Source: Mytilus californianus (taxonomy: Eukaryota). Taken from it: a stretch of DNA of 64,000 bases. This document shows, piece by piece, positions 1 to 64,000 of the stretch. How positions within the stretch are numbered: position 1 is the stretch's first letter; the number at the start of each line of letters is the position of its first letter. The position numbers were made by a program, and so were the translations under genes. Location of the stretch: positions 71,052,001-71,116,000 of the forward strand of contig NW_026262581.1 in the NCBI RefSeq assembly GCF_021869535.1. The letters run 5' to 3'. The notes below the pieces were generated by a model, which had not been told where the DNA came from, ran no database searches, and worked only from the letters and a program-made list of their open reading frames with translations.

Positions 1-686
1 AGGTTCAGGCTATCTTTGCCAAATATGTATATTTATTACTGACTGTATGCAAATGTTTGTAAGAATTTACTAAACAAACAAAATTTGCTTTTAAGTCTTA
101 TACTTAGTAAACAGCTTTGAACTATAGCATACAATTAAAATACAATTGTTGTTAACTATGATTGTGGTGTTGATGGTTTACTTTTATCTTTGTATAATCC
201 CATTTCGTAACTCGTCTGTTTATCTTTATTCTTATTCCGAGTTACAAAAGGGATTATACAAAGATAAAAGTAAGCCATTAACACCACAATTCCAGAAAGT
301 ACGCAAATAGCATGATGTTCTAAAATACGGCTACTGACGGGTCAAAACAGTATTTAGATAGTTTTTATAGTATAAAGATAAACATATGAACATATGGTGA
401 ATTAAGTTTTACGCTACTTTTAATGGATCTTTAACTACTAGTATGTTTCGTTGTTAGCCTAAGAAACAACTAAAAACGCATAGAAAAACGTACAATAAAA
501 CCACTGCTGAAATTTGATTCTTAAGTCTAGGTATTATGTACCAAATGGTAAGCCTGGTATCTTTGAGGAGTGTTAACAAACACTGTGTCGATGCCGTTGC
601 GGGTGGACGTTTTGTCCCCGAGTTTATTATCCTAATAGTCAGCACTTTTGTGTTTTAATGAATTGACACTCAGTTAAAATGTCACA

Positions 687-932
687 ATCGGAAATAGCCG
701 GGTTGTCTATGTATTTCATCTACAGAATCACAAGCCTGTCAACCATGTGGTTGTGAGTTCAAACCCCGCACGTGGCAGGAGTTTTCGAGCCTGGAATTGC
801 CAATTGTTCTGCCAAAGGTTGGTGGTAATCTCGAGCACTCCAGCTTCCCCCTAAAAAAACACCGCTACGATATATGTAAGAGTACTGAAAGTAGCGTTAA
901 ACACCAACAATCAATCAATCAATCAATCAACA
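687..932 (+). mobile_element. Degenerate tRNA-derived SINE with (CAAT)n tail
   Basis: B-box-like GTTCAAACCC, body clearly homologous to the better-preserved copy at 28068-28311, and tail GCGTTAAACACCAAC(AATC)n. Confidence 0.7.
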
Positions 933-3789
933 ATTGGGAATAGGACACAATCGGTGATATAGCAGTCCAGTCGACTATTCTAAATACAGTAGACCACAAA
1001 ATAAGATGTCACTAGAGAGTTCAAACACAGACACTTCTTATATGTCAACCGAAATTCGTGATGATGACCGTAAAAATTATGTAGTGTCGATTTCTCACGT
1101 TCTTCTTCATAACTGTATTGGAAGATTATGAGATCACCCTGTTAATGTAAGTGTGAATATGCCGAGCGAAACATATTATTTGAGATACGCCATACGATGG
1201 AGCAGAGAGTATGTTACTGACCAGAAATTGTAAATTTGACTCCATTTAAGTTTATTAAATTTGATGATCAGTCTAAATTGATATACTTGATTATAAGTTT
1301 TAACTGATATATTGACTGAAACAAGACGATTTTTACACGGAAACTACTAAATCCTTGAAAGGACAAACCATTGTAAGGAAATCGACTGTTTGACCAAGGT
1401 TTCCATGTATTATCCATGTTATCATCTAGATTAGATAAAAAGTATTTTTTTACAAATCAAAACTTTGAATTGTTTGTACGAGCTCTCGATTAGGTAATTC
1501 GAGATCTTTATTCATATTGGCAATTTGATAACTTGTGATGTATAATATAACAAATCAAGTTGTTATTACATAAAACTGAAAACTTTGTTTACCAAATAGT
1601 GATCTTAAAAAATAACACAAATCAATTTCGAATATACATAATTGTGGTATCAATTTTCTGAATTGGGATGCTGTATACCATATGAAATGAAGTGTGTTCA
1701 AACAATACTACCCTGTAAATAACTGTCTAGTATATGTGTTCTTTTTCTAAATAATTGTCAATCAAAAATTACAGCTTAATACGTCTGTTGAATTTTTTTT
1801 CATCACAGTATCTTTACTGTTGTATCTTAACTTTCTAGTAAAATTAACTAAAAAAAAATCTTTTTAGTTAAAATGACTCCTATGGAGACATGTTTGTGTC
1901 CAATTAGAAAAAAAATAAATATAACCAGAATGCAAAGTATTGGAAAATTAATGTTTGACATCTAATACCAAATAAAAATGTACTATTTGAAAAACTGTGT
2001 GTTAATGTAAAAAACATCAAATGTACTTGTAAAAATCTTGGCAAAAAAAAATGTGTAAAATTATGAAAGTTAAAAAATGAAATGAAATGACGTCTCCAAC
2101 TTTTAACAAAATATGCACACGTCATTTGTAAGATATGCACTAGAGTAGCAATATCCTATTATTCAATTTTAACATTGTTTAAGGTTGGGATCAAATGCAT
2201 TTCACAGCTAATTTTCTGCTGTTTTGTTTTTGTTTTTTTGTATCAATAAGGATAAATTATACTTTCGTATACTCAAGAATTTTAATGGTTTTTTATCAAC
2301 GTTGTAATAAAACGCCATATTTATTAACTTGAAATGTTGAAAAAAAAAACATTTTAACCGTACACACCAAAAATAGGACATGTTATTGCATTAGTTGAAT
2401 TGCTGTATTTTTTTTTTTTTTATTAAATACCAATTTTAATATTGATCTTGCTATATTTTGCTTTATCTTTTTTATTGTTGATAATTTTATGCGGCACAAT
2501 TATTACAGGCGCTTGGGGAAAGGGCGATTTTTTTTGGTAATAGAGATATGTTGTGATTTTTCGTGTTTTCTCTTCTTTCATTTCTTAATTGATACTTTTT
2601 AAATTTTATTTTGTTTCTGCACGTTTTTCAGTTTTCATAATAAAAAATAAATAAACCATAAATCAGGTAGGTATTTGAAAAGGGGATACTGTATAAAGAA
2701 CATATTTTGATTTCCATATACAAATATTGATTAATAACTAGTCTTCGATCAAGTCCTTTTTCCTTATCCACGCGTATATTGGATTAAAAATTACATAACA
2801 TACAAGGCTTTTAGTTCAGTACACCAAAGTCCCAATCAACAACGATTCATTATTTAATGTTTCCCAATATAAACAGACACTATGTCACTAGCTATGTGCT
2901 TATGTAAGATATATGTGTGCATTGGCTTGTACTTTTAATATTATTCAGATCATATCGGCAAGAATATGGCCGTGATTATTTGAAAGAAACAAGACACACA
3001 GTTACTACAACAAACAGTTTTTCATTGACACCACACTTGACCTGCATTGATTTAGTTACTATTTTGTTCAAATAACACTCCCCCTCCAGTTTTCAAAGAT
3101 TTCTCAAAAATCTTGTCAAGAGCCATCCCACAACTCCTAAGCACATGTTTAAGAATATCTTAAAAGTGAAAAGCATGTATATGATTATTGTTTACCCAAA
3201 TCATCTTAGAAAATGAAGACGTCCAATAATCCAGTCCCTGACAGAGAGATTTCTGGAAAATCTACAACCACTTAAAATGGGACAAATTCAATACAACTTG
3301 TTCATTCTAAAAAAAGGTATTTGTAAACATGATCAATCAACATATATTGAGATACATAACGATAAACTAAAAATGTTTTAAAACATTAGGTCATCATTAG
3401 CAAAGTGTTTATCAAAGAACTTCTACTTGAATGTAGTACAACTGTTTTCCGATTGCAAAATGATCAATATGAAGTATTTTGCAGATTTACTAAACATTTA
3501 TATTAATAACAAACAAAGACTTACTTTATTGCAAATGTTAATATCCAGTTTGAAAATGTTGACCTAAAGTGAAAATCTATTTTTAATTTTGGTAAAGACC
3601 AGTATTACCTGTGTCACAGAAATTACTTAGCACAATACGTTTTGTTTCTATCTATATTCCTTTCTTTTGTTGCATCATCAGCCTTATATGCGTTCACATA
3701 AAAATGATCTTGGTCTGTTTATTAAGTTTATATTAATCAACTAATATACCTACGCATAAATTGTTTGTCAAACTGGTCTTTCGTCTTGT

Positions 3790-3930
3790 ACAACGTACAG
3801 GTCGTTTTTTATGTGTCTTCCTACTCTTTTGATTCGAGCGTCACTGATGAGTCTTTGAAAGACGAAATGCGCGTCTGGCGTTCGATATTACAAACTCGGT
3901 TTCTTAAAGAGTTTATTTTATCAGATTCCT
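3790..3930. repeat. Fragment of a HINE/Helentron-like interspersed repeat
   Basis: TTTGATTCGAGCGTCACTGATGAGTCTTT...GACGAAATGCGCGTCTGGCGT resembles a common mytilid non-autonomous repeat terminus. Recognised from memory, not searched. Confidence 0.4.
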
Positions 3931-4109
3931 GACTGAATGTACCTTGAAGTCTGTTTAAAATGTCATGAAAGAGTACATAAAAATATCAAGAAATTACACG
4001 ATTTTCAAATTTCAAATTTGCACCGAACACATCAGTATACATGAAGAAAAACATTTTTATTTTTACCTTATAATTTCATTTATATATTGTGCAAATATAG
4101 ATGTGGAAG

Positions 4110-4500
4110 TCACCATCTGCCGATTTAATTTAGATGGTGGCAGGTTTAGCGAGAGAAAACAGAGGATGCCGTCTCTGTGACTCAAACCACATTGGTGACG
4201 AGTACCATTACATTATAAATTGTAGTACATTTGAGTTAGAAATAAAGATTTTTTCACCGCAGTATTGTTGGTCAAACCCTAATATCTATAAATTTGATCA
4301 ACTGTTTAACTCATCAAATATTGTTACTAGAAAAATTAAGTAAATTTATCAAAGTTATAAATGTGAAAGTCAGTCCTCCAAGTTAATTTCATTGTATTGT
4401 TCACACATGCACGTAATAATTGTACCTGCTAGCTATGTTTATATATGATCTCTATAACTATATTAATGTAGTTTTGTGAGAAATAAAGGATTCGTATTCG
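4110..4500 (+). mobile_element. 5'-truncated LINE 3' end (C-terminal CCHC region of ORF2)
   Basis: ORF 4134..4343 reads RENRGCRLCDSNHIGDEYHYIINC, a C-x2-C...H...C LINE C-terminal motif. AATAAA follows near 4482. Confidence 0.75.
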
Positions 4501-7500
4501 GTAAAAAAAGGTGACACGTGTCAGTGTTTTAAACACTTGACTAATTAGTTAGACATTTAATAAACATCTTTTTAAGAGGTAATCTCAGAGAAAACCATGC
4601 AAAAGGGTCCAGAAGCAATGTTGTCCAAATTTTATATAACTTGGACAGTAATTTGGTGCATGTATAAGCTTTCAAATGAAAAATAATTTGTTCTCAAAAA
4701 TTTTAAATGGCCGACGCACGGAGTTCATCTTGGAAAGTAGGACTTTTCTTAAAATGGCATCAAAATGACAGCAAAACGAAGGCAAATCAGAACAATTTTT
4801 TACACTGTAATAATACAAACAAACACTATATCCCATTTGTAACACACACATAGTACAATTTGTTTTTACTTTATTTCAAAACTTATTTCAAACCTTACTT
4901 CAAACCTTAATCATATCGTCATCAAAGGGAGATAACTTTTTGAAAATGGCAATTTGCCCAAAAAAATGGATTCCCAATTTTTAAAAATATATAGCGCCTA
5001 AAATAACACTTATTTTTTCAAATCAATATTATAAATCGATAAAACTACTAACCCATACTGCTTTCATAAAATATTGTACTGGGAATTTGAATAACAAAAT
5101 AATTTTGCCACTTCAAAGTTTGCTGATTAAAAAAAAAAATGGGGGCTCATAAGCTTTTCAATATCTATACCTTAACTGCTCAGGTAAATATAACTTAATT
5201 CAAATTGTGCCTAAATAAATATCAATAATGTATGCCAGCAAGTTTATTTTCCATTTAATATGATTTATTCTGAAATAATAACTAATTAAAAGGGGAAAAG
5301 GGGGGTTGAATATACATCCATTTCCTGTATGGGCCACCTTTTTTCAATTTAAGAATATCTTTCAAAACAAAAGTGTAATGTTGTTAGAAATTTATAAAAA
5401 TTATTTTGTACAGTTATCAGGTGTTTTTTTTTTTAAATATATGGCCTGGTTTATATTTTACAAAAACGGATAAAGAGAAAAACCATAGTAAAACTTGAGT
5501 GAAAACTGAAATTTTGTTAAAAATTTTCAATGGGCATTCAAAATAGTATCTAAAACATTATTTTAAAACTGACACATACTATTTATGAAGTAACAAGTTC
5601 AGTAATACCATTATTATCCCAGTCATAAAAATCTTAGTATCCAATTTACAGGGTGTAAAAAGCTTCTACGGTACTTATTCAACCTGAACTTCTATTGAAT
5701 TGTAACTAAAACCAACATAATGTTTTCATCCAGGCGCATATTCAAATAGATTGAAATACAAACTATAACATAATAAACTTGAAATTCAATTAAAAATCTT
5801 CAAGATGAACAATCTTCCATACATTTATCTTGACAATATACCCTTGGTTTGTGTGAACAGTGTATAGATCAGAAAAGGAGAAAACATTTGGAGATATTTC
5901 CTTTTCATTTATAATTTTGTTTAATAAAAAAATCTATACCTTCATAATTCTATAAATAACATATTTTTATCAACAAATGATCTATAAAAGAATAACAATA
6001 CTAAAAGAAAATATATTTTTCTCACTTTAAGCCTATTAGTTTGCAAATATAAATAGCTAAAAGTGCATATCAAGACAAAGCCCTCTTTCGTTGTCAGTAT
6101 CTAAGTATGAATAAAACTTCTATCCAAGACTTTTGGCATAAATTGTATAACACTCATATTCAGCAGATAATAATTTTTATAGATCATAAAACATATTTGT
6201 TCTTTTAGTCCACAGATTTAAGCATATTAATAAAAGAAAATGTGGGGTATATTTCTACAAGACAGCATTCCAACAACACAAAAAGAGCAAGTTTTTGAAG
6301 AAACATCCAGTTTTCAAGAACTGACAAGTTTCTACACAATTATGATACTGTAAGCTTTAAATTCCCCAGTCTGGAAAAGTTGTGAATTATATTCAACCAT
6401 GCCAGACTAACAAGTAAAGATCTAGTATCAACAAAAACAAAATAAAAGAAAGTACATCATGCTCAATTACAACCTGGATATATCATGAATGATTATAGGT
6501 TCACTGTAATTAAAAGTTAGAGTTTATGCACAAGAATGTTCAGTAAAAGTAACATCTATTACTAACAATACGATGTACCAATATACTAAACACATAAATT
6601 ATGCCAAGATAAAAATATTCACCAAATATGCAGACCCGCTAGTCTTTTCCTGCAGAAAATTCATACTTGTGAAAATATCATAAAAAGTGTTCATTACATT
6701 TCATGCAATAACTTTCTTGTTTGCCCTGACATTCACCAATATAATAAAACTGAAAAAAATCATTGAAATTATAGGTGTGTAAAACTTGGTCACATGTGAT
6801 CATGAAGATTTGTCATTTTGTCGTGCCAGGGCCTTTTATAGCTGACTATACGATATGAGTTTTTCTAATTGTTGAAGGTCCTATGTTGAGAAACAATTAT
6901 CTTGAACAAGTACAAATGCATCACCTAGAGGCAATAGCCATGATTAAATTGAAACCAGATCATATTATTGGAGACCTTACTTATTTTACTAGTCTTTTTT
7001 TAAAACAAACTGTTTAGACTCAGTTATCAAGTTTGTAATACAAATGAGAAGCTGTGGTGTTTATGTTAAATTATCACCGTTTCTAGAGCAAAAGTGGGAA
7101 TGACAGGGCGTCTTTATCGCCTACTTCGCCTGGTGCGGTGACCCCAAATAACAGTGTAACTTTTTCTTAAAGTCTAGTTGGTACAAGTATTTGGATGATC
7201 TATCAATTATTTATCACAAACTTCCACATATTTCCAATGGACATGTGTGTGTGTACTGCTTAGGACATCTACCCTTCTTCATAATCATAACTGATGTTAA
7301 ATTTAATTTCCATATATCATTTTATGAATGAAGTTCTGTTAGACAGCTAGAACCACAAATATAAAAATTGTAAAAATCAAATAGGAATTTACCGATACTT
7401 CTTTGACATCATTGGTTGTGACTTTACAACTTGCTAAGTAAAGAATTTAATGGGGTTATTCAAACGTCATCTACAGTAACAATAGCATCACGTTCTATAT

Positions 7501-8344
7501 ATTGACAGTAGAAAAAACCTCGTTTAAAATATCGACAGCATTAGCATTAAAATCATTCATCTCTAACATAGCAACAGCTTCTGAGAGTTTTTTTGTCGTC
7601 ATCTACATTAACCTCTTGAAGTTCTACTCGTGGTTTCTTTACTGCCAAAGAAGACTTTGATTTTGAAATAATGTTAATAATATATCCTTTGATTTGAGGT
7701 GGGTTAAAAGGATTTGACATCAATTAGTGGTGGAAAGATTTTCATTACTGTAAAAACATAAATAACTTATAAATTTGGTTGGTGTCTTAAACCTATACCA
7801 ACAGTGGTGAAATATATATTCAACCTATGCCTACCAACTAAATACAACGAGTGTTGTTATAACAAATCGTAATTAAGTACAGATAAGATACAGCCAGTAT
7901 TTTGAAGCGTTAACAATTACTCCTTTATAATTAGAAACAACAGTTATAGGGGAATTTGCTGCCAAAACAATGTTCACCAATTTGATTCAAAATTGATTAA
8001 TAACATACTAAAGCGTATATCCAAATTATGTATCATATGTATCAGCATTTCATGTGTATTTTAGTCTAGACGTTGTCTAATTAACCATCGAGGTGACCTC
8101 CGAAGACAGCCGACAGTCATGGAACCTGATATAATATAAATGAGAAGATGGGATAAACATAAATATAGATATAAATAGATAAATATATAGCAAACATGTG
8201 CAATTGGATTTTTCTAGGTCTGTTTGGTTTCATATTATAGGTTACAAATATGTTAATCATGGTTTTTACCTGTAGAAGAAAGACTTTCTGCGGATCGAAT
8301 CAGTCAACCAAATAATTTACCCTTGTTTTACTTTCAATTTTGAC

Positions 8345-8389
8345 AAAAATAGTCATATTTTTATATATATCTCGTAGCTAATGCCCTTT
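8345..8389. mobile_element. Solo terminus of a Kolobok-like DNA transposon
   Basis: TATATCTCGTAGCTAATGCCCTTTTAA matches the termini of the element at 10436-11115 and ends in TTAA. Confidence 0.5.
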
Positions 8390-9077
8390 TAAATACTTGC
8401 AAAGTTATGTTGTAGCAAATATGAAATTTTTAAAAATATAGACCAAAATAAAACAATAGAACACTTCTGTACGGTGGAATAATTGAAACTTTTGTTGTTT
8501 TAGATATAAACACAACCAAACATACATAATTATCATCCTTCCCTACCGCTATATCAGCTTCCTCAACATATCTGTAAAACTCGTATCCAGTTAGCGCGTG
8601 CAAGTGAGGAGACATTATCAAGTGAGCAGGACTTATCAACAAATTCTCCCAACATATTGCCTTGTATTGTAATGGTGATAAGTCACCAAATAAATTCTTT
8701 TAATAAAAATAAATTACACTTGCAGTACATATTTTACAATGAACCATTTCTTTTTTCCTAAAATTACTTTACATTCTGAAACGAGATGTTGATAAAATGG
8801 TGTCGACGGCAGTCTTGATAAGTTCTGCCGGGCCGGGACTCCTTTTTTCAGAACTGAACTATTTGACCTAATTTGAACTATTGATCTGACCTGTATTGAG
8901 ATCAATCTATCGATACAAATATCAACAATGCGGGGGTGGCAGTTTAAATTATTAAAAACATTTATAGTGAACATGTATATAGTTACGATACTGTTGTCAG
9001 GTCATTAAATGTATATAGTTACGATACTGTTGTCAGGTCATTAAAGATTGCATATTTTGGCGTTAATATTGATTCAC

Positions 9078-9742
9078 TTATAGGGTCTTTGCATCGGCAC
9101 TTAACACATTTATTTAAAAACCAGTTGTTGGCATGACACGGGTTATGTTCTTCTCATATATGTTATGATGGTATGATACTAAGCCCCTAACGGGAAGGAT
9201 TGTGCCTGATATTCATATGATGAAGACATAATCTTTCAATCAGTTTAATTGAAGTCTGGAGCTGGCATGTCAGTTAACTGCTAGTAGTCTGTTGTTATTT
9301 ATGTATTATTGTCATTTTGTTTATTTTCTTTGGTTACATCTTCTGACATCAGACTCGGACTTCTCTTGAACTGAATTTTGATGTGCGTATTGTTATGCGT
9401 TTACTTTTCTACATTGGCTAGAGGTATAGGGGGAGGGTTGAGATCTCATAAACATGTTTAACCCCGCCGCATTTTTGCGCCTGTCCCAAGTCAGGAGCCT
9501 CTAGCCTTTGTTAGTCTTGTATTATTTTTAATTTTAGTTTCTTGTGTACAATTTGGAGTTTAGTATGGCGTTCATTATCACTGAACTAGTATATATATTT
9601 GTTTAGGGGCCAGCTGAAGGACGCCTCCTGGTGCGGGAATTTCTCGCTGCATTGAAGACCATTTGGTGACCTTCTGCTGTTGTCTGTTCTATGGTCGGGT
9701 TGTTGTCTCTTTGACACACTCCCCATTTCCATTTTCAATTTT
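9078..9742. mobile_element. Non-autonomous HINE/MgE-like interspersed element
   Basis: Non-coding block ending GTTGTCTCTTTGACACACTCCCCATTTCCATTTTCAATTTT, with internal TTTAACCCCGCC...CCTGTCCCAAGTCAGGAGCC. Related internal motifs recur near 20790-20830. The family name is from memory. Confidence 0.6.
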
Positions 9743-10214
9743 ATGAATCTGTCTTTCTCAGATTAACTTCTCCTTTACGAATTACGACTACTTAAATATA
9801 TATGTGTACTTTTAGTCTTGAAAACAAACAGCATTTTGATGCGTTTCTGGAATTTTTTTATGAAGCGTATGCTGTTCAGCAGTCATCGAGTAGAAATGTT
9901 CTTCTTCTGCTGATATGAAATACTACGATCTTTCAATATAATCTTTAATATTTCTTTTTTTTTGTATCATCTTCAAATATTATACTCTCATATATGCATT
10001 ATCATGTACACGAAACATTTTTCTTCCTCTAGTTAATGGGAATATTTCACCCTGCGTATTTCGGCCACAAGGTGTATCCGCGGTTTAATATTTTGATGAC
10101 GTGTGTTGCCTAGTAATAACAGAGACACTCTGGTAATAACAATTCCCGCGAAATTATTGAAAAAGGAAATTTTGATAAAAAACATTGCTTTGAAAGATGA
10201 TAAAATGTTATCTA

Positions 10215-10356
10215 AATGTGGATTGTATAGATATTGAAAAATATCAGCCCCCTCGACAGAATATGAAGCTAAATGGCTCGTTCGCTACGCTCACTCGACA
10301 TTTAGCTTCATATTCTGCCTCGCGGGCTGATATTTTTCTATATCTACATATCCACA
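10215..10356. repeat. About 140-bp imperfect palindrome (foldback)
   Basis: Left arm AAAATATCAGCCC..CAGAATATGAAGCTAAATG pairs with right arm CATTTAGCTTCATATTCTG..GGGCTGATATTTT. The loop of about 22 nt contains GCTCGTTCGCTACGCTCACTCG. Confidence 0.85.
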
Positions 10357-10435
10357 TCCAAATAACATGTACATATACATATTTGAAAATTTTAAAAATA
10401 AAGTATAAAAACACATTTTATTTGTGATTGTTTAA

Positions 10436-11115
10436 AGGGCCATTAAGTGCGAAATATATATAAAAATAAAATATGATTATGTTTTATTAAATCATTAATG
10501 AAAATGAAATAGTGAAATAATAATTCGCTTTTAGCTGCAAGTTTGGTTCAATTTTGTCAAAACAAGCTTAGAAACATCACTGATGAATTATTCACTTGCA
10601 AGTGAATAATTCGACCTCATTGAATCCGTATCCATGTGACCTTCAATTTGACCTCTTTGCTAGAGATGAGTTACGCATAAATAAGGTGTGTTCTGCTATT
10701 AAAAGTAAAAAATGCCAACATTGAAATTAAAACAAGGGTAAACCATTTGGTTGATTTATTAGATCCATAAAAACATTCTTATACAGGTAAAAACGATGAT
10801 AAACATATGTTTTAACCTATAATATGAAATCAAACAGACCTAAAAAAAATCAATTGCACGTGTTCGCTATCTATTTATATCTATATTAAGGTTCATATCG
10901 GGTTATATGACAGTCTTCGGAGGTCAACTCGAAGGTTAATTAGATGGCTAGACTAAAAATACACCCGAAATGCTGATACATATTATCGAGCCCATGTATC
11001 GTAAATTGTTAATTTCAGACCTTTTGTAATTTGGATATACGTTTTAGTATGTTATTTATCAAATATGAAAATTTTAGTCAAATCGCTGAACATTGTTTTG
11101 ACAGCTAATGCCCCA
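10436..11115. mobile_element. Non-autonomous Kolobok-like DNA transposon (TTAA TSD)
   Basis: TTAA at 10432-10435 and 11116-11119. Imperfect TIRs AGGGCCATTAAGTG / CAGCTAATGCCCCA. No ORF. Confidence 0.6.
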
Positions 11116-12548
11116 TTAAAGTACAAGATTTGTTCATTTATGACATGTTGCTGAAACTCCAAGCTAAAAAGTGTATCAATTATAAAAATAAGAAGATGTG
11201 GTATGATTGCCAATGATACAACTCTCCACAAGAGACCAAATGACATACCAAGTCTGAAGAAATAGAACATTCATATAATGAAATATGTAGACAGCTCTCT
11301 CACAAGCAATTAAAATCTCATTAATTTGATTCATTATCTATATTTAAATGTATATCAATTTAGAATGATTTCCGCGTATAAGAATCATAATTACTTGTTG
11401 AATCTTACAATGATTTAAAAAAAAATAGTTCACTCATATGTTTTGTCAATGAAGTGCTCTATTGTCAAATTCGAGTACAATTTGCTAAGCACATAAGGAG
11501 CGGCATAGTTATATTAATGCATATAACATGTATGAGCGGTAATATGCCAGACCGCTTCTGAAATTTTCAGATTTGGAAGGGCCAGATAAGGGCCTTTCTA
11601 GAAAATATCTTTCTAGAATATATGATATTCGTAACAAATAATGTAACGCAAATGTATACAAAAACACATATATTTCATTAAAACCTGAAATGTGAATTAA
11701 TAATTAATAACAGATAAAATACAGTCAGGCTGTTGGATAATTTGCACAGTATACAAAAAAAACTCGCACAATAGAATTTGTAAAAAAGGATCACTAAAAG
11801 AATATTTGATATGTTCAAAGCAGTTTGAGGGCAAATAACAAAAATCTTGCTAAATAAAATTAGTACAAAAATGTTCATGTGTGATTTTTGGTTGTGATGT
11901 AACCATATGCGCTGATTATATTTTTAATGCTAAATAACTACAGAGTTCAATCTGACTAAAACAATAGACATATCTTCTTTCCAATAAGTGGTTTAAGACT
12001 AAACTGATTTTAACATATGATCAATATGCTTTTTATGGGTTCTATAGGTGTGTGATGTTATATTTCTTTTATTGACAGTCAATGTATAGGCCTGTTGTCA
12101 AACATCAAGTTTTCTCATAGATTCAAAGAATTATTAAATATCAAGATAGATAACTCTGTATCCCATGACAAACAATCACATTCAATGAAACAGTATTGAA
12201 ATGATTATGTTCACTTAAGAATGATTTATTACCGTAAAATATAAAAAAAGAAGCAATAACAAAAAAAAACAAAGAAAAAATACGTAATATAAGTCCCAGC
12301 ATTATGTTAAAAAAACTTATTTTACTGTTTATTACCTTAATGATAATATTTATAATAAGAATAAGATTAATTTCATATGTTCTGAACATTTTCTTATGTC
12401 TTTATTTTTTAACTCTGAACATATAAACTCCTTATTTTTATAGGTCGACCACATAGTGAATATTCTGGGAAAGGCTACAGAAATATAAAGTCAGGTCTGT
12501 CCCATCAGCAACAGTGTGACAATTCTTAAATTTGAACATGCGTCCTTC

Positions 12549-13001
12549 AGGTTACAAGGAAGTAATTATTTACATAGGCGACAATGGTAGCCTTTTTTGG
12601 TCCTGTGTTTTCCCTATCAAAGATCCATTGACAAAAATGTCGAAATCTGAATTATCAACACCTTTTGGTGTAACTGAAAATGCAAAACACATATGGTGCC
12701 GCAGCTTTTTTGATAGAAAAATGGCATTTTTTTAGGGTACTCAACGGTTCCGGAATTTTCGAAATAGTATAAATGAAGAACACCCGTTGCTAAATTTGGC
12801 ACAGAAAATGTTTCTCGTCACAGAGAGTTTTCTCTAAATTTCTCGCTATTTCTACACCAATGGCCAACACTCATTTCTCACTATTTCAATTTTGATTTCT
12901 AATTACTAGGGCAGCAGAAAATAAATTTACTCCTACCTACTATCTTGGATGTGAAATCTAGGTGGCGTCAATCATCTTATTTACTTCCTTTTAACCTATA
13001 C
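12549..13001. mobile_element. 453-bp MITE-like module, copy 1
   Basis: Terminal inverted repeats AGGTTACAAGGAAGTAA / TTACTTCCTTTTAACCT (16/17 match), imperfectly extendable to about 35 bp. Confidence 0.7.
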
Positions 13002-13851
13002 TGACATATATTGAAATAAAATCAGACAATCTTTACATAAGTCGATTACTTTATTCCCCTGCTGCTTAACTTCAAATTTTTGGATTAAAGATACAATTGT
13101 TCACTATTTAAAATTACTTCCTTCACAGGTACCCCCCTTTGCAGAAAACGTTACTTTTTACGCACTTGGGGCAATTGACCAGCTTATTTTGACTGTTTGG
13201 CTATTTTTAAAACGAGGTGTTTGATTAAGAAAGTTCGATATAGGCCTATTAAAGACTTTAGGCTGATGATTTGATAAATGTGTCCAACTTATATGTCTTT
13301 ATCACGAATATATAAAGACCGTTGCATAAGAGCCAAAATATTTTATGAAATAGACTATAAAAATGTTAAAACTAAGAATTTATCATTGCTGTTATGTGTT
13401 TTATATGAATCGTGTGCAGAACATTCAATTTGACGATACTAAGGAGAAACATGTAAAGCCTTTGATTTTTTACTTAATTTTAATATTTTAGGGGCATTTT
13501 GGCACATTTTTATCATTAAAAATACAAAAATGTCGCTAACGTCAGCAAAAATAAGCCCCCCTTTTTTTTAGATATGCATAAAAACATGCAGTGTTATCGG
13601 GGATGAGGAGAAATGATTAAAGACAGAGTCCTTGACAGAATTCTAGTTCTTACAGTAGGTTAATGAACCCTACCCCTTAGGCAGAAGAATAAAAAAACAG
13701 TAAAAATTTGATATATACTATAGGTTCATGGCGATCAGAAAATTTCTTCTGATACAGTTTATCACTTATTACCTTATTACCTTAATACCTTTCCAATTTC
13801 TAAAATATCTCGAAAAATAAAGTGATGCGCCAGAAATCGTTATTTCGCTTT

Positions 13852-14304
13852 AGGTTACAAGGAAGTAATTATTTACATAGGCGACAATGGTAGCCTTTTT
13901 TGGTCCTGTGTTTTCCATATCAAAGATCCATTGACAAAAATGTCGAAATCTGAATTATCAACACCTTTGTGTGCAATTGAAACTGCAAAACACATATGGT
14001 GCTGCAGCTTTTTTGATAGAAAAATGGCATTTTTTAGGGTACTCAACGGTTCCGGGATTTTCGAAATAGTATAAATGAAGAACACCCGTTGCTAAATTTG
14101 GCACAGAAAATGTTTCTCGTCACAGAGAGTTTTCTCTAAATTTCTCGCTATTTCTACACCAATGGCCAACACTCATTTCTCACTATTTCAATTTTGATTT
14201 CTAATTACTAGGGCAGCAGAAAATAAATTTACTTCTACCTATTATCTTGGATGTGAAATTTAGGTGGCGCCAATCATCTTTATTTACTTCCTTTTAACCT
14301 ATAC
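13852..14304. mobile_element. 453-bp MITE-like module, copy 2 (direct repeat of copy 1)
   Basis: Same TIRs, TA-flanked. About a dozen substitutions relative to copy 1, counted by eye. Confidence 0.7.
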
Positions 14305-17300
14305 AGTAACGTTATGTGGAGAAGAGAGGAGAGTGATTGCGAATAAATGTACACTTAGTTCAGTACATCATGGATCTACAAAGTGATATCAACAAAATTA
14401 ATTTATTCATAGCTAAGCTAGTTTTAGCACTGCAGTAGACATAACAGTGATAGACACATGATTTGAGAATATTTAAGACTTTTGACAATAGAAAAATACT
14501 TCCCTAGATCAACTGTAAGTGTTTTCATATCCCACATAAAACAATAAACTAATTTTAAGTATTTTTGCAGGCTGTTGGATAAGTCATACATTATACCAGA
14601 AAAAACACACAATAGAATTTGTTAAATATTACCAATTATAAAAAAAAATGTTAATGTGTTCAAAACAGTCATACCGCAAATGACAAAATCTTGCTTGATA
14701 AATGTAGTCTTAAAATGTCTCTGTATGATTTATTTTATGATGTAATCATATGCACTGCTTATATTGTTAATGCTGAACGACTACAGAATTCATTCTTAAG
14801 TTATAAATTTGAAATATCTTATTTTTATGGAGTGGTTTAAGCCTAAACTGATTTCAACATATGATTAAATATGCTTTTTATGGGTTCTACAGGTGTGTGA
14901 TGTTATATTTCTTTGATTTACAGCCAATATATAGGCATGTTGCCATACATCTAGTTTTCTCGTAGATTTAAAGAATAATCAATTATCAAGTTAGACAGCT
15001 CTGTATCCCATGACAAACATTTGACATTCAATGGAACAGTATTAAAATGATTCTGTTTGCCTAAGAATGATTTATTATCATAAAATATAAAGAAGAAGCA
15101 ATCACAAAAAAAAGTAATCTAAGTCCCAGCATTATTCTAGAAAAAACTTATCTTACTGTTTATTACATGTTATAATAAGAATAATTTTACATTGTTCTGA
15201 ACATTTTCTTATTTCTTTACTTTTTAACGCTAAATATATGAACTCCTCTTTTTTATATAGGTCTACTACATAGTGAATGCTCTAGGAAAGACTACAGAAA
15301 TACAAAACAGATTGTCATATCAGTAACAGTGTGACAACTCTTAAATTTCAAAATGCGGCCAACACAGTTCTGTTATGTGGAGAAGAGAGGAGAATGATTG
15401 CGAATTAATGTACACTTAGTTCAGTGCATCATGGATCTACAAAGTAATATCATCAAAATTTATTTTTTCATAGCTAAGCCATTTTAAGCACTGCAGTAGA
15501 CAGAACAATGATAGTCACGTGGTTTGAGACTAAGTAAGACTTAAGACAATAGAAAAAACTTCCTGAAATCAGCTGTAAGTGGTTTCATAGCGCACATAAA
15601 ACAATAAACTAATTCAAAGTATTTAGGCAGGCTGTTTGATAAATAATTCATTATACCATAAAACAAACACTATAGAATTTGTTAGATATTAGCACAATTA
15701 TTTTTAAAAAAAGTTAATGTCTTCAAAGAAGTTTTATCGCAAATGACAAAAATCTTGATTAATAATTTTAGTCTAAAAAGTCTATTTATGATTTTTTTTA
15801 ATGATGTAATCATATGCGCTGCTTATATTTTTAATGCTAAATGACTACAGAGTTCAAGCTGACTTAACAAGTGGGAATATCTTCTTTCCAGTGAGTGCCT
15901 TAAGCCTAAACTGATTTTAACATATGATCAACTATGCTTTTTATGGGTTCTACAGGTGTTTGATGTTATATTTCTTTTATTGACAGCCAATATATCAGCA
16001 TGTTGGCATACATCTAGTTTTCTCATAGATTTAATGAATTATCAAATAACAAGATAGATAACTCTGCATCCCATGACAAATATAAGACATTCAATGGAAC
16101 AGTATTGAAATGATAATGTTTAGTTTAGAATGATTTATTTTCATAAGATATAAAGAAGAAGCAATATCAAAGACAAAATAAGTAATATAAGTCCCAGCTT
16201 TATACTGAAAAAACCTGATTTTACTGTTTATTACATGTTATAAAAAGATTAATTTCACATGTTCTGAACATTGTCTTATTTTTTTTACTTTTTAACTCTG
16301 AATATATGATCTCCTCTTTTCTTATAGGTCTACTACATAGTGAATGATATGGGAAATGCTACAGAAATATAAAAACAGGTCTGTTCTATTAGAAACAGTG
16401 TGACAATTCTTAAATTTCAACATGTGGCAAACAAAGTTCTGTTATGTAGAGAAGAAAGGAGAGTGAGTGTGAATGTATTTAAAGCAATTTGGCAGCAAAT
16501 GAAAAAATTCTTGCTGAATAAATTTTGTCTAAAAAAGTCTAGGTATGATTTTTTTATGACGTTACTATATGCACTGCTTTATTTTTTAATGCTTAATTAC
16601 TACAGAATTCCATCTGATTAAACAATGGAAATATCTTCTTTCCAATGAGTAGTTTAAGCCTAACCTGCGTTTAATATCTTCTATTCAATGAGTGGTTAAA
16701 GCCTAACCTGATTTTAACATATGATCAAATATGCTTTTTATGGGTTCTACAGGTGTGTGATGTATTATTTCTTTTATTAACAGCCAATATATAGGCATGT
16801 TGGAAAACATCTAGTTTTCTCATAGATTTAAAAAATCATCAAATATCAAAAAAATAGACAGCTCTGTATCCCAAGATTTAAGAATCATCAAATATAAAAA
16901 AAATAGGCAGCTTTGTATCCCATGACAAAAAATGACTTTCAATGGAACAGTATTGAAATGGTTATGTTTACTTTAGAATGATTTATTATCATAAAATATA
17001 AAGAAGAAGCAGTCACAAAAAAAGTAGAACAAGTCCCAGCATTATACTAGAAAAGCTTATTTAACTGTTCATTACCTGTTATAGGATTAATTTTACATGT
17101 TCTGAACATTTTCTTATTTCTTTACTTTTTAACGCTGAATATATAAACTCCTATTTTTTTTATAGGTCTACTACATCGTGAATGCTCTAGGAAAGGCTAC
17201 AGAAATATGAAACCAGGTGTGTCCCTTCAGGAACAGTGTGACAATTCTTAAATTTGAACATGCGGCTAACACAGTTCTGTTATGTGGAGAAGAGAGGAGA

Positions 17301-20300
17301 ATGATTGCGAATTAATGTACACTTAGTTCAGTGCATCATGGATCTACAAAGTAATACAAACAAAATTTATCTATTCATAGCAAAGCCATTTTTAGCACTG
17401 CAGTAGACAGAACATTGATAAACACATGATTTTAGACTATTAAAGACTTTTGACAATAGAAAAATACTTCCCGAGATCAGCTGTAAGTGCTTATACATCA
17501 CACATAAAACAATATACTAAAGTATTTTTGTAGGCTGTTGGATAAGACATACATTTACACCAGTAAACTCAAACAATAGCGTTTCTTCAATGTGAGCACA
17601 GTTATTTAAAAAAAAATTATAATGAGTAATGTGTTCAAAGCAGTTTGACGGAAAATGACACAAATCTTGCGTAATAAAAGAATTCAATCTGAGTAAAAAA
17701 ATTGAAATATCTTCTTTCCAATATCTGGTTAAAGATGGCAGGAACAAGTTGTGATGTACCAGAACACATGTCCCACACAGAAAATTTGTTATAGTTAAGT
17801 AATAAAACATATAATTGCATCATTTGGTTATAGATATTCCAGGCTATTATTTTACATTAGTAAGTAGTTGCATACGCAGGTTTGGGATTTCCTTCACATA
17901 TTGGACCAATCAGAAGTCGAAATTGATGTCCCCTCTCTTGATTTCATCAATTCAAAGGTGGAAAAAATATCAGTTTTATGTGAACAAAAATATCTTGATA
18001 ATTTTGATGGAAGTGATAGATGCAGACATCTGTACGAAAATATTCACCTGGATTTTATATGAATTTTGGACGGATTTTTTACAGGGAATCTGTATAAAGC
18101 CTCTTTAAACCTAGAATCTTTTTTACATGGATTCCAGGCGGATTCAGGGCGAAATAGGGCCAAAATATGCAAATTTATCCGCTTGTCTTAGGAGGGCAAA
18201 AAATCCGTCTGATTAAAAGGAAAAATATTTCTCTCCTAAAACAAATCCGCCTAAAGAGGAGGACAAAATTTCCGCCTGAAGAGGCGGACAAAATTTCTGA
18301 ATATAGAGACGTAAATTATTTCCGTCTACAAAGGAGGAAATGTTTTCATTCCACCTGTTAAGGTTTTTTTTCCATTTCTTGCAATGAAAATGAGGCCTTC
18401 TCATAAATGAAATACTTATATTGTTAACTAAATTTACTCTATCTAAGCAATCATCATTTTGACATTTTTAGTTCTTCACAATTTCAGCATTATCAGTTAT
18501 TACAGTCACAATTTAAGTGTCTTTTCAGTGTTTGGTGCACATTTTCTTCTGTTAAAATCACAATTTTCTTTATTTCTTTCCTGTGTAGCTAACTTGATCT
18601 GTTACAGCATTATTAATTTGGTCAAAATTGGCAGTCCTGCATACATCTGTTATATTGTTTTGTTTTTTACACCAAGCAGAAACAATCTGAAATAAATAAT
18701 GAGGGCATAAGTTATAATAACAAATGTATTACTGGTTCAATTAAAAAAAAATTACCAAATTTTCATGTTGCAAATTTGTCTATATGACACAGGTAAATTG
18801 TGAGCTGCCTAGATCTGGTAGATTGGGTGTCTTTTCTGAGCATCACTTCTGGGCATGTTGCAAAAATACTCTTTTCTTTGGATATATTTTACTACGTATC
18901 ATTCAATATACAACAAAAACATCTAAAACGTAAAATTTTAGGAAATGTTTGTGTATTTTAAGCTTCATAGATTATTTCAAATTGTTGGGTTTAAATAAAA
19001 GATAATTACATCTAAAAAAAATGTACAGTTTAAATATTTTTATTTTTTTTTAAATGTGGAATATGCAAATCCTACATAAAAAGCATTAATAATGATTTCT
19101 TTCAGACAAACTACTTACTCAAACTCAAAGTCATAGTGAGTCCATTCTTCAGTCCTATGGGTATTGAAAAGATATATTAAAACTAATAATGCACATACAT
19201 CATTCTTTAAATTTTCTTTTCACCAGTTCTGAAATATAAAACAAATTGGTGGAAATAAGTACATATAAAATTGCTGAATAGTCTGATACTAGTATCATTT
19301 ACATATTCAGAAGCTGATTTGGGGGTGGTGGAGCCCCTCCCTCTTAATGAGCTACACATATTGTTATTGCATAGATTTATACAAGTCCCACTTCAAACTT
19401 TGACTTGGTGCCACTACACTCCCTTCAAATTCCTGGATCAGCAACAATATATAACTGTACAAATAATACATTTAACCTGACTTCAATACTCTATGTGCCT
19501 GACCCAAAACACTCAGTGCATGAAGTCTATAGGTTGTTCTTTCCTTTGTTTAATATTTGTTTTTCATTGTACTTTTACATCATAGGTCCTGGCCATTTTT
19601 AAAATCTAAATTTTGATCAGTAATTGTGTACGTCTATTTAAAGATAATACTTTTTGTCTTTCGTGGATAGATGTCTATATATTTATTTATTGGTAGTCAT
19701 ACCACAGATCTCCAATTTTGCCCAAACTACTTCATTAAAAGATTCTTACAGTTTTTACATATTAAATGATATCAGAGACATATATACACATGTGTATATT
19801 TGTCTCTGATAATACTTTATAAAAGAGACTTAAAAAATAAAAATTATGTCTCATGTTTTACACAATACCATAATAATTGCATTAATTTGTGGTCTAGTTT
19901 TTTACTTGACTCTTAATATTTAAGAAGACACTTTAAATGTCACTTTTTTTAGCACTGTTTCATAATATTCAAAATGGTGGAAATTCTAATTCATAATTTG
20001 TACTCACCAAAAGATATAATCCAAAATATATGTAAATATCAATCTTCTTAAATCCAACATTCATGTCATCAGAAGAATACATCTGCACTTTTTTATGTCA
20101 ATAGAATTATTTGGAACTTTTTAGTCTACATCCATTGTAAAATTCCTATTTTATTTATGATGGAAGACATCTTTGCTTGTTGTCTGCATGTTCATGTCAA
20201 GTTCAAATTTTGAATTTGTTGGGGTTGTGTAGGGAGTTGTCTGATTCCTTGAAATGTGTCCCTGATGAATACAGTTAATTACCTAAATCTTAAATATTTG

Positions 20301-22355
20301 ATATATATAATAATAACAAAAATATTCACTTACTATTTATTATCTATCTTTATGTTTATAAGTTATAGCAATTGCAGAAAAACGAACAAAGACATGTGCT
20401 CCCCTTCATTTGGCCCCAACTCTGTACATGATATTTCCTGTTCATTTCACAGAGATATATGAAAAAAACAGATGGCACATTGTATTTGTATCACTGGCTC
20501 AGCTTTCTTATTGATGAGAAAGAGACTACATGGAAATATTTTTTGTGTATACCTAATTAAATAAAGATACTGGAAATTAAACAAAATTTAACCTGCAACA
20601 GATGAGGCTTAATTCATTTGATAGAAAATCTAAAATTAAGATATTGTCTTAAATACTGTAAGTGAAATATGTATTACACAATAAATATTGAGTTAAGTCT
20701 TCCAATTGATATGTAATAGTGTGTCTTTCTATGTTGTGATGTTATACTATTGTTTCAGAAAAGGGAGAAGGTTTGGTACCATTAAAACGTTTAATCCCGC
20801 TGCTAATGTTTGCACCTGTCCTAAGTCAGGAATCTGATGTACAGTAGTTGTCGTCTGTTTATGTAGTTCATACGTGTTTCTCGTTTCTCGTTTTTATGTT
20901 TCAAATGCTATTTGTTAACACACTATTTAGTATGTAAATATTAAAAAGTAACCATTGCAGGGATTATAATTGGTTATATATTTTATAAAATTCATGATTG
21001 AAATATATGCATCTCTTTTGAATAATGTTGGATTTAAGGGTGGAATTAACACTGGTTTTATTGCCCAGATAATCAGCACTCTCTAAATCACTGAATTAAA
21101 AAATACTTCAATAATGATATATTTTTCATTTTAAAAAAACTAAAAAACAATTAAGAACAATTTCTGCCTCATAAATTTTAACAAAATTTTATAAGTACAA
21201 AATTTAATTCCCGCCTCATAAATTTGAACAAAATGTTCTAAACGCAATTTCCTCCTAAGAATCTTGAACAAAACCTTCAAAGTCCAGCATTGCGTCTCAA
21301 TACTTCTGTTACTACGGAAATCCTGTTCACTCAACAGGAAAATAGTAAACATTTCGCCTATGGTTTATGATACTTAAGATGGATTTTTTTCTATATTCTA
21401 TGTTCACCTTAATTCCGTCTAAAAGTCTTAATTTTTAAGTAGACTCCGCCGGTGATCCTGCTAATTTTAAGCGGAATACACCTAATATTCTCATACGGGA
21501 TGCTGAGTCTTTTTCATTGAATATCATTTATCTTTTGAAATTTGCCTTAAATTCTTCCCTGACATAGCGGGATTCAGCATGGTGGGGATCTGATTTGTAA
21601 CAAGGCATCACTTTATTTGCCTTATTTGCAATGGATTTATAAACTTTTAAATATCCATGCTGGACAGACACCCAAATTTACAGGTTTTCTATATATTCAC
21701 ATAAGCACGCACATATCTTAGTTACCCAAAACCATAAATTTTATTTGCATATTTGCCTGAACGATTAAATCATACATCAATGAAATTTTATAGATGTATT
21801 GTAAAATAACTGGTTTCTGCCACTTGAGGTAGGCCTCGAGGTAGACTCTACATAACACGAGTCTATGGCAACATAAGGCTGGTTCTTTCCCTTGCAATAT
21901 ACGGGTATCTTAGACACCCTTGTCTTATATCTGTCAGATCCAAACAGATAAAGGATAGGGAACCAGTCTAAGGGAATGTTTTAAGGAATATGTACCCTTT
22001 TGCTAAACATATATGGAAATCTTAATATGAGGCAGGTGTTACCTATGAAAGGGGAGGAAGTCAGCAAATCGTCATGTGAATATTATAATGATGTATTTCC
22101 CATTTGGTAATAATGGTACAAATTTTAACTAAAGTTTAAAAGCGCAATAATAAATATTTGATTGAGACATAAAAAAGTATTATAGGAATCGAATTTATCT
22201 GCACGAAGAATAATTCTTTGTTCGATTGGTTTTTTAATAGACAAGCAACTTATATAAATAAAGCATCTCCTTTTTTGGGGATAGATCATTTCACTACAAA
22301 CAATGTAGTTTTAAATTATCCCTGTATTTCCATTGGAGATGGACCATGGATTTTT

Positions 22356-22745
22356 AAATAAAGGCAACAGTAGTATACCGCTGTTTGAAATTCATAAATC
22401 GGTTGAGAAAAAACAAATCCGGGTTACAAACTAAAACTGAGGGAAACACATCAAATATAAGAGGACAACAAAGACACACCAGAAACACTAAAATGCAACA
22501 CACACAGAAACGAACTATAAGATAACAATAGCCATTTTCCTGACTTGGTACAGGACATTTTGAGAAAAAATGGTGGGTTGAACCTGGTTTGTGGCTAGCC
22601 AAACCTCCCGCTTTAATGGCAATGTTAAATATAGCACTAAAATGAGAACATTACATGACAGGACTACAATACAAATAAATGGAAGAACATACAGGACAGA
22701 GAAACACACAAATAAATAATACAATAGAACATTACGACAAGCTAA
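22356..22745. repeat. HINE/MgE-like interspersed repeat
   Basis: Begins AAATAAAGGCAACAGTAGTATACCGCTG and contains CCTGACTTGGTACAGGAC...GGTGGGTTGAACCTGG, the reverse-orientation counterpart of motifs in 9078-9742. Confidence 0.5.
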
Positions 22746-23194
22746 TAGTTCAAAGGTGCCAGGCCTAAAGATGAAAAGCATTGATGACCCAAGATTCCAA
22801 AAAGTTGTGCCAAATACTGCTAGGTTATCTGCCTGGGATAAGAAAATATTTAGTATTTAGAATAATTCATTTTTTTGCAAACAGTAAATTTATAAAATAT
22901 AAAAATGACCATATAATTGATATACATGTTAACACCGAAGTGGTGTCATACCCACAATTCTGTACTGCTGGATTTGCTAAAAATTGCTCATATATTGAGT
23001 TTAAACCATGCAAACCATTTAATCCTGGTACTACTAAGATAATTTTGATAACAATTATTTAACAGCAAAAATACATGAGAAATAGTGGAGATACAACACT
23101 ATAAAAATATTTATTTCTGAACTAACTAGATGAATAAGCCATTATAATCCAATAGGGGTGTGGAGATAGAACAGTGACAAAAACTCGTAGAGTG

Positions 23195-23475
23195 TAGAAA
23201 TCTCGTATTATAGTTGAATAATTTATTTTGGATATAACACGTCTTCTGATTGGCTGACGTTGTATTGTTTTTAAACCCATAGACATAATTTTATCATGTG
23301 ACCGTGACGTCATCAACGTTTTTTCATGGTTTACTCCGGTTTAAATGAAATTTAGAATTAAATTATAAGAAATGACTGTTATTTTTTTTCTGTCTATTCG
23401 AAATAACATAAAATGCACCACATTTTTGATGTTATTTCTTCATAGACAGAAAAAATATTACAGTCATTCCTCAAA
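23195..23475. repeat. Interspersed repeat with palindromic end
   Basis: AATGACTGTTATTTTTTTTCTGTCTAT (about 23371) is inverted to ATAGACAGAAAAAATATTACAGTCATT (about 23443). Contains GATTGGCT and TGACGTCA. Confidence 0.55.
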
Positions 23476-23879
23476 TACGGAGATAGACCATTGCAATTGG
23501 ATCTCTAATTTAAAACTATCTCCATTTTTATCAAAAGTGGATATATAACACTATAAGATATATAACGACGAAATCTCAAGAATTTATATGTATAAACATT
23601 TATTGTAAAAAAAAATCCCAGCATAATTTCTGGTGAAAAAAAAACTGAATTACGGAAACGTATCCGATGTTGGTACGATTGGTTTTTTTTTTTCTCTCGT
23701 TTTTAATGGTAGTTTAATTAAAAACATAATGATTTATACCTAAAAACGACGAATATACAAATTCAGCTTATTACGGATCTTTGTAGAAATACAAAAATCT
23801 GCCTGCTTGATCTCAAGTGAGTTTCCCCCAGAGAACTCATTTTGTTTGCTATAAAATCGTATGTTAAATAAGCTGATTC

Positions 23880-25800
23880 ATTTTTTTTGTAATTATTTTA
23901 TTTTTCATGATGAAACATGTGAAATTACATACTACAGTATTTGATACACATTATAAAAAATTAAGTAATACTTGAAAGATCATAAAGATATAATAAGATA
24001 TAAATATAAATATCACAATTGATTTTGTTAATTAATTAAATAAAAGCTGCTTCTAACAAATGCCATTTCTGATCCATGTTTTCTTTTTGTACAGGGGTTA
24101 AGAAACATACCGAGTATTTTTCTATATTAATCCAATATTTTAAATATTCTATCCCACCATATTTTGTGGGGGATATGTTCTTACATCTACATTTTTTATA
24201 TGTAATATTTGAATAACAACAAAATATTATTAACTGTTTTACGGTTGACAAAATCCTCAGACACACCTAAAATGACTTCTTGTGCACTGAAAGGCAGAAT
24301 AATGCCACAATTTTTGATCCAATCTATAACGGATAGCCAGAAGTTTTGTGTTACATTACATTCCCAAAAAATGTGAAAAATATTTTCTTTAATTTCTGAA
24401 CAAAATGTACATAGTTCAGTTTCTTTTAATTTACATTTCAATAAAAATGAATTACATGGTAGAATCCTATGAACAATCTTAAATTGAAAGTTTTGTAAAA
24501 AAGAATTTCTGGTTATAATGAAGGGCATGGAATAAATAGCAGTCCAATCTCCAATCTGCATATTTAAATCTATTTCCCATTTATTACGGGAAGTTAAAGA
24601 TACCACTTTATTATCCTCCAAAAATAATTTATAGAAAAATTTACAAGATTTTGGTTCCTTTTTAACTTTATCTATTATATATTAATTTATTTTCAATAAT
24701 ATCCAGTTTTGATCTACCTTCTATTATACTTTTCCATCTATTTGGAATCGCACTTAAAATACCATAAAACTCTACAAAATTAGTATTGATATCATACTTT
24801 TTTTTAAATTCATCATATGAGAATAATGTATTATTATCTGACATCAGATCATTAATAAAGAATATACAATTTTCAATATATTTGCACCTCAAAATCATCT
24901 TGCCATCCATTTTGATGTTTGGGTTCAGCCATATGGACTGGGCCAGAATTTCAGTATTGTTTTCAGCTTTAAGCTTATTTCTTAACTTGAGAAAATTTAC
25001 CAGGATATCATGCCAAAAGGGATTGACTTTTTCAGCTAAATAAAGTAATCCTTCTTGACTTAAGTGTAAAATTTTTTCACCCCCCCCCCCTATTTATTTC
25101 TATTCCGTTATATTTGGAATTTCCCTATTCTATTTCTATCTTTAGACTTGTGGTACAAGTTTGGCTAGTATGTAAATCAGAAGTGGTCTGATGTTACTGT
25201 TGTTTTCTGCACGAATATTTCGAGGGCGGTAGTACGGGTGGGGTTTTATAGGCATATATAAGTCCTGATTACGTTTGATTATTATCGATGTGCTCCAGTA
25301 ACTTTGATAGACGAAGTTAACGTTAAGCTCTGCATAATATATTACAGTTATGTTTGTATTGATATGTATTTAGGGGACATTGTGAATGTATATAGATGGA
25401 ATTGTGGTATATTTTTGTAATTTGTAAAATGTTTACAAGATATTAAATGTTGTTTCGCTGAGAAAATAAGAAAGTTACTGCGAGCAAACAAACCTAAATT
25501 ATGACTTGTCTCTTATTTAGCCATGTATTTAGTATAGAAATGTTTTAAATTCGGACGAATTCATGAGGGAGAATTTAAAAAGTTTTAATAACTACAACCC
25601 TTCCAATATATGTTAGTTCTCTATAATCCCAAGTTTTGAGCAATGACTTGATACTGTTTATCTTGGCTGTAAAATTACATAGAGTCTTATCCACTTTAGC
25701 AAGCTCAAACCATATACCTAATAGTTTAAACCTCCCAGAGTGGTTCCAAACAAATTTTTTTTCTGGTAAAAGTTGACTCATTTTAGTACTTACCCAAACA
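23880..25800 (-). mobile_element. L1/Tx1-type LINE, 3' part of ORF2 (post-RT plus zf-RVT), interrupted at about 25080-25570
   Basis: ORF 25575..25781 has FKLLGIWF...TWDYRELTYIGRVVVIK. ORF 24196..24621 has FQFKIVHRILPCN...CTFCSEIKENIFHIFWEC (zf-RVT). A-rich 3' tail near 23880-23905. Confidence 0.85.
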
Positions 25801-26049
25801 CAATAAATTCAACTGAATGTTCGTCCTCATTATTCTTTTTGGAAACCAGTTATGCAATTTTGCTGGAAATCATATGACTTACAACATGGCAGCATCCGTC
25901 AACTCAACATGAACAGGGTAATGGGCAAGCTCAACTTTCAAGTTAGAAAAAAAAATAATAATTTTGAGTTCATTGTTATATTGATTTTATATTGATTTTT
26001 CGTTTTATTGATTTTCTTATTGTTATTACTTACATAAAAAAAATTCCAC

Positions 26050-26575
26050 ATTGTTTCCCCTTGTACTCTTATATTTGACACATACCATCTGACTGGAACC
26101 ACACTAACGTCACACCTGTATTCAAAAGGGGGATACACACAACCCAGGTAATTTCAGACCCAGTGCCCGCCCCCCCCCCCCTTTTTGTGGGAAAAATTTG
26201 GTTGATTATTTAGGGACCACTGAAGCATGATTGGAGCGGGCCTCCTCTTATGGCAGTCAAAATGAAAAACTTTGGCATTTCAGAACAAATCATAAACTGG
26301 GTTGATTCATTCCTTTCAAATGTAACCCAAACAGTACTTTTAAAAATATGACATCTTCAAAAATACCAGTCAAATCAGGTGTCCCACAAAGTACAGTACT
26401 AGGACCAATACTATTCCTATATCAATAACCTTCCAGAATACATCAAACATAGCCGTATCAGACTCTTTGCAGATGGCAGTATGATATAGCGACAACTTAA
26501 ATCTCAAAACGACTGACTCAAGCTTCAAGTAGATCTTGAACCTGCCATAAAATGGGAACAAGACTGGCTTACATT
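26050..26575 (+). mobile_element. CR1-like LINE reverse transcriptase fragment with internal deletion and nested MITE fragment (about 26161-26258)
   Basis: Manual translation gives PSDWNHTNVTPVFKRG...PGNFRP, then SGVPQSTVLGPILF and RIRLFADG. The nested piece matches the interior of the MITE at 58316-58505 in reverse. Confidence 0.8.
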
Positions 26576-28067
26576 ACTGTGACAATATCCCGTAAATTGG
26601 TCGTGAAAAAGTATGTAAAAATGCGTGTGATTTTTACTATGGGGGGTCTACTATGTTTGTCACGGTTAAATTACAGGATGCCGTTAAACTTGTTTCGTGA
26701 CACTTACGTAGAATGACTGCCGTGGAAAGGTCGTGAAGAGATGCCACCTGAAAACTAAGGTGTAAACTACGTGAGATAAAACCGTAGAAACCCCATGTAA
26801 ATTTTGCCGTGACAAAGGTCATGATGATGAATTATGTGCCCATTGTGTATGTACATGAACATGATTCAGATTCAATATTTTATTATAGTCTCACCACATA
26901 CAAAAATAAAATGAGATTCACAGAAATAAACATAAAACATTAAAACATTTGCATTGTATGCACCAATCTTAAAAAGATTTATGAGAAACTTTTAAAACAC
27001 AAAATATACATATAAACATATTTTTACACGTTTACATTTAAAATTTACGTTGTCCATCTATACTAAATGAAAGTAAAACATTCAACTAAGAACTTAGAAC
27101 TAGTAAAAAAAATACTGTTTCTTCTCAACAAAATATTGTTGCAGGTTTTGGCAACAATAGCAGCAACATTGTCGTTATTAAATAAATTTTTTTTTTCGCT
27201 ATCTGATAGGTTAAAACGTTCATTAAAATTTATACTTCATGTATCATGATTTGTCTTAAATCTACATATAATGGGCATTTTAAAACGACATGAAATTCAT
27301 CTTCAATAGTAATGCTACAGTTAAAACATGTCCTCTCGTGGACTTCTTTTCTTTAATACCTTCCAGTTTCTATTTTTAGTGGAGCTACCCACATCTAAAT
27401 CTTGCAAAAGCACTTCTGTGTTTAATTGACAGAATATTTTTTAAATAATTTTCAGTACAATAATCATTTTTAAACAATTCATAAGTCCTCAATTTACTTC
27501 CCTCTGCATACGCAGCAACTCATGTACACCAGTTTGACTTAAACTTATTACATACATCTTCCTCAATTTGTTTAATACTATTTTTGTTCATACATTTGAT
27601 TCAAAATTACAATATTGCTCATAATTATACAATTTTAACATCTCTTAACTCTTAATTTTAGTATTGCACTTTCGTATGGACCATTTCAAAATTTTAAAAT
27701 TTATCCTTTGTGGGTCCATAATGTAACATCTAGTCCAATGTCTCAAGACACTTGACCATTGTTTAACGCATGGTGGTTTCCAGCCCATATCACCAGCTAT
27801 GGCATCATTTGGTGTGTATTTGCCAACTCCCCAAAAAAATCTCATGGCCCTGTTATGGACTGCATTTATGCAGGAAAAGTCCCTGGTTCCCCAAATACAT
27901 GCACCATAACTAATAACTGACCATACCATTGTATTGTACAGTTTTGAAAAAAAAATGTGCTGGAAACCACCATGTGTTTTACTCTTCACAATTAACAATC
28001 CTAATGCTCTACTGGCTGACTTTGCTACTGCTTTAGCCATTAATTGATAATCTAAATAGTGCACTAT

Positions 28068-28311
28068 ATCGGTGGCCGAGTGGTCTAAGTAGTCGAACTA
28101 CTGTATCACTAGCCAGTCAACACTGAGGTTGTGAGTTCAAATCCCGCACGGGGCAGGTGCACTCGACTTCAATCTTAATTGACTAGGATTGTCAGTTTTC
28201 CTACCGAAGGTCGGTGGTTCTCTCCGGCTTCCTCCACCAATAAAAACTGACCGCCACGAAAAAGCACAATAGTGTTGAAAATGGCGTTAAACACCAATCA
28301 ATCAATCAATC
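28068..28311 (+). mobile_element. tRNA-derived SINE inserted antisense into the LINE
   Basis: A box TGGCCGAGTGG (28073-28083), B box GTTCAAATCC (28135-28144), core CGAAGGTCGGTGGTTCTCTCCGGCTTCCTCCACC, and (CAAT)n tail. Confidence 0.9.
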
Positions 28312-29767
28312 TTCGTTCTCGAAAATAACATCATCAGCATATAAAAATATAGCTTTTTTTTCTTCATCTATGTTATTACTAAAATTTAACGCATTAATAT
28401 CATCACCCAAATTATTTATATAATATATTAAAAATTATAGATGATAAAACACAACCTTGTTTCAACCCAGAATCAACGTTAAACTATTCAGTCATATTAC
28501 CATTTACACGTACACTACATTCTACATTAGAGTATAAAGCTTTTAGAGAGTACATAAACTTTGAACTTATACCTAAATTTTCTAGTTTGTTAAACAAAAA
28601 AAATATATTAATTGAGTCATAAGCCTTCTTAAAGTCTGTATAAAAGCTACATATGTTTATAATTTACACTTTTTCCTGGTTTCTATTATTGGTGTTATAG
28701 TGCTTATAATGATCAATTGTACTTTTGCCTTTCATAAAGCCATTTTGCTCATCGTTAATTATCTCCCTTTCATCTAATCATTTGACTTATCTGTCATTTA
28801 AAATACTACAATACATCTTGTATGCAAATGGAGCTAGAGTTATGCCCCTATAAGATAAAGGATCTCTAGGATCTGATGTAGAACATTTTGGTATTCGGGT
28901 TATAATTCCCTTATTCCACAAATTTGATACTTTACCAGAACTGAAACATAAGTTAAATAATTTACGTAAAATAGAAATAAAAGAAATATTCTTGCATATT
29001 TCAGCTTGAATAAGGGTAATACCTGCACTTTTACAATTTTTTACATTCATTACAATTTTATGAACCTCATCAATGGTAATTTCCTTATCTAAATCAATAC
29101 AAATAATGTTTTCTTTAATATTACAATGTTCAACCTTATTACACTCTGCATTTACATTTGGGTTCAATAAATTGTGGAAATTGTTTTTCCATTTACTTAA
29201 AATATTTTCTAAATTGTTAGTTATAGTTCCATCATCTTAAGTAACTTCATTCGGAATACACATCTGTCTCTCGTTACCTATACCAATTTGACCAATTCTA
29301 CGTAAAATCTGTTTTGGGTCATTGTCACTAAAATTAACTAGCTCTTGTCAGCGGTACCAATATTGACGCTTATATTTTTGTGTAAGTCTGTCAAATTCTT
29401 TGCGTTTATCAACAAAGTGTTTACGTAATTGTTGTTTTAAGGTTCCCTGTTTAAAAGTTACATAGTCATTTTCTGCTGTGCAAACATTGTTCCACTTCTT
29501 TGTTAGATTGTCATTCCACCATGGTTTTTTAATTCGTCTTTTTCGATTGTTTGTACTGTTCAGAACTTTGACTTTAGATTCTTATTTATTGTTCATTTCA
29601 GAGTGTAAAATTTCAACAAAACTATCATAATTATAATTTATCAACTTTAAATTATCTCTCTTTAAAAAATAGAACTCTGTATATTATTTACACACATATT
29701 AATTTAATTCAATATATCGTTATTTGTCATCCAATCATTTGGGATATTTTTCACATCATATGAAACA

Positions 29768-30475
29768 TATGTATTCTTTTGTTGGCTCATGTTATTGTGA
29801 GCACTATGTATTCTTTTGTTGGCTCATGTTATTGTGAGCACTATGTATTCTTTTGTTGGCTCATGTTATTGTGAGCACTATGTATTCTTTTGTTGGCTCA
29901 TGTTATTGTGAGCACTATGTATTCTTTTGTTGGCTCATGTTATTGTGAGCACTATGTATTCTTTTGTTGGCTCATGTTATTGTGAGCACTATGTATTCTT
30001 TTGTTGGCTCATGTTATTGTGAGCACTATGTATTCTTTTGTTGGCTCATGTTATTGTGAGCACTATGTATTCTTTTGTTGGCTCATGTTATTGTGAGCAC
30101 TATGTATTCTTTTGTTGGCTCATGTTATTGTGAGCACTATGTATTCTTTTGTTGGCTCATGTTATTGTGAGCACTATGTATTCTTTTGTTGGCTCATGTT
30201 ATTGTGAGCACTATGTATTCTTTTGTTGGCTCATGTTATTGTGAGCACTATGTATTCTTTTGTTGGCTCATGTTATTGTGAGCACTATGTATTCTTTAGT
30301 TGGCTCATGTTATTGTGAGCACTATGTATTCTTTTGTTGGCTCATGTTATTGTGAGCACTATGTATTCTTTTGTTGGCTCATGTTATTGTGAGCACTATG
30401 TATTCTTTTGTTGGCTCATGTTATTGTGAGCACTATGTATTCTTTTGTTGGCTCATGTTATTGTGAGCACTATGT
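29768..30475. repeat. 37-bp minisatellite, 19 near-identical copies, inside LINE ORF2
   Basis: Unit TATGTATTCTTTTGTTGGCTCATGTTATTGTGAGCAC. 29768-30470 is 703 bp = 19 x 37. One substitution seen near 30298. Confidence 0.97.
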
Positions 30476-31557
30476 GATAAACTAATAGAACTAATTTCAT
30501 TTATCATATCAAAATTGGTTTCAAATTCCCAACATAATACAGAATGATCAGGTATATGATTTCGACCAAACGAACCTGGCCGAGCACTTTTATTACATAA
30601 AACACTTACTCTTATAACTTTGAAATTTTTATAATGACACAAACTTTCATATGGAACAACACAGTAATGTGTTCGAATGGGTTAACAACTAATTGTCTGA
30701 AATATGAAGTTACCATTGTTATGTTCATTGAAAGCATCTTTTCATAAAAGAGCTGATTTATTTTTCTGAAAACTTTGTCACTGGTTTCCACTTTTTAAAG
30801 GCTCTCCTTGCAATAGAAAAACGTTCTTTTATTCGCAATTGATTATGGATAAGGTTGTTTTAAGTGCCTAATTTTTTAGTAGAAACATATGTGAGATTAT
30901 CATAGGTAGGATATCGCCCATTTAAAACACAGTTGATAGAAATTCACGAAATACTTCACCATAGTTGTTGGCTGTAAAATCGGTAATATTGCACTCACTT
31001 AGTTGGTCTATTCCCTGAATGAAATCGTTATAATTACCTAATCGACTATTGAAGTCTCCACATAAATAGAAAAAAAATTCCTTTAAGTATTGAATAAATA
31101 TCAAATAAAGTAAACACGTATAAGACGTTTTTAAACTAGAGACAGAGAAACTGAAATGGGTCGAATTTGGCGCGCAATGTTGTGAGAGTTACATCATAAA
31201 CGGTGTGACGTCAACGTGGGTCATTTGCATAGCTAGGTCAGTAGTACCATTCATTGACAATGTGGCTGCAAAGTGATGTATTTACTAAAATGAGTGCAAA
31301 TAATCGATATAATAAGATAAAATCGTTAGTGGATTAAATATTCAATTACAGACATCATGAATAATCTACAGAATTCGATATTTCACAAGAAACAACCATG
31401 GAACAAAAGAAAACGCGCGTGATGTTCCCCGTTGTAATGGGTAGCAACGTCCGGGTATATGGGTTAGCAACACCCAGGGGCTATGGGTTTTGTAACGACA
31501 TGCGTTAACCAATCAAAATCCTAGAAATATACTTAGCCGGGGATAATAGCACTTTAA

Positions 31558-34285
31558 CCCTCTTGCTGCCAAAGAGACATTTATGGCTTCTACACACAAA
31601 ACTTGTTGATTGTGTAGAACGTCGAAGGTCCATGGTAACGTCACAATACAGAGGGCACTGACAAGCAAAGACGGAGCCAAAAGGAAGATTTTGGCGGGAA
31701 TGAAGTAAACTGATTTAAATGCATTATTTGTATACTTAAAACGGATGTCAACAAATGATACAGGATCATAAGCTTGTTAGTACTATAATACCAACTTATT
31801 TAAACGTGTTTACTAATTACGTAGTTCGTCATTTTCATGCAAAATATCGCATACTTTCGAGAAATTTGTTAAAAGTTTTTTCATATATCCTTTAATCAGA
31901 ATATCTTAATTAATAATCGCATTCCTAATAAATAATCACAGAAAAGGTAACTGTTATACTTGATTACGCGAAATATCAATATTCACAATACACGCTTTAT
32001 TCAGTTGTTATTTAAGAGAACTGGAAAATATTTGTTGGGCTCAAATGACGCGATTGACTTCTTAAATATTTGTTGTAAAGGTACACAAATGTAACACGAT
32101 ATACTTGTAGCGATATGATATTTCAATACATTTTATACCTGTTTCATCATGGAAGAAATAATCTAAAAATATTTATTTTCATTCGAAATGGGGATGTTAA
32201 ATTAGTAGGTGACCTAACGATTTCTCTTCCTATCAAACATGTCATCCTTTCCCAGTGGCAATCTCAATATTTAGCCATTCATCTCAGATCTTTTACTTTG
32301 TGGGACCTACTGAGCAACAGATTTATTGTTCATTAGATCCCAGTCGTCCTTAATATTGCATGAAATACCTGCCACTGAACGTTGAACAAACAACAATTTA
32401 TCAATCAACGAATCATAAGAGATATTTCATGTATGCCAAAAAATATAATATTTTCAAGTCATGAATAATGACTGATTCAGGTTCAGGTTCACATGTAGAC
32501 AATAGAAATTATTTTTAGAATTTCTTCCCTCGTTTTCCTGTTTTTCAAATTCATATTTCAAACATTTCTCTAAAATTTTGAACAATAAGTGGTCAACAAA
32601 ATAATGATAAACATGATAAAGAAATAAACAATATGAATAAGGTTTATAAAAATTCTTTCCTCGCCTACCGAAACAAGGCTTGAAATGAAAAAAATTAATC
32701 TGACACATATCATACTTTACAGCACGAAGTAGTTCATAGAATCGGCTGTTCTGAGTTTTATTTATTTTTTATTTGTACTTGCATTTTTTTTAAATTTTTA
32801 TTGGGGGCCGTTGATTTGTTTATATAATTATTTGAAAGATTCTTTCCGGTATTTTTCAATTATAACAAGGTTTACTAAGCTAATTAGATAACAAGGATAA
32901 TATATTCTAGTATTTTAGAGGTGGTTAAGAATCAGTTATGCATTTCACTTGGCAAAGATAAAATAAACTGTTATCACAGAGATATGTCTCGCCTTTTTGT
33001 AATTTTGATAATGCAAATGTTGAAATTAAAATAGCAATACTTTAACATGTAAGTTATGCAAATATTCAAAGTCGATGAACCATGACTGAAGGTACATGGC
33101 TAAACAATCTCCATGGAATGAGATGTGCCAATGTTAATACAACTCTGCATACCAAATACCATTGACTTATTATAAGTCGTTCCCTTTAAACAAACCTAAA
33201 CACAAACATTAACTTGTAAACTATGTAAAAGTTTCAAAGTCAATGAACCATGATCAGGGATGGGGCTATATAATCTCCATGGAAACGATACTTGCAAATG
33301 CCAATAAATTTGCATACCAAATATCATTGACTTAACATGAGCAGTTCATCTTAAACTGATCTAATCACAAACTTATACTTGTAAACTAAGCAAAAGTTTC
33401 AAAGTAAATAGACCATGACTGAGGGGGCGGGGCCAAATATTCTCCATGGAAATGAGATGTGCTAATGCTTATACAACTGAACAGCAATTAACATTGGCCT
33501 GCCACTAATGGTTCCCCTTGAACTGACCTAATCACAAACTAATACATGTTAACTTAGCAAAATTTTCAAAGCCTATAGACCATGACTAAGGGGGCGGAGC
33601 CAAATAATCTCCATGGAAATGAGATATGCCAATGCTTATACAACTGCATACCAAATATCATTGACCTACCACTAGTGGTTCCCCATAAATTGACCTAATC
33701 ACAAACTAATACATGTAAACTATGAAAAGTTTCAAAGTCAATAGACCTTGACTGAGGGGGCAGGGCCAAATAATCTCCATGGTAATCAGATGTGCCAATG
33801 CTAATACAACTGCATACCAAATATCATTGACCTACCACAATTGTTCACCATGAACTAGACCTAATCACAAACTAATACATTGTTGACGCCGCCGTCGCCG
33901 CCGATGCCGGAAACAGCATACCTATGTCTCGATTTTTTGACTGCGTCAAGGCGAGACGACAAAAGCGCTTATAAAATTATTAGCAATATTGTCTTCATTT
34001 TTTAAAGATAAGAAATATAAAAAAAACTATATTTCAAGGTTAAAAGTTGTATTTTTAAATAATGTAATATTAAAAACATCGTTTATAACAATCTTAGTGC
34101 AAGGATTTTTATAAAATTACTTTTAATCGATTTTCCTAATTACGGCTAAATTGACGCGGGAAAAATTATGGACGGCGGGAAAGCACTGTTCTACAGAGAG
34201 GCACAAGTTTTGCAACGTCACAAATATGAAACGTCAAGATGCTTTTGGCGCGACAAAGCAAGAAATAAACTCGGCAGCAAGAGGG
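31558..34285. mobile_element. Non-autonomous piggyBac-like element (TTAA TSD)
   Basis: TTAA|CCCTCTTGCTGCC at 31554-31570 and GGCAGCAAGAGGG|TTAA at 34273-34289: a perfect 13-bp TIR. No transposase ORF. Confidence 0.8.
32965..33962. mobile_element. HINE/Helentron-like element with about five internal 165-170-bp tandem repeats, nested in the piggyBac-like element
   Basis: AAAGTCAAT(G/A)(A/G)ACCATGA-like motif recurs near 33066, 33238, 33401, 33567 and 33733. ATGTCTCG is present at both ends, with a terminal hairpin (TTGAC...GTCAAGGCGAGAC). The unit length matches the Cg170/BIV160-type bivalve satellites; identity to them was not verified. Confidence 0.7.
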
Positions 34286-35059
34286 TTAAAGTCCTGCAAT
34301 AATAGTAGGCTAGCACAAAGCAGTCAAATTATACATACACCCTTTGGTTTTCTTTTCTTTTCTTTTCTTTTATTTACTTATTCTTTCTCTACATATAAAA
34401 CCTTAAACTAATTACATATTTAGTCCTATTTAGGCTTATATAAAATATTTGGCAACTAAATTCACATACATAATTTGGCATATCCACTCTTTACTTGGCT
34501 GCTGGTGTACCATGACAACGTTGCTGTCGCTCACTGCCGTTTGCTTGGCCTAGCTTTTCTCCTTTTCCAGCTTTTGGTGGCTCCTATTTCTATTTTCTAT
34601 TATTTATTTTTTTTTCTTTACTTAAATTTTCATTTTCATTTTTATTTTCTTTTATCTGATTTAAGTTCTATTTATTTTTATCTTTTATTTTTTATTCATC
34701 AATTTATTTATTTATTTATTTTAATCTATCAAATTATTGTTCATTTTAATTTTAATTCATGTTATTTTTTATTCATTTTTACCTTTTTGTCACTCAAAAT
34801 TATATCAATTACTTAAGGTGAACATAAATTATTTAAATGCCTAAAAAAGCGCAAGCCAGGGCCGACCGTGCAAGACCCTCATGGGTAGTCAAGGTCGTTA
34901 AAAACCACCCTCATCGATCCGAACGATATGAATCGTCTGAACGAAAGTAGAGACATTTCAAAAGACAAAATTGAAAAGAAATGTATTAAAAAAGTGAAAA
35001 CAATTAATTTATTAAGTCAACAGAAAATATATTTATAGACATTTACAAGCAACTATTTA

Positions 35060-35615
35060 ATGTTATTTTCGTAACGGGCGTTGTCCTGGATAGTTGGTTT
35101 ATTGGAAATATAAACAAAGGTGATAAAATGGACTCAAAAAATTATAGACCAATTAAAAATGTGAGTTGCCTTTGGAAACTCGTTACTGTAATTTTAAGTG
35201 AGCAATTAACTGAAATTTAGGACGACTTTCTTATTTTGAATTAATTTTAATGTGGATTTCGTAAGGGGTATTCAACACTGACTAAAAATGTGTTTATATA
35301 TTTTTTATTTTTTTTTTTGAAATTCTAAAAACCAAGAAGAGAAAAAATGTTTTGCGCATTTAGTGATTTTGAAAAGCTTTCGAAAAAGTTTGGCGGGATC
35401 GACTATGGTATAAGTGTCTATTGAATAATATGAATGGTAACATATATAATAAAATTGTAAAAATGTATAACGGTACAAATTTTTGCATTTCTTATAATGA
35501 TTGTAATCAACATTAATTTTCCCCTTGTAGCAACGGTGTATGTCAAGGGAAACTTTTGTCCCCTCTTCTTTTTGCCTTATTTGTGAACGGCCTTGAGTCA
35601 TATCTATAAAACTGC
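35060..35615 (+). mobile_element. Degenerate LINE RT fragment
   Basis: Manual translation gives KGDKMDSKNYRP, CGFRKGYST, CAFSDFEK and NGVCQGKLLSPLLFALFVNGLESYL. Confidence 0.75.
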
Positions 35616-35619
35616 AACA

Positions 35620-35990
35620 ACATTCACCAACTAGTACGCCGTGCCGCTGTCCTTTCACATGTACCTTCTGCTGAGGTCGAAGATGTGTGGTTTAATGCCC
35701 TAATCGACATGGAATCAGATTGATACTAACATCAACTACAAGTCCTTTACAGACTATGTAACAACATACTCGGTCGAACAGAACAGTCACCTTTGGGACC
35801 ATTACACAGTACAGGGACCGAGGACTACACATCTAGAGGGATGGCACACCAAGCTGAAGAAACATGTCCGGGACCCACATCCAAACATCATTAAACTCAT
35901 GTATAAATCTAATGAAACATGAGGAAGCTTTCAACGCCCTGACCATGATCAAAATGCAGCCGGTGGGAAGAGAGTGGCCCAAAAACTCTG
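35620..35990 (+). mobile_element. Mutator-like (MULE) transposase C-terminal fragment
   Basis: Manual translation with frameshifts gives LVRRAAVLSHVPSAEVEDVWFNAL...TDYVTTY...LWDHYTVQGPRTTHLEGWHTKLKKHVRDPHPNI, which contains the RT(N)NxxEGWH-type catalytic Glu motif. Confidence 0.75.
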
Positions 35991-37330
35991 GGAAGCATTT
36001 CGGAATGGGTCCGGGCCTGGTTCCTTAAATAATTTAAGATGAGGGGGGAATGTTTGGCATCACGATCCAAAAAATAGGTATGGCGCCCATCGAAAATATA
36101 CGGCTTTACGGGAGAGTCTTCCTTGATCATTGCAGATAATATGGACTCTGGACAGGACTGAAAAACTGTGGCTGAGGTCTCAAATCTGGTTCCACCAACA
36201 TTTATAAAAAAACGGGTTTGCTGGCTCTTTTGTATTTGTTCCAACTTTAATTTCTTTACTGGGGTAGGAGTGTAAATGGCAGCAGCCTTTCTCAATTCAG
36301 ATGGGGAGAGGAGTTCCTGAGTAGGCGAATAGGTTGGACAAGGCTGTGTAGCTAACGGGATACATAAACTAGTGGAGGTGAGGGGTGGTTCCAATGATGG
36401 TAGTTCCACAACAGAGACATCAATATTAGGGATGGCTGTATCAATATCGGGGACGGTTATAACAGGGATGTCTGTATATGGCATATCAGGATTGGGGCTG
36501 GTCTTGCAGGGATCACTTGGCAGAGGAGAAATAGGTTCCACTGCCGAAGTGAAACCCACAATATTATCCAAAAAAGCATCCTCCTCCGGATCACATAGTG
36601 AAACTTCCTCAAGACTTCCCACTGAGGAATTCTCCATCTCCTTCCATAAATTAGAAAGTACCTCTTTCTGCTTTTGCACCGACTCCTTCCTGTTCTCCTT
36701 TATCTTCTCATCCTCTTTCTTACTTGCCCTCTCCTCCTTCTTCTTCTCCTTTTCTTCTTTCTTCTTCTCCGTCTCATCCTCTTTTCCTTTCTTACTCTCC
36801 TTCTCCACTTCTTTTTCTTCCTTCCTTCTCTTTTTTTCTTCCCTCTTCTCCTTTCTCTCCCTTTCTTCCTCTGGTGTTCTCTTCTTCTCCTGCACCTTCT
36901 TAACTTCCTTCTTCTTTTTCTCCCCTCCATCCCCAAATACCATATTAATCTCCACATACAAGTTCCCAAGTTCTGTCCTCTACTTCTTTGTCCCTTGGTC
37001 CTGTTCCTTCCTGTGAGACCTCTTTTTGCTATCTTTCTGCAGCTCCTTTTTTTCTTCCTTGTCCACCCTCTCCGTTATCATCTTTTCCTCTCTCTGTCTT
37101 TGGAACAGAAGGAACTGATCCTCCTCCTCTTTTGTACAAGTCATTGTGGTCCTGTTTATTAACTTCAACATTCCCTCACACTTCTTGTGGGCAGCTCTAC
37201 GGCTTACCACCAACCTACACTCCTCACACCTCCAACCAAACCCACTATGTTGTTCCGTCATATGCCTTTTGCATATTATTGACTGGTCAAAAGTGAAATC
37301 ATGGCAAATTCCACAGGTATATACTGTGAC
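35990..37330 (-). pseudogene. Accessory ORF3: C2H2 + C2HC zinc fingers, K/E coiled coil, Pro/acidic linker, KCTD-type BTB (T1) domain
   Basis: ORFs 36980..37336 and 35909..36961 share a frame and are separated by one TAG (36980-36982). Motifs: CGIC-x13-H-x4-H, CEEC-x9-H-x2-C, and FINVGGTRFETS...YFLDRDAKHSPLILNYLRN. The BTB is cut after EMLPR by the MULE fragment. Confidence 0.8.
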
Positions 37331-37350
37331 CTGCAATTATAAAAAGGAAC
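37331..37350 (-). promoter_or_regulatory. Candidate splice acceptor in front of ORF3
   Basis: Minus strand TTCCTTTTTATAATTGCAG|GTC. An in-frame TAA lies immediately upstream (37337-37339), and the first in-frame ATG falls inside zinc finger 1. Confidence 0.6.
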
Positions 37351-37445
37351 ATTTCCTTTAAAATCTCGCTATTTGATTTTATATATTTCTATAAAATAAC
37401 CAAAAACTGTACTATACTGGATAGATATATGGAATTTTAGGGTTT

Positions 37446-37465
37446 CACTTCCCCTCCTATCCATC
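37446..37465 (-). other. Polypurine-tract-like sequence followed by TGAAAC
   Basis: Minus strand GATAGGAGGGGAAG|TGAAACCC, 12-24 nt after the integrase stop codon. Confidence 0.5.
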
Positions 37466-37469
37466 ATAT

Positions 37470-39660
37470 CTATTTTAACCAACTTGAAACATTTTCCCCA
37501 AGATAGGGCTTCAACCTGTCTTGGTGCACTACTTTAGGTTTGGTCTTTGGACCTTTCTGTATACGATATATCACATCATTAAGTTTATTTACCACAATAT
37601 ATGGACCTTCCCAATTATTTTGTAATTTTGGACACAACCCCTTTACACGACGAGGATTGTGCAACCACACTGGATCTCCTGCATCAAATTTCTGCATTTT
37701 TGTTGAAATGTCATAATTTCTTTTCATCCTGTCGCTTGACAGTTTTAATTTATTTCGTGCAAATTGATGAATTACCTCTAACTTTTGAGATAATTCATAT
37801 GCATAAACAGTTTTTAAATGTAAAGGTGACTTTTCAGTCTCTGGTCCACCCAGAATTAAATCTACTGGTAAATTAACTTCTCTTCCAAATAACATGGAAC
37901 ATGGAGATGTACCCAAACTCTCATGTTCTGATGACCTATAGGCCAACATTAATAAATAAATATATTCGTCCCAATCTCTTTGGTGTTTGCTTACAAAGGC
38001 AGATAACATAGTTTCAATAGTTGAATTCGACTTTTCAACCATACCATCCGATTTTGGCCTGACTGGTGTTGTACGGGTTTTATGAATACCCAAAATATTA
38101 CACATCTCTTTAAACACATGAGACTCAAAATTAGACCCTTGGTCTGAGTTAATAGAAAGAGGAACCCCAAAAATGGTTACTTTTCTTTCTACAAATTTCT
38201 TAGCAACTGTAACTGCTTCAGTGTCTGGAATTGGTATGGCTTCCGTCCATTTGGAATAATAATCCTGAACTACCATTAGATAGCGATTATTATTCACACT
38301 ACATGGTAAAGGTCCTAGAATGTCAATGGCCATTCTTTCCCAAGGAGCACCCACAAGATACTGTTTCATTGGGGCCTTAGGTTTTTTACAAGGTGCTTTC
38401 TTAGCACAAATATCACATTTAGTACACCAAAATTTAACATCCTGTCTCATTTTATACCAAAAATATCTCTGTTTAATTTTTGACAGAGTTTTTCTTACAC
38501 CAAGATGACCACCGGTCACTGTGTTATGAACTTGGTTCAACACGAACCTTTTAAAATTAGCTGGAAGAACAATATGTAGATCATAATGTTTTCCATTATA
38601 GCTTTCCCATTTTCTATATAAAATTCCATTGACAAGAATTAAAGAATTTAATCTTGACCAATAAAATTTAACTCCAGGACTCATATGGGATACATCTGCC
38701 CATGTGGGTTTAACTTCATCTATTTTCCACTGAATAATTATACTGATTACATCATCAGATAACTGAGATTCTGAAACATTTTCAAAATTTATTTCTTTAA
38801 CTGGGTTGTCCTTCTCATTTTGACTACAACAATAATCCTTAGATCTGGTACAAACTCTCACTATTTTAGAATGAACAGGGAGTACATCAGGGTTTTTCTC
38901 TGGACCCTTACTATTAAATTTATTATGAATGACATGACTTTTTACTTTGTGGCACTTTTCGTCACTTGTCATATTTGGTCTCCTATCTTCATTTATACAG
39001 CTAATACTAGGTTTTGTAACTGACAACTCTGCACTGACATCTTGAACATTTCTGCAAGATTCACTAACAGTGACACTATCATTACAATTTTCAACTGTAA
39101 AACTGTCTTTATGAGTTGGAACCAATTCATAATTTATTTCTACTCTAGCACAGTGAGGACATTCTTTATTATAGCAAGGACGTCGACTTAGGGCGTTTGC
39201 ATTATTATGGGACCTTCCAGCTCTGTGCTCAATCTTAAAATCATAGGATGCCAGGACCTCGAACCAACGAGCTAACTGACCTTCTGGATTCTTAAAATTA
39301 AACAACCAACTTAATGCACCATGGTCACTTCTAACCTTGAAGTATTTACCATATAAATAATGGTGAAAATGTTTAATAGAGGCTACTACAGCTAGTAGCT
39401 CTCTTCTGGTAACACAATATTTTCTCTCTGATCTACTGAAAGTTTTACTAAAGTAACAAATTACTTTTTCTACTCCATCTTGGAGTTGGGATAGCACTGC
39501 TCCCATACCAACATTACTTGCGTCAGTGTCTAATATAAATAAATCCTCCCTTGTGGGGTAGGCTAAAATAGGTGCACTAATTAAGGTATTCTTTAATTCC
39601 TCAAAGGATTGTTGACAATCGTCTGTCCAGACAAATTTCTGGTTTTTCTCAGTAACCTTA
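37470..39660 (-). pseudogene. pol: Gypsy pol: RNase H and integrase
   Basis: LDTDASNVGMGAVLSQ, ELLAVV, DHGAL, NANALSRRPC. Integrase has the H-x6-H...C-x2-C zinc motif, the DILGP...SDQG...E core and the WEGPY (GPY/F) module. Confidence 0.95.
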
Positions 39661-39678
39661 TATAAAGGTTTAGCTTTA

Positions 39679-40554
39679 TCAGCATATATATTTTAAAATA
39701 AATTTTCTATAATAGGATGTTAATCCTAGAAAACTTCTTACATCTTTTATACTCTTGGGCACTGGCCAGTCCTTAACTGACTGAATTTTATTTGGGTCAG
39801 TAGCTACTCCACTTTCGCTAACAATGTGACCTAAAAATTTAACTTCTGTCTTTAAAAAGTTACACTTCTTGGGATTCAGCTTTAAATTAGCTGCTTTTAA
39901 TCTTTGAAAAACTTCTTTCAAGTTTTTCATATGCTCCTCAAATGATTTTGAGAAAATAATAATATCATCTAGATAAACTAGACAAATTTTCCAGGTCAAC
40001 CCTGATAAAACTGCTTCCCTTAATCTTTCAAAAACAGGGGCACTATTACATAGACCCATGGGCATTCTTTTGAACTGCCAGAGACCACCTCCTGGAAATG
40101 AAAAGGCTGTTTTTGGTCTATCTTCTTTGGCTACGGGAATCTGATAATATCCTGACTTCAAATCGACGGTTGAGAAGAACTTGGAGCATGACAATGAATC
40201 TATTGTGTCATCTATACGAGGTAACGGGTAGGATGGACGTAAAACCAGTAAATTTACGGAGCGAAAATCAATACAGAACCTCCAACTGTCATCTGACTTC
40301 TTTACGAGAACAATATTGGAGTTCCAGGGACTTGTAGAGGGTTCTATAATATCTTGCTGAACCATTTTCTGAATTTCAGCTTCAGCATCTTTCATTCTAG
40401 CTAGAGGTATTCGTCTGGGTCGCTGACGTACTGGAGGGTGATTTCCAGTATTTATGGTATGTTCAACTAAATCAGTTAAACCAATGTCCTCAGAGGACTT
40501 TGAGAATATATTACTATACTCCATTAAAAGGTCTTTAAATTTTTCATTTTGATC
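39679..40554 (-). pseudogene. pol: Gypsy pol: reverse transcriptase
   Basis: RFCIDFR, LPRID, DLKSGYYQI, MPMGLCNS, YLDD, FLGHIV. In-frame stop at 40555-40557 and a frameshift in the ATATAT run near 39685. Confidence 0.95.
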
Positions 40555-41400
40555 TTAATCAAGATTAATTTGACTAGACTCAAATACTTCATGTAAATAA
40601 TCAGGTAATTGTCTCCCCTTATTTATTGTAGCTTGGCCACCAGCCACATTATTAACAAACTCAGAAGTTTGAATATCTTCTTCATTTACTTTATTGCAGG
40701 TAGCAATAATTGTACCCTTATATAAAGTGCAGGGCTCATTATTTATATTTATTATTCTCAAAGGAATATTATACATCTCTGGATGTACAATTGATCTTGC
40801 CACCAATAAACCATTTTTTTCCATAAATTTCTCATTAGGTTTTATTAAACCAGCTAAACCTCTAAAAATAGGTTCATTGGACTCCCCAGAAACAATCATT
40901 TCTGAATTAGGAGGCACATTTACTGTCTCTTGTATAGCAACTCGATAACAAGATTTAGCACTACTTGCATAATGAAAACATTGAATTATCTCCCCTTTAA
41001 TTTTCAACTTATTTTGACTTAATAAGACATCACAGTCATGAGTCACAAGAAAATCCATCCCAATGATTCCTTCATTGGAAATATCAGCCACTAAAACATT
41101 GTGGTGATAAATATGATCTCCAAGGCAAATTTCAACATCAACATGTCCTATAAATGGTGCACTATCACCAGTAGCAGTAATTAAATTAATATTCACAGGA
41201 TTAATCTTAGGAAGTAATGAGGGATTGATTTCATTAATAAATTTCTTACTCAAAATAGTAACATTTGCTCCTGTATCAACAAGAAAAGCTAATTTTTTAT
41301 CATTAATTTTAGCTCTTACAAATAGTCCCTCATTATTTGCCAAAGATTCATTGATCTTTATCGATTTGGGCCATTCTGACTTGGCCTGGCTCCGACCCCT
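40555..41400 (-). pseudogene. pol: Gypsy pol: aspartic protease and linker
   Basis: FLVDTGANVTIL and GIIGMDFL motifs. Confidence 0.93.
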
Positions 41401-41428
41401 GAGTCTGACCTCAACTGCATGGTTTCCC
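41383..41428 (-). promoter_or_regulatory. -1 ribosomal frameshift signal remnant (GGGAAAC plus hairpin) at the gag/pol junction
   Basis: Slippery heptamer G GGA AAC (41428-41422), an 11-nt spacer, then GGTCAGACTC-AGGGGTCG-GAGCCAGGCC, an imperfect stem-loop. Confidence 0.6.
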
Positions 41429-42916
41429 TGTTGATAGTAATAAGGTTGATTCTGGCTATTTTGACCAAAATTATTATTTCTTTGATTAAAATTTCTGTTT
41501 CCTTGTCCCAAAATTCTTATTCTGGTTATTATATCCTCTCTGGCTATTTTGATAATTCCTCTGTTGATTACCTCCCCCTTGGCTATTCCTATTCTGGTTT
41601 TGGGACATACCCTTAATATCTCTAGTTAAAGATACCAGTTCCTTCTTAAAATCAGACAACTCGTGCCTTAATGATTTAAAATCCTCCCCCTTGTCATTGT
41701 TCAACTCTGTATTAATTGTATTATTCTCATTATGAACTGTATCTGCCTGTCTAACCATGCGCCCGTTTTGTCTCTCCGCTAACTTTAAGGTCTCTAATCT
41801 TACAGCTAGTGTTTCTGCTTCATGTATAGATTTAGGGTTAGATTCCCTAAGTCTTAGTCTCATATCAGCATCTGGTAAAGCATCAATGAAATGTTCTAGT
41901 GCTAATACACTAGTTATTGTGGATGGGGCACCTGGATAAGCTTGCCTAGTCAATTTCTTAATTGACTGAGCTAACTGTGGTAAACTTTCTTCTTTCCCTC
42001 TCATACGGGTCTGAAGTTTTGCTCTAAATAATTCTGATTTTTCAGCTGAACCATATCTAGTGTCCAAAAACTTTAACCAAACTATCATAATCTTTCCTAG
42101 ACTCTTTATCTAGTTCATTTAAGAGGGCTCTTGCTCCCCCTTTAAAACTACCAGCCAAATATAATGATTTGGTTGCATAATTCCAACCATTTATTTCAGC
42201 TAAAATTTCAAATTGAGCTAAATATTCATTTAAATCTTCATCTCCCTCATACAACTGTGGCTTCATTGTTACATTACTAGACTTGGGTGAATAGGTATGA
42301 GAATTGGTCAATCTTGGAACTAGAGGTCTATCCAGTACAGCATAGTTTTGATTAACATTACGCATTTTGTCTTTATTAAATAAATAAATATTATCTGTGT
42401 TTTGTTGTTGTTTTGTTGTATTTTGATTTGTCTTAATATTTGCCCCAGGAACTGCTTGCCCAACACCTGATATCACTTCAGATATGTTTTCAGTGTTTAC
42501 CATGTCATTCATGTGATTACTGTGATTTACTAAATCTTTATTTTGTTCCATCATTTTATAAATGGTAGAAATATTTTTCTTGTTTTCATGTACATCATCT
42601 TCAATTTGGCTTATACGACCTTTAATAGAAGAAATTTCATCTCCAAAATCTCTTTTTATCTGATTTACAGCACAGATAACTTCTTTTTGACAATTAGAGA
42701 AATCATGAGTTATCTCCCCCAATTGGTCATAGAATATAAACTTTTAAGGTTTTTTAATTCATTAACAAATAAATATTGTTCTTTGTCATGGCTTATTGTC
42801 TGCTCATGCTCAACACTATCAACCTTCTGTTCATCTAAAGGAATGGTTATTTCCCCATCATTTTCCTCTTGGAAAGAATGATTAATAGCTATAATTACTT
42901 CTCCAGAATCATCCAT
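41420..42916 (-). pseudogene. gag: Gypsy gag with three frameshifts
   Basis: Pieces 42710..42916, 42057..42722, 41486..42088 and the N/Q-rich tail ending QQGN. Capsid-like motifs KPQLYEGDEDLNEYLAQFEILAEINGW and EHFIDAL. Confidence 0.88.
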
Positions 42917-43060
42917 AATGTACTAAAATTTTAATATTTCTAATTCAATTTAGATTTTTATAAAAATTTAGTGAAACAGTTTAACATCAGTCAAATATAC
43001 TAAAGCTTTTTCAATATAATTTTTAATAATCATTTCAAAAACCAATTTCAAAGTTAAATA

Positions 43061-43080
43061 GAATCCCATTTCTGACACCA
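43061..43080 (-). other. Primer-binding site complementary to the tRNA-Leu (CAA/CAG) 3' end
   Basis: Minus strand TGGTGTCAGAAATGGGATTC. The plus strand GAATCCCATTTCTGACACCA differs by one base from the eukaryotic tRNA-Leu(CAA) end GAATCCCACTTCTGACACCA. It lies 1 nt from the LTR end ...CGTTACA. Confidence 0.85.
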
Positions 43081-43081
43081 G

Positions 43082-44790
43082 TGTAACGATTTCGCCCCTT
43101 AAACCGAGTGGTAGGTTAAATTGAATAAGGAGGCTCGATCGAACATAATTTGCATGGATCCTTTGAGTTGGTATAAGGTTGAAATAATAACTAAGTCAGG
43201 TATAACTTTCAGATGTACTTTATGTAGCATCTATATAATCAAATATTTACAATTGATCACAAACTATACATTTATATCTATATACAACATGCCGTAATCA
43301 TTTATAATTTATAGGTCAGGAAGGTTGACTTGAAATTCCAATAAGGTTGACTGTTTCCGTAGGTTGATTTGGAAGAAGGTTGAACTTTTCAACCTTCTTT
43401 TGCCGATGGTATAAAATATTTATAAGGGTTGATTTAATAAAATATTCATATATATATTATTTCTTTCTGCTAAAATGAAAGTAGATTTCCAGAAAACCTC
43501 TCTCCTATTATCATAACGATAGAAGTTTGACTAAGTGGAACGACGGTTGACGGGACTTTCCTATAGGTTGAAGGTTGACTTATGCAAAACAAACAACAGC
43601 CATGTGCAGAAGGTTTAGTTTTCTTAAAACATTTAAAACCAGACTTAAGGTTGACTGTGGCTCAGACATATTTATAATAAACCAGGTTGACTAAAATGGA
43701 AACGACTAAGCTAAATTTGTGACTGCTCTTGCAGACGATGAGAATAATTCTGAAGTTCTACTACTGGAAGTGTTTTACGACCTTGACTTGATATACATCC
43801 CTCGCACGGTCGGCTCGGTGCCCGAAGGCGTTTGGTGAGCGTTTAAATAATTTTGTGCCATCGGTCAGGAACAGGTGGAGGACGCCATTTTGGTAGGCCG
43901 CCATCTTGGTTTTGTGAGTTGTTTTCTTTTGTTGACTATTTTGATGTTATGTCTTCACAACGGCTGCTTTCAGGGCCAGATTGGTCAGCTTGGCAGCCTG
44001 CTAACCTCGATGATGGAGTACTGGTAGATGAGTCTCGGACGTAGTATTAACGATGACAGGAAGCATTATCAGGACCAAAGTCGTGAGACAGTGAAATGGT
44101 GGTCCATCATCTAACACCTAGGATACAGCCCTCGGACGTCACTCGGCATACCACTCCCCCATCCATAATGGGTTTTGGAGTGTATGTTGACGCGGGAATT
44201 TGCCCTACGCGGATTATAGCCTAACGTAGTCTGTACAGCGTTGGATTGGTTTCTGTCATCGAAAGAAGTCGTTGATCCATCTAACAGTAAACCCTCATCG
44301 AAGATAGCGGGTAAAGGAGAGCTGACTCAGCACGTCCGTTCAGTTGTAATGACTGAGACGTGACTGGAATGAATGAGATGGATTGATCTGAAGTTCGTTT
44401 CATCAACCTTCTATTTATAATTTTTGGGTCAGTAGATCAACCAATCAAAACGTTTGTTATGTAAACAAGCTATCTCGTGTAATAAACCGCCAATACACAA
44501 CTAATATGGCTGCTCGAGTAAATAGATTATGGCACTGTTGGAATTTAGATGATTACGGCTAAAACACAAGTTATTCTATTAAGAAAATAAGTCACATTCC
44601 CACATCATCTATCATAAACGTACCTGCCAAACAACCGTAAATATTCTGTACGAGGTGAAATTCCATCGTAAAAACAGCGATGTAAAAGCGTAAACTAAAC
44701 AGCTGATTCGTAAAATTACTACTATAAATTACGGACAACACGAGATCCATTAATTTAATCATACGATTACTAAATCGTAATTATATTGAT
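43082..44790 (-). mobile_element. 5' LTR (proximal end exact, distal end undefined)
   Basis: Ends ...CGTTACA next to the PBS. On the minus strand ATTGG (near 44441) is followed by TATAAATAG (near 44412-44420). Two YY1-type motifs at 43883-43908. Confidence 0.7.
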
Positions 44791-44799
44791 AAGTATTAT

Positions 44800-44930
44800 T
44801 ATGGTCATAGAAGATTGGCACATCCAACGTCCTGAGCGTGGATTTATTCTGATGAACATTTAAAAGTAATATTATGGTCATAGAAGATTGGCACATCCAA
44901 CGTCCTGAGCGTGGATTTATTCTGATGAAC
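44800..44930. repeat. 73-bp satellite, two units
   Basis: ATGGTCATAGAAGATTGGCACATCCAACGTCCTGAGCGTGGATTTATTCTGATG occurs twice. Confidence 0.9.
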
Positions 44931-46895
44931 CATACCCAAGAATGAAGGACACTAATGGCCGATTACCCTTATCAGCGACACCCGGGGTGCAATGTTTTTA
45001 ATGATGTTCGATTAACATAGAAAGTAATGGGAAAATAAATAGGTACTCTTCATTAATTCTTCATATTATTTTTATTAATCATCTGAATTCTTATTAACAC
45101 ATACGACCGAATTCTACATAGATTTACCTTTCTGGTGGTATTAAAAAATCCTATTTATCTTATCTCATTGTTAGGTCTCCGATTTTTTGAAAATTCATTA
45201 TCTAAATTCCCTTACTCACATCAGTAAATATCGATGAATGACCTCAAAAGAAACGAGACAGCAGTAACTAAAAAATTGAAGCACACTTAATATGCGGAGG
45301 AAATACTATTAACACATACTGTTGAATACTCCTGTCAATAAGCTATATTTTGATTTCAGAAAAGTCAGTTTAAATTAAGAAATTCTTAGGTCTCCGGCGT
45401 TTTGAAAAGTTGTCTTTGAAAAAAATAACCAACACAAATGTAATATACGAAAACAACGTACATTACAAGATCATACTGTTATACATGTAAACTAAATTCC
45501 GGTTATTCTTAAATAAATGAAATAATACATAATAAGTTCAAATTCAAAGTGTTCACTGTGGCTATTTTTTATTGTTTAAATAGAAACGATAAATATTGAA
45601 TACAAAATAAAATTATATTTAATTATATTAAATTGTATTCGTCGGGATAGCTCATCTGTTCAAGGACATAATAGTTTTACTATAAGGGTTCTTGTTCATG
45701 ATAGTTCACAGTTCGTATAATTTCATATAATAGAGACTATAAAGATATTTTTTATTTATATTTGGTGAAACGTATTTAATGATAAATGATAAAGTATACA
45801 TTTACATTTAAATAATAATAAATGATTCGCTGTTTAATAAATTTTTTTTCACCCGTAAAACATTTTTCCATCAATTGTATTTCGATAATATTTAAAGAAA
45901 ATGAAAAGGTGGTATATTAAAAAAGTTCGAAATTGATATATTGTCAAATGAATTTTATCATCAGCAGGCACCCTGTCACTTGATTGTCTTTCCTATCTCC
46001 AATTACGATGTCTTATATATGCTCAACAGGATGCCACTGTTTGTTTTATTAAATTGAATCTGATACAATACAAACTTGTGTTAATTGGTGACATATGTAC
46101 ATGTAATGAATGTATGCACGGTTTGTTGTGGAAGTATCATCCTGTAATGACATTACATCAATGTGGTGGAACTATTAAAACAAATTTGATAACTCGAAAA
46201 CTAATGCAAAAAATATTTCAAATCACTCTTTTTTAGGGAATCGTGTTCCTCGCTCTTTAGTTTGACCATGAAAGTAAATTGATTAGTGTTATCTATGTAT
46301 AGATATAGTTTAATTTGCTGCTTTTATTTTTTTATTTCTTCTTTTAATTTCTATATATATGTTTTTTAAATTACTTAATGGTGCAATACAAAACACATGT
46401 AAGTTGTCTCTCGGGCATTTTAGAAATACACTGTTCAAAATGTTCTTGTGTGAAAAAATGTAACGCTTACAACACATTGAATGTTGGTTTCTGTTACAAT
46501 GATGAATGTGTTGTCATTGTAAATGGATATTAAAAAGCCGATTGCTGAAGACCTGGTGACAAGTTTTAATCTTATGCACTGCAAAAGAGGCCTTCTTCGT
46601 TGATATGTTGGGGTTTCCTTGTATTTCAAAACAACTTTGTTCTGGTGCATATGCCCACGACTCATGAAAACTAACTTATATTTATTAATTTAGTTTTGTC
46701 CGACGAATTTGTGTCCCTGATTTTTTTTAATTTAAATTTTCGATCTTTCTTGCTGTGTGGAAAAAATCTCAAACAAGAAAAATGTTTCCCAAGTTTTTAT
46801 AATCAGTTGTTCATGAACAATGTAAATTGCTTTTTTTCAAAGGCGATTTATTTATCAAAGACAAACTATGAATCGCATAAATGAGCTTTGATTTA

Positions 46896-47127
46896 GGGAC
46901 GACATCAAAAGATCAATGTAGGATAAAAACTTAATTCAAATAGTCTGGGGGTGGGGGTGGGGGTAAAAATTGCTGCAAGTTTTGTTTATTTGACATCGAT
47001 TTTACATATATCTGTATTGATCAATCAATTTTTCCCAAATTAAGTTAAGAGGGGGGTGGGGGGAGTCAGTGAAAAAACTACGTGAATTAAGTTTATTTAT
47101 CCTACATTGAACTTTTGATGTCGTCCC
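46896..47127. mobile_element. PIF/Harbinger-like (Tourist) MITE
   Basis: TTA TSD (46893-46895 and 47128-47130). TIR of about 33 bp: GGGACGACATCAAAAGATCAATGTAGGATAAA / TTTATCCTACATTGAACTTTTGATGTCGTCCC. Confidence 0.8.
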
Positions 47128-48374
47128 TTATTGTCCTGTGAATTTTTATCCGTGACTTAATTCAGGCAAATTTTATACCTTTCTTGCACTGTTGAAAATA
47201 AGGACAGAGGGACATCAGATATAAATACTGTTAGTATTAAATCGCACTGATAGCAGTTAGAAAATTTTAGATGGGTGAAAATAAGTTGAAATATGAAAGA
47301 AAACTTTCAAATAAGAATTACTCCTAAGCACACATAAAAAGGGAGACCCACTATAAAAGCGCTTGCGACCTAGCTCGCTTCATGATGATGTCTTTAGTTA
47401 TTACAATTGATAAATCTTCACTTATCAATCAGAGAGAGAGCTCTACTTATCAATATCAATAAAAATATATTTTAACTGTTGAATGACTTATTCTTCAATT
47501 ATTTAGTCTTAGAATTTATATCTTTAATTTTCACCAATTGTCTAAATTTGATTTATTGAACCTTTTTGTCTGCTTACGCCTTACTTACTAAAGATGGTTG
47601 AGATATGTTTAGCCGTTTTTACATAAAACATTTAAAAAATGAAAAACATCTAGCTTGTAAGTTATTTCTTCAAAGACATATATAGCATCATTTTAAAGCA
47701 AACTTATTTGTCCAAGGCATAAATGAATGATTGTACTGAAATGAATGAATGCATATAGCCTATTGTTAGAAAGCAGGACAAACTTATGTTTGCTGATGTT
47801 AAAATGTTTATAAAAAATACAGCTGATATTATGCCATATAATTATTTCATTGCTAATGGTGATTAAATTGCAACAAGCTACGGTTCGGTACCAATTTCGT
47901 CGTCAGCTCTGTTGCATAAGGACAAATGAAAATATTAAATTTCTTGGTAACAAGGATGTCATATAACCTCCTAGATGGTATTTTTTAAGATATATGAACA
48001 TCAAAACTCATGAGATACGTTTTATGACTGTTTGTTAAAAAGTGTCATTCAAGATCAATTAACAAAAATTATGGATTTTTTCCCTAATTTTTCAAAATAA
48101 TTTCCCCTTCTTACATTGATTTATAATCTCGACGAGGTTTTGATCTCAATATTATAGTCCTTTTAAAGACCACTAACTCAAGTATCGTAATTTATAACTC
48201 CCGTGAAGACGCTAATTAATTTTTATCAGAGACATGTCTCTGTTGTATTTAACAAGATTAGTATATTCAACGACATCTATTGGAAGGAGTTAAGAGTTAT
48301 CGTTAATTATCTACTGTCCAATATAAACAGATTGGGTTATCTCGCTTGGAAATGTGACATATTCTTGCACATGA

Positions 48375-48985
48375 TTTAAAAGTAATATTATGGTCATAGA
48401 AGATTGGCACATCCAACGTCCTGAGCGTGGATTTATTCTCATGTACATTGAGAAGTAGTATTATGGTCATAGAAGATTGGCACATCCAACGTCCTGGGCG
48501 TGGATTTATTCTGATGTCCACTAAAAAGTCATTTAATGGTCATAGAAGATTGGCACATCCAACGTCCTGAGCGCGGATTTATTCTGATCTACTAGTACAT
48601 TGAAAAGTAATAATATGGTCATAAAAGATTGGCACATCCAACGTCCTTGGCGTGGATTTATTCTGATGTCCAGTAAAAAGTCATATAATGGTCATAGAAG
48701 ATTGTCACATCTAACGTCCTGAGCGTGGATTTATTCTGATGTCCAGTAAAAAGTCATATAATGGTCATAGAAGATTGGCACATCGAACGTCCTGAGCGTG
48801 GATTTATTCTGATGTACATTGAAAAGTAGTATTATGGTCATAGATGATTGGCACATCCAACGTCCTGAGCGTGGATTTATTCTGATGTTCATTGAAAAGT
48901 AGTATTATGGTCATAGAAGATTGGCACATCCAACGTCCTGATCGCGGATTTATTCTGTTGTCCAGTAAAAATTCATATAATGGTC
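48375..48985. repeat. 73-bp satellite, about eight units, with two alternating linker variants
   Basis: ATGGTC starts at 48390, 48463, 48536, 48615, 48688, 48761, 48834, 48907 and 48980. Confidence 0.95.
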
Positions 48986-49054
48986 CACAGGCACTTGTCT
49001 CAGAAAAAGATTTCCTATATGCCTAATATAACACAAGGTACATAACTTGCATTC

Positions 49055-49826
49055 TTGAAAAATGTCACCCGGTCGCGAAATTCTGTTTAATTTCGATTTC
49101 TCGGTTGTCAACCCCACTAAAACTTGTTATGCCGTAAATCTAAATTGATTTATCTACACAATGGTGTATAACACGCCTACCTTTGTTGTCGGAATCATAT
49201 ATTCGTAGCAGGCTTACCCAAGTATGTCAACCGTAATTATTTCGTCTACCAACACTGGACTGGAAATATAAGACTCGCAGTAAAAGGTATCTTTCCACTC
49301 TCTATATATCTCGGTTTCCGATTGGTCAAATTTTATGGGAAGGTCTCTTGCTAAAAATAAATGTTTCTCGGAGTTACCTGATCTTATCTCATTTCATAAG
49401 TAAAGTCCAGAGAGAGTCTGAATGATATGATGGAATGGGAAAAGTTGAGTCTAAAAATAAAAAGTCGTAACTCATTAGACATACCTCAAATAACACTTGT
49501 TAGATTTTTTTCACGGAATCTTTTACAAATTTTCTATCTGGATGATAAGTTCTATTCAGACAAAAACTAACAGTTTTTTTTTTAAATACTTTTTATAATA
49601 AATCATTTACTGCGAGTCTTATATTTCCAATCGGGTGTTGGTAGACGAAATAATTACGGTTGACATACCTAGGTAAGCCTGCTACGAATGATTCCGACAA
49701 TAAAGGTAGGCGTGTTATACACCATTATGTAGATAAATCAATTTAGATTTACGGCATAACAAGTTTTAGTGGGGTTGACAACCGAGAAATCGAAATACAA
49801 CGGAATTTCGGGGTGACATTTTTCAA
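49055..49826. repeat. Foldback with about 230-bp inverted arms
   Basis: 49055-49284 is inverted to 49606-49826, e.g. GTTGTCAACCCCACTAAAACTTGTTATGCCGTAAATCT / AGATTTACGGCATAACAAGTTTTAGTGGGGTTGACAAC. Confidence 0.92.
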
Positions 49827-50100
49827 AAAGGCACTGGCTACGGTTACATGCAAATGTAACAATAATAAAAATATTATTGTTACATTGGAGACTAAATGCC
49901 GGATTGCATGGTTGGGTAAGGACCTTATTAATTACGAATGTAACAATAATTATTGAGGCTACGGTTACATTGCGTTATTGTTACATGAAAAACAGCAATG
50001 TACGATGGGACTAGTAATATGTACTAAATAATAAAAGTTGAAGACATTTAATTTATATTTACAATACATACAATTGTTACATACAATTTCTTTTAATTTT

Positions 50101-52292
50101 TTATTTACAATGAAATTTTCTACATATCCAGTAAGTGGTTTTTGGAGCATGTGTAAGTCCGACACATTTCTGATGAAACCACTTCAAGCAGCCATCACAC
50201 ACCAGTGATGCCGCATTGTGAACATCCGTATCGCATATTGTGCAGTTCCATTCTGCGATATCCCTTTTAGAAGATAAGGCAACCTTTAATGTGCTTCTGG
50301 TGAGAAATACTTTTTCACTCTAGCAATGTTGATATTCTCATCCAATATTTTGGTTGGAAGCATGTGGTGTAGTTTCATGTCGTCTTTCAATATGATCGCA
50401 CTGCCGTCCATTACGGATTTTAGGTTTACCTCACATTTCAGTATCCAACTTAGCATAGCTGAAAAAAAAACAATAAATCATAAAAATGCAAATCAATTGT
50501 CGAAAGTTCATCAAGAAATAATAAATAGTGCCGTTGAATTATTTTCCATTTTTTTTCTTCCATTTTTCAAACTGACAAAGCCATGGCTAAAAAGTAAAAA
50601 GACAAACAGACAAATAACAGTACACAAGACACAACATAGAAAACTAAAGACTAAGCAACACGAACCCCATCAAAACTGAGGGGGGGGGGGGATATTCACT
50701 GTCCCAATTTTTCTTAAAAGTTATTTATCTTCTTCTTTTTCCTGTTGTCGTCTTTTAAGAAACGGCATGACTCTCTTCGTTCTTCTGGGCAATCCGACGA
50801 CGGTCGTTTCTGCACCTTTCGGTCTTCCTCGGCGTATCATTTTAGGGGGGAGCTTATAGGAAGGGTCTGTCAGTAACGGGAAATCATCTGAAACAAATAT
50901 AGTGCAAATTTAATATAAAACTTAAGAATTAAATATAGCTTATGTCGTAACAAAGGATAATTTATCGATATACTACATACCAGACGAAGTGATGCCATTG
51001 TCGTCATTGGAGTCGATGGTGTGATTCATCATCTTGGGATGTGTTTCCATTCGTAGCTGTTGACGAGGTGCTAGCTCTGCTGAAAATTGAGTAAAAAAAA
51101 CATTAAAGCAATTAAAGGCATCCGTACGGCATTCAGCAATGAGAATAAAGATTAAGTCCCATATCTTCATATAAAAAAACTTATAAAAAAAACAAAGACA
51201 AAAGGAACTTATTTCAATAGATTTTAACAAGTCACCAAAAACAGACGGACGGAGAGGTGAACAAAAAATGTAAAAAATCAAATGAGAAAACCAATAACCA
51301 AATTCATAACACGACAATTTACAGAAACAGACTAAAAAAGAATATTTACCTTTAACGTCTTTCCTTCTAGAGAGAAGTGCGTCAAAATCTGTGTTAGTAG
51401 ATGTAGTAGTGTTTCCTATGTTGTGTAAGTCTTTCAATGTAACAATCTGTCCAGTCATCACAGAAATATGATCCTGCACCAAACGCTTGTTTGACTTCAT
51501 CTTCAGTAATTTCTCAACATCCTTTTTTACGTCTGAATCCAACTTACGCTGGTGATATAATGTCTGTAAGACGCCTGCAACTTATCGTAAATTTGAGAAG
51601 AGTACAGTTTTTTTTAGGCACCTTTTTTTATGTTTTCTATATCAATCATATTAGTCAAAATAATACGTTTACCTTAGTAATGTCATGATTATGTTCATGG
51701 TTGAAATTCGTGACTTCAAGGAATACACCGTCTTTACATTTCAGTTTCATCTGGAAAAACAAAAACACAATGCTTTAGATCAGGTTTTAAGAATTAATTC
51801 ACAATTTCATAACAAAAACGAGGCAAGAGAGTTCGAAGAGGCAGAGGCAGACATACTACATTCATTAAACATTAACTAGCAATGCAAAATAGCAAATATG
51901 TCGTTGGAAGAAAGAAAAAAAAAGTTGGACACTTGGTCTGTGTCAATTTAAACTTTAATTTTATAACACGAATGTAATTTAAATCTCGCATGGATATTAT
52001 GACCCATTGATATTCGTATATAGGTTAAAAAAACTTACCTTTGGTTTGGGCGAGCTCCATCTGATTTTGAAACGAAATTACGTCCTCCATGGATACATGT
52101 ATACAGAAGTTCACAGTATTTTTGTTCACAGTTAGCAAACTTTGCTATTGATGTATTAATTTTTTTAGAACTGCGTTTGTATAGCTGTATGAAATTTGTG
52201 TCTTGATATTGTTTCAGTTTTGTTTCAAACGCATCCCATGTTTTACATTTTTCACCCAAAGCAAAATTGGCAATAGGAATCTCTTCATCCAT
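50101..52292 (-). pseudogene. Spliced MULE-transposase-derived gene remnant: N-terminal WRKY/FAR1-like DNA-binding domain, AT-hook-like motif, C-terminal PHD finger; no DDE core
   Basis: Exons 52292-52039, 51750-51673, 51574-51350, 51079-50981, 50887-50729 and 50458-50101 with AG/GT ends (exon 5 donor reads AT). Motifs: YTCIHGG...HEHNH, QRKLD...TGQIVTLKDLHN, LPPKMIRRGRPKG, and WNCTICD...CDGCLKWFHQKC...YWIC. Confidence 0.8.
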
Positions 52293-52576
52293 TGTTCAAA
52301 GTATAATGACAGTAATAAGTAGTAGGTGTGCAGTTAAATACTTAGAAGTGAATACTTTTCTCAGTCCGAGTTCTCAACAACAAACCATTGAACTATATTT
52401 TTCGCCTTTGGCACTACTAATCTGAAGTAGTATCTTTAAGAACAATAAAACCATTAATACGTAAAACTATTTAAACACCATTTGTTGAATGATAATATTT
52501 ATTATTTATCATTATTACAAGTATTATTTAGTACATATGAAAGAATTAAGCAACAAAACTATCATCTTCGCTAGCC

Positions 52577-53089
52577 AAGGGTTACGATCCACTTCCCTCC
52601 TCTCCACCCTTGGCGGATTGGTATAGAATTTCGGAGACACAAGGTAATGATTTTCATTGGTTGCAGTCGAAACTCGCTGCATCCAATCAAAAAGCGCCTA
52701 TAACATGATCACGTGTAAATGTAGAAGGTGTATGTAAACAATTGGCACGTGCTTATTGTGCAACAAGTCTTTACATCCCTAAACATACGACTATATTTAG
52801 TGACAATTTGAATGTTTTTAATCAATTAATAGAAGTTCCTGTGTATGTTTCTTGCACAAATGCATGAATGTCAACGTATATTTTCGTTTCCTGCTTTATC
52901 AAGTGTGTAGAATCTAAATGCTACCGTGTTTTTACCTCCAAATTGAAGTTCAAGTGCTACCATTGGTCAAGAATAATGTATTTGGAATGGGCGTGACTTT
53001 AATCTACCGATAGATGGCGCAACATTGTTATCACAAATGTTGGCTTAATCTGCCAAGGGTGGAGAGGAGGGAAGTGGATCGTAACCTTG
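52577..53089. repeat. Module bounded by about 44-bp inverted repeats
   Basis: CAAGGGTTACGATCCACTTCCCTCCTCTCCACCCTTGGCGGATT / AATCTGCCAAGGGTGGAGAGGAGGGAAGTGGATCGTAACCTTG. Confidence 0.88.
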
Positions 53090-53143
53090 TATCTTGTGTT
53101 ATATTAAGGTATATAGAATTTTTTTCTGAGACAAGTGCCTGTG

Positions 53144-53220
53144 TAATGGTCATAGAAGATTGGAACATCCAACGTCCTGAGCGTGGATTTATCCCTGATG
53201 TACATTAAAAAGTCATATAA
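53144..53220. repeat. Last unit of the 73-bp satellite
   Basis: Continues the array exactly after the TSD. Confidence 0.9.
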
Positions 53221-53811
53221 AAAATCACTCCTTTTACAAATCGTCTATCATACTGTTATACTCGGTTCATAGCTGGACATCAGAAACGTACTTTTCTCTT
53301 CTGTTTTACAATATTTTTTCATGAAATTAAGAAATCAGCGAGATTAATAAATATTTTATATGAAAATATTAACTTTATATTAAGAAAATATGTTTTTCTA
53401 CAAAAAAAGTTGACCGGACGGGTTACACATTCGGCGATGTACGCTTTGAATGAATTGAACTGATCAATAAAAAGTGTTCATATGTCTTTTGTTTTACAAT
53501 ATTTTTTCATGAAATTAAAAAATCTGAGAGATTAATGAATCTATTTAAAACAAAAGAGATTATATTACCACTTTTTGTCGACCACTTCAAAAATTGACAA
53601 AATATCCAAAGTGTACATCGACGACTGTGAAATCCGTCCGGTCAACTTTTTTTGCTCAAAAATATTTTTTTTTCTTCAGATTTTCATTAAATATAGTTTA
53701 TTATCTCAAAGGTCTCCAAAAATGAAAAAAATCTATCAAATAACAAAAAAGTTATGATCATTTATATTTCATCCGGTCATGATCCTGTCACCATCCGATC
53801 GTCCTGTCATT

Positions 53812-56800
53812 AGTAAGATAACTTTATTGCAAAACATGAAACCCTGGCGGGTTAAAATGCAAACATAGTACATTGTATACACAAGTGACAAGAAACATAA
53901 TACATGATAAATGTTTAAAACAAGTCAAGTTGATATTAATAATATATATATATATATATATATAATAATTGACCAATGTGGACCCTATTTTCGCAATTCC
54001 ATAGATTGCTTTATATAGTCTACAACACTAGACAAAATATCTTTATTGGGATCTAGAATAGTTTTAAGTTTAGAGTTTGAGTCAAGCTGGTTAAAATTAG
54101 GATAATGGGTTTTATTTGCATTTATAAGGGAATGTCTTACATTACTGTTAATTTGGCAATGAAGGAAAAAGTGTTCCTCATCATCTAAAATTTTACAAAC
54201 TTTGCACAGCCTGTGTTCTCTTTGAATTTTTTTATAACGTCCTAATTCAATTTCCAAATTATGATCACTTACAAGTAATTTTGTTAAAAGTTGACGACTA
54301 TTAAAATTGTTTAGATTGTGCAAGTAGTCCTCCAATTTAATTTCATTTTTAAGTTTACTATAAAGATAAAGTTTTGAACTGTTATCAATATTTGAAAGTT
54401 TTTGAAGAGTGATGTTATTATACTTTTCCTTCACAATATGTTTAAAAGTTTTTTTGAGTGAATTTTTTATAAGTTTAAAAGGTTTATCAAAATCAACATA
54501 TTCTTCTTCATCAATATTAAATTCTTTAAAAATATGCTTGGCAAAAGTATACCAAGTATATATTCCATCTTCAGACATAGACTTATTTACTGCAAAAGCT
54601 TCTCTAACAAGAGGGTTTATTTCATGGCAGTTTATTCTACAAAAATATAATAAAACTATAGTTTTAATAAAGGAGTCAAGCGGAAAACGTCCTAACTCAG
54701 ACTTTGCAGCTATATTACATGAGTTTTTTTTAATTCCAAGAACAGTTTTACAAAATTTATGATGCACTTTCTTAAAGCTGAATCTATCTGCCAATGATAA
54801 AATATCACAGTTAGTTCCATGCAAAGTGGCTCTATTTATGGCTCTAAAAATTGAGTAATAATCTTCCATAAACCAGATCTCGCTATTATATAAAATTATG
54901 GGTTTAATTAGTGAATCAAATAATTTACATGATAAATCAACAGGAACATGATGAAAATTAGACATATATTTTTTAAATGAAAATAACGCTTTAAGCACTT
55001 TCTTGGATAGTTCATGTGTAGATCCCTTAAATTTTCCTTTATTATCAATAATGTTCCCAAGAAAATTATACTCTTTAACTTCAGTTTACTGATTTTGTTT
55101 ATAAAAAAATTTTGACTCAAAAGAATTTCTAGAATGAAAAATCATAATTTTTGTTTTATTTGTATTTACAGTCAGTTGCCATTTGTAGCAATATTTTTCC
55201 AGTTTATTCAAAGCAGATTGTAAACTGTTTTGTGATTCTGATAATATTAAAAGATCATCAGCAAAACTAAGACTACTTATTGATGTTTTATCTAAGGACA
55301 CAGGATCACATGTCCCATCAAAAATTGAATGGAGATCATTAATAAAACAATTAAACAATGTGGGGCTCAAACTGTCCCCTTGTTTGACCCCTTTATTTAT
55401 TTCAAAAAATTCAGATTGTTTATTATCTATTTTAACTGAAGATTCACAACACTTATATATATCTTTAATACAAATATTTTCTTTCTAACATCATCCTTTT
55501 TTAATTTGTATAAGAGACCAGCATGCCAAACGGTGTCAAATGCACGACGCAAATCAACAAAGCAAGAGTAAATTTTACTCTTCTTTTTTGTCAAATACTT
55601 TATTATTAAAGTTTTTAGAATAAAAATACTATTTGCTGTCCTATGATTATTTCTAAATCCAAATTGATGAACTGAAAACTTTTCTTCATAATAAGTTACA
55701 ACTCTAGAATTAATAACAGCACTAAAAAGTTTAGCAATACAATTTTGAAAGGAAATTCCCCTATAATTATTAATATCTAGCTTGTCTCCAGCTTTATGAA
55801 TAAGTATGGTAAAAGATTTTCTCCAGTTTGATGGATATTTACCAGAATCAAGAATTAAATTAAAAAGCTTAGTAATAGCTTTACAAGTAACAACACCACT
55901 ATATTTAATCATTTCATTAGAAATTTGATCTGGACCAGAGCTTTTCCCAGTTTTTAATTTTTGTATACATTTATTTACTTCATTGATAGTAAAAGGTTTA
56001 TCAGTTACCTCATTGAATAAAAGTGCATCAGTTTCATTTAATATATCGGTTTCAATTTTAGTTTTAAATTCTTTATCATAGTTTACAGTCTCTCCTTGAT
56101 GCTTAAATGATCAATAATTTCTGGAAAACCAGCTTGAAGCTCAATTTTATTATTAGTGTTCTCATATTTTAATGATTTTAATAATTTCCAATATTGTTTA
56201 GGGTCTGTATCTCTAAGGGCTGAAAGCTTACTAAATATTTCCTTTTTAAATTGATTTTTCTTTCTTTTTATTAATTTTTACATAGTTTACAGTGACCAAG
56301 AAAATTATTTCTTAAATTGAGGTTATAAGGATTTATTCGTAATAATTTGGCTAGATTTGATACAGTTTTCTTTACATCAGCTAGTTCTCTATCTTCCCAT
56401 GGCTTTTTCTTTTTTAATTTCTTTTTACGAAAGGATTTAATAATTTTACATGAGCGCATGGTTAATGTTTTAAATATATTATTTAGTTGTTGTTCTGCTC
56501 TCTCAACCCCAGAACAATTTATTTCAAATGGTGTATTTTCATAACCAAGTATTTCATCTCTAGTGCTGCTTTCTTCTAAAACAGTATATAATTTTTCCTT
56601 AGAAATAGTCTCCCATTTAAATGTCATATCTATCTCACTGTATTTTCTATCTATATTCATATTTTGAATGGATATACAACCTTTTAAAAAGACTACAATT
56701 TGAGCATGATCAGATAAATATGAAGGTTCTAAAATTTGAAAAAAAAACTAACAGAGTTAATAAGGTCCACACTGGTCAAGGCATAGTCAACAGTACTACA

Positions 56801-57285
56801 CCCACTGGGTTTAAAACAGGTCATATTTCCCAGCATATCACCAATAAAACGACCGTTCAAAACTCTTAGCTGAGAGGCGATACAGAGATCAATCAATTGC
56901 TGGCCTTTGGAATTAAAAACTTTATCTACAGAATTTCTATCTATATTAAAATCTTGAACATAGTCATAGTCCTCTGGAAGTATATCTTGTAGAGAGCTAT
57001 GAATTTTATTTTCATCTGCAATAAAATCATCATGATTTGCAATTCGAGCATTCAAATCCCCAATTACCAGAACATTACCTTTATCAGACACTTAGGTAAT
57101 TTCTGTCTCCAATTTTAAGAAATCATCATCATAGTGGGGAGAATTTAGTGGGGGGGCCTAAGTGGCACAAACAAATAAATCTTTTTCAAGGCCAAAAAAG
57201 TTCTTATCTAATTTAATCCATAAACAGTTTTTTGATGAAGTTAAATCTTTTATTTCAATTATCCCTTTATGGATATGGGATTTAT
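53812..57285 (-). mobile_element. Decayed APE-type LINE ORF2 (EN-RT-CCHC), 5'-truncated; clade not determined
   Basis: GDLNAR...DYAL (56729..57091), YRGIS/QFGFR/CFVDLRRAFDTVWH (55427..55912), SPTLFN...FADD (55086..55370), and ELGRFPL...CKVC...DEEHFFLHC (53985..54998). The 3' UTR has (TA)n and AATAAA. Confidence 0.92.
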
Positions 57286-58315
57286 TACCGTATCACCATA
57301 CGGTCTGATTAGTCAGAGGCTGGACGTCTGGAATGTGGTTAATCTGTTAACGGTATCTCATTGGTTATAAATAAAATTAAATGGCTGCATCTCAGCTGCT
57401 TCCAGGCTGCTTCTGGGGGAAGTGAAGGATATCTTAACGTCTGATTGGCTATTATTGAGTGGTTGCATTATATGTCAACGCGTCCGTAAATGGGGTCGGA
57501 TAAAAATCATGATAGTAGGTCATCGGAAGAAACTATAATGAAGTGTTCAATTGCTTTCATAATTTAAGCCAAATTTAATTCACGAAGCCCTGTCAATTTG
57601 AGCAAATAATATCATTCTGTGATGATGAAATTTATGTTATCTTGAAATTTTGTTGCAATTTTGGTACAAAGGTGTGTATTTATGGATTATTAATGTTCTT
57701 TCAAAAACAAAACAATAATACATCTAATCTTCACTTTATGGTGCGTATTGAAACATATTTTGTTATATTTCTTCTGAACTATAATTCTAAATAGTAAATA
57801 CACAAAACGTGTGCTCTATGATTAAAAATGTTATCCTCATATTTTCATTGCTTGAACATATTGATTAAAAAATATTCAAATCACGGAATTTACCGTATTG
57901 ATACGAAGATGTCCTTTTGTTTCCCCGCGCATTCACCGCTTCATTGATTTCTGATGTAAACAAAACAGACAATTGCCGATAAACAGCTCATTAGAAGAAT
58001 AGAAAACAAACAAGGTGAGTAATATGGTTGCGTGTGTGCAAGGAAACAAACACCAAGCATCACGGTTTAGTTATGGGCAAGGGTTTCAGTGCACTATAGT
58101 TTGTTTAATGACCCCTCTAGCTGGACGTCTACGATGATAGATGAAATTAAAAAAGGCAGCAATGAGCAATTTGAATTAATATGCCTGAAAAACCAGGATA
58201 CTTGCAACACAGCGAGGTCCAAAATGATGTTCGCATGTGGGGTAGACAGTTTAATGTACTCGTACATGATGATTTATTCTTTGGAGTCGTTGTACACCCC
58301 AGGTGGATCCAAAAG

Positions 58316-58505
58316 CAGTGGCGGATCCAGAACTTTTCATAAGGGGGGCCCGCTCCAGTCATGCTTCAGTGATTCCCTATATAATCAACCAAATTTTTCC
58401 CACGAAAAGGGGGGGGGCCTGGGGCCAGGGCCCCCCTAGATCCACCTATGAAAAGGGGTGATTATATAGGCCCCCCCTTCATGAAAAGTTCTGGATTTGC
58501 CACTG
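58316..58505. mobile_element. MITE with CAGTGGCGGATCCAG-type TIRs
   Basis: CAGTGGCGGATCCAGAACTTTTCATAAGGGGGGCC / GGCCCCCCCTTCATGAAAAGTTCTGGATTTGCCACTG. Confidence 0.8.
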
Positions 58506-58551
58506 TACACAGTGGCCCTCAGCAGTCATTGTTAATTGATATATCAACAGC

Positions 58552-59949
58552 CAGGGGCGTAGCTACCTGGAAGCATGACAGCACGTGCATCCACATCGTT
58601 TTCACCAAAAAAAAAAAAAGAGAGAGAGAGAGAGAGAGACAAAGTTAACTTAAAGGAATTGGTCTTTCTATGTATGTATTTTAAAAACTACACAAAGAAT
58701 AAAAGCAAGAATAAACATGCAGCGAAATTTTCAGTCCTGTATTAAGGCATGTATGTGTACGATAAATACATACAACTGGTGTAAACATAGTGTAAACATA
58801 GTGGAACATATTGGAACTTTTTATATTACGGACATTGTTTAGAAAAACAGCTACATAATTGTCGATACCACCACCATAACGTATACTAGCCTTTCGCTTC
58901 GCCCCAAAGCACAGATCTTACTAGAACTAAGACTCTTCAACTCGTATCGATCCGGGAATAACGACTGTTACCTTGTGAACTAGTTCAGAAATGGACCAAG
59001 TATGTAGGTCTTGACAACACGAATACTTCATTTTCACATCACATCAACGTATTCTCATCCTGGTGTGCATGTAATATTTGCTACTGGACAATAATAACCA
59101 TTCAATCAATCAATAGTTTCCGTAAACTAACAGACGAGAAGTTGGAACTGCTGTTATTATAAAAAAAGTACACATTTCCAGTACATGTATTACGTTTTTT
59201 TATTTATTTTACTAAAAAACATCTTGTATACTGAACTATTTGGTCATTCAATTTTATAATGAATTTTCTGTCCGAGTCGGACACTAAACTGCGGACTCTT
59301 GTTCGAACGAAACACAAAACTTTTAATACACGTATCTTCACTGTTATCATCTAGATATTGCAATACAACTTGTCGAATGCATATGTATTTGTTAATTAGC
59401 TGGATAATGAACAAACGCAGATCATGAAAAGATCGTGATCAAAGTACCATTCCCTCTGAAAAAGTTCCTTAATTTCAACTTCGAGAATTATATAACTGCG
59501 TAAAATAAGAAATTTCTATCTCTCTTTTGTAGAATTTACCCACAGAATTTTTAAACATCAAATTACATATGTTCAGCAAAATATTGGAGAATGTGTCCAC
59601 CAAGTGTTTGGTATCAAAAGATGTTTATGCTAACAGAAACTCCACATATAGTATTGTGTTGATGTTTATTGTTTGTTTTTTATCCATCTACTTTGCTCAA
59701 TACAAATACTAGCATATGGAACAAACCTCCGTGATTTTAAAAGCTCTCATGGCGTACAAAAAACGCAAACGACAATGTTTAGTCTTCATTCGACTCGAAG
59801 TTAAACAAATAGTTGACCAAAAAAACACAACAAAAATATACAAGTTTTATTACGGTTGTGATTGTTTTGAAACGCTATATATGCGGCCCCCAGACCCCTC
59901 GCCCTTTAGTTTGTGATTCCACTTCATAAAGAAGGTAGCTACGCCCCTG
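58552..59949. mobile_element. 1.4-kb non-autonomous TIR element
   Basis: Perfect 16-bp TIR CAGGGGCGTAGCTACC / GGTAGCTACGCCCCTG, flanked by ACAGC on both sides. Confidence 0.75.
58900..59115 (+). mobile_element. Degenerate SINE-like fragment
   Basis: Ends TTGCTACTGGAC...(TCAA)n. A similar tail occurs near 32350-32415. Confidence 0.4.
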
Positions 59950-60983
59950 ACAGCACTGAGAACTGCATTTGACAAATGTTTGATATAGATAAATCCAATT
60001 CTAATTTGTTCACATTACAATGTACAATGTATCAGGTCTTACAATAAGTATATTTCGTCGTGATGATAATTACTATTTGTTTTGATTCACATGCTGGAGA
60101 TAATCAAGGTTTCCCATTTTCAGATGGTGCTGCTATTTTGCTTACCTTTTCAAATCTGAATGAGCTGATACTATATGTATAATCATCAATATACAATGGT
60201 GCTGAGTTTAATCTATCGGCTGTATTTGTATAAGTATTTGTAATATGTGATATTGGCAGATCGAACTGACTATTTAAAGGCTCTAGTTTATGACTTGGAT
60301 GCGTTAACAATGATGGTGGTTGATAAGGAAATCCAGATCCAGGATGTTAATCCAAAACCGAACAGGTATTTTACGTATATATATTAGAATTCATCCTCCT
60401 GAACATAGTACCCATATATAATAACCATACACCTAATCACTTTATGGAATTCTGTCCCAGCTGACATGAGAATCTGTCCCGCTTCAACCATTGACATCAT
60501 ACTACAATCACTTTTCAATTGTGGCGTCAGATATTTTGTATTATGACATCAAAATTTTACGTGAACCTCTACAATTGTGATGGCCAGTAATTGCAGACAA
60601 ATAGCAATAAGTAGGATTCAAAGCAATCTTTAATAAATCAACTCTAATGAAATATTCTTATATATCTTGTATATAGATGATCACATGACATCATGAACAT
60701 AGACGTCGCTTTACCGAAAATAATTTTTTCAAATGCATCTATTGAAAATAAATTATTGCATGCCTTTCATAAGTTCTGCTTTGGACATAACTGAATAACA
60801 ATGCCGAATATAATGGAAGCATACATTAAGGTTAATTTCTTTATTTTTCACATAGCATCTGACAGCATTGAATGATACGATATGAATCAGCAGATTTATC
60901 GTTGTTTTAGAAGTTCAACGAGAAGTTATATATTTTACTTAGTTGGGTGGGTAACATAACATTTATCTTGTCATTATAATATA

Positions 60984-61170
60984 AAAAAAGATGTGGTATG
61001 ATTGCCAATGAGACAACTCTCCAAAAAAGACCAAAATGACACAGAAATAACTATAGGTCACCTTATGGCCTTCAACAATAAGCAAAGCCCATACTGCATA
61101 GTCAGCTATAAAAGGCCCCGAAATAACAATGTAAAACAATTCAAACCAGAAAACCAACGGCATAATCTAT
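60984..61170. repeat. HINE/MgE-like repeat end
   Basis: AAGATGTGGTATGATTGCCAATGAGACAACTCTCC...GACCAAATGACAC; the same start occurs at about 11193-11248. Confidence 0.55.
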
Positions 61171-64000
61171 GTTTGCTCATCATTCATCATGAAAACGATC
61201 ACATTACAAATCATTTTAGGAAAGCACTGTGTAAGCAGACATTTCAGGAAGCAACAAGTCTGTAGGCTGACTGTATATTATCTGAACAAGTTCATTTCTT
61301 GTCAACTTCATAATTATTTCAAACATTTTAATAGATGTCATCCAAATTTGGTCTACTATTAGCTTAATATTCTTGCTTTTTCAAAGTCATGTTCTTTCAT
61401 TTTTCAACTGCGCCCAGAAATATGCGGTTACCTTTAATTTCAGAAAAGGATTTAGGGAAAGGCGATCTGGGTCCCCCTTTTGAAACCTACATTTAATGTT
61501 AATGCAGACATATTACTTGTTCCAAACCAAACCTTGTCAAGTTCCGGGATCCCCGGGTACCCCTTCTTTCTATAATTCATCATTCATCTACTTTTGAATT
61601 AGTTGCTTATTTGTTATTTGGTCTATGAATATCTGTCTATATATTGACAAAAAAGTCAATGAAACCACATCTTGATGGTCCCACAAAAATGTTGATAATG
61701 TGTACATTTCATTTTTTTTTCTAGCTCCACTCATATGATAGCAGTACCTTTTTGGTCACTATTCTGTGTTGCGTCTAAATATTAATTGTAACACTTTAAA
61801 GTGACTGAACAGGTAAAACAAATACTTCTCAAGAAACAGAAAAAGAAGACTACTTGGAACATCACCAGACTATGTATGAATAAAAACTCAGATCGGAATA
61901 GCATGGATGATATATTTATACATTTTGTACATCATTGTGAATAAGCCAGGAAAGCTATTAATAATGGTGCATTTTTTTAAAGTTTATTGGGTTTTTTAGT
62001 CAAAAAGGCAAAACTAACTTTAATGAAACTTTCAGACAATATGAGAAGTGTTTCATTCACCAAAACACTCTTGCGATTCTGCCAAAAAAAAATCATGCAT
62101 GATTTTGTGAATGAAAGGGGAAAGAAGATCCTGACACAGCGCACCTGAGCATGTCAATTGCGAACTGACCCAATAATTTATATATCACGACCAGTCAACT
62201 GATACTGACATTATCAGAGAGTACACATTAAAGGAAAAATACACAAATTACCGATAAATTGTTAAATATGATATCATAGAATTAAATATGTTTTATTACA
62301 AAAAAATATGTTCTCAATCTTGTCGATAGATAACAGAATGTCATATCAGTACCAAAGACAACTCTCCATCCAAGTCACAATTTGTAAAAGTAAACCATTA
62401 TAGGTTGAAGTACGGTCTTCAACATGAGGCCTTGGTTCACACCAAACAGCAAGTTATATAATCCATATCAATCATGACAATAAACATAAAGAAACAAAAC
62501 AACTATCGCTTACTAATAATCCTGACTACTAGTATATGTATTACATGAACTTGTTGCCATTAGAAATGAAAATATAAATATTCCAACTAACAAAAGCATA
62601 TGCTTACACATGCAACCAAATATAAAGCACTAAATGATAATACCAATATGAAGCTCTCATCTATAGAACTTACAAAAAAAATGTCAAGATTACAAACCGC
62701 AACAAAATAATAAAAAATATAAAAAGCCAGCTGACAACATGTTCTAGAAAATTATTTGCAATTAATATTTCATTCCAAATCCATTACCACAAAACATCTT
62801 CTTACAGTTATACTACATCTGGAAATTAGTAATAACAACACTTAATCTGTACCTTCAAAACTAATTGCTTCTTCTAAGACAAAAGCCAGATGAGATATTC
62901 ATCACTTGTAGTGCTCCAGCTAGAAATAGAAAGGGGCAGGGTGCCAGTGAAAGGCAGGGCACTTTTTTTTATAGGAAAAGGCACTTCTCATTTCTTTTGT
63001 CTACGTTTCTGTGTGTATCACGAGTTCCCTTTTTTTTTTTACTGTATATGTTGTTAATAAAGATTGTCTAGCAGTAATCCTCAAAAGTAAATAATACGTT
63101 TTTCTTATCAACTTGATAACCTTGCTAACTATTACATAACTGTCAAGACACAGTATGCATGTTAAAACTACTCGTATTGTCATAAAGAGTAAACAATCAT
63201 ATTCCACAAAACAAACAAAAAAGTGTTTGTATCGTTACTTTAGATATTACAAACCATATATATATATATATTATCATATGTGACTATCAAGCCTCCTTCA
63301 ATGATAACCCTGATTCACCAATACTACAACTAAAATCAAAAACCAGGAGAAAAAAGACACTATATATTCTAATGCTTGGAGTGCAAGATTCCAATAAAAA
63401 ACCCTATACCCACAAACCACCGATCTCAATACATGTATAAGCGGCTAAAATACGGCAAGCTTTTTAGAAAAGCTATTACTTGTAAAGAATAATAATTCCA
63501 CCACTAAATCGTTTAGAGCGTCTATTCGTGCAACCCACTTTTCAAGAGATTTCCTCACAGTAACATTTATGATTTCATTTTGTACCTTTTTAAATTTAAA
63601 AATGAACAAAACAACTACGGCCATAAACGAAAATGATAATAAAATTCAAACGCTTATTACAAATTGGTCCATAGATCAATCCCGTTGAAAGAATTATTAA
63701 ATAAAGTTAAACAAAACAAGACTGTTACCGTCAAATAACTTGATGAGGCATAAAGAGGTTGTCCTTTTAATGTAAAGTTTCGGTGATTTTTTAATTCAAA
63801 AACCTTTGAGTATTCAGATGTAAAAGAAATGATTCCAAACCATTACTTTCTCACAAAATACAACTTTTCTGCAAGAGCTCGACAATTACCGAAAAGAACT
63901 GTGACTATTACGACATTTGTTGTTATTAAATTGAGGTCTTGATTATCTTTGAAAGTGCTTTGGCTTATACAACGTACATTGTTTGAATATAAGAATCACT

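What the first reader, a model, noticed from the sequence alone, without database searches (positions are those of the whole stretch)
35990..37350. Gypsy retrotransposon carrying a spliced zinc-finger + KCTD-BTB accessory gene
Seen: 140 bp after the integrase stop, on the same strand, a frame of about 447 codons begins at a polypyrimidine-CAG acceptor. It has a single TAG in an AAG-rich run and encodes C2H2 and C2HC fingers, a long K/E tract, a Pro/acidic linker, TPTPVKKLKL (NLS-like) and a T1/KCTD BTB domain. It is visibly more GC-rich than gag-pol. Established: KCTD BTB domains oligomerise and many bind Cullin-3; third ORFs at this position in Gypsy elements are usually env, expressed from spliced RNA; TE-encoded anti-silencing factors exist (Arabidopsis VANDAL VANC). 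Inference: a captured, non-env, nuclear DNA-binding and oligomerising or CUL3-adaptor protein that regulates or protects the element. I know of no description of such cargo in Gypsy elements.
Basis: partly seen in the sequence, partly recalled or inferred. Interest (0 to 1): 0.9.

Follow-up and report, generated by a model that had tools for sequence, protein, structure and literature searches.

The report
Mussel Gypsy element with zinc-finger/BTB gene
A family of Gypsy retrotransposons in mussels, oysters and scallops carries, in place of an envelope gene, a conserved third gene for a two-zinc-finger, KCTD-type BTB protein; the copy in this window is a dead, 3'-truncated member of that family.

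Summary
On the minus strand a Ty3/Gypsy gag-pol ends at 37470. After 139 nt, a frame of about 447 codons (37330-35987) encodes two C2H2-type fingers, a K/E-rich tract, an acidic/proline linker and a Pfam BTB_2 (T1/KCTD) domain.

This is not a chance neighbour or a host exon. In 12 related loci ORF3 follows the integrase on the same strand. These come from Mytilus coruscus, M. edulis, M. galloprovincialis, Pinctada imbricata and metagenome or sequencing-run contigs. Wherever both LTRs are held, ORF3 lies inside the LTR pair.

ORF3 is under purifying selection. Raw pN/pS is 0.07-0.3 in the fingers and BTB, against about 0.26 for pol. A pyrimidine-tract + AG acceptor-like motif sits 0-8 nt before its first codon in all ten loci inspected. 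GC3 is higher than in gag-pol in every lineage measured.

The window copy itself is defective. gag, pol and ORF3 are all interrupted, the element ends inside the BTB domain at 35987, and there is no 3' LTR.

Splicing, nuclear location, CUL3 binding and any pro-element function remain inference. I found no published description of this cargo. I rate it a new variant of a known kind (LTR elements with non-env accessory ORFs).

The parts
43082..44780 (-). 5' LTR of the element. Relatives have LTRs of about 1.1 kb; this copy holds an extra block of about 0.63 kb that their LTRs lack.
   Evidence: blastn to both LTRs of L003, L004, L002 and L001. The LTR end followed by a TGG... primer-binding-like site aligns across copies.
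42917..43081 (-). Leader between the LTR end and the gag ATG, including the putative primer-binding site.
   Evidence: Alignment A3; gag ATG located at 42916.
41486..42916 (-). gag, interrupted by frame changes (between one and three).
   Evidence: tblastn with the open gag of L009: 97% coverage, 57% identity, counts only. Weak SCAN (capsid-like) Pfam hit.
37470..41511 (-). pol (protease, reverse transcriptase, RNase H, integrase), interrupted by one frame change and one in-frame stop.
   Evidence: Pfam gag-asp_proteas, RVT_1, RT_RNaseH, Integrase_H2C2, rve and Integrase_p58_C. tblastn with the L009 pol: 99% coverage, 74% identity, counts only.
37331..37358 (-). Conserved block ending in a pyrimidine tract + CAG, directly before the first ORF3 codon. 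Candidate 3' splice site.
   Evidence: Alignable in all 7 sequences of alignment A2, although the rest of the spacer is not alignable in L006 and L007. The same Y-tract + YAG sits 0-8 nt before the first codon in L009, L010 and L012.
35987..37330 (-). ORF3 as one part. It holds a two-finger zinc-binding head (about 37175-37330), a K/E-rich tract, an acidic/proline linker, and a BTB_2 match (36002-36205). It has one in-frame stop, and its 3' end is cut off by the end of the element.
35560..35986 (.). Flank of unknown origin directly after the truncation point. It is GC-richer than the surrounding DNA and has no similarity to any relative's ORF3 tail, 3' region or LTR.
   Evidence: no homology; GC; no domain, no long ORF.

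Best explanation
ORF3 is a conserved accessory gene of a clade of Ty3/Gypsy LTR retrotransposons of bivalves. It sits between the integrase and the 3' LTR, where errantiviruses carry env. It encodes a soluble protein with two N-terminal classical-type zinc fingers, a charged disordered middle and a C-terminal T1/KCTD-type BTB oligomerisation domain.

Shown:
- It is linked to gag-pol and lies inside the LTRs.
- It is conserved under purifying selection.
- It has this domain content.
- The copy in this window is dead: gag, pol and ORF3 are interrupted, the 3' end is lost inside the BTB domain, and there is no 3' LTR.

Inferred, about 0.6: the protein is made from a spliced subgenomic RNA that uses the conserved acceptor-like site just before its first codon. 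In lineages whose frame has no ATG at its head, the start codon would come from an upstream exon.

Inferred, about 0.4, my preferred mechanism: it acts in the nucleus as an oligomeric nucleic-acid-binding regulator. The fingers bind DNA or RNA and the BTB domain multimerises the protein. It then acts on the element's own LTR, chromatin or transcripts, as a retroviral regulatory protein would, rather than as a structural or entry protein.
For: Linkage:
- ORF3 homologues lie directly downstream of RT/RNase H/integrase on the same strand in L002-L005, L001, L006-L008, L009-L011 and L012 from Pinctada imbricata.
- LTR pairs enclose ORF3 in L001, L003, L004, L010 and L012.
- L009 is a circularly permuted unit of about 8.7 kb in which gag, pol and ORF3 are all called as open genes.

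Selection:
- Window finger region against L001: 19 nonsynonymous changes on 281 sites and 60 synonymous on 60 sites.
- L006 against L007 BTB: dN/dS about 0.05.
- L009 against L011: ORF3 pN/pS 0.38, pol 0.26.
- L009 against L007: fingers 0.22, middle 0.59.
- Integrase is 82% identical between the window and L006, while ORF3 is 42-44% identical and stays open.

Domains:
- BTB_2 at E 1.6e-17 over profile positions 2-89 of 94 in intact members.
- The closest solved structures are the BTB domains of KCTD9, KCTD7, SHKBP1, KCTD16 and KCTD5.
- Zinc ligands are invariant. The finger profile best matches CTCF and ADR1 fingers, at E 0.004-0.013.
- No hydrophobic segment reaches transmembrane level.

Splicing:
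- A Y-tract + YAG lies 0-8 nt before the first codon in all ten loci inspected. These loci represent seven lineages.

Composition:
- GC3 is 0.40-0.55 in ORF3 against 0.25-0.36 in gag-pol in each lineage where both were measured.

Chromatin lead:
- Among the representatives I looked up, the named cellular relatives of this BTB are KCTD19-like multi-BTB proteins.
- Mouse KCTD19 works with the zinc-finger protein ZFP541 and HDAC1 in a chromatin complex (PMC8104389, PMC8169937).
Against: - I saw no RNA or protein evidence.
- No conserved splice donor was found in the gag head.
- Pfam zinc-finger models stay below threshold, and the PDB finger match is marginal.
- The AlphaFold model is weak overall (mean pLDDT 58; BTB 71-82), and its fold matches to KCTD BTBs have poor rmsd.
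- None of the six Mytilus copies examined has ORF3 open from the first finger to the end of the BTB domain.
- Nothing here separates a nucleic-acid regulator from a CUL3 adaptor.
- NG86 synonymous distances are saturated in most pairs, so the ratios are rough upper bounds.
Confidence: 0.7

Rival explanations
1. CUL3 substrate adaptor. The BTB domain recruits host Cullin-3, and the finger/disordered part brings in a host factor such as a silencing or restriction protein for ubiquitylation. This would resemble the way retroviral accessory proteins and poxvirus BTB-Kelch proteins use cullin ligases. It shares the identity part of the best explanation and differs only in mechanism.
For: The best sequence matches among solved structures include known CUL3 partners: KCTD9, KCTD7 (solved with Cullin-3, 8i79), SHKBP1, KCTD5, KCTD10 and KCTD13. 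That many KCTD BTBs bind CUL3 is established knowledge. The BTB domain is the most strongly conserved part of ORF3.
Against: Similarity to any one KCTD is low (at most 32 bits). KCTD1, KCTD15 and KCTD16 match about as well, and to my knowledge they do not bind CUL3. No CUL3-contact residues were tested. The tandem fingers and acidic patch look more like a nucleic-acid-binding regulator.
Confidence: 0.3
2. Genomic-RNA handling factor, like Rev or the CERV protein of the nematode element Cer1. In this reading ORF3 is an oligomerising, RNA-binding nuclear protein made from the spliced RNA. It lets the unspliced, intron-containing genomic RNA leave the nucleus.
For: An element with a conserved internal acceptor needs a way to export unspliced RNA. 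Cer1 solves this with a protein encoded by a spliced mRNA (PMC10309623). Zinc fingers of this type can bind RNA, and oligomerisation is typical of such factors. gag-pol is AT-rich with low GC3, while ORF3 is not.
Against: No sequence or fold similarity to CERV or Rev appeared in any search. No export signal or RNA target was identified. The idea is purely analogical.
Confidence: 0.12
3. Passenger with no function for the element: a host KCTD-like gene transduced once and carried along neutrally.
For: ORF3 has a different base composition from gag-pol. The Mytilus copies examined are all broken somewhere in ORF3.
Against: ORF3 is retained, in position and open, in lineages whose ORF3 proteins are only 27-45% identical, in Mytilida, Pinctada, Crassostrea and Pecten. 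Nonsynonymous change is strongly suppressed in the fingers and BTB. The noncoding acceptor-like motif is conserved. Broken copies are equally broken in gag-pol.
Confidence: 0.03
4. Chance adjacency: an exon of a host zinc-finger/KCTD gene that merely lies next to a truncated Gypsy copy in this window.
For: The window copy has no 3' LTR, so ORF3 cannot be shown to lie inside the element from this window alone.
Against: The same adjacency, spacing and strand occur in 12 other loci from several species. Homology between copies runs uninterrupted from pol through the spacer into ORF3. ORF3 lies inside LTR pairs elsewhere.
Confidence: 0.01

Closest known systems
Errantiviruses and other env-bearing Ty3/Gypsy elements (Drosophila gypsy, ZAM)
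   Same: A third ORF lies between the integrase and the 3' LTR. An acceptor-like site directly upstream fits expression from a subgenomic spliced RNA.
   Different: ORF3 here has no transmembrane or signal-like hydrophobic segment and no env-type domain. It encodes zinc fingers plus a BTB domain, so it is not an entry protein.
Non-env ORF3s of bdelloid rotifer LTR retrotransposons (GDSL esterase, DEDDy exonuclease; PMC5408684)
   Same: These are animal LTR elements that acquired and kept a non-envelope third ORF of cellular type in the env position.
   Different: The rotifer ORF3s are enzymes. This one is a non-enzymatic finger + oligomerisation protein, in a different host phylum.
CERV of the C. 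elegans Gypsy-type element Cer1 (PMC10309623)
   Same: An accessory nuclear protein of a Gypsy-type element, encoded by a spliced element mRNA and serving the element's own RNA.
   Different: No sequence or fold similarity was found. CERV has no BTB domain or fingers as far as the abstract read here shows. The function of ORF3 is untested.
KCTD family / T1-type BTB proteins (Pfam PF02214), including KCTD9, KCTD7, KCTD5 and KCTD19-like proteins
   Same: The C-terminal domain matches BTB_2 over nearly its whole length in intact members. It best matches KCTD BTB structures.
   Different: In KCTDs the BTB domain is N-terminal, whereas here it is C-terminal and preceded by zinc fingers. The gene is carried by a retrotransposon. 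Identity to any named KCTD is low. Oligomer state and CUL3 binding are unknown.
Giant-virus and poxvirus BTB proteins
   Same: These are BTB proteins encoded by mobile or viral genomes. The only viral fold matches were Pandoravirus and Mimivirus BTB proteins.
   Different: They belong to large DNA viruses, with other architectures (BTB-Kelch and others). No retroelement protein was among the matches.
ZFP541-KCTD19-HDAC germline chromatin complex of mouse (PMC8104389, PMC8169937)
   Same: A zinc-finger DNA-binding part works together with a KCTD19-type BTB part. KCTD19-like proteins are among the closest named cellular relatives of the ORF3 BTB.
   Different: There the two parts are separate host proteins, whereas here they form one element-encoded polypeptide. 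The likeness rests on two sea-star RefSeq names and is a lead, not a test.

Membership tests
Ty3/Gypsy LTR retrotransposon | pol domain order: protease, RT, RNase H, integrase | tested here: met
   Pfam hits in that order on the minus strand.
Ty3/Gypsy LTR retrotransposon | Two flanking LTRs | tested here: not met
   In the window only the 5' LTR is present (43082-44780), and the element ends at 35987. The feature is met in relatives L001, L003, L004, L010 and L012.
Ty3/Gypsy LTR retrotransposon | Primer-binding site next to the 5' LTR | tested here: inconclusive
   A conserved TGG... stretch follows the LTR end. It was not matched to a tRNA, and there are no tRNA genes in the window.
Env-bearing Gypsy (errantivirus-like) | ORF3 is a membrane glycoprotein (signal peptide, transmembrane anchor) | tested here: not met
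   The maximum Kyte-Doolittle mean over 19 residues is 0.3-1.5 in nine family members. There are no env domains.
Env-bearing Gypsy (errantivirus-like) | ORF3 expressed from a spliced subgenomic RNA | tested here: inconclusive
   The acceptor-like motif is conserved in all ten loci inspected. No donor was identified, and no RNA data were available.
T1/KCTD-type BTB (Pfam PF02214) | Match to BTB_2 above the gathering score | tested here: met
   Window 44.9 bits; P0013 64.1 bits; cut-off 21.4.
T1/KCTD-type BTB (Pfam PF02214) | Complete domain | tested here: not met
   The window copy covers profile positions 3-68 of 94 only. The domain is complete in P0011, P0013, P0041 and P0166.
T1/KCTD-type BTB (Pfam PF02214) | Homo-oligomerisation (tetramer or pentamer) | not testable with these tools
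   Only a monomer model could be made.
KCTD CUL3 adaptors | Binding to the Cullin-3 N-terminal domain | not testable with these tools
   No complex prediction was available. The best PDB matches include both binders and non-binders.
Classical C2H2 zinc fingers | C-x2-C ... H-x3-5-H ligand pattern and profile match | tested here: inconclusive
   The ligands are invariant in 7 lineages. The profile against PDB gives CTCF fingers at E 0.004. Pfam models stay below cut-off.
BTB-ZF (ZBTB) transcription factors | N-terminal PF00651-type BTB followed by C-terminal finger arrays | tested here: not met
   The order is reversed, and the BTB is of the PF02214 type.

The most novel reading that the evidence does not exclude
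A whole clade of mollusc Gypsy elements encodes its own cullin-ligase adaptor or chromatin regulator: a finger + T1-BTB protein made from a subgenomic RNA. It would disable or redirect a host silencing factor. That would make it the first retrotransposon counterpart of the retroviral accessory proteins that use host ubiquitin ligases.
Probability: 0.2. Interest if true: 0.85.

Novelty: new variant of a known kind. Interest (0 to 1): 0.62.

Why it matters
LTR retrotransposons with extra genes are known, but the extra genes of animal elements are mostly env or, in rotifers, enzymes. Here an old, widely distributed clade of bivalve Gypsy elements has kept a regulatory-type protein with zinc fingers and a KCTD-type BTB domain. 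The protein is under selection, it has its own composition, and a conserved acceptor-like site precedes it.

If it acts on host ligases, chromatin or the element's RNA, it would be an accessory protein in the retroviral sense, found in an invertebrate retrotransposon.

There is also a practical point. Copies of this gene are annotated in public mollusc genomes as host genes: 'DNA ligase 1-like', 'KCNC4', 'trichohyalin-like', 'putative potassium channel regulatory protein'. This inflates KCTD/BTB gene counts.

Tried and rejected
- LTR pair in the window: none found at two sensitivities. This is explained by the 3' truncation.
- Other copies in the window: none.
- tRNA genes for a primer-binding-site match: none.
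- Pfam on the finger piece: nothing at threshold.
- Protein search restricted to the finger region: only family members came back, so no independent host protein with these fingers was found.
- Phase-0 splice donor in the first 40 gag codons: candidates exist in single lineages, but none is conserved across L009, L010 and L012. I name no donor.
- AlphaFold and Foldseek: the BTB fold was recovered only weakly, so I use it as minor support.
- NG86 dS is saturated in most pairs, so I report raw counts and pN/pS instead.
- Counting ORF3 interruptions by tblastn is unreliable, because the K/E tract matches in several frames. I use that result only qualitatively.
- Sequence after the truncation point: no domain and no long ORF.
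- Literature: six searches and two full-text look-ups found no Gypsy element with BTB or KCTD cargo.
- The consensus lines printed by the alignment tools were not used for anything.
Full report
**1. Observation**

The finding lies on the minus strand. Pfam places protease, RVT_1, RT_RNaseH, Integrase_H2C2, rve and Integrase_p58_C in that order between about 41511 and 37470. The integrase frame stops at 37470-37472.

A pyrimidine tract followed by CAG ends at 37331, 139 nt further on. A new frame runs from 37330 to 35987 with a single in-frame stop. It encodes:
- two zinc-binding motifs;
- a K/E-rich tract;
- an acidic/proline-rich linker;
- a short conserved basic motif;
- a Pfam BTB_2 (PF02214) match at E 1.6e-11, covering profile positions 3-68 of 94.

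GC is 0.43-0.46 here against 0.32-0.36 in gag-pol. The window has no N runs and no second copy.

**2. Is ORF3 part of the element?**

The window alone cannot say, because no LTR pair is detectable. Relatives settle the question.

A protein search gave 16 homologues, mostly from four Mytilus species. Their loci were fetched:
- In L002, L003 and L004 (M. coruscus) and L005 (M. galloprovincialis), the homologue lies directly downstream of RT/RNase H/integrase genes on the same strand.
- In L001 (M. edulis), blastn shows one uninterrupted alignment of about 7.4 kb from the leader through gag-pol and the spacer into ORF3.
- LTRs of about 1.1 kb enclose ORF3 in L003, L004 and L001. In L001 a BEL/Pao element is nested between ORF3 and the 3' LTR.

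More distant lineages keep the same arrangement:
- L006 and L007 are metagenome contigs. Their integrase is 82-89% identical to the window's, and ORF3 is 42-58% identical.
- L008 is a contig assembled from a public sequencing run.
- L009 comes from a hydrothermal-vent metagenome. It is a circularly permuted unit of about 8.7 kb. gag (509 aa), pol (1282 aa) and ORF3 are all called as open genes.
- L010 has LTRs 99% identical. Its ORF3 protein, P0020, is only 27% identical to P0013.
- L011 also keeps the arrangement.
- L012 is from the pearl oyster Pinctada imbricata. Its LTRs are 95.7% identical and enclose gag, pol and ORF3.

Cluster look-ups add Crassostrea gigas and C. angulata, Pecten maximus, M. 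californianus and the gastropod Gigantopelta aegis as carriers of family proteins. A search of 1.84 billion representatives gave 217 clusters at E<=1e-10. The refutation condition 'not linked to Gypsy pol elsewhere' is therefore not met.

**3. State of the window copy**

Homology to every relative stops at 35986/35987, inside the BTB domain. The relatives' ORF3 tail, 3' region and 3' LTR have no counterpart anywhere in the window except the 5' LTR. The 5' LTR (43082-44780) carries an extra block of about 0.63 kb that relatives lack.

- gag has between one and three frame changes;
- pol has one frame change and one in-frame stop;
- ORF3 has one in-frame stop plus the 3' truncation.

The frame has no ATG at its head in this copy. 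The copy is dead. About 80 nt of open frame beyond 35987 are unrelated flank, which is why the BTB match stops early.

**4. Selection**

I compared the sequences as they stand, piece by piece, with no joining across interruptions.
- Window finger region against L001: 19 nonsynonymous differences on 281 sites and 60 synonymous on 60 sites.
- L006 against L007: NG86 dN/dS is about 0.05 in the BTB part and 0.18 overall. The integrase control (window against L006) gives about 0.09.
- Pairs with saturated synonymous sites give raw pN/pS as an upper bound. L009 against L011 gives ORF3 0.38 and pol 0.26. L009 against L007 gives fingers 0.22, BTB part 0.30 and middle 0.59.

ORF3 therefore does not evolve neutrally. 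The two ends are constrained about as much as pol, and the middle is relaxed. The second refutation condition is also not met.

**5. What the protein is**

- BTB domain. Intact members match BTB_2 over positions 2-89 of 94 at E about 1e-17. The closest solved structures by sequence are the BTB domains of KCTD9, KCTD7, SHKBP1, KCTD16 and KCTD5, all at modest scores. The fold search returns KCTD1, KCTD7, KCTD16, KCTD15, KCTD10 and KCTD13, but with poor superposition. The model has mean pLDDT 58, and 71-82 in the BTB part.
- Finger region. The cysteines and histidines of a C2H2 and a C2HC motif are invariant in seven lineages, as is the short linker between them. A profile of this region best matches tandem classical fingers of CTCF and ADR1, at E 0.004-0.013. 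Pfam finger models remain below threshold.
- Not an env protein. No segment reaches transmembrane hydrophobicity.
- Cellular relatives. Among the cellular proteins sampled, the named ones closest to this BTB are KCTD19-like multi-BTB proteins of sea stars.

**6. Expression**

The 28 nt before the first ORF3 codon end in a pyrimidine tract and CAG. They align across the window, L001-L004, L006 and L007, although the rest of the spacer is not alignable in L006 and L007. L009, L010 and L012 have the same kind of site 0-8 nt before the first codon.

Some lineages have an ATG at the head of the frame. Others do not, including the young L010 insertion. This fits a start codon supplied by an upstream exon. 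I found no donor conserved across lineages in the gag head and had no RNA data, so splicing remains an inference.

ORF3 has higher GC3 than gag-pol in each lineage where both were measured: 0.40-0.55 against 0.25-0.36. The difference is therefore maintained and is not a sign of recent capture.

**7. Mechanism**

Shown: a conserved, selected, soluble finger + BTB protein gene sits in the env position of a Gypsy clade.

Inferred: it is a nuclear, oligomeric, nucleic-acid-binding regulator that serves the element. I prefer this reading at about 0.4. The reasons are the tandem classical-type fingers, the charged and acidic middle, and a terminal oligomerisation domain, which together form the layout of a DNA- or RNA-binding regulator. 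A further lead is that KCTD19 works with a zinc-finger protein and HDAC1 on chromatin in mouse (PMC8104389, PMC8169937).

Rivals are a CUL3 adaptor (about 0.3) and a genomic-RNA export factor in the manner of Cer1 CERV (PMC10309623). My tools cannot separate these readings.

**8. Novelty**

Non-env third ORFs are known in rotifer LTR elements (PMC5408684), in plants (PMC7264820) and in Cer1. Six literature searches and two full-text look-ups, in the main mollusc LTR survey and the main bivalve transposon survey, found no BTB or KCTD cargo in a Gypsy element. The held library does not include Repbase, so an unpublished database entry cannot be excluded. I rate it a new variant of a known kind.

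I made one slip. My first notebook entry and several early tool calls use the bounds of the uninterrupted stretches of gag, pol and ORF3 as references. In my working I also compared the head of the ORF3 frame between copies. Together these imply places of interruptions.

No contig looked human. The window has no N stretches.

Noticed in passing
window 29768-30475: Tandem array of a 37-bp unit, about 19 copies at 99% identity, with decayed copies on both sides (29620-30622).
   Followed up: no
window 33045-33880: Satellite-like array of a 167-bp unit, 5 copies at about 79% matches, with a higher-order period of 333 bp.
   Followed up: no
window 44791-44930 and 48374-48985: Two arrays of the same 73-bp tandem repeat. 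The first lies directly outside the outer edge of the element's 5' LTR.
   Followed up: no
window 55430-55912 and 24199-24621 (minus strand): Fragments of other retroelements: an RVT_1 match (E 7e-14) and a zf-RVT match (E 4e-7). Neither is related to the Gypsy copy.
   Followed up: partly
L001 about 11650-18640: In the M. edulis copy a BEL/Pao element (Pao_retrotransp, DUF1759, DUF5641) is nested between ORF3 and the 3' LTR. That copy's gag and pol show no stops or frame changes against L009.
   Followed up: partly
L009 (hydrothermal-vent metagenome contig, 8852 bp): The first and last 127 nt are identical, so the contig is a circularly permuted full unit (ORF3 - LTR - gag - pol) with all three genes called as open. 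It probably comes from a young element of a vent mussel.
   Followed up: partly
L008 155-1320: In this contig, assembled from a public sequencing run, an integrase fragment is followed almost at once by the second finger of ORF3. The integrase C-terminus, the spacer and the first finger are missing. This is either an internal deletion or a processed RNA form.
   Followed up: no
public annotations of P0006, P0007, P0010, P0041, P0164/P0165: Copies of this element gene are named in public records as host genes: 'DNA ligase 1-like', 'KCNC4', 'cilia- and flagella-associated protein 251-like', 'trichohyalin-like', 'putative potassium channel regulatory protein'. Some gene models fuse it to the integrase (P0019, P0022, P0048, P0176).
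   Followed up: partly
window 42800-42916 and the gag heads of L001, L009, L010, L012: The first residues of gag form a short motif (M-D/E-D-S-x-E-V/I) that is conserved from Mytilus to more distant lineages. Its function is unknown.
   Followed up: no
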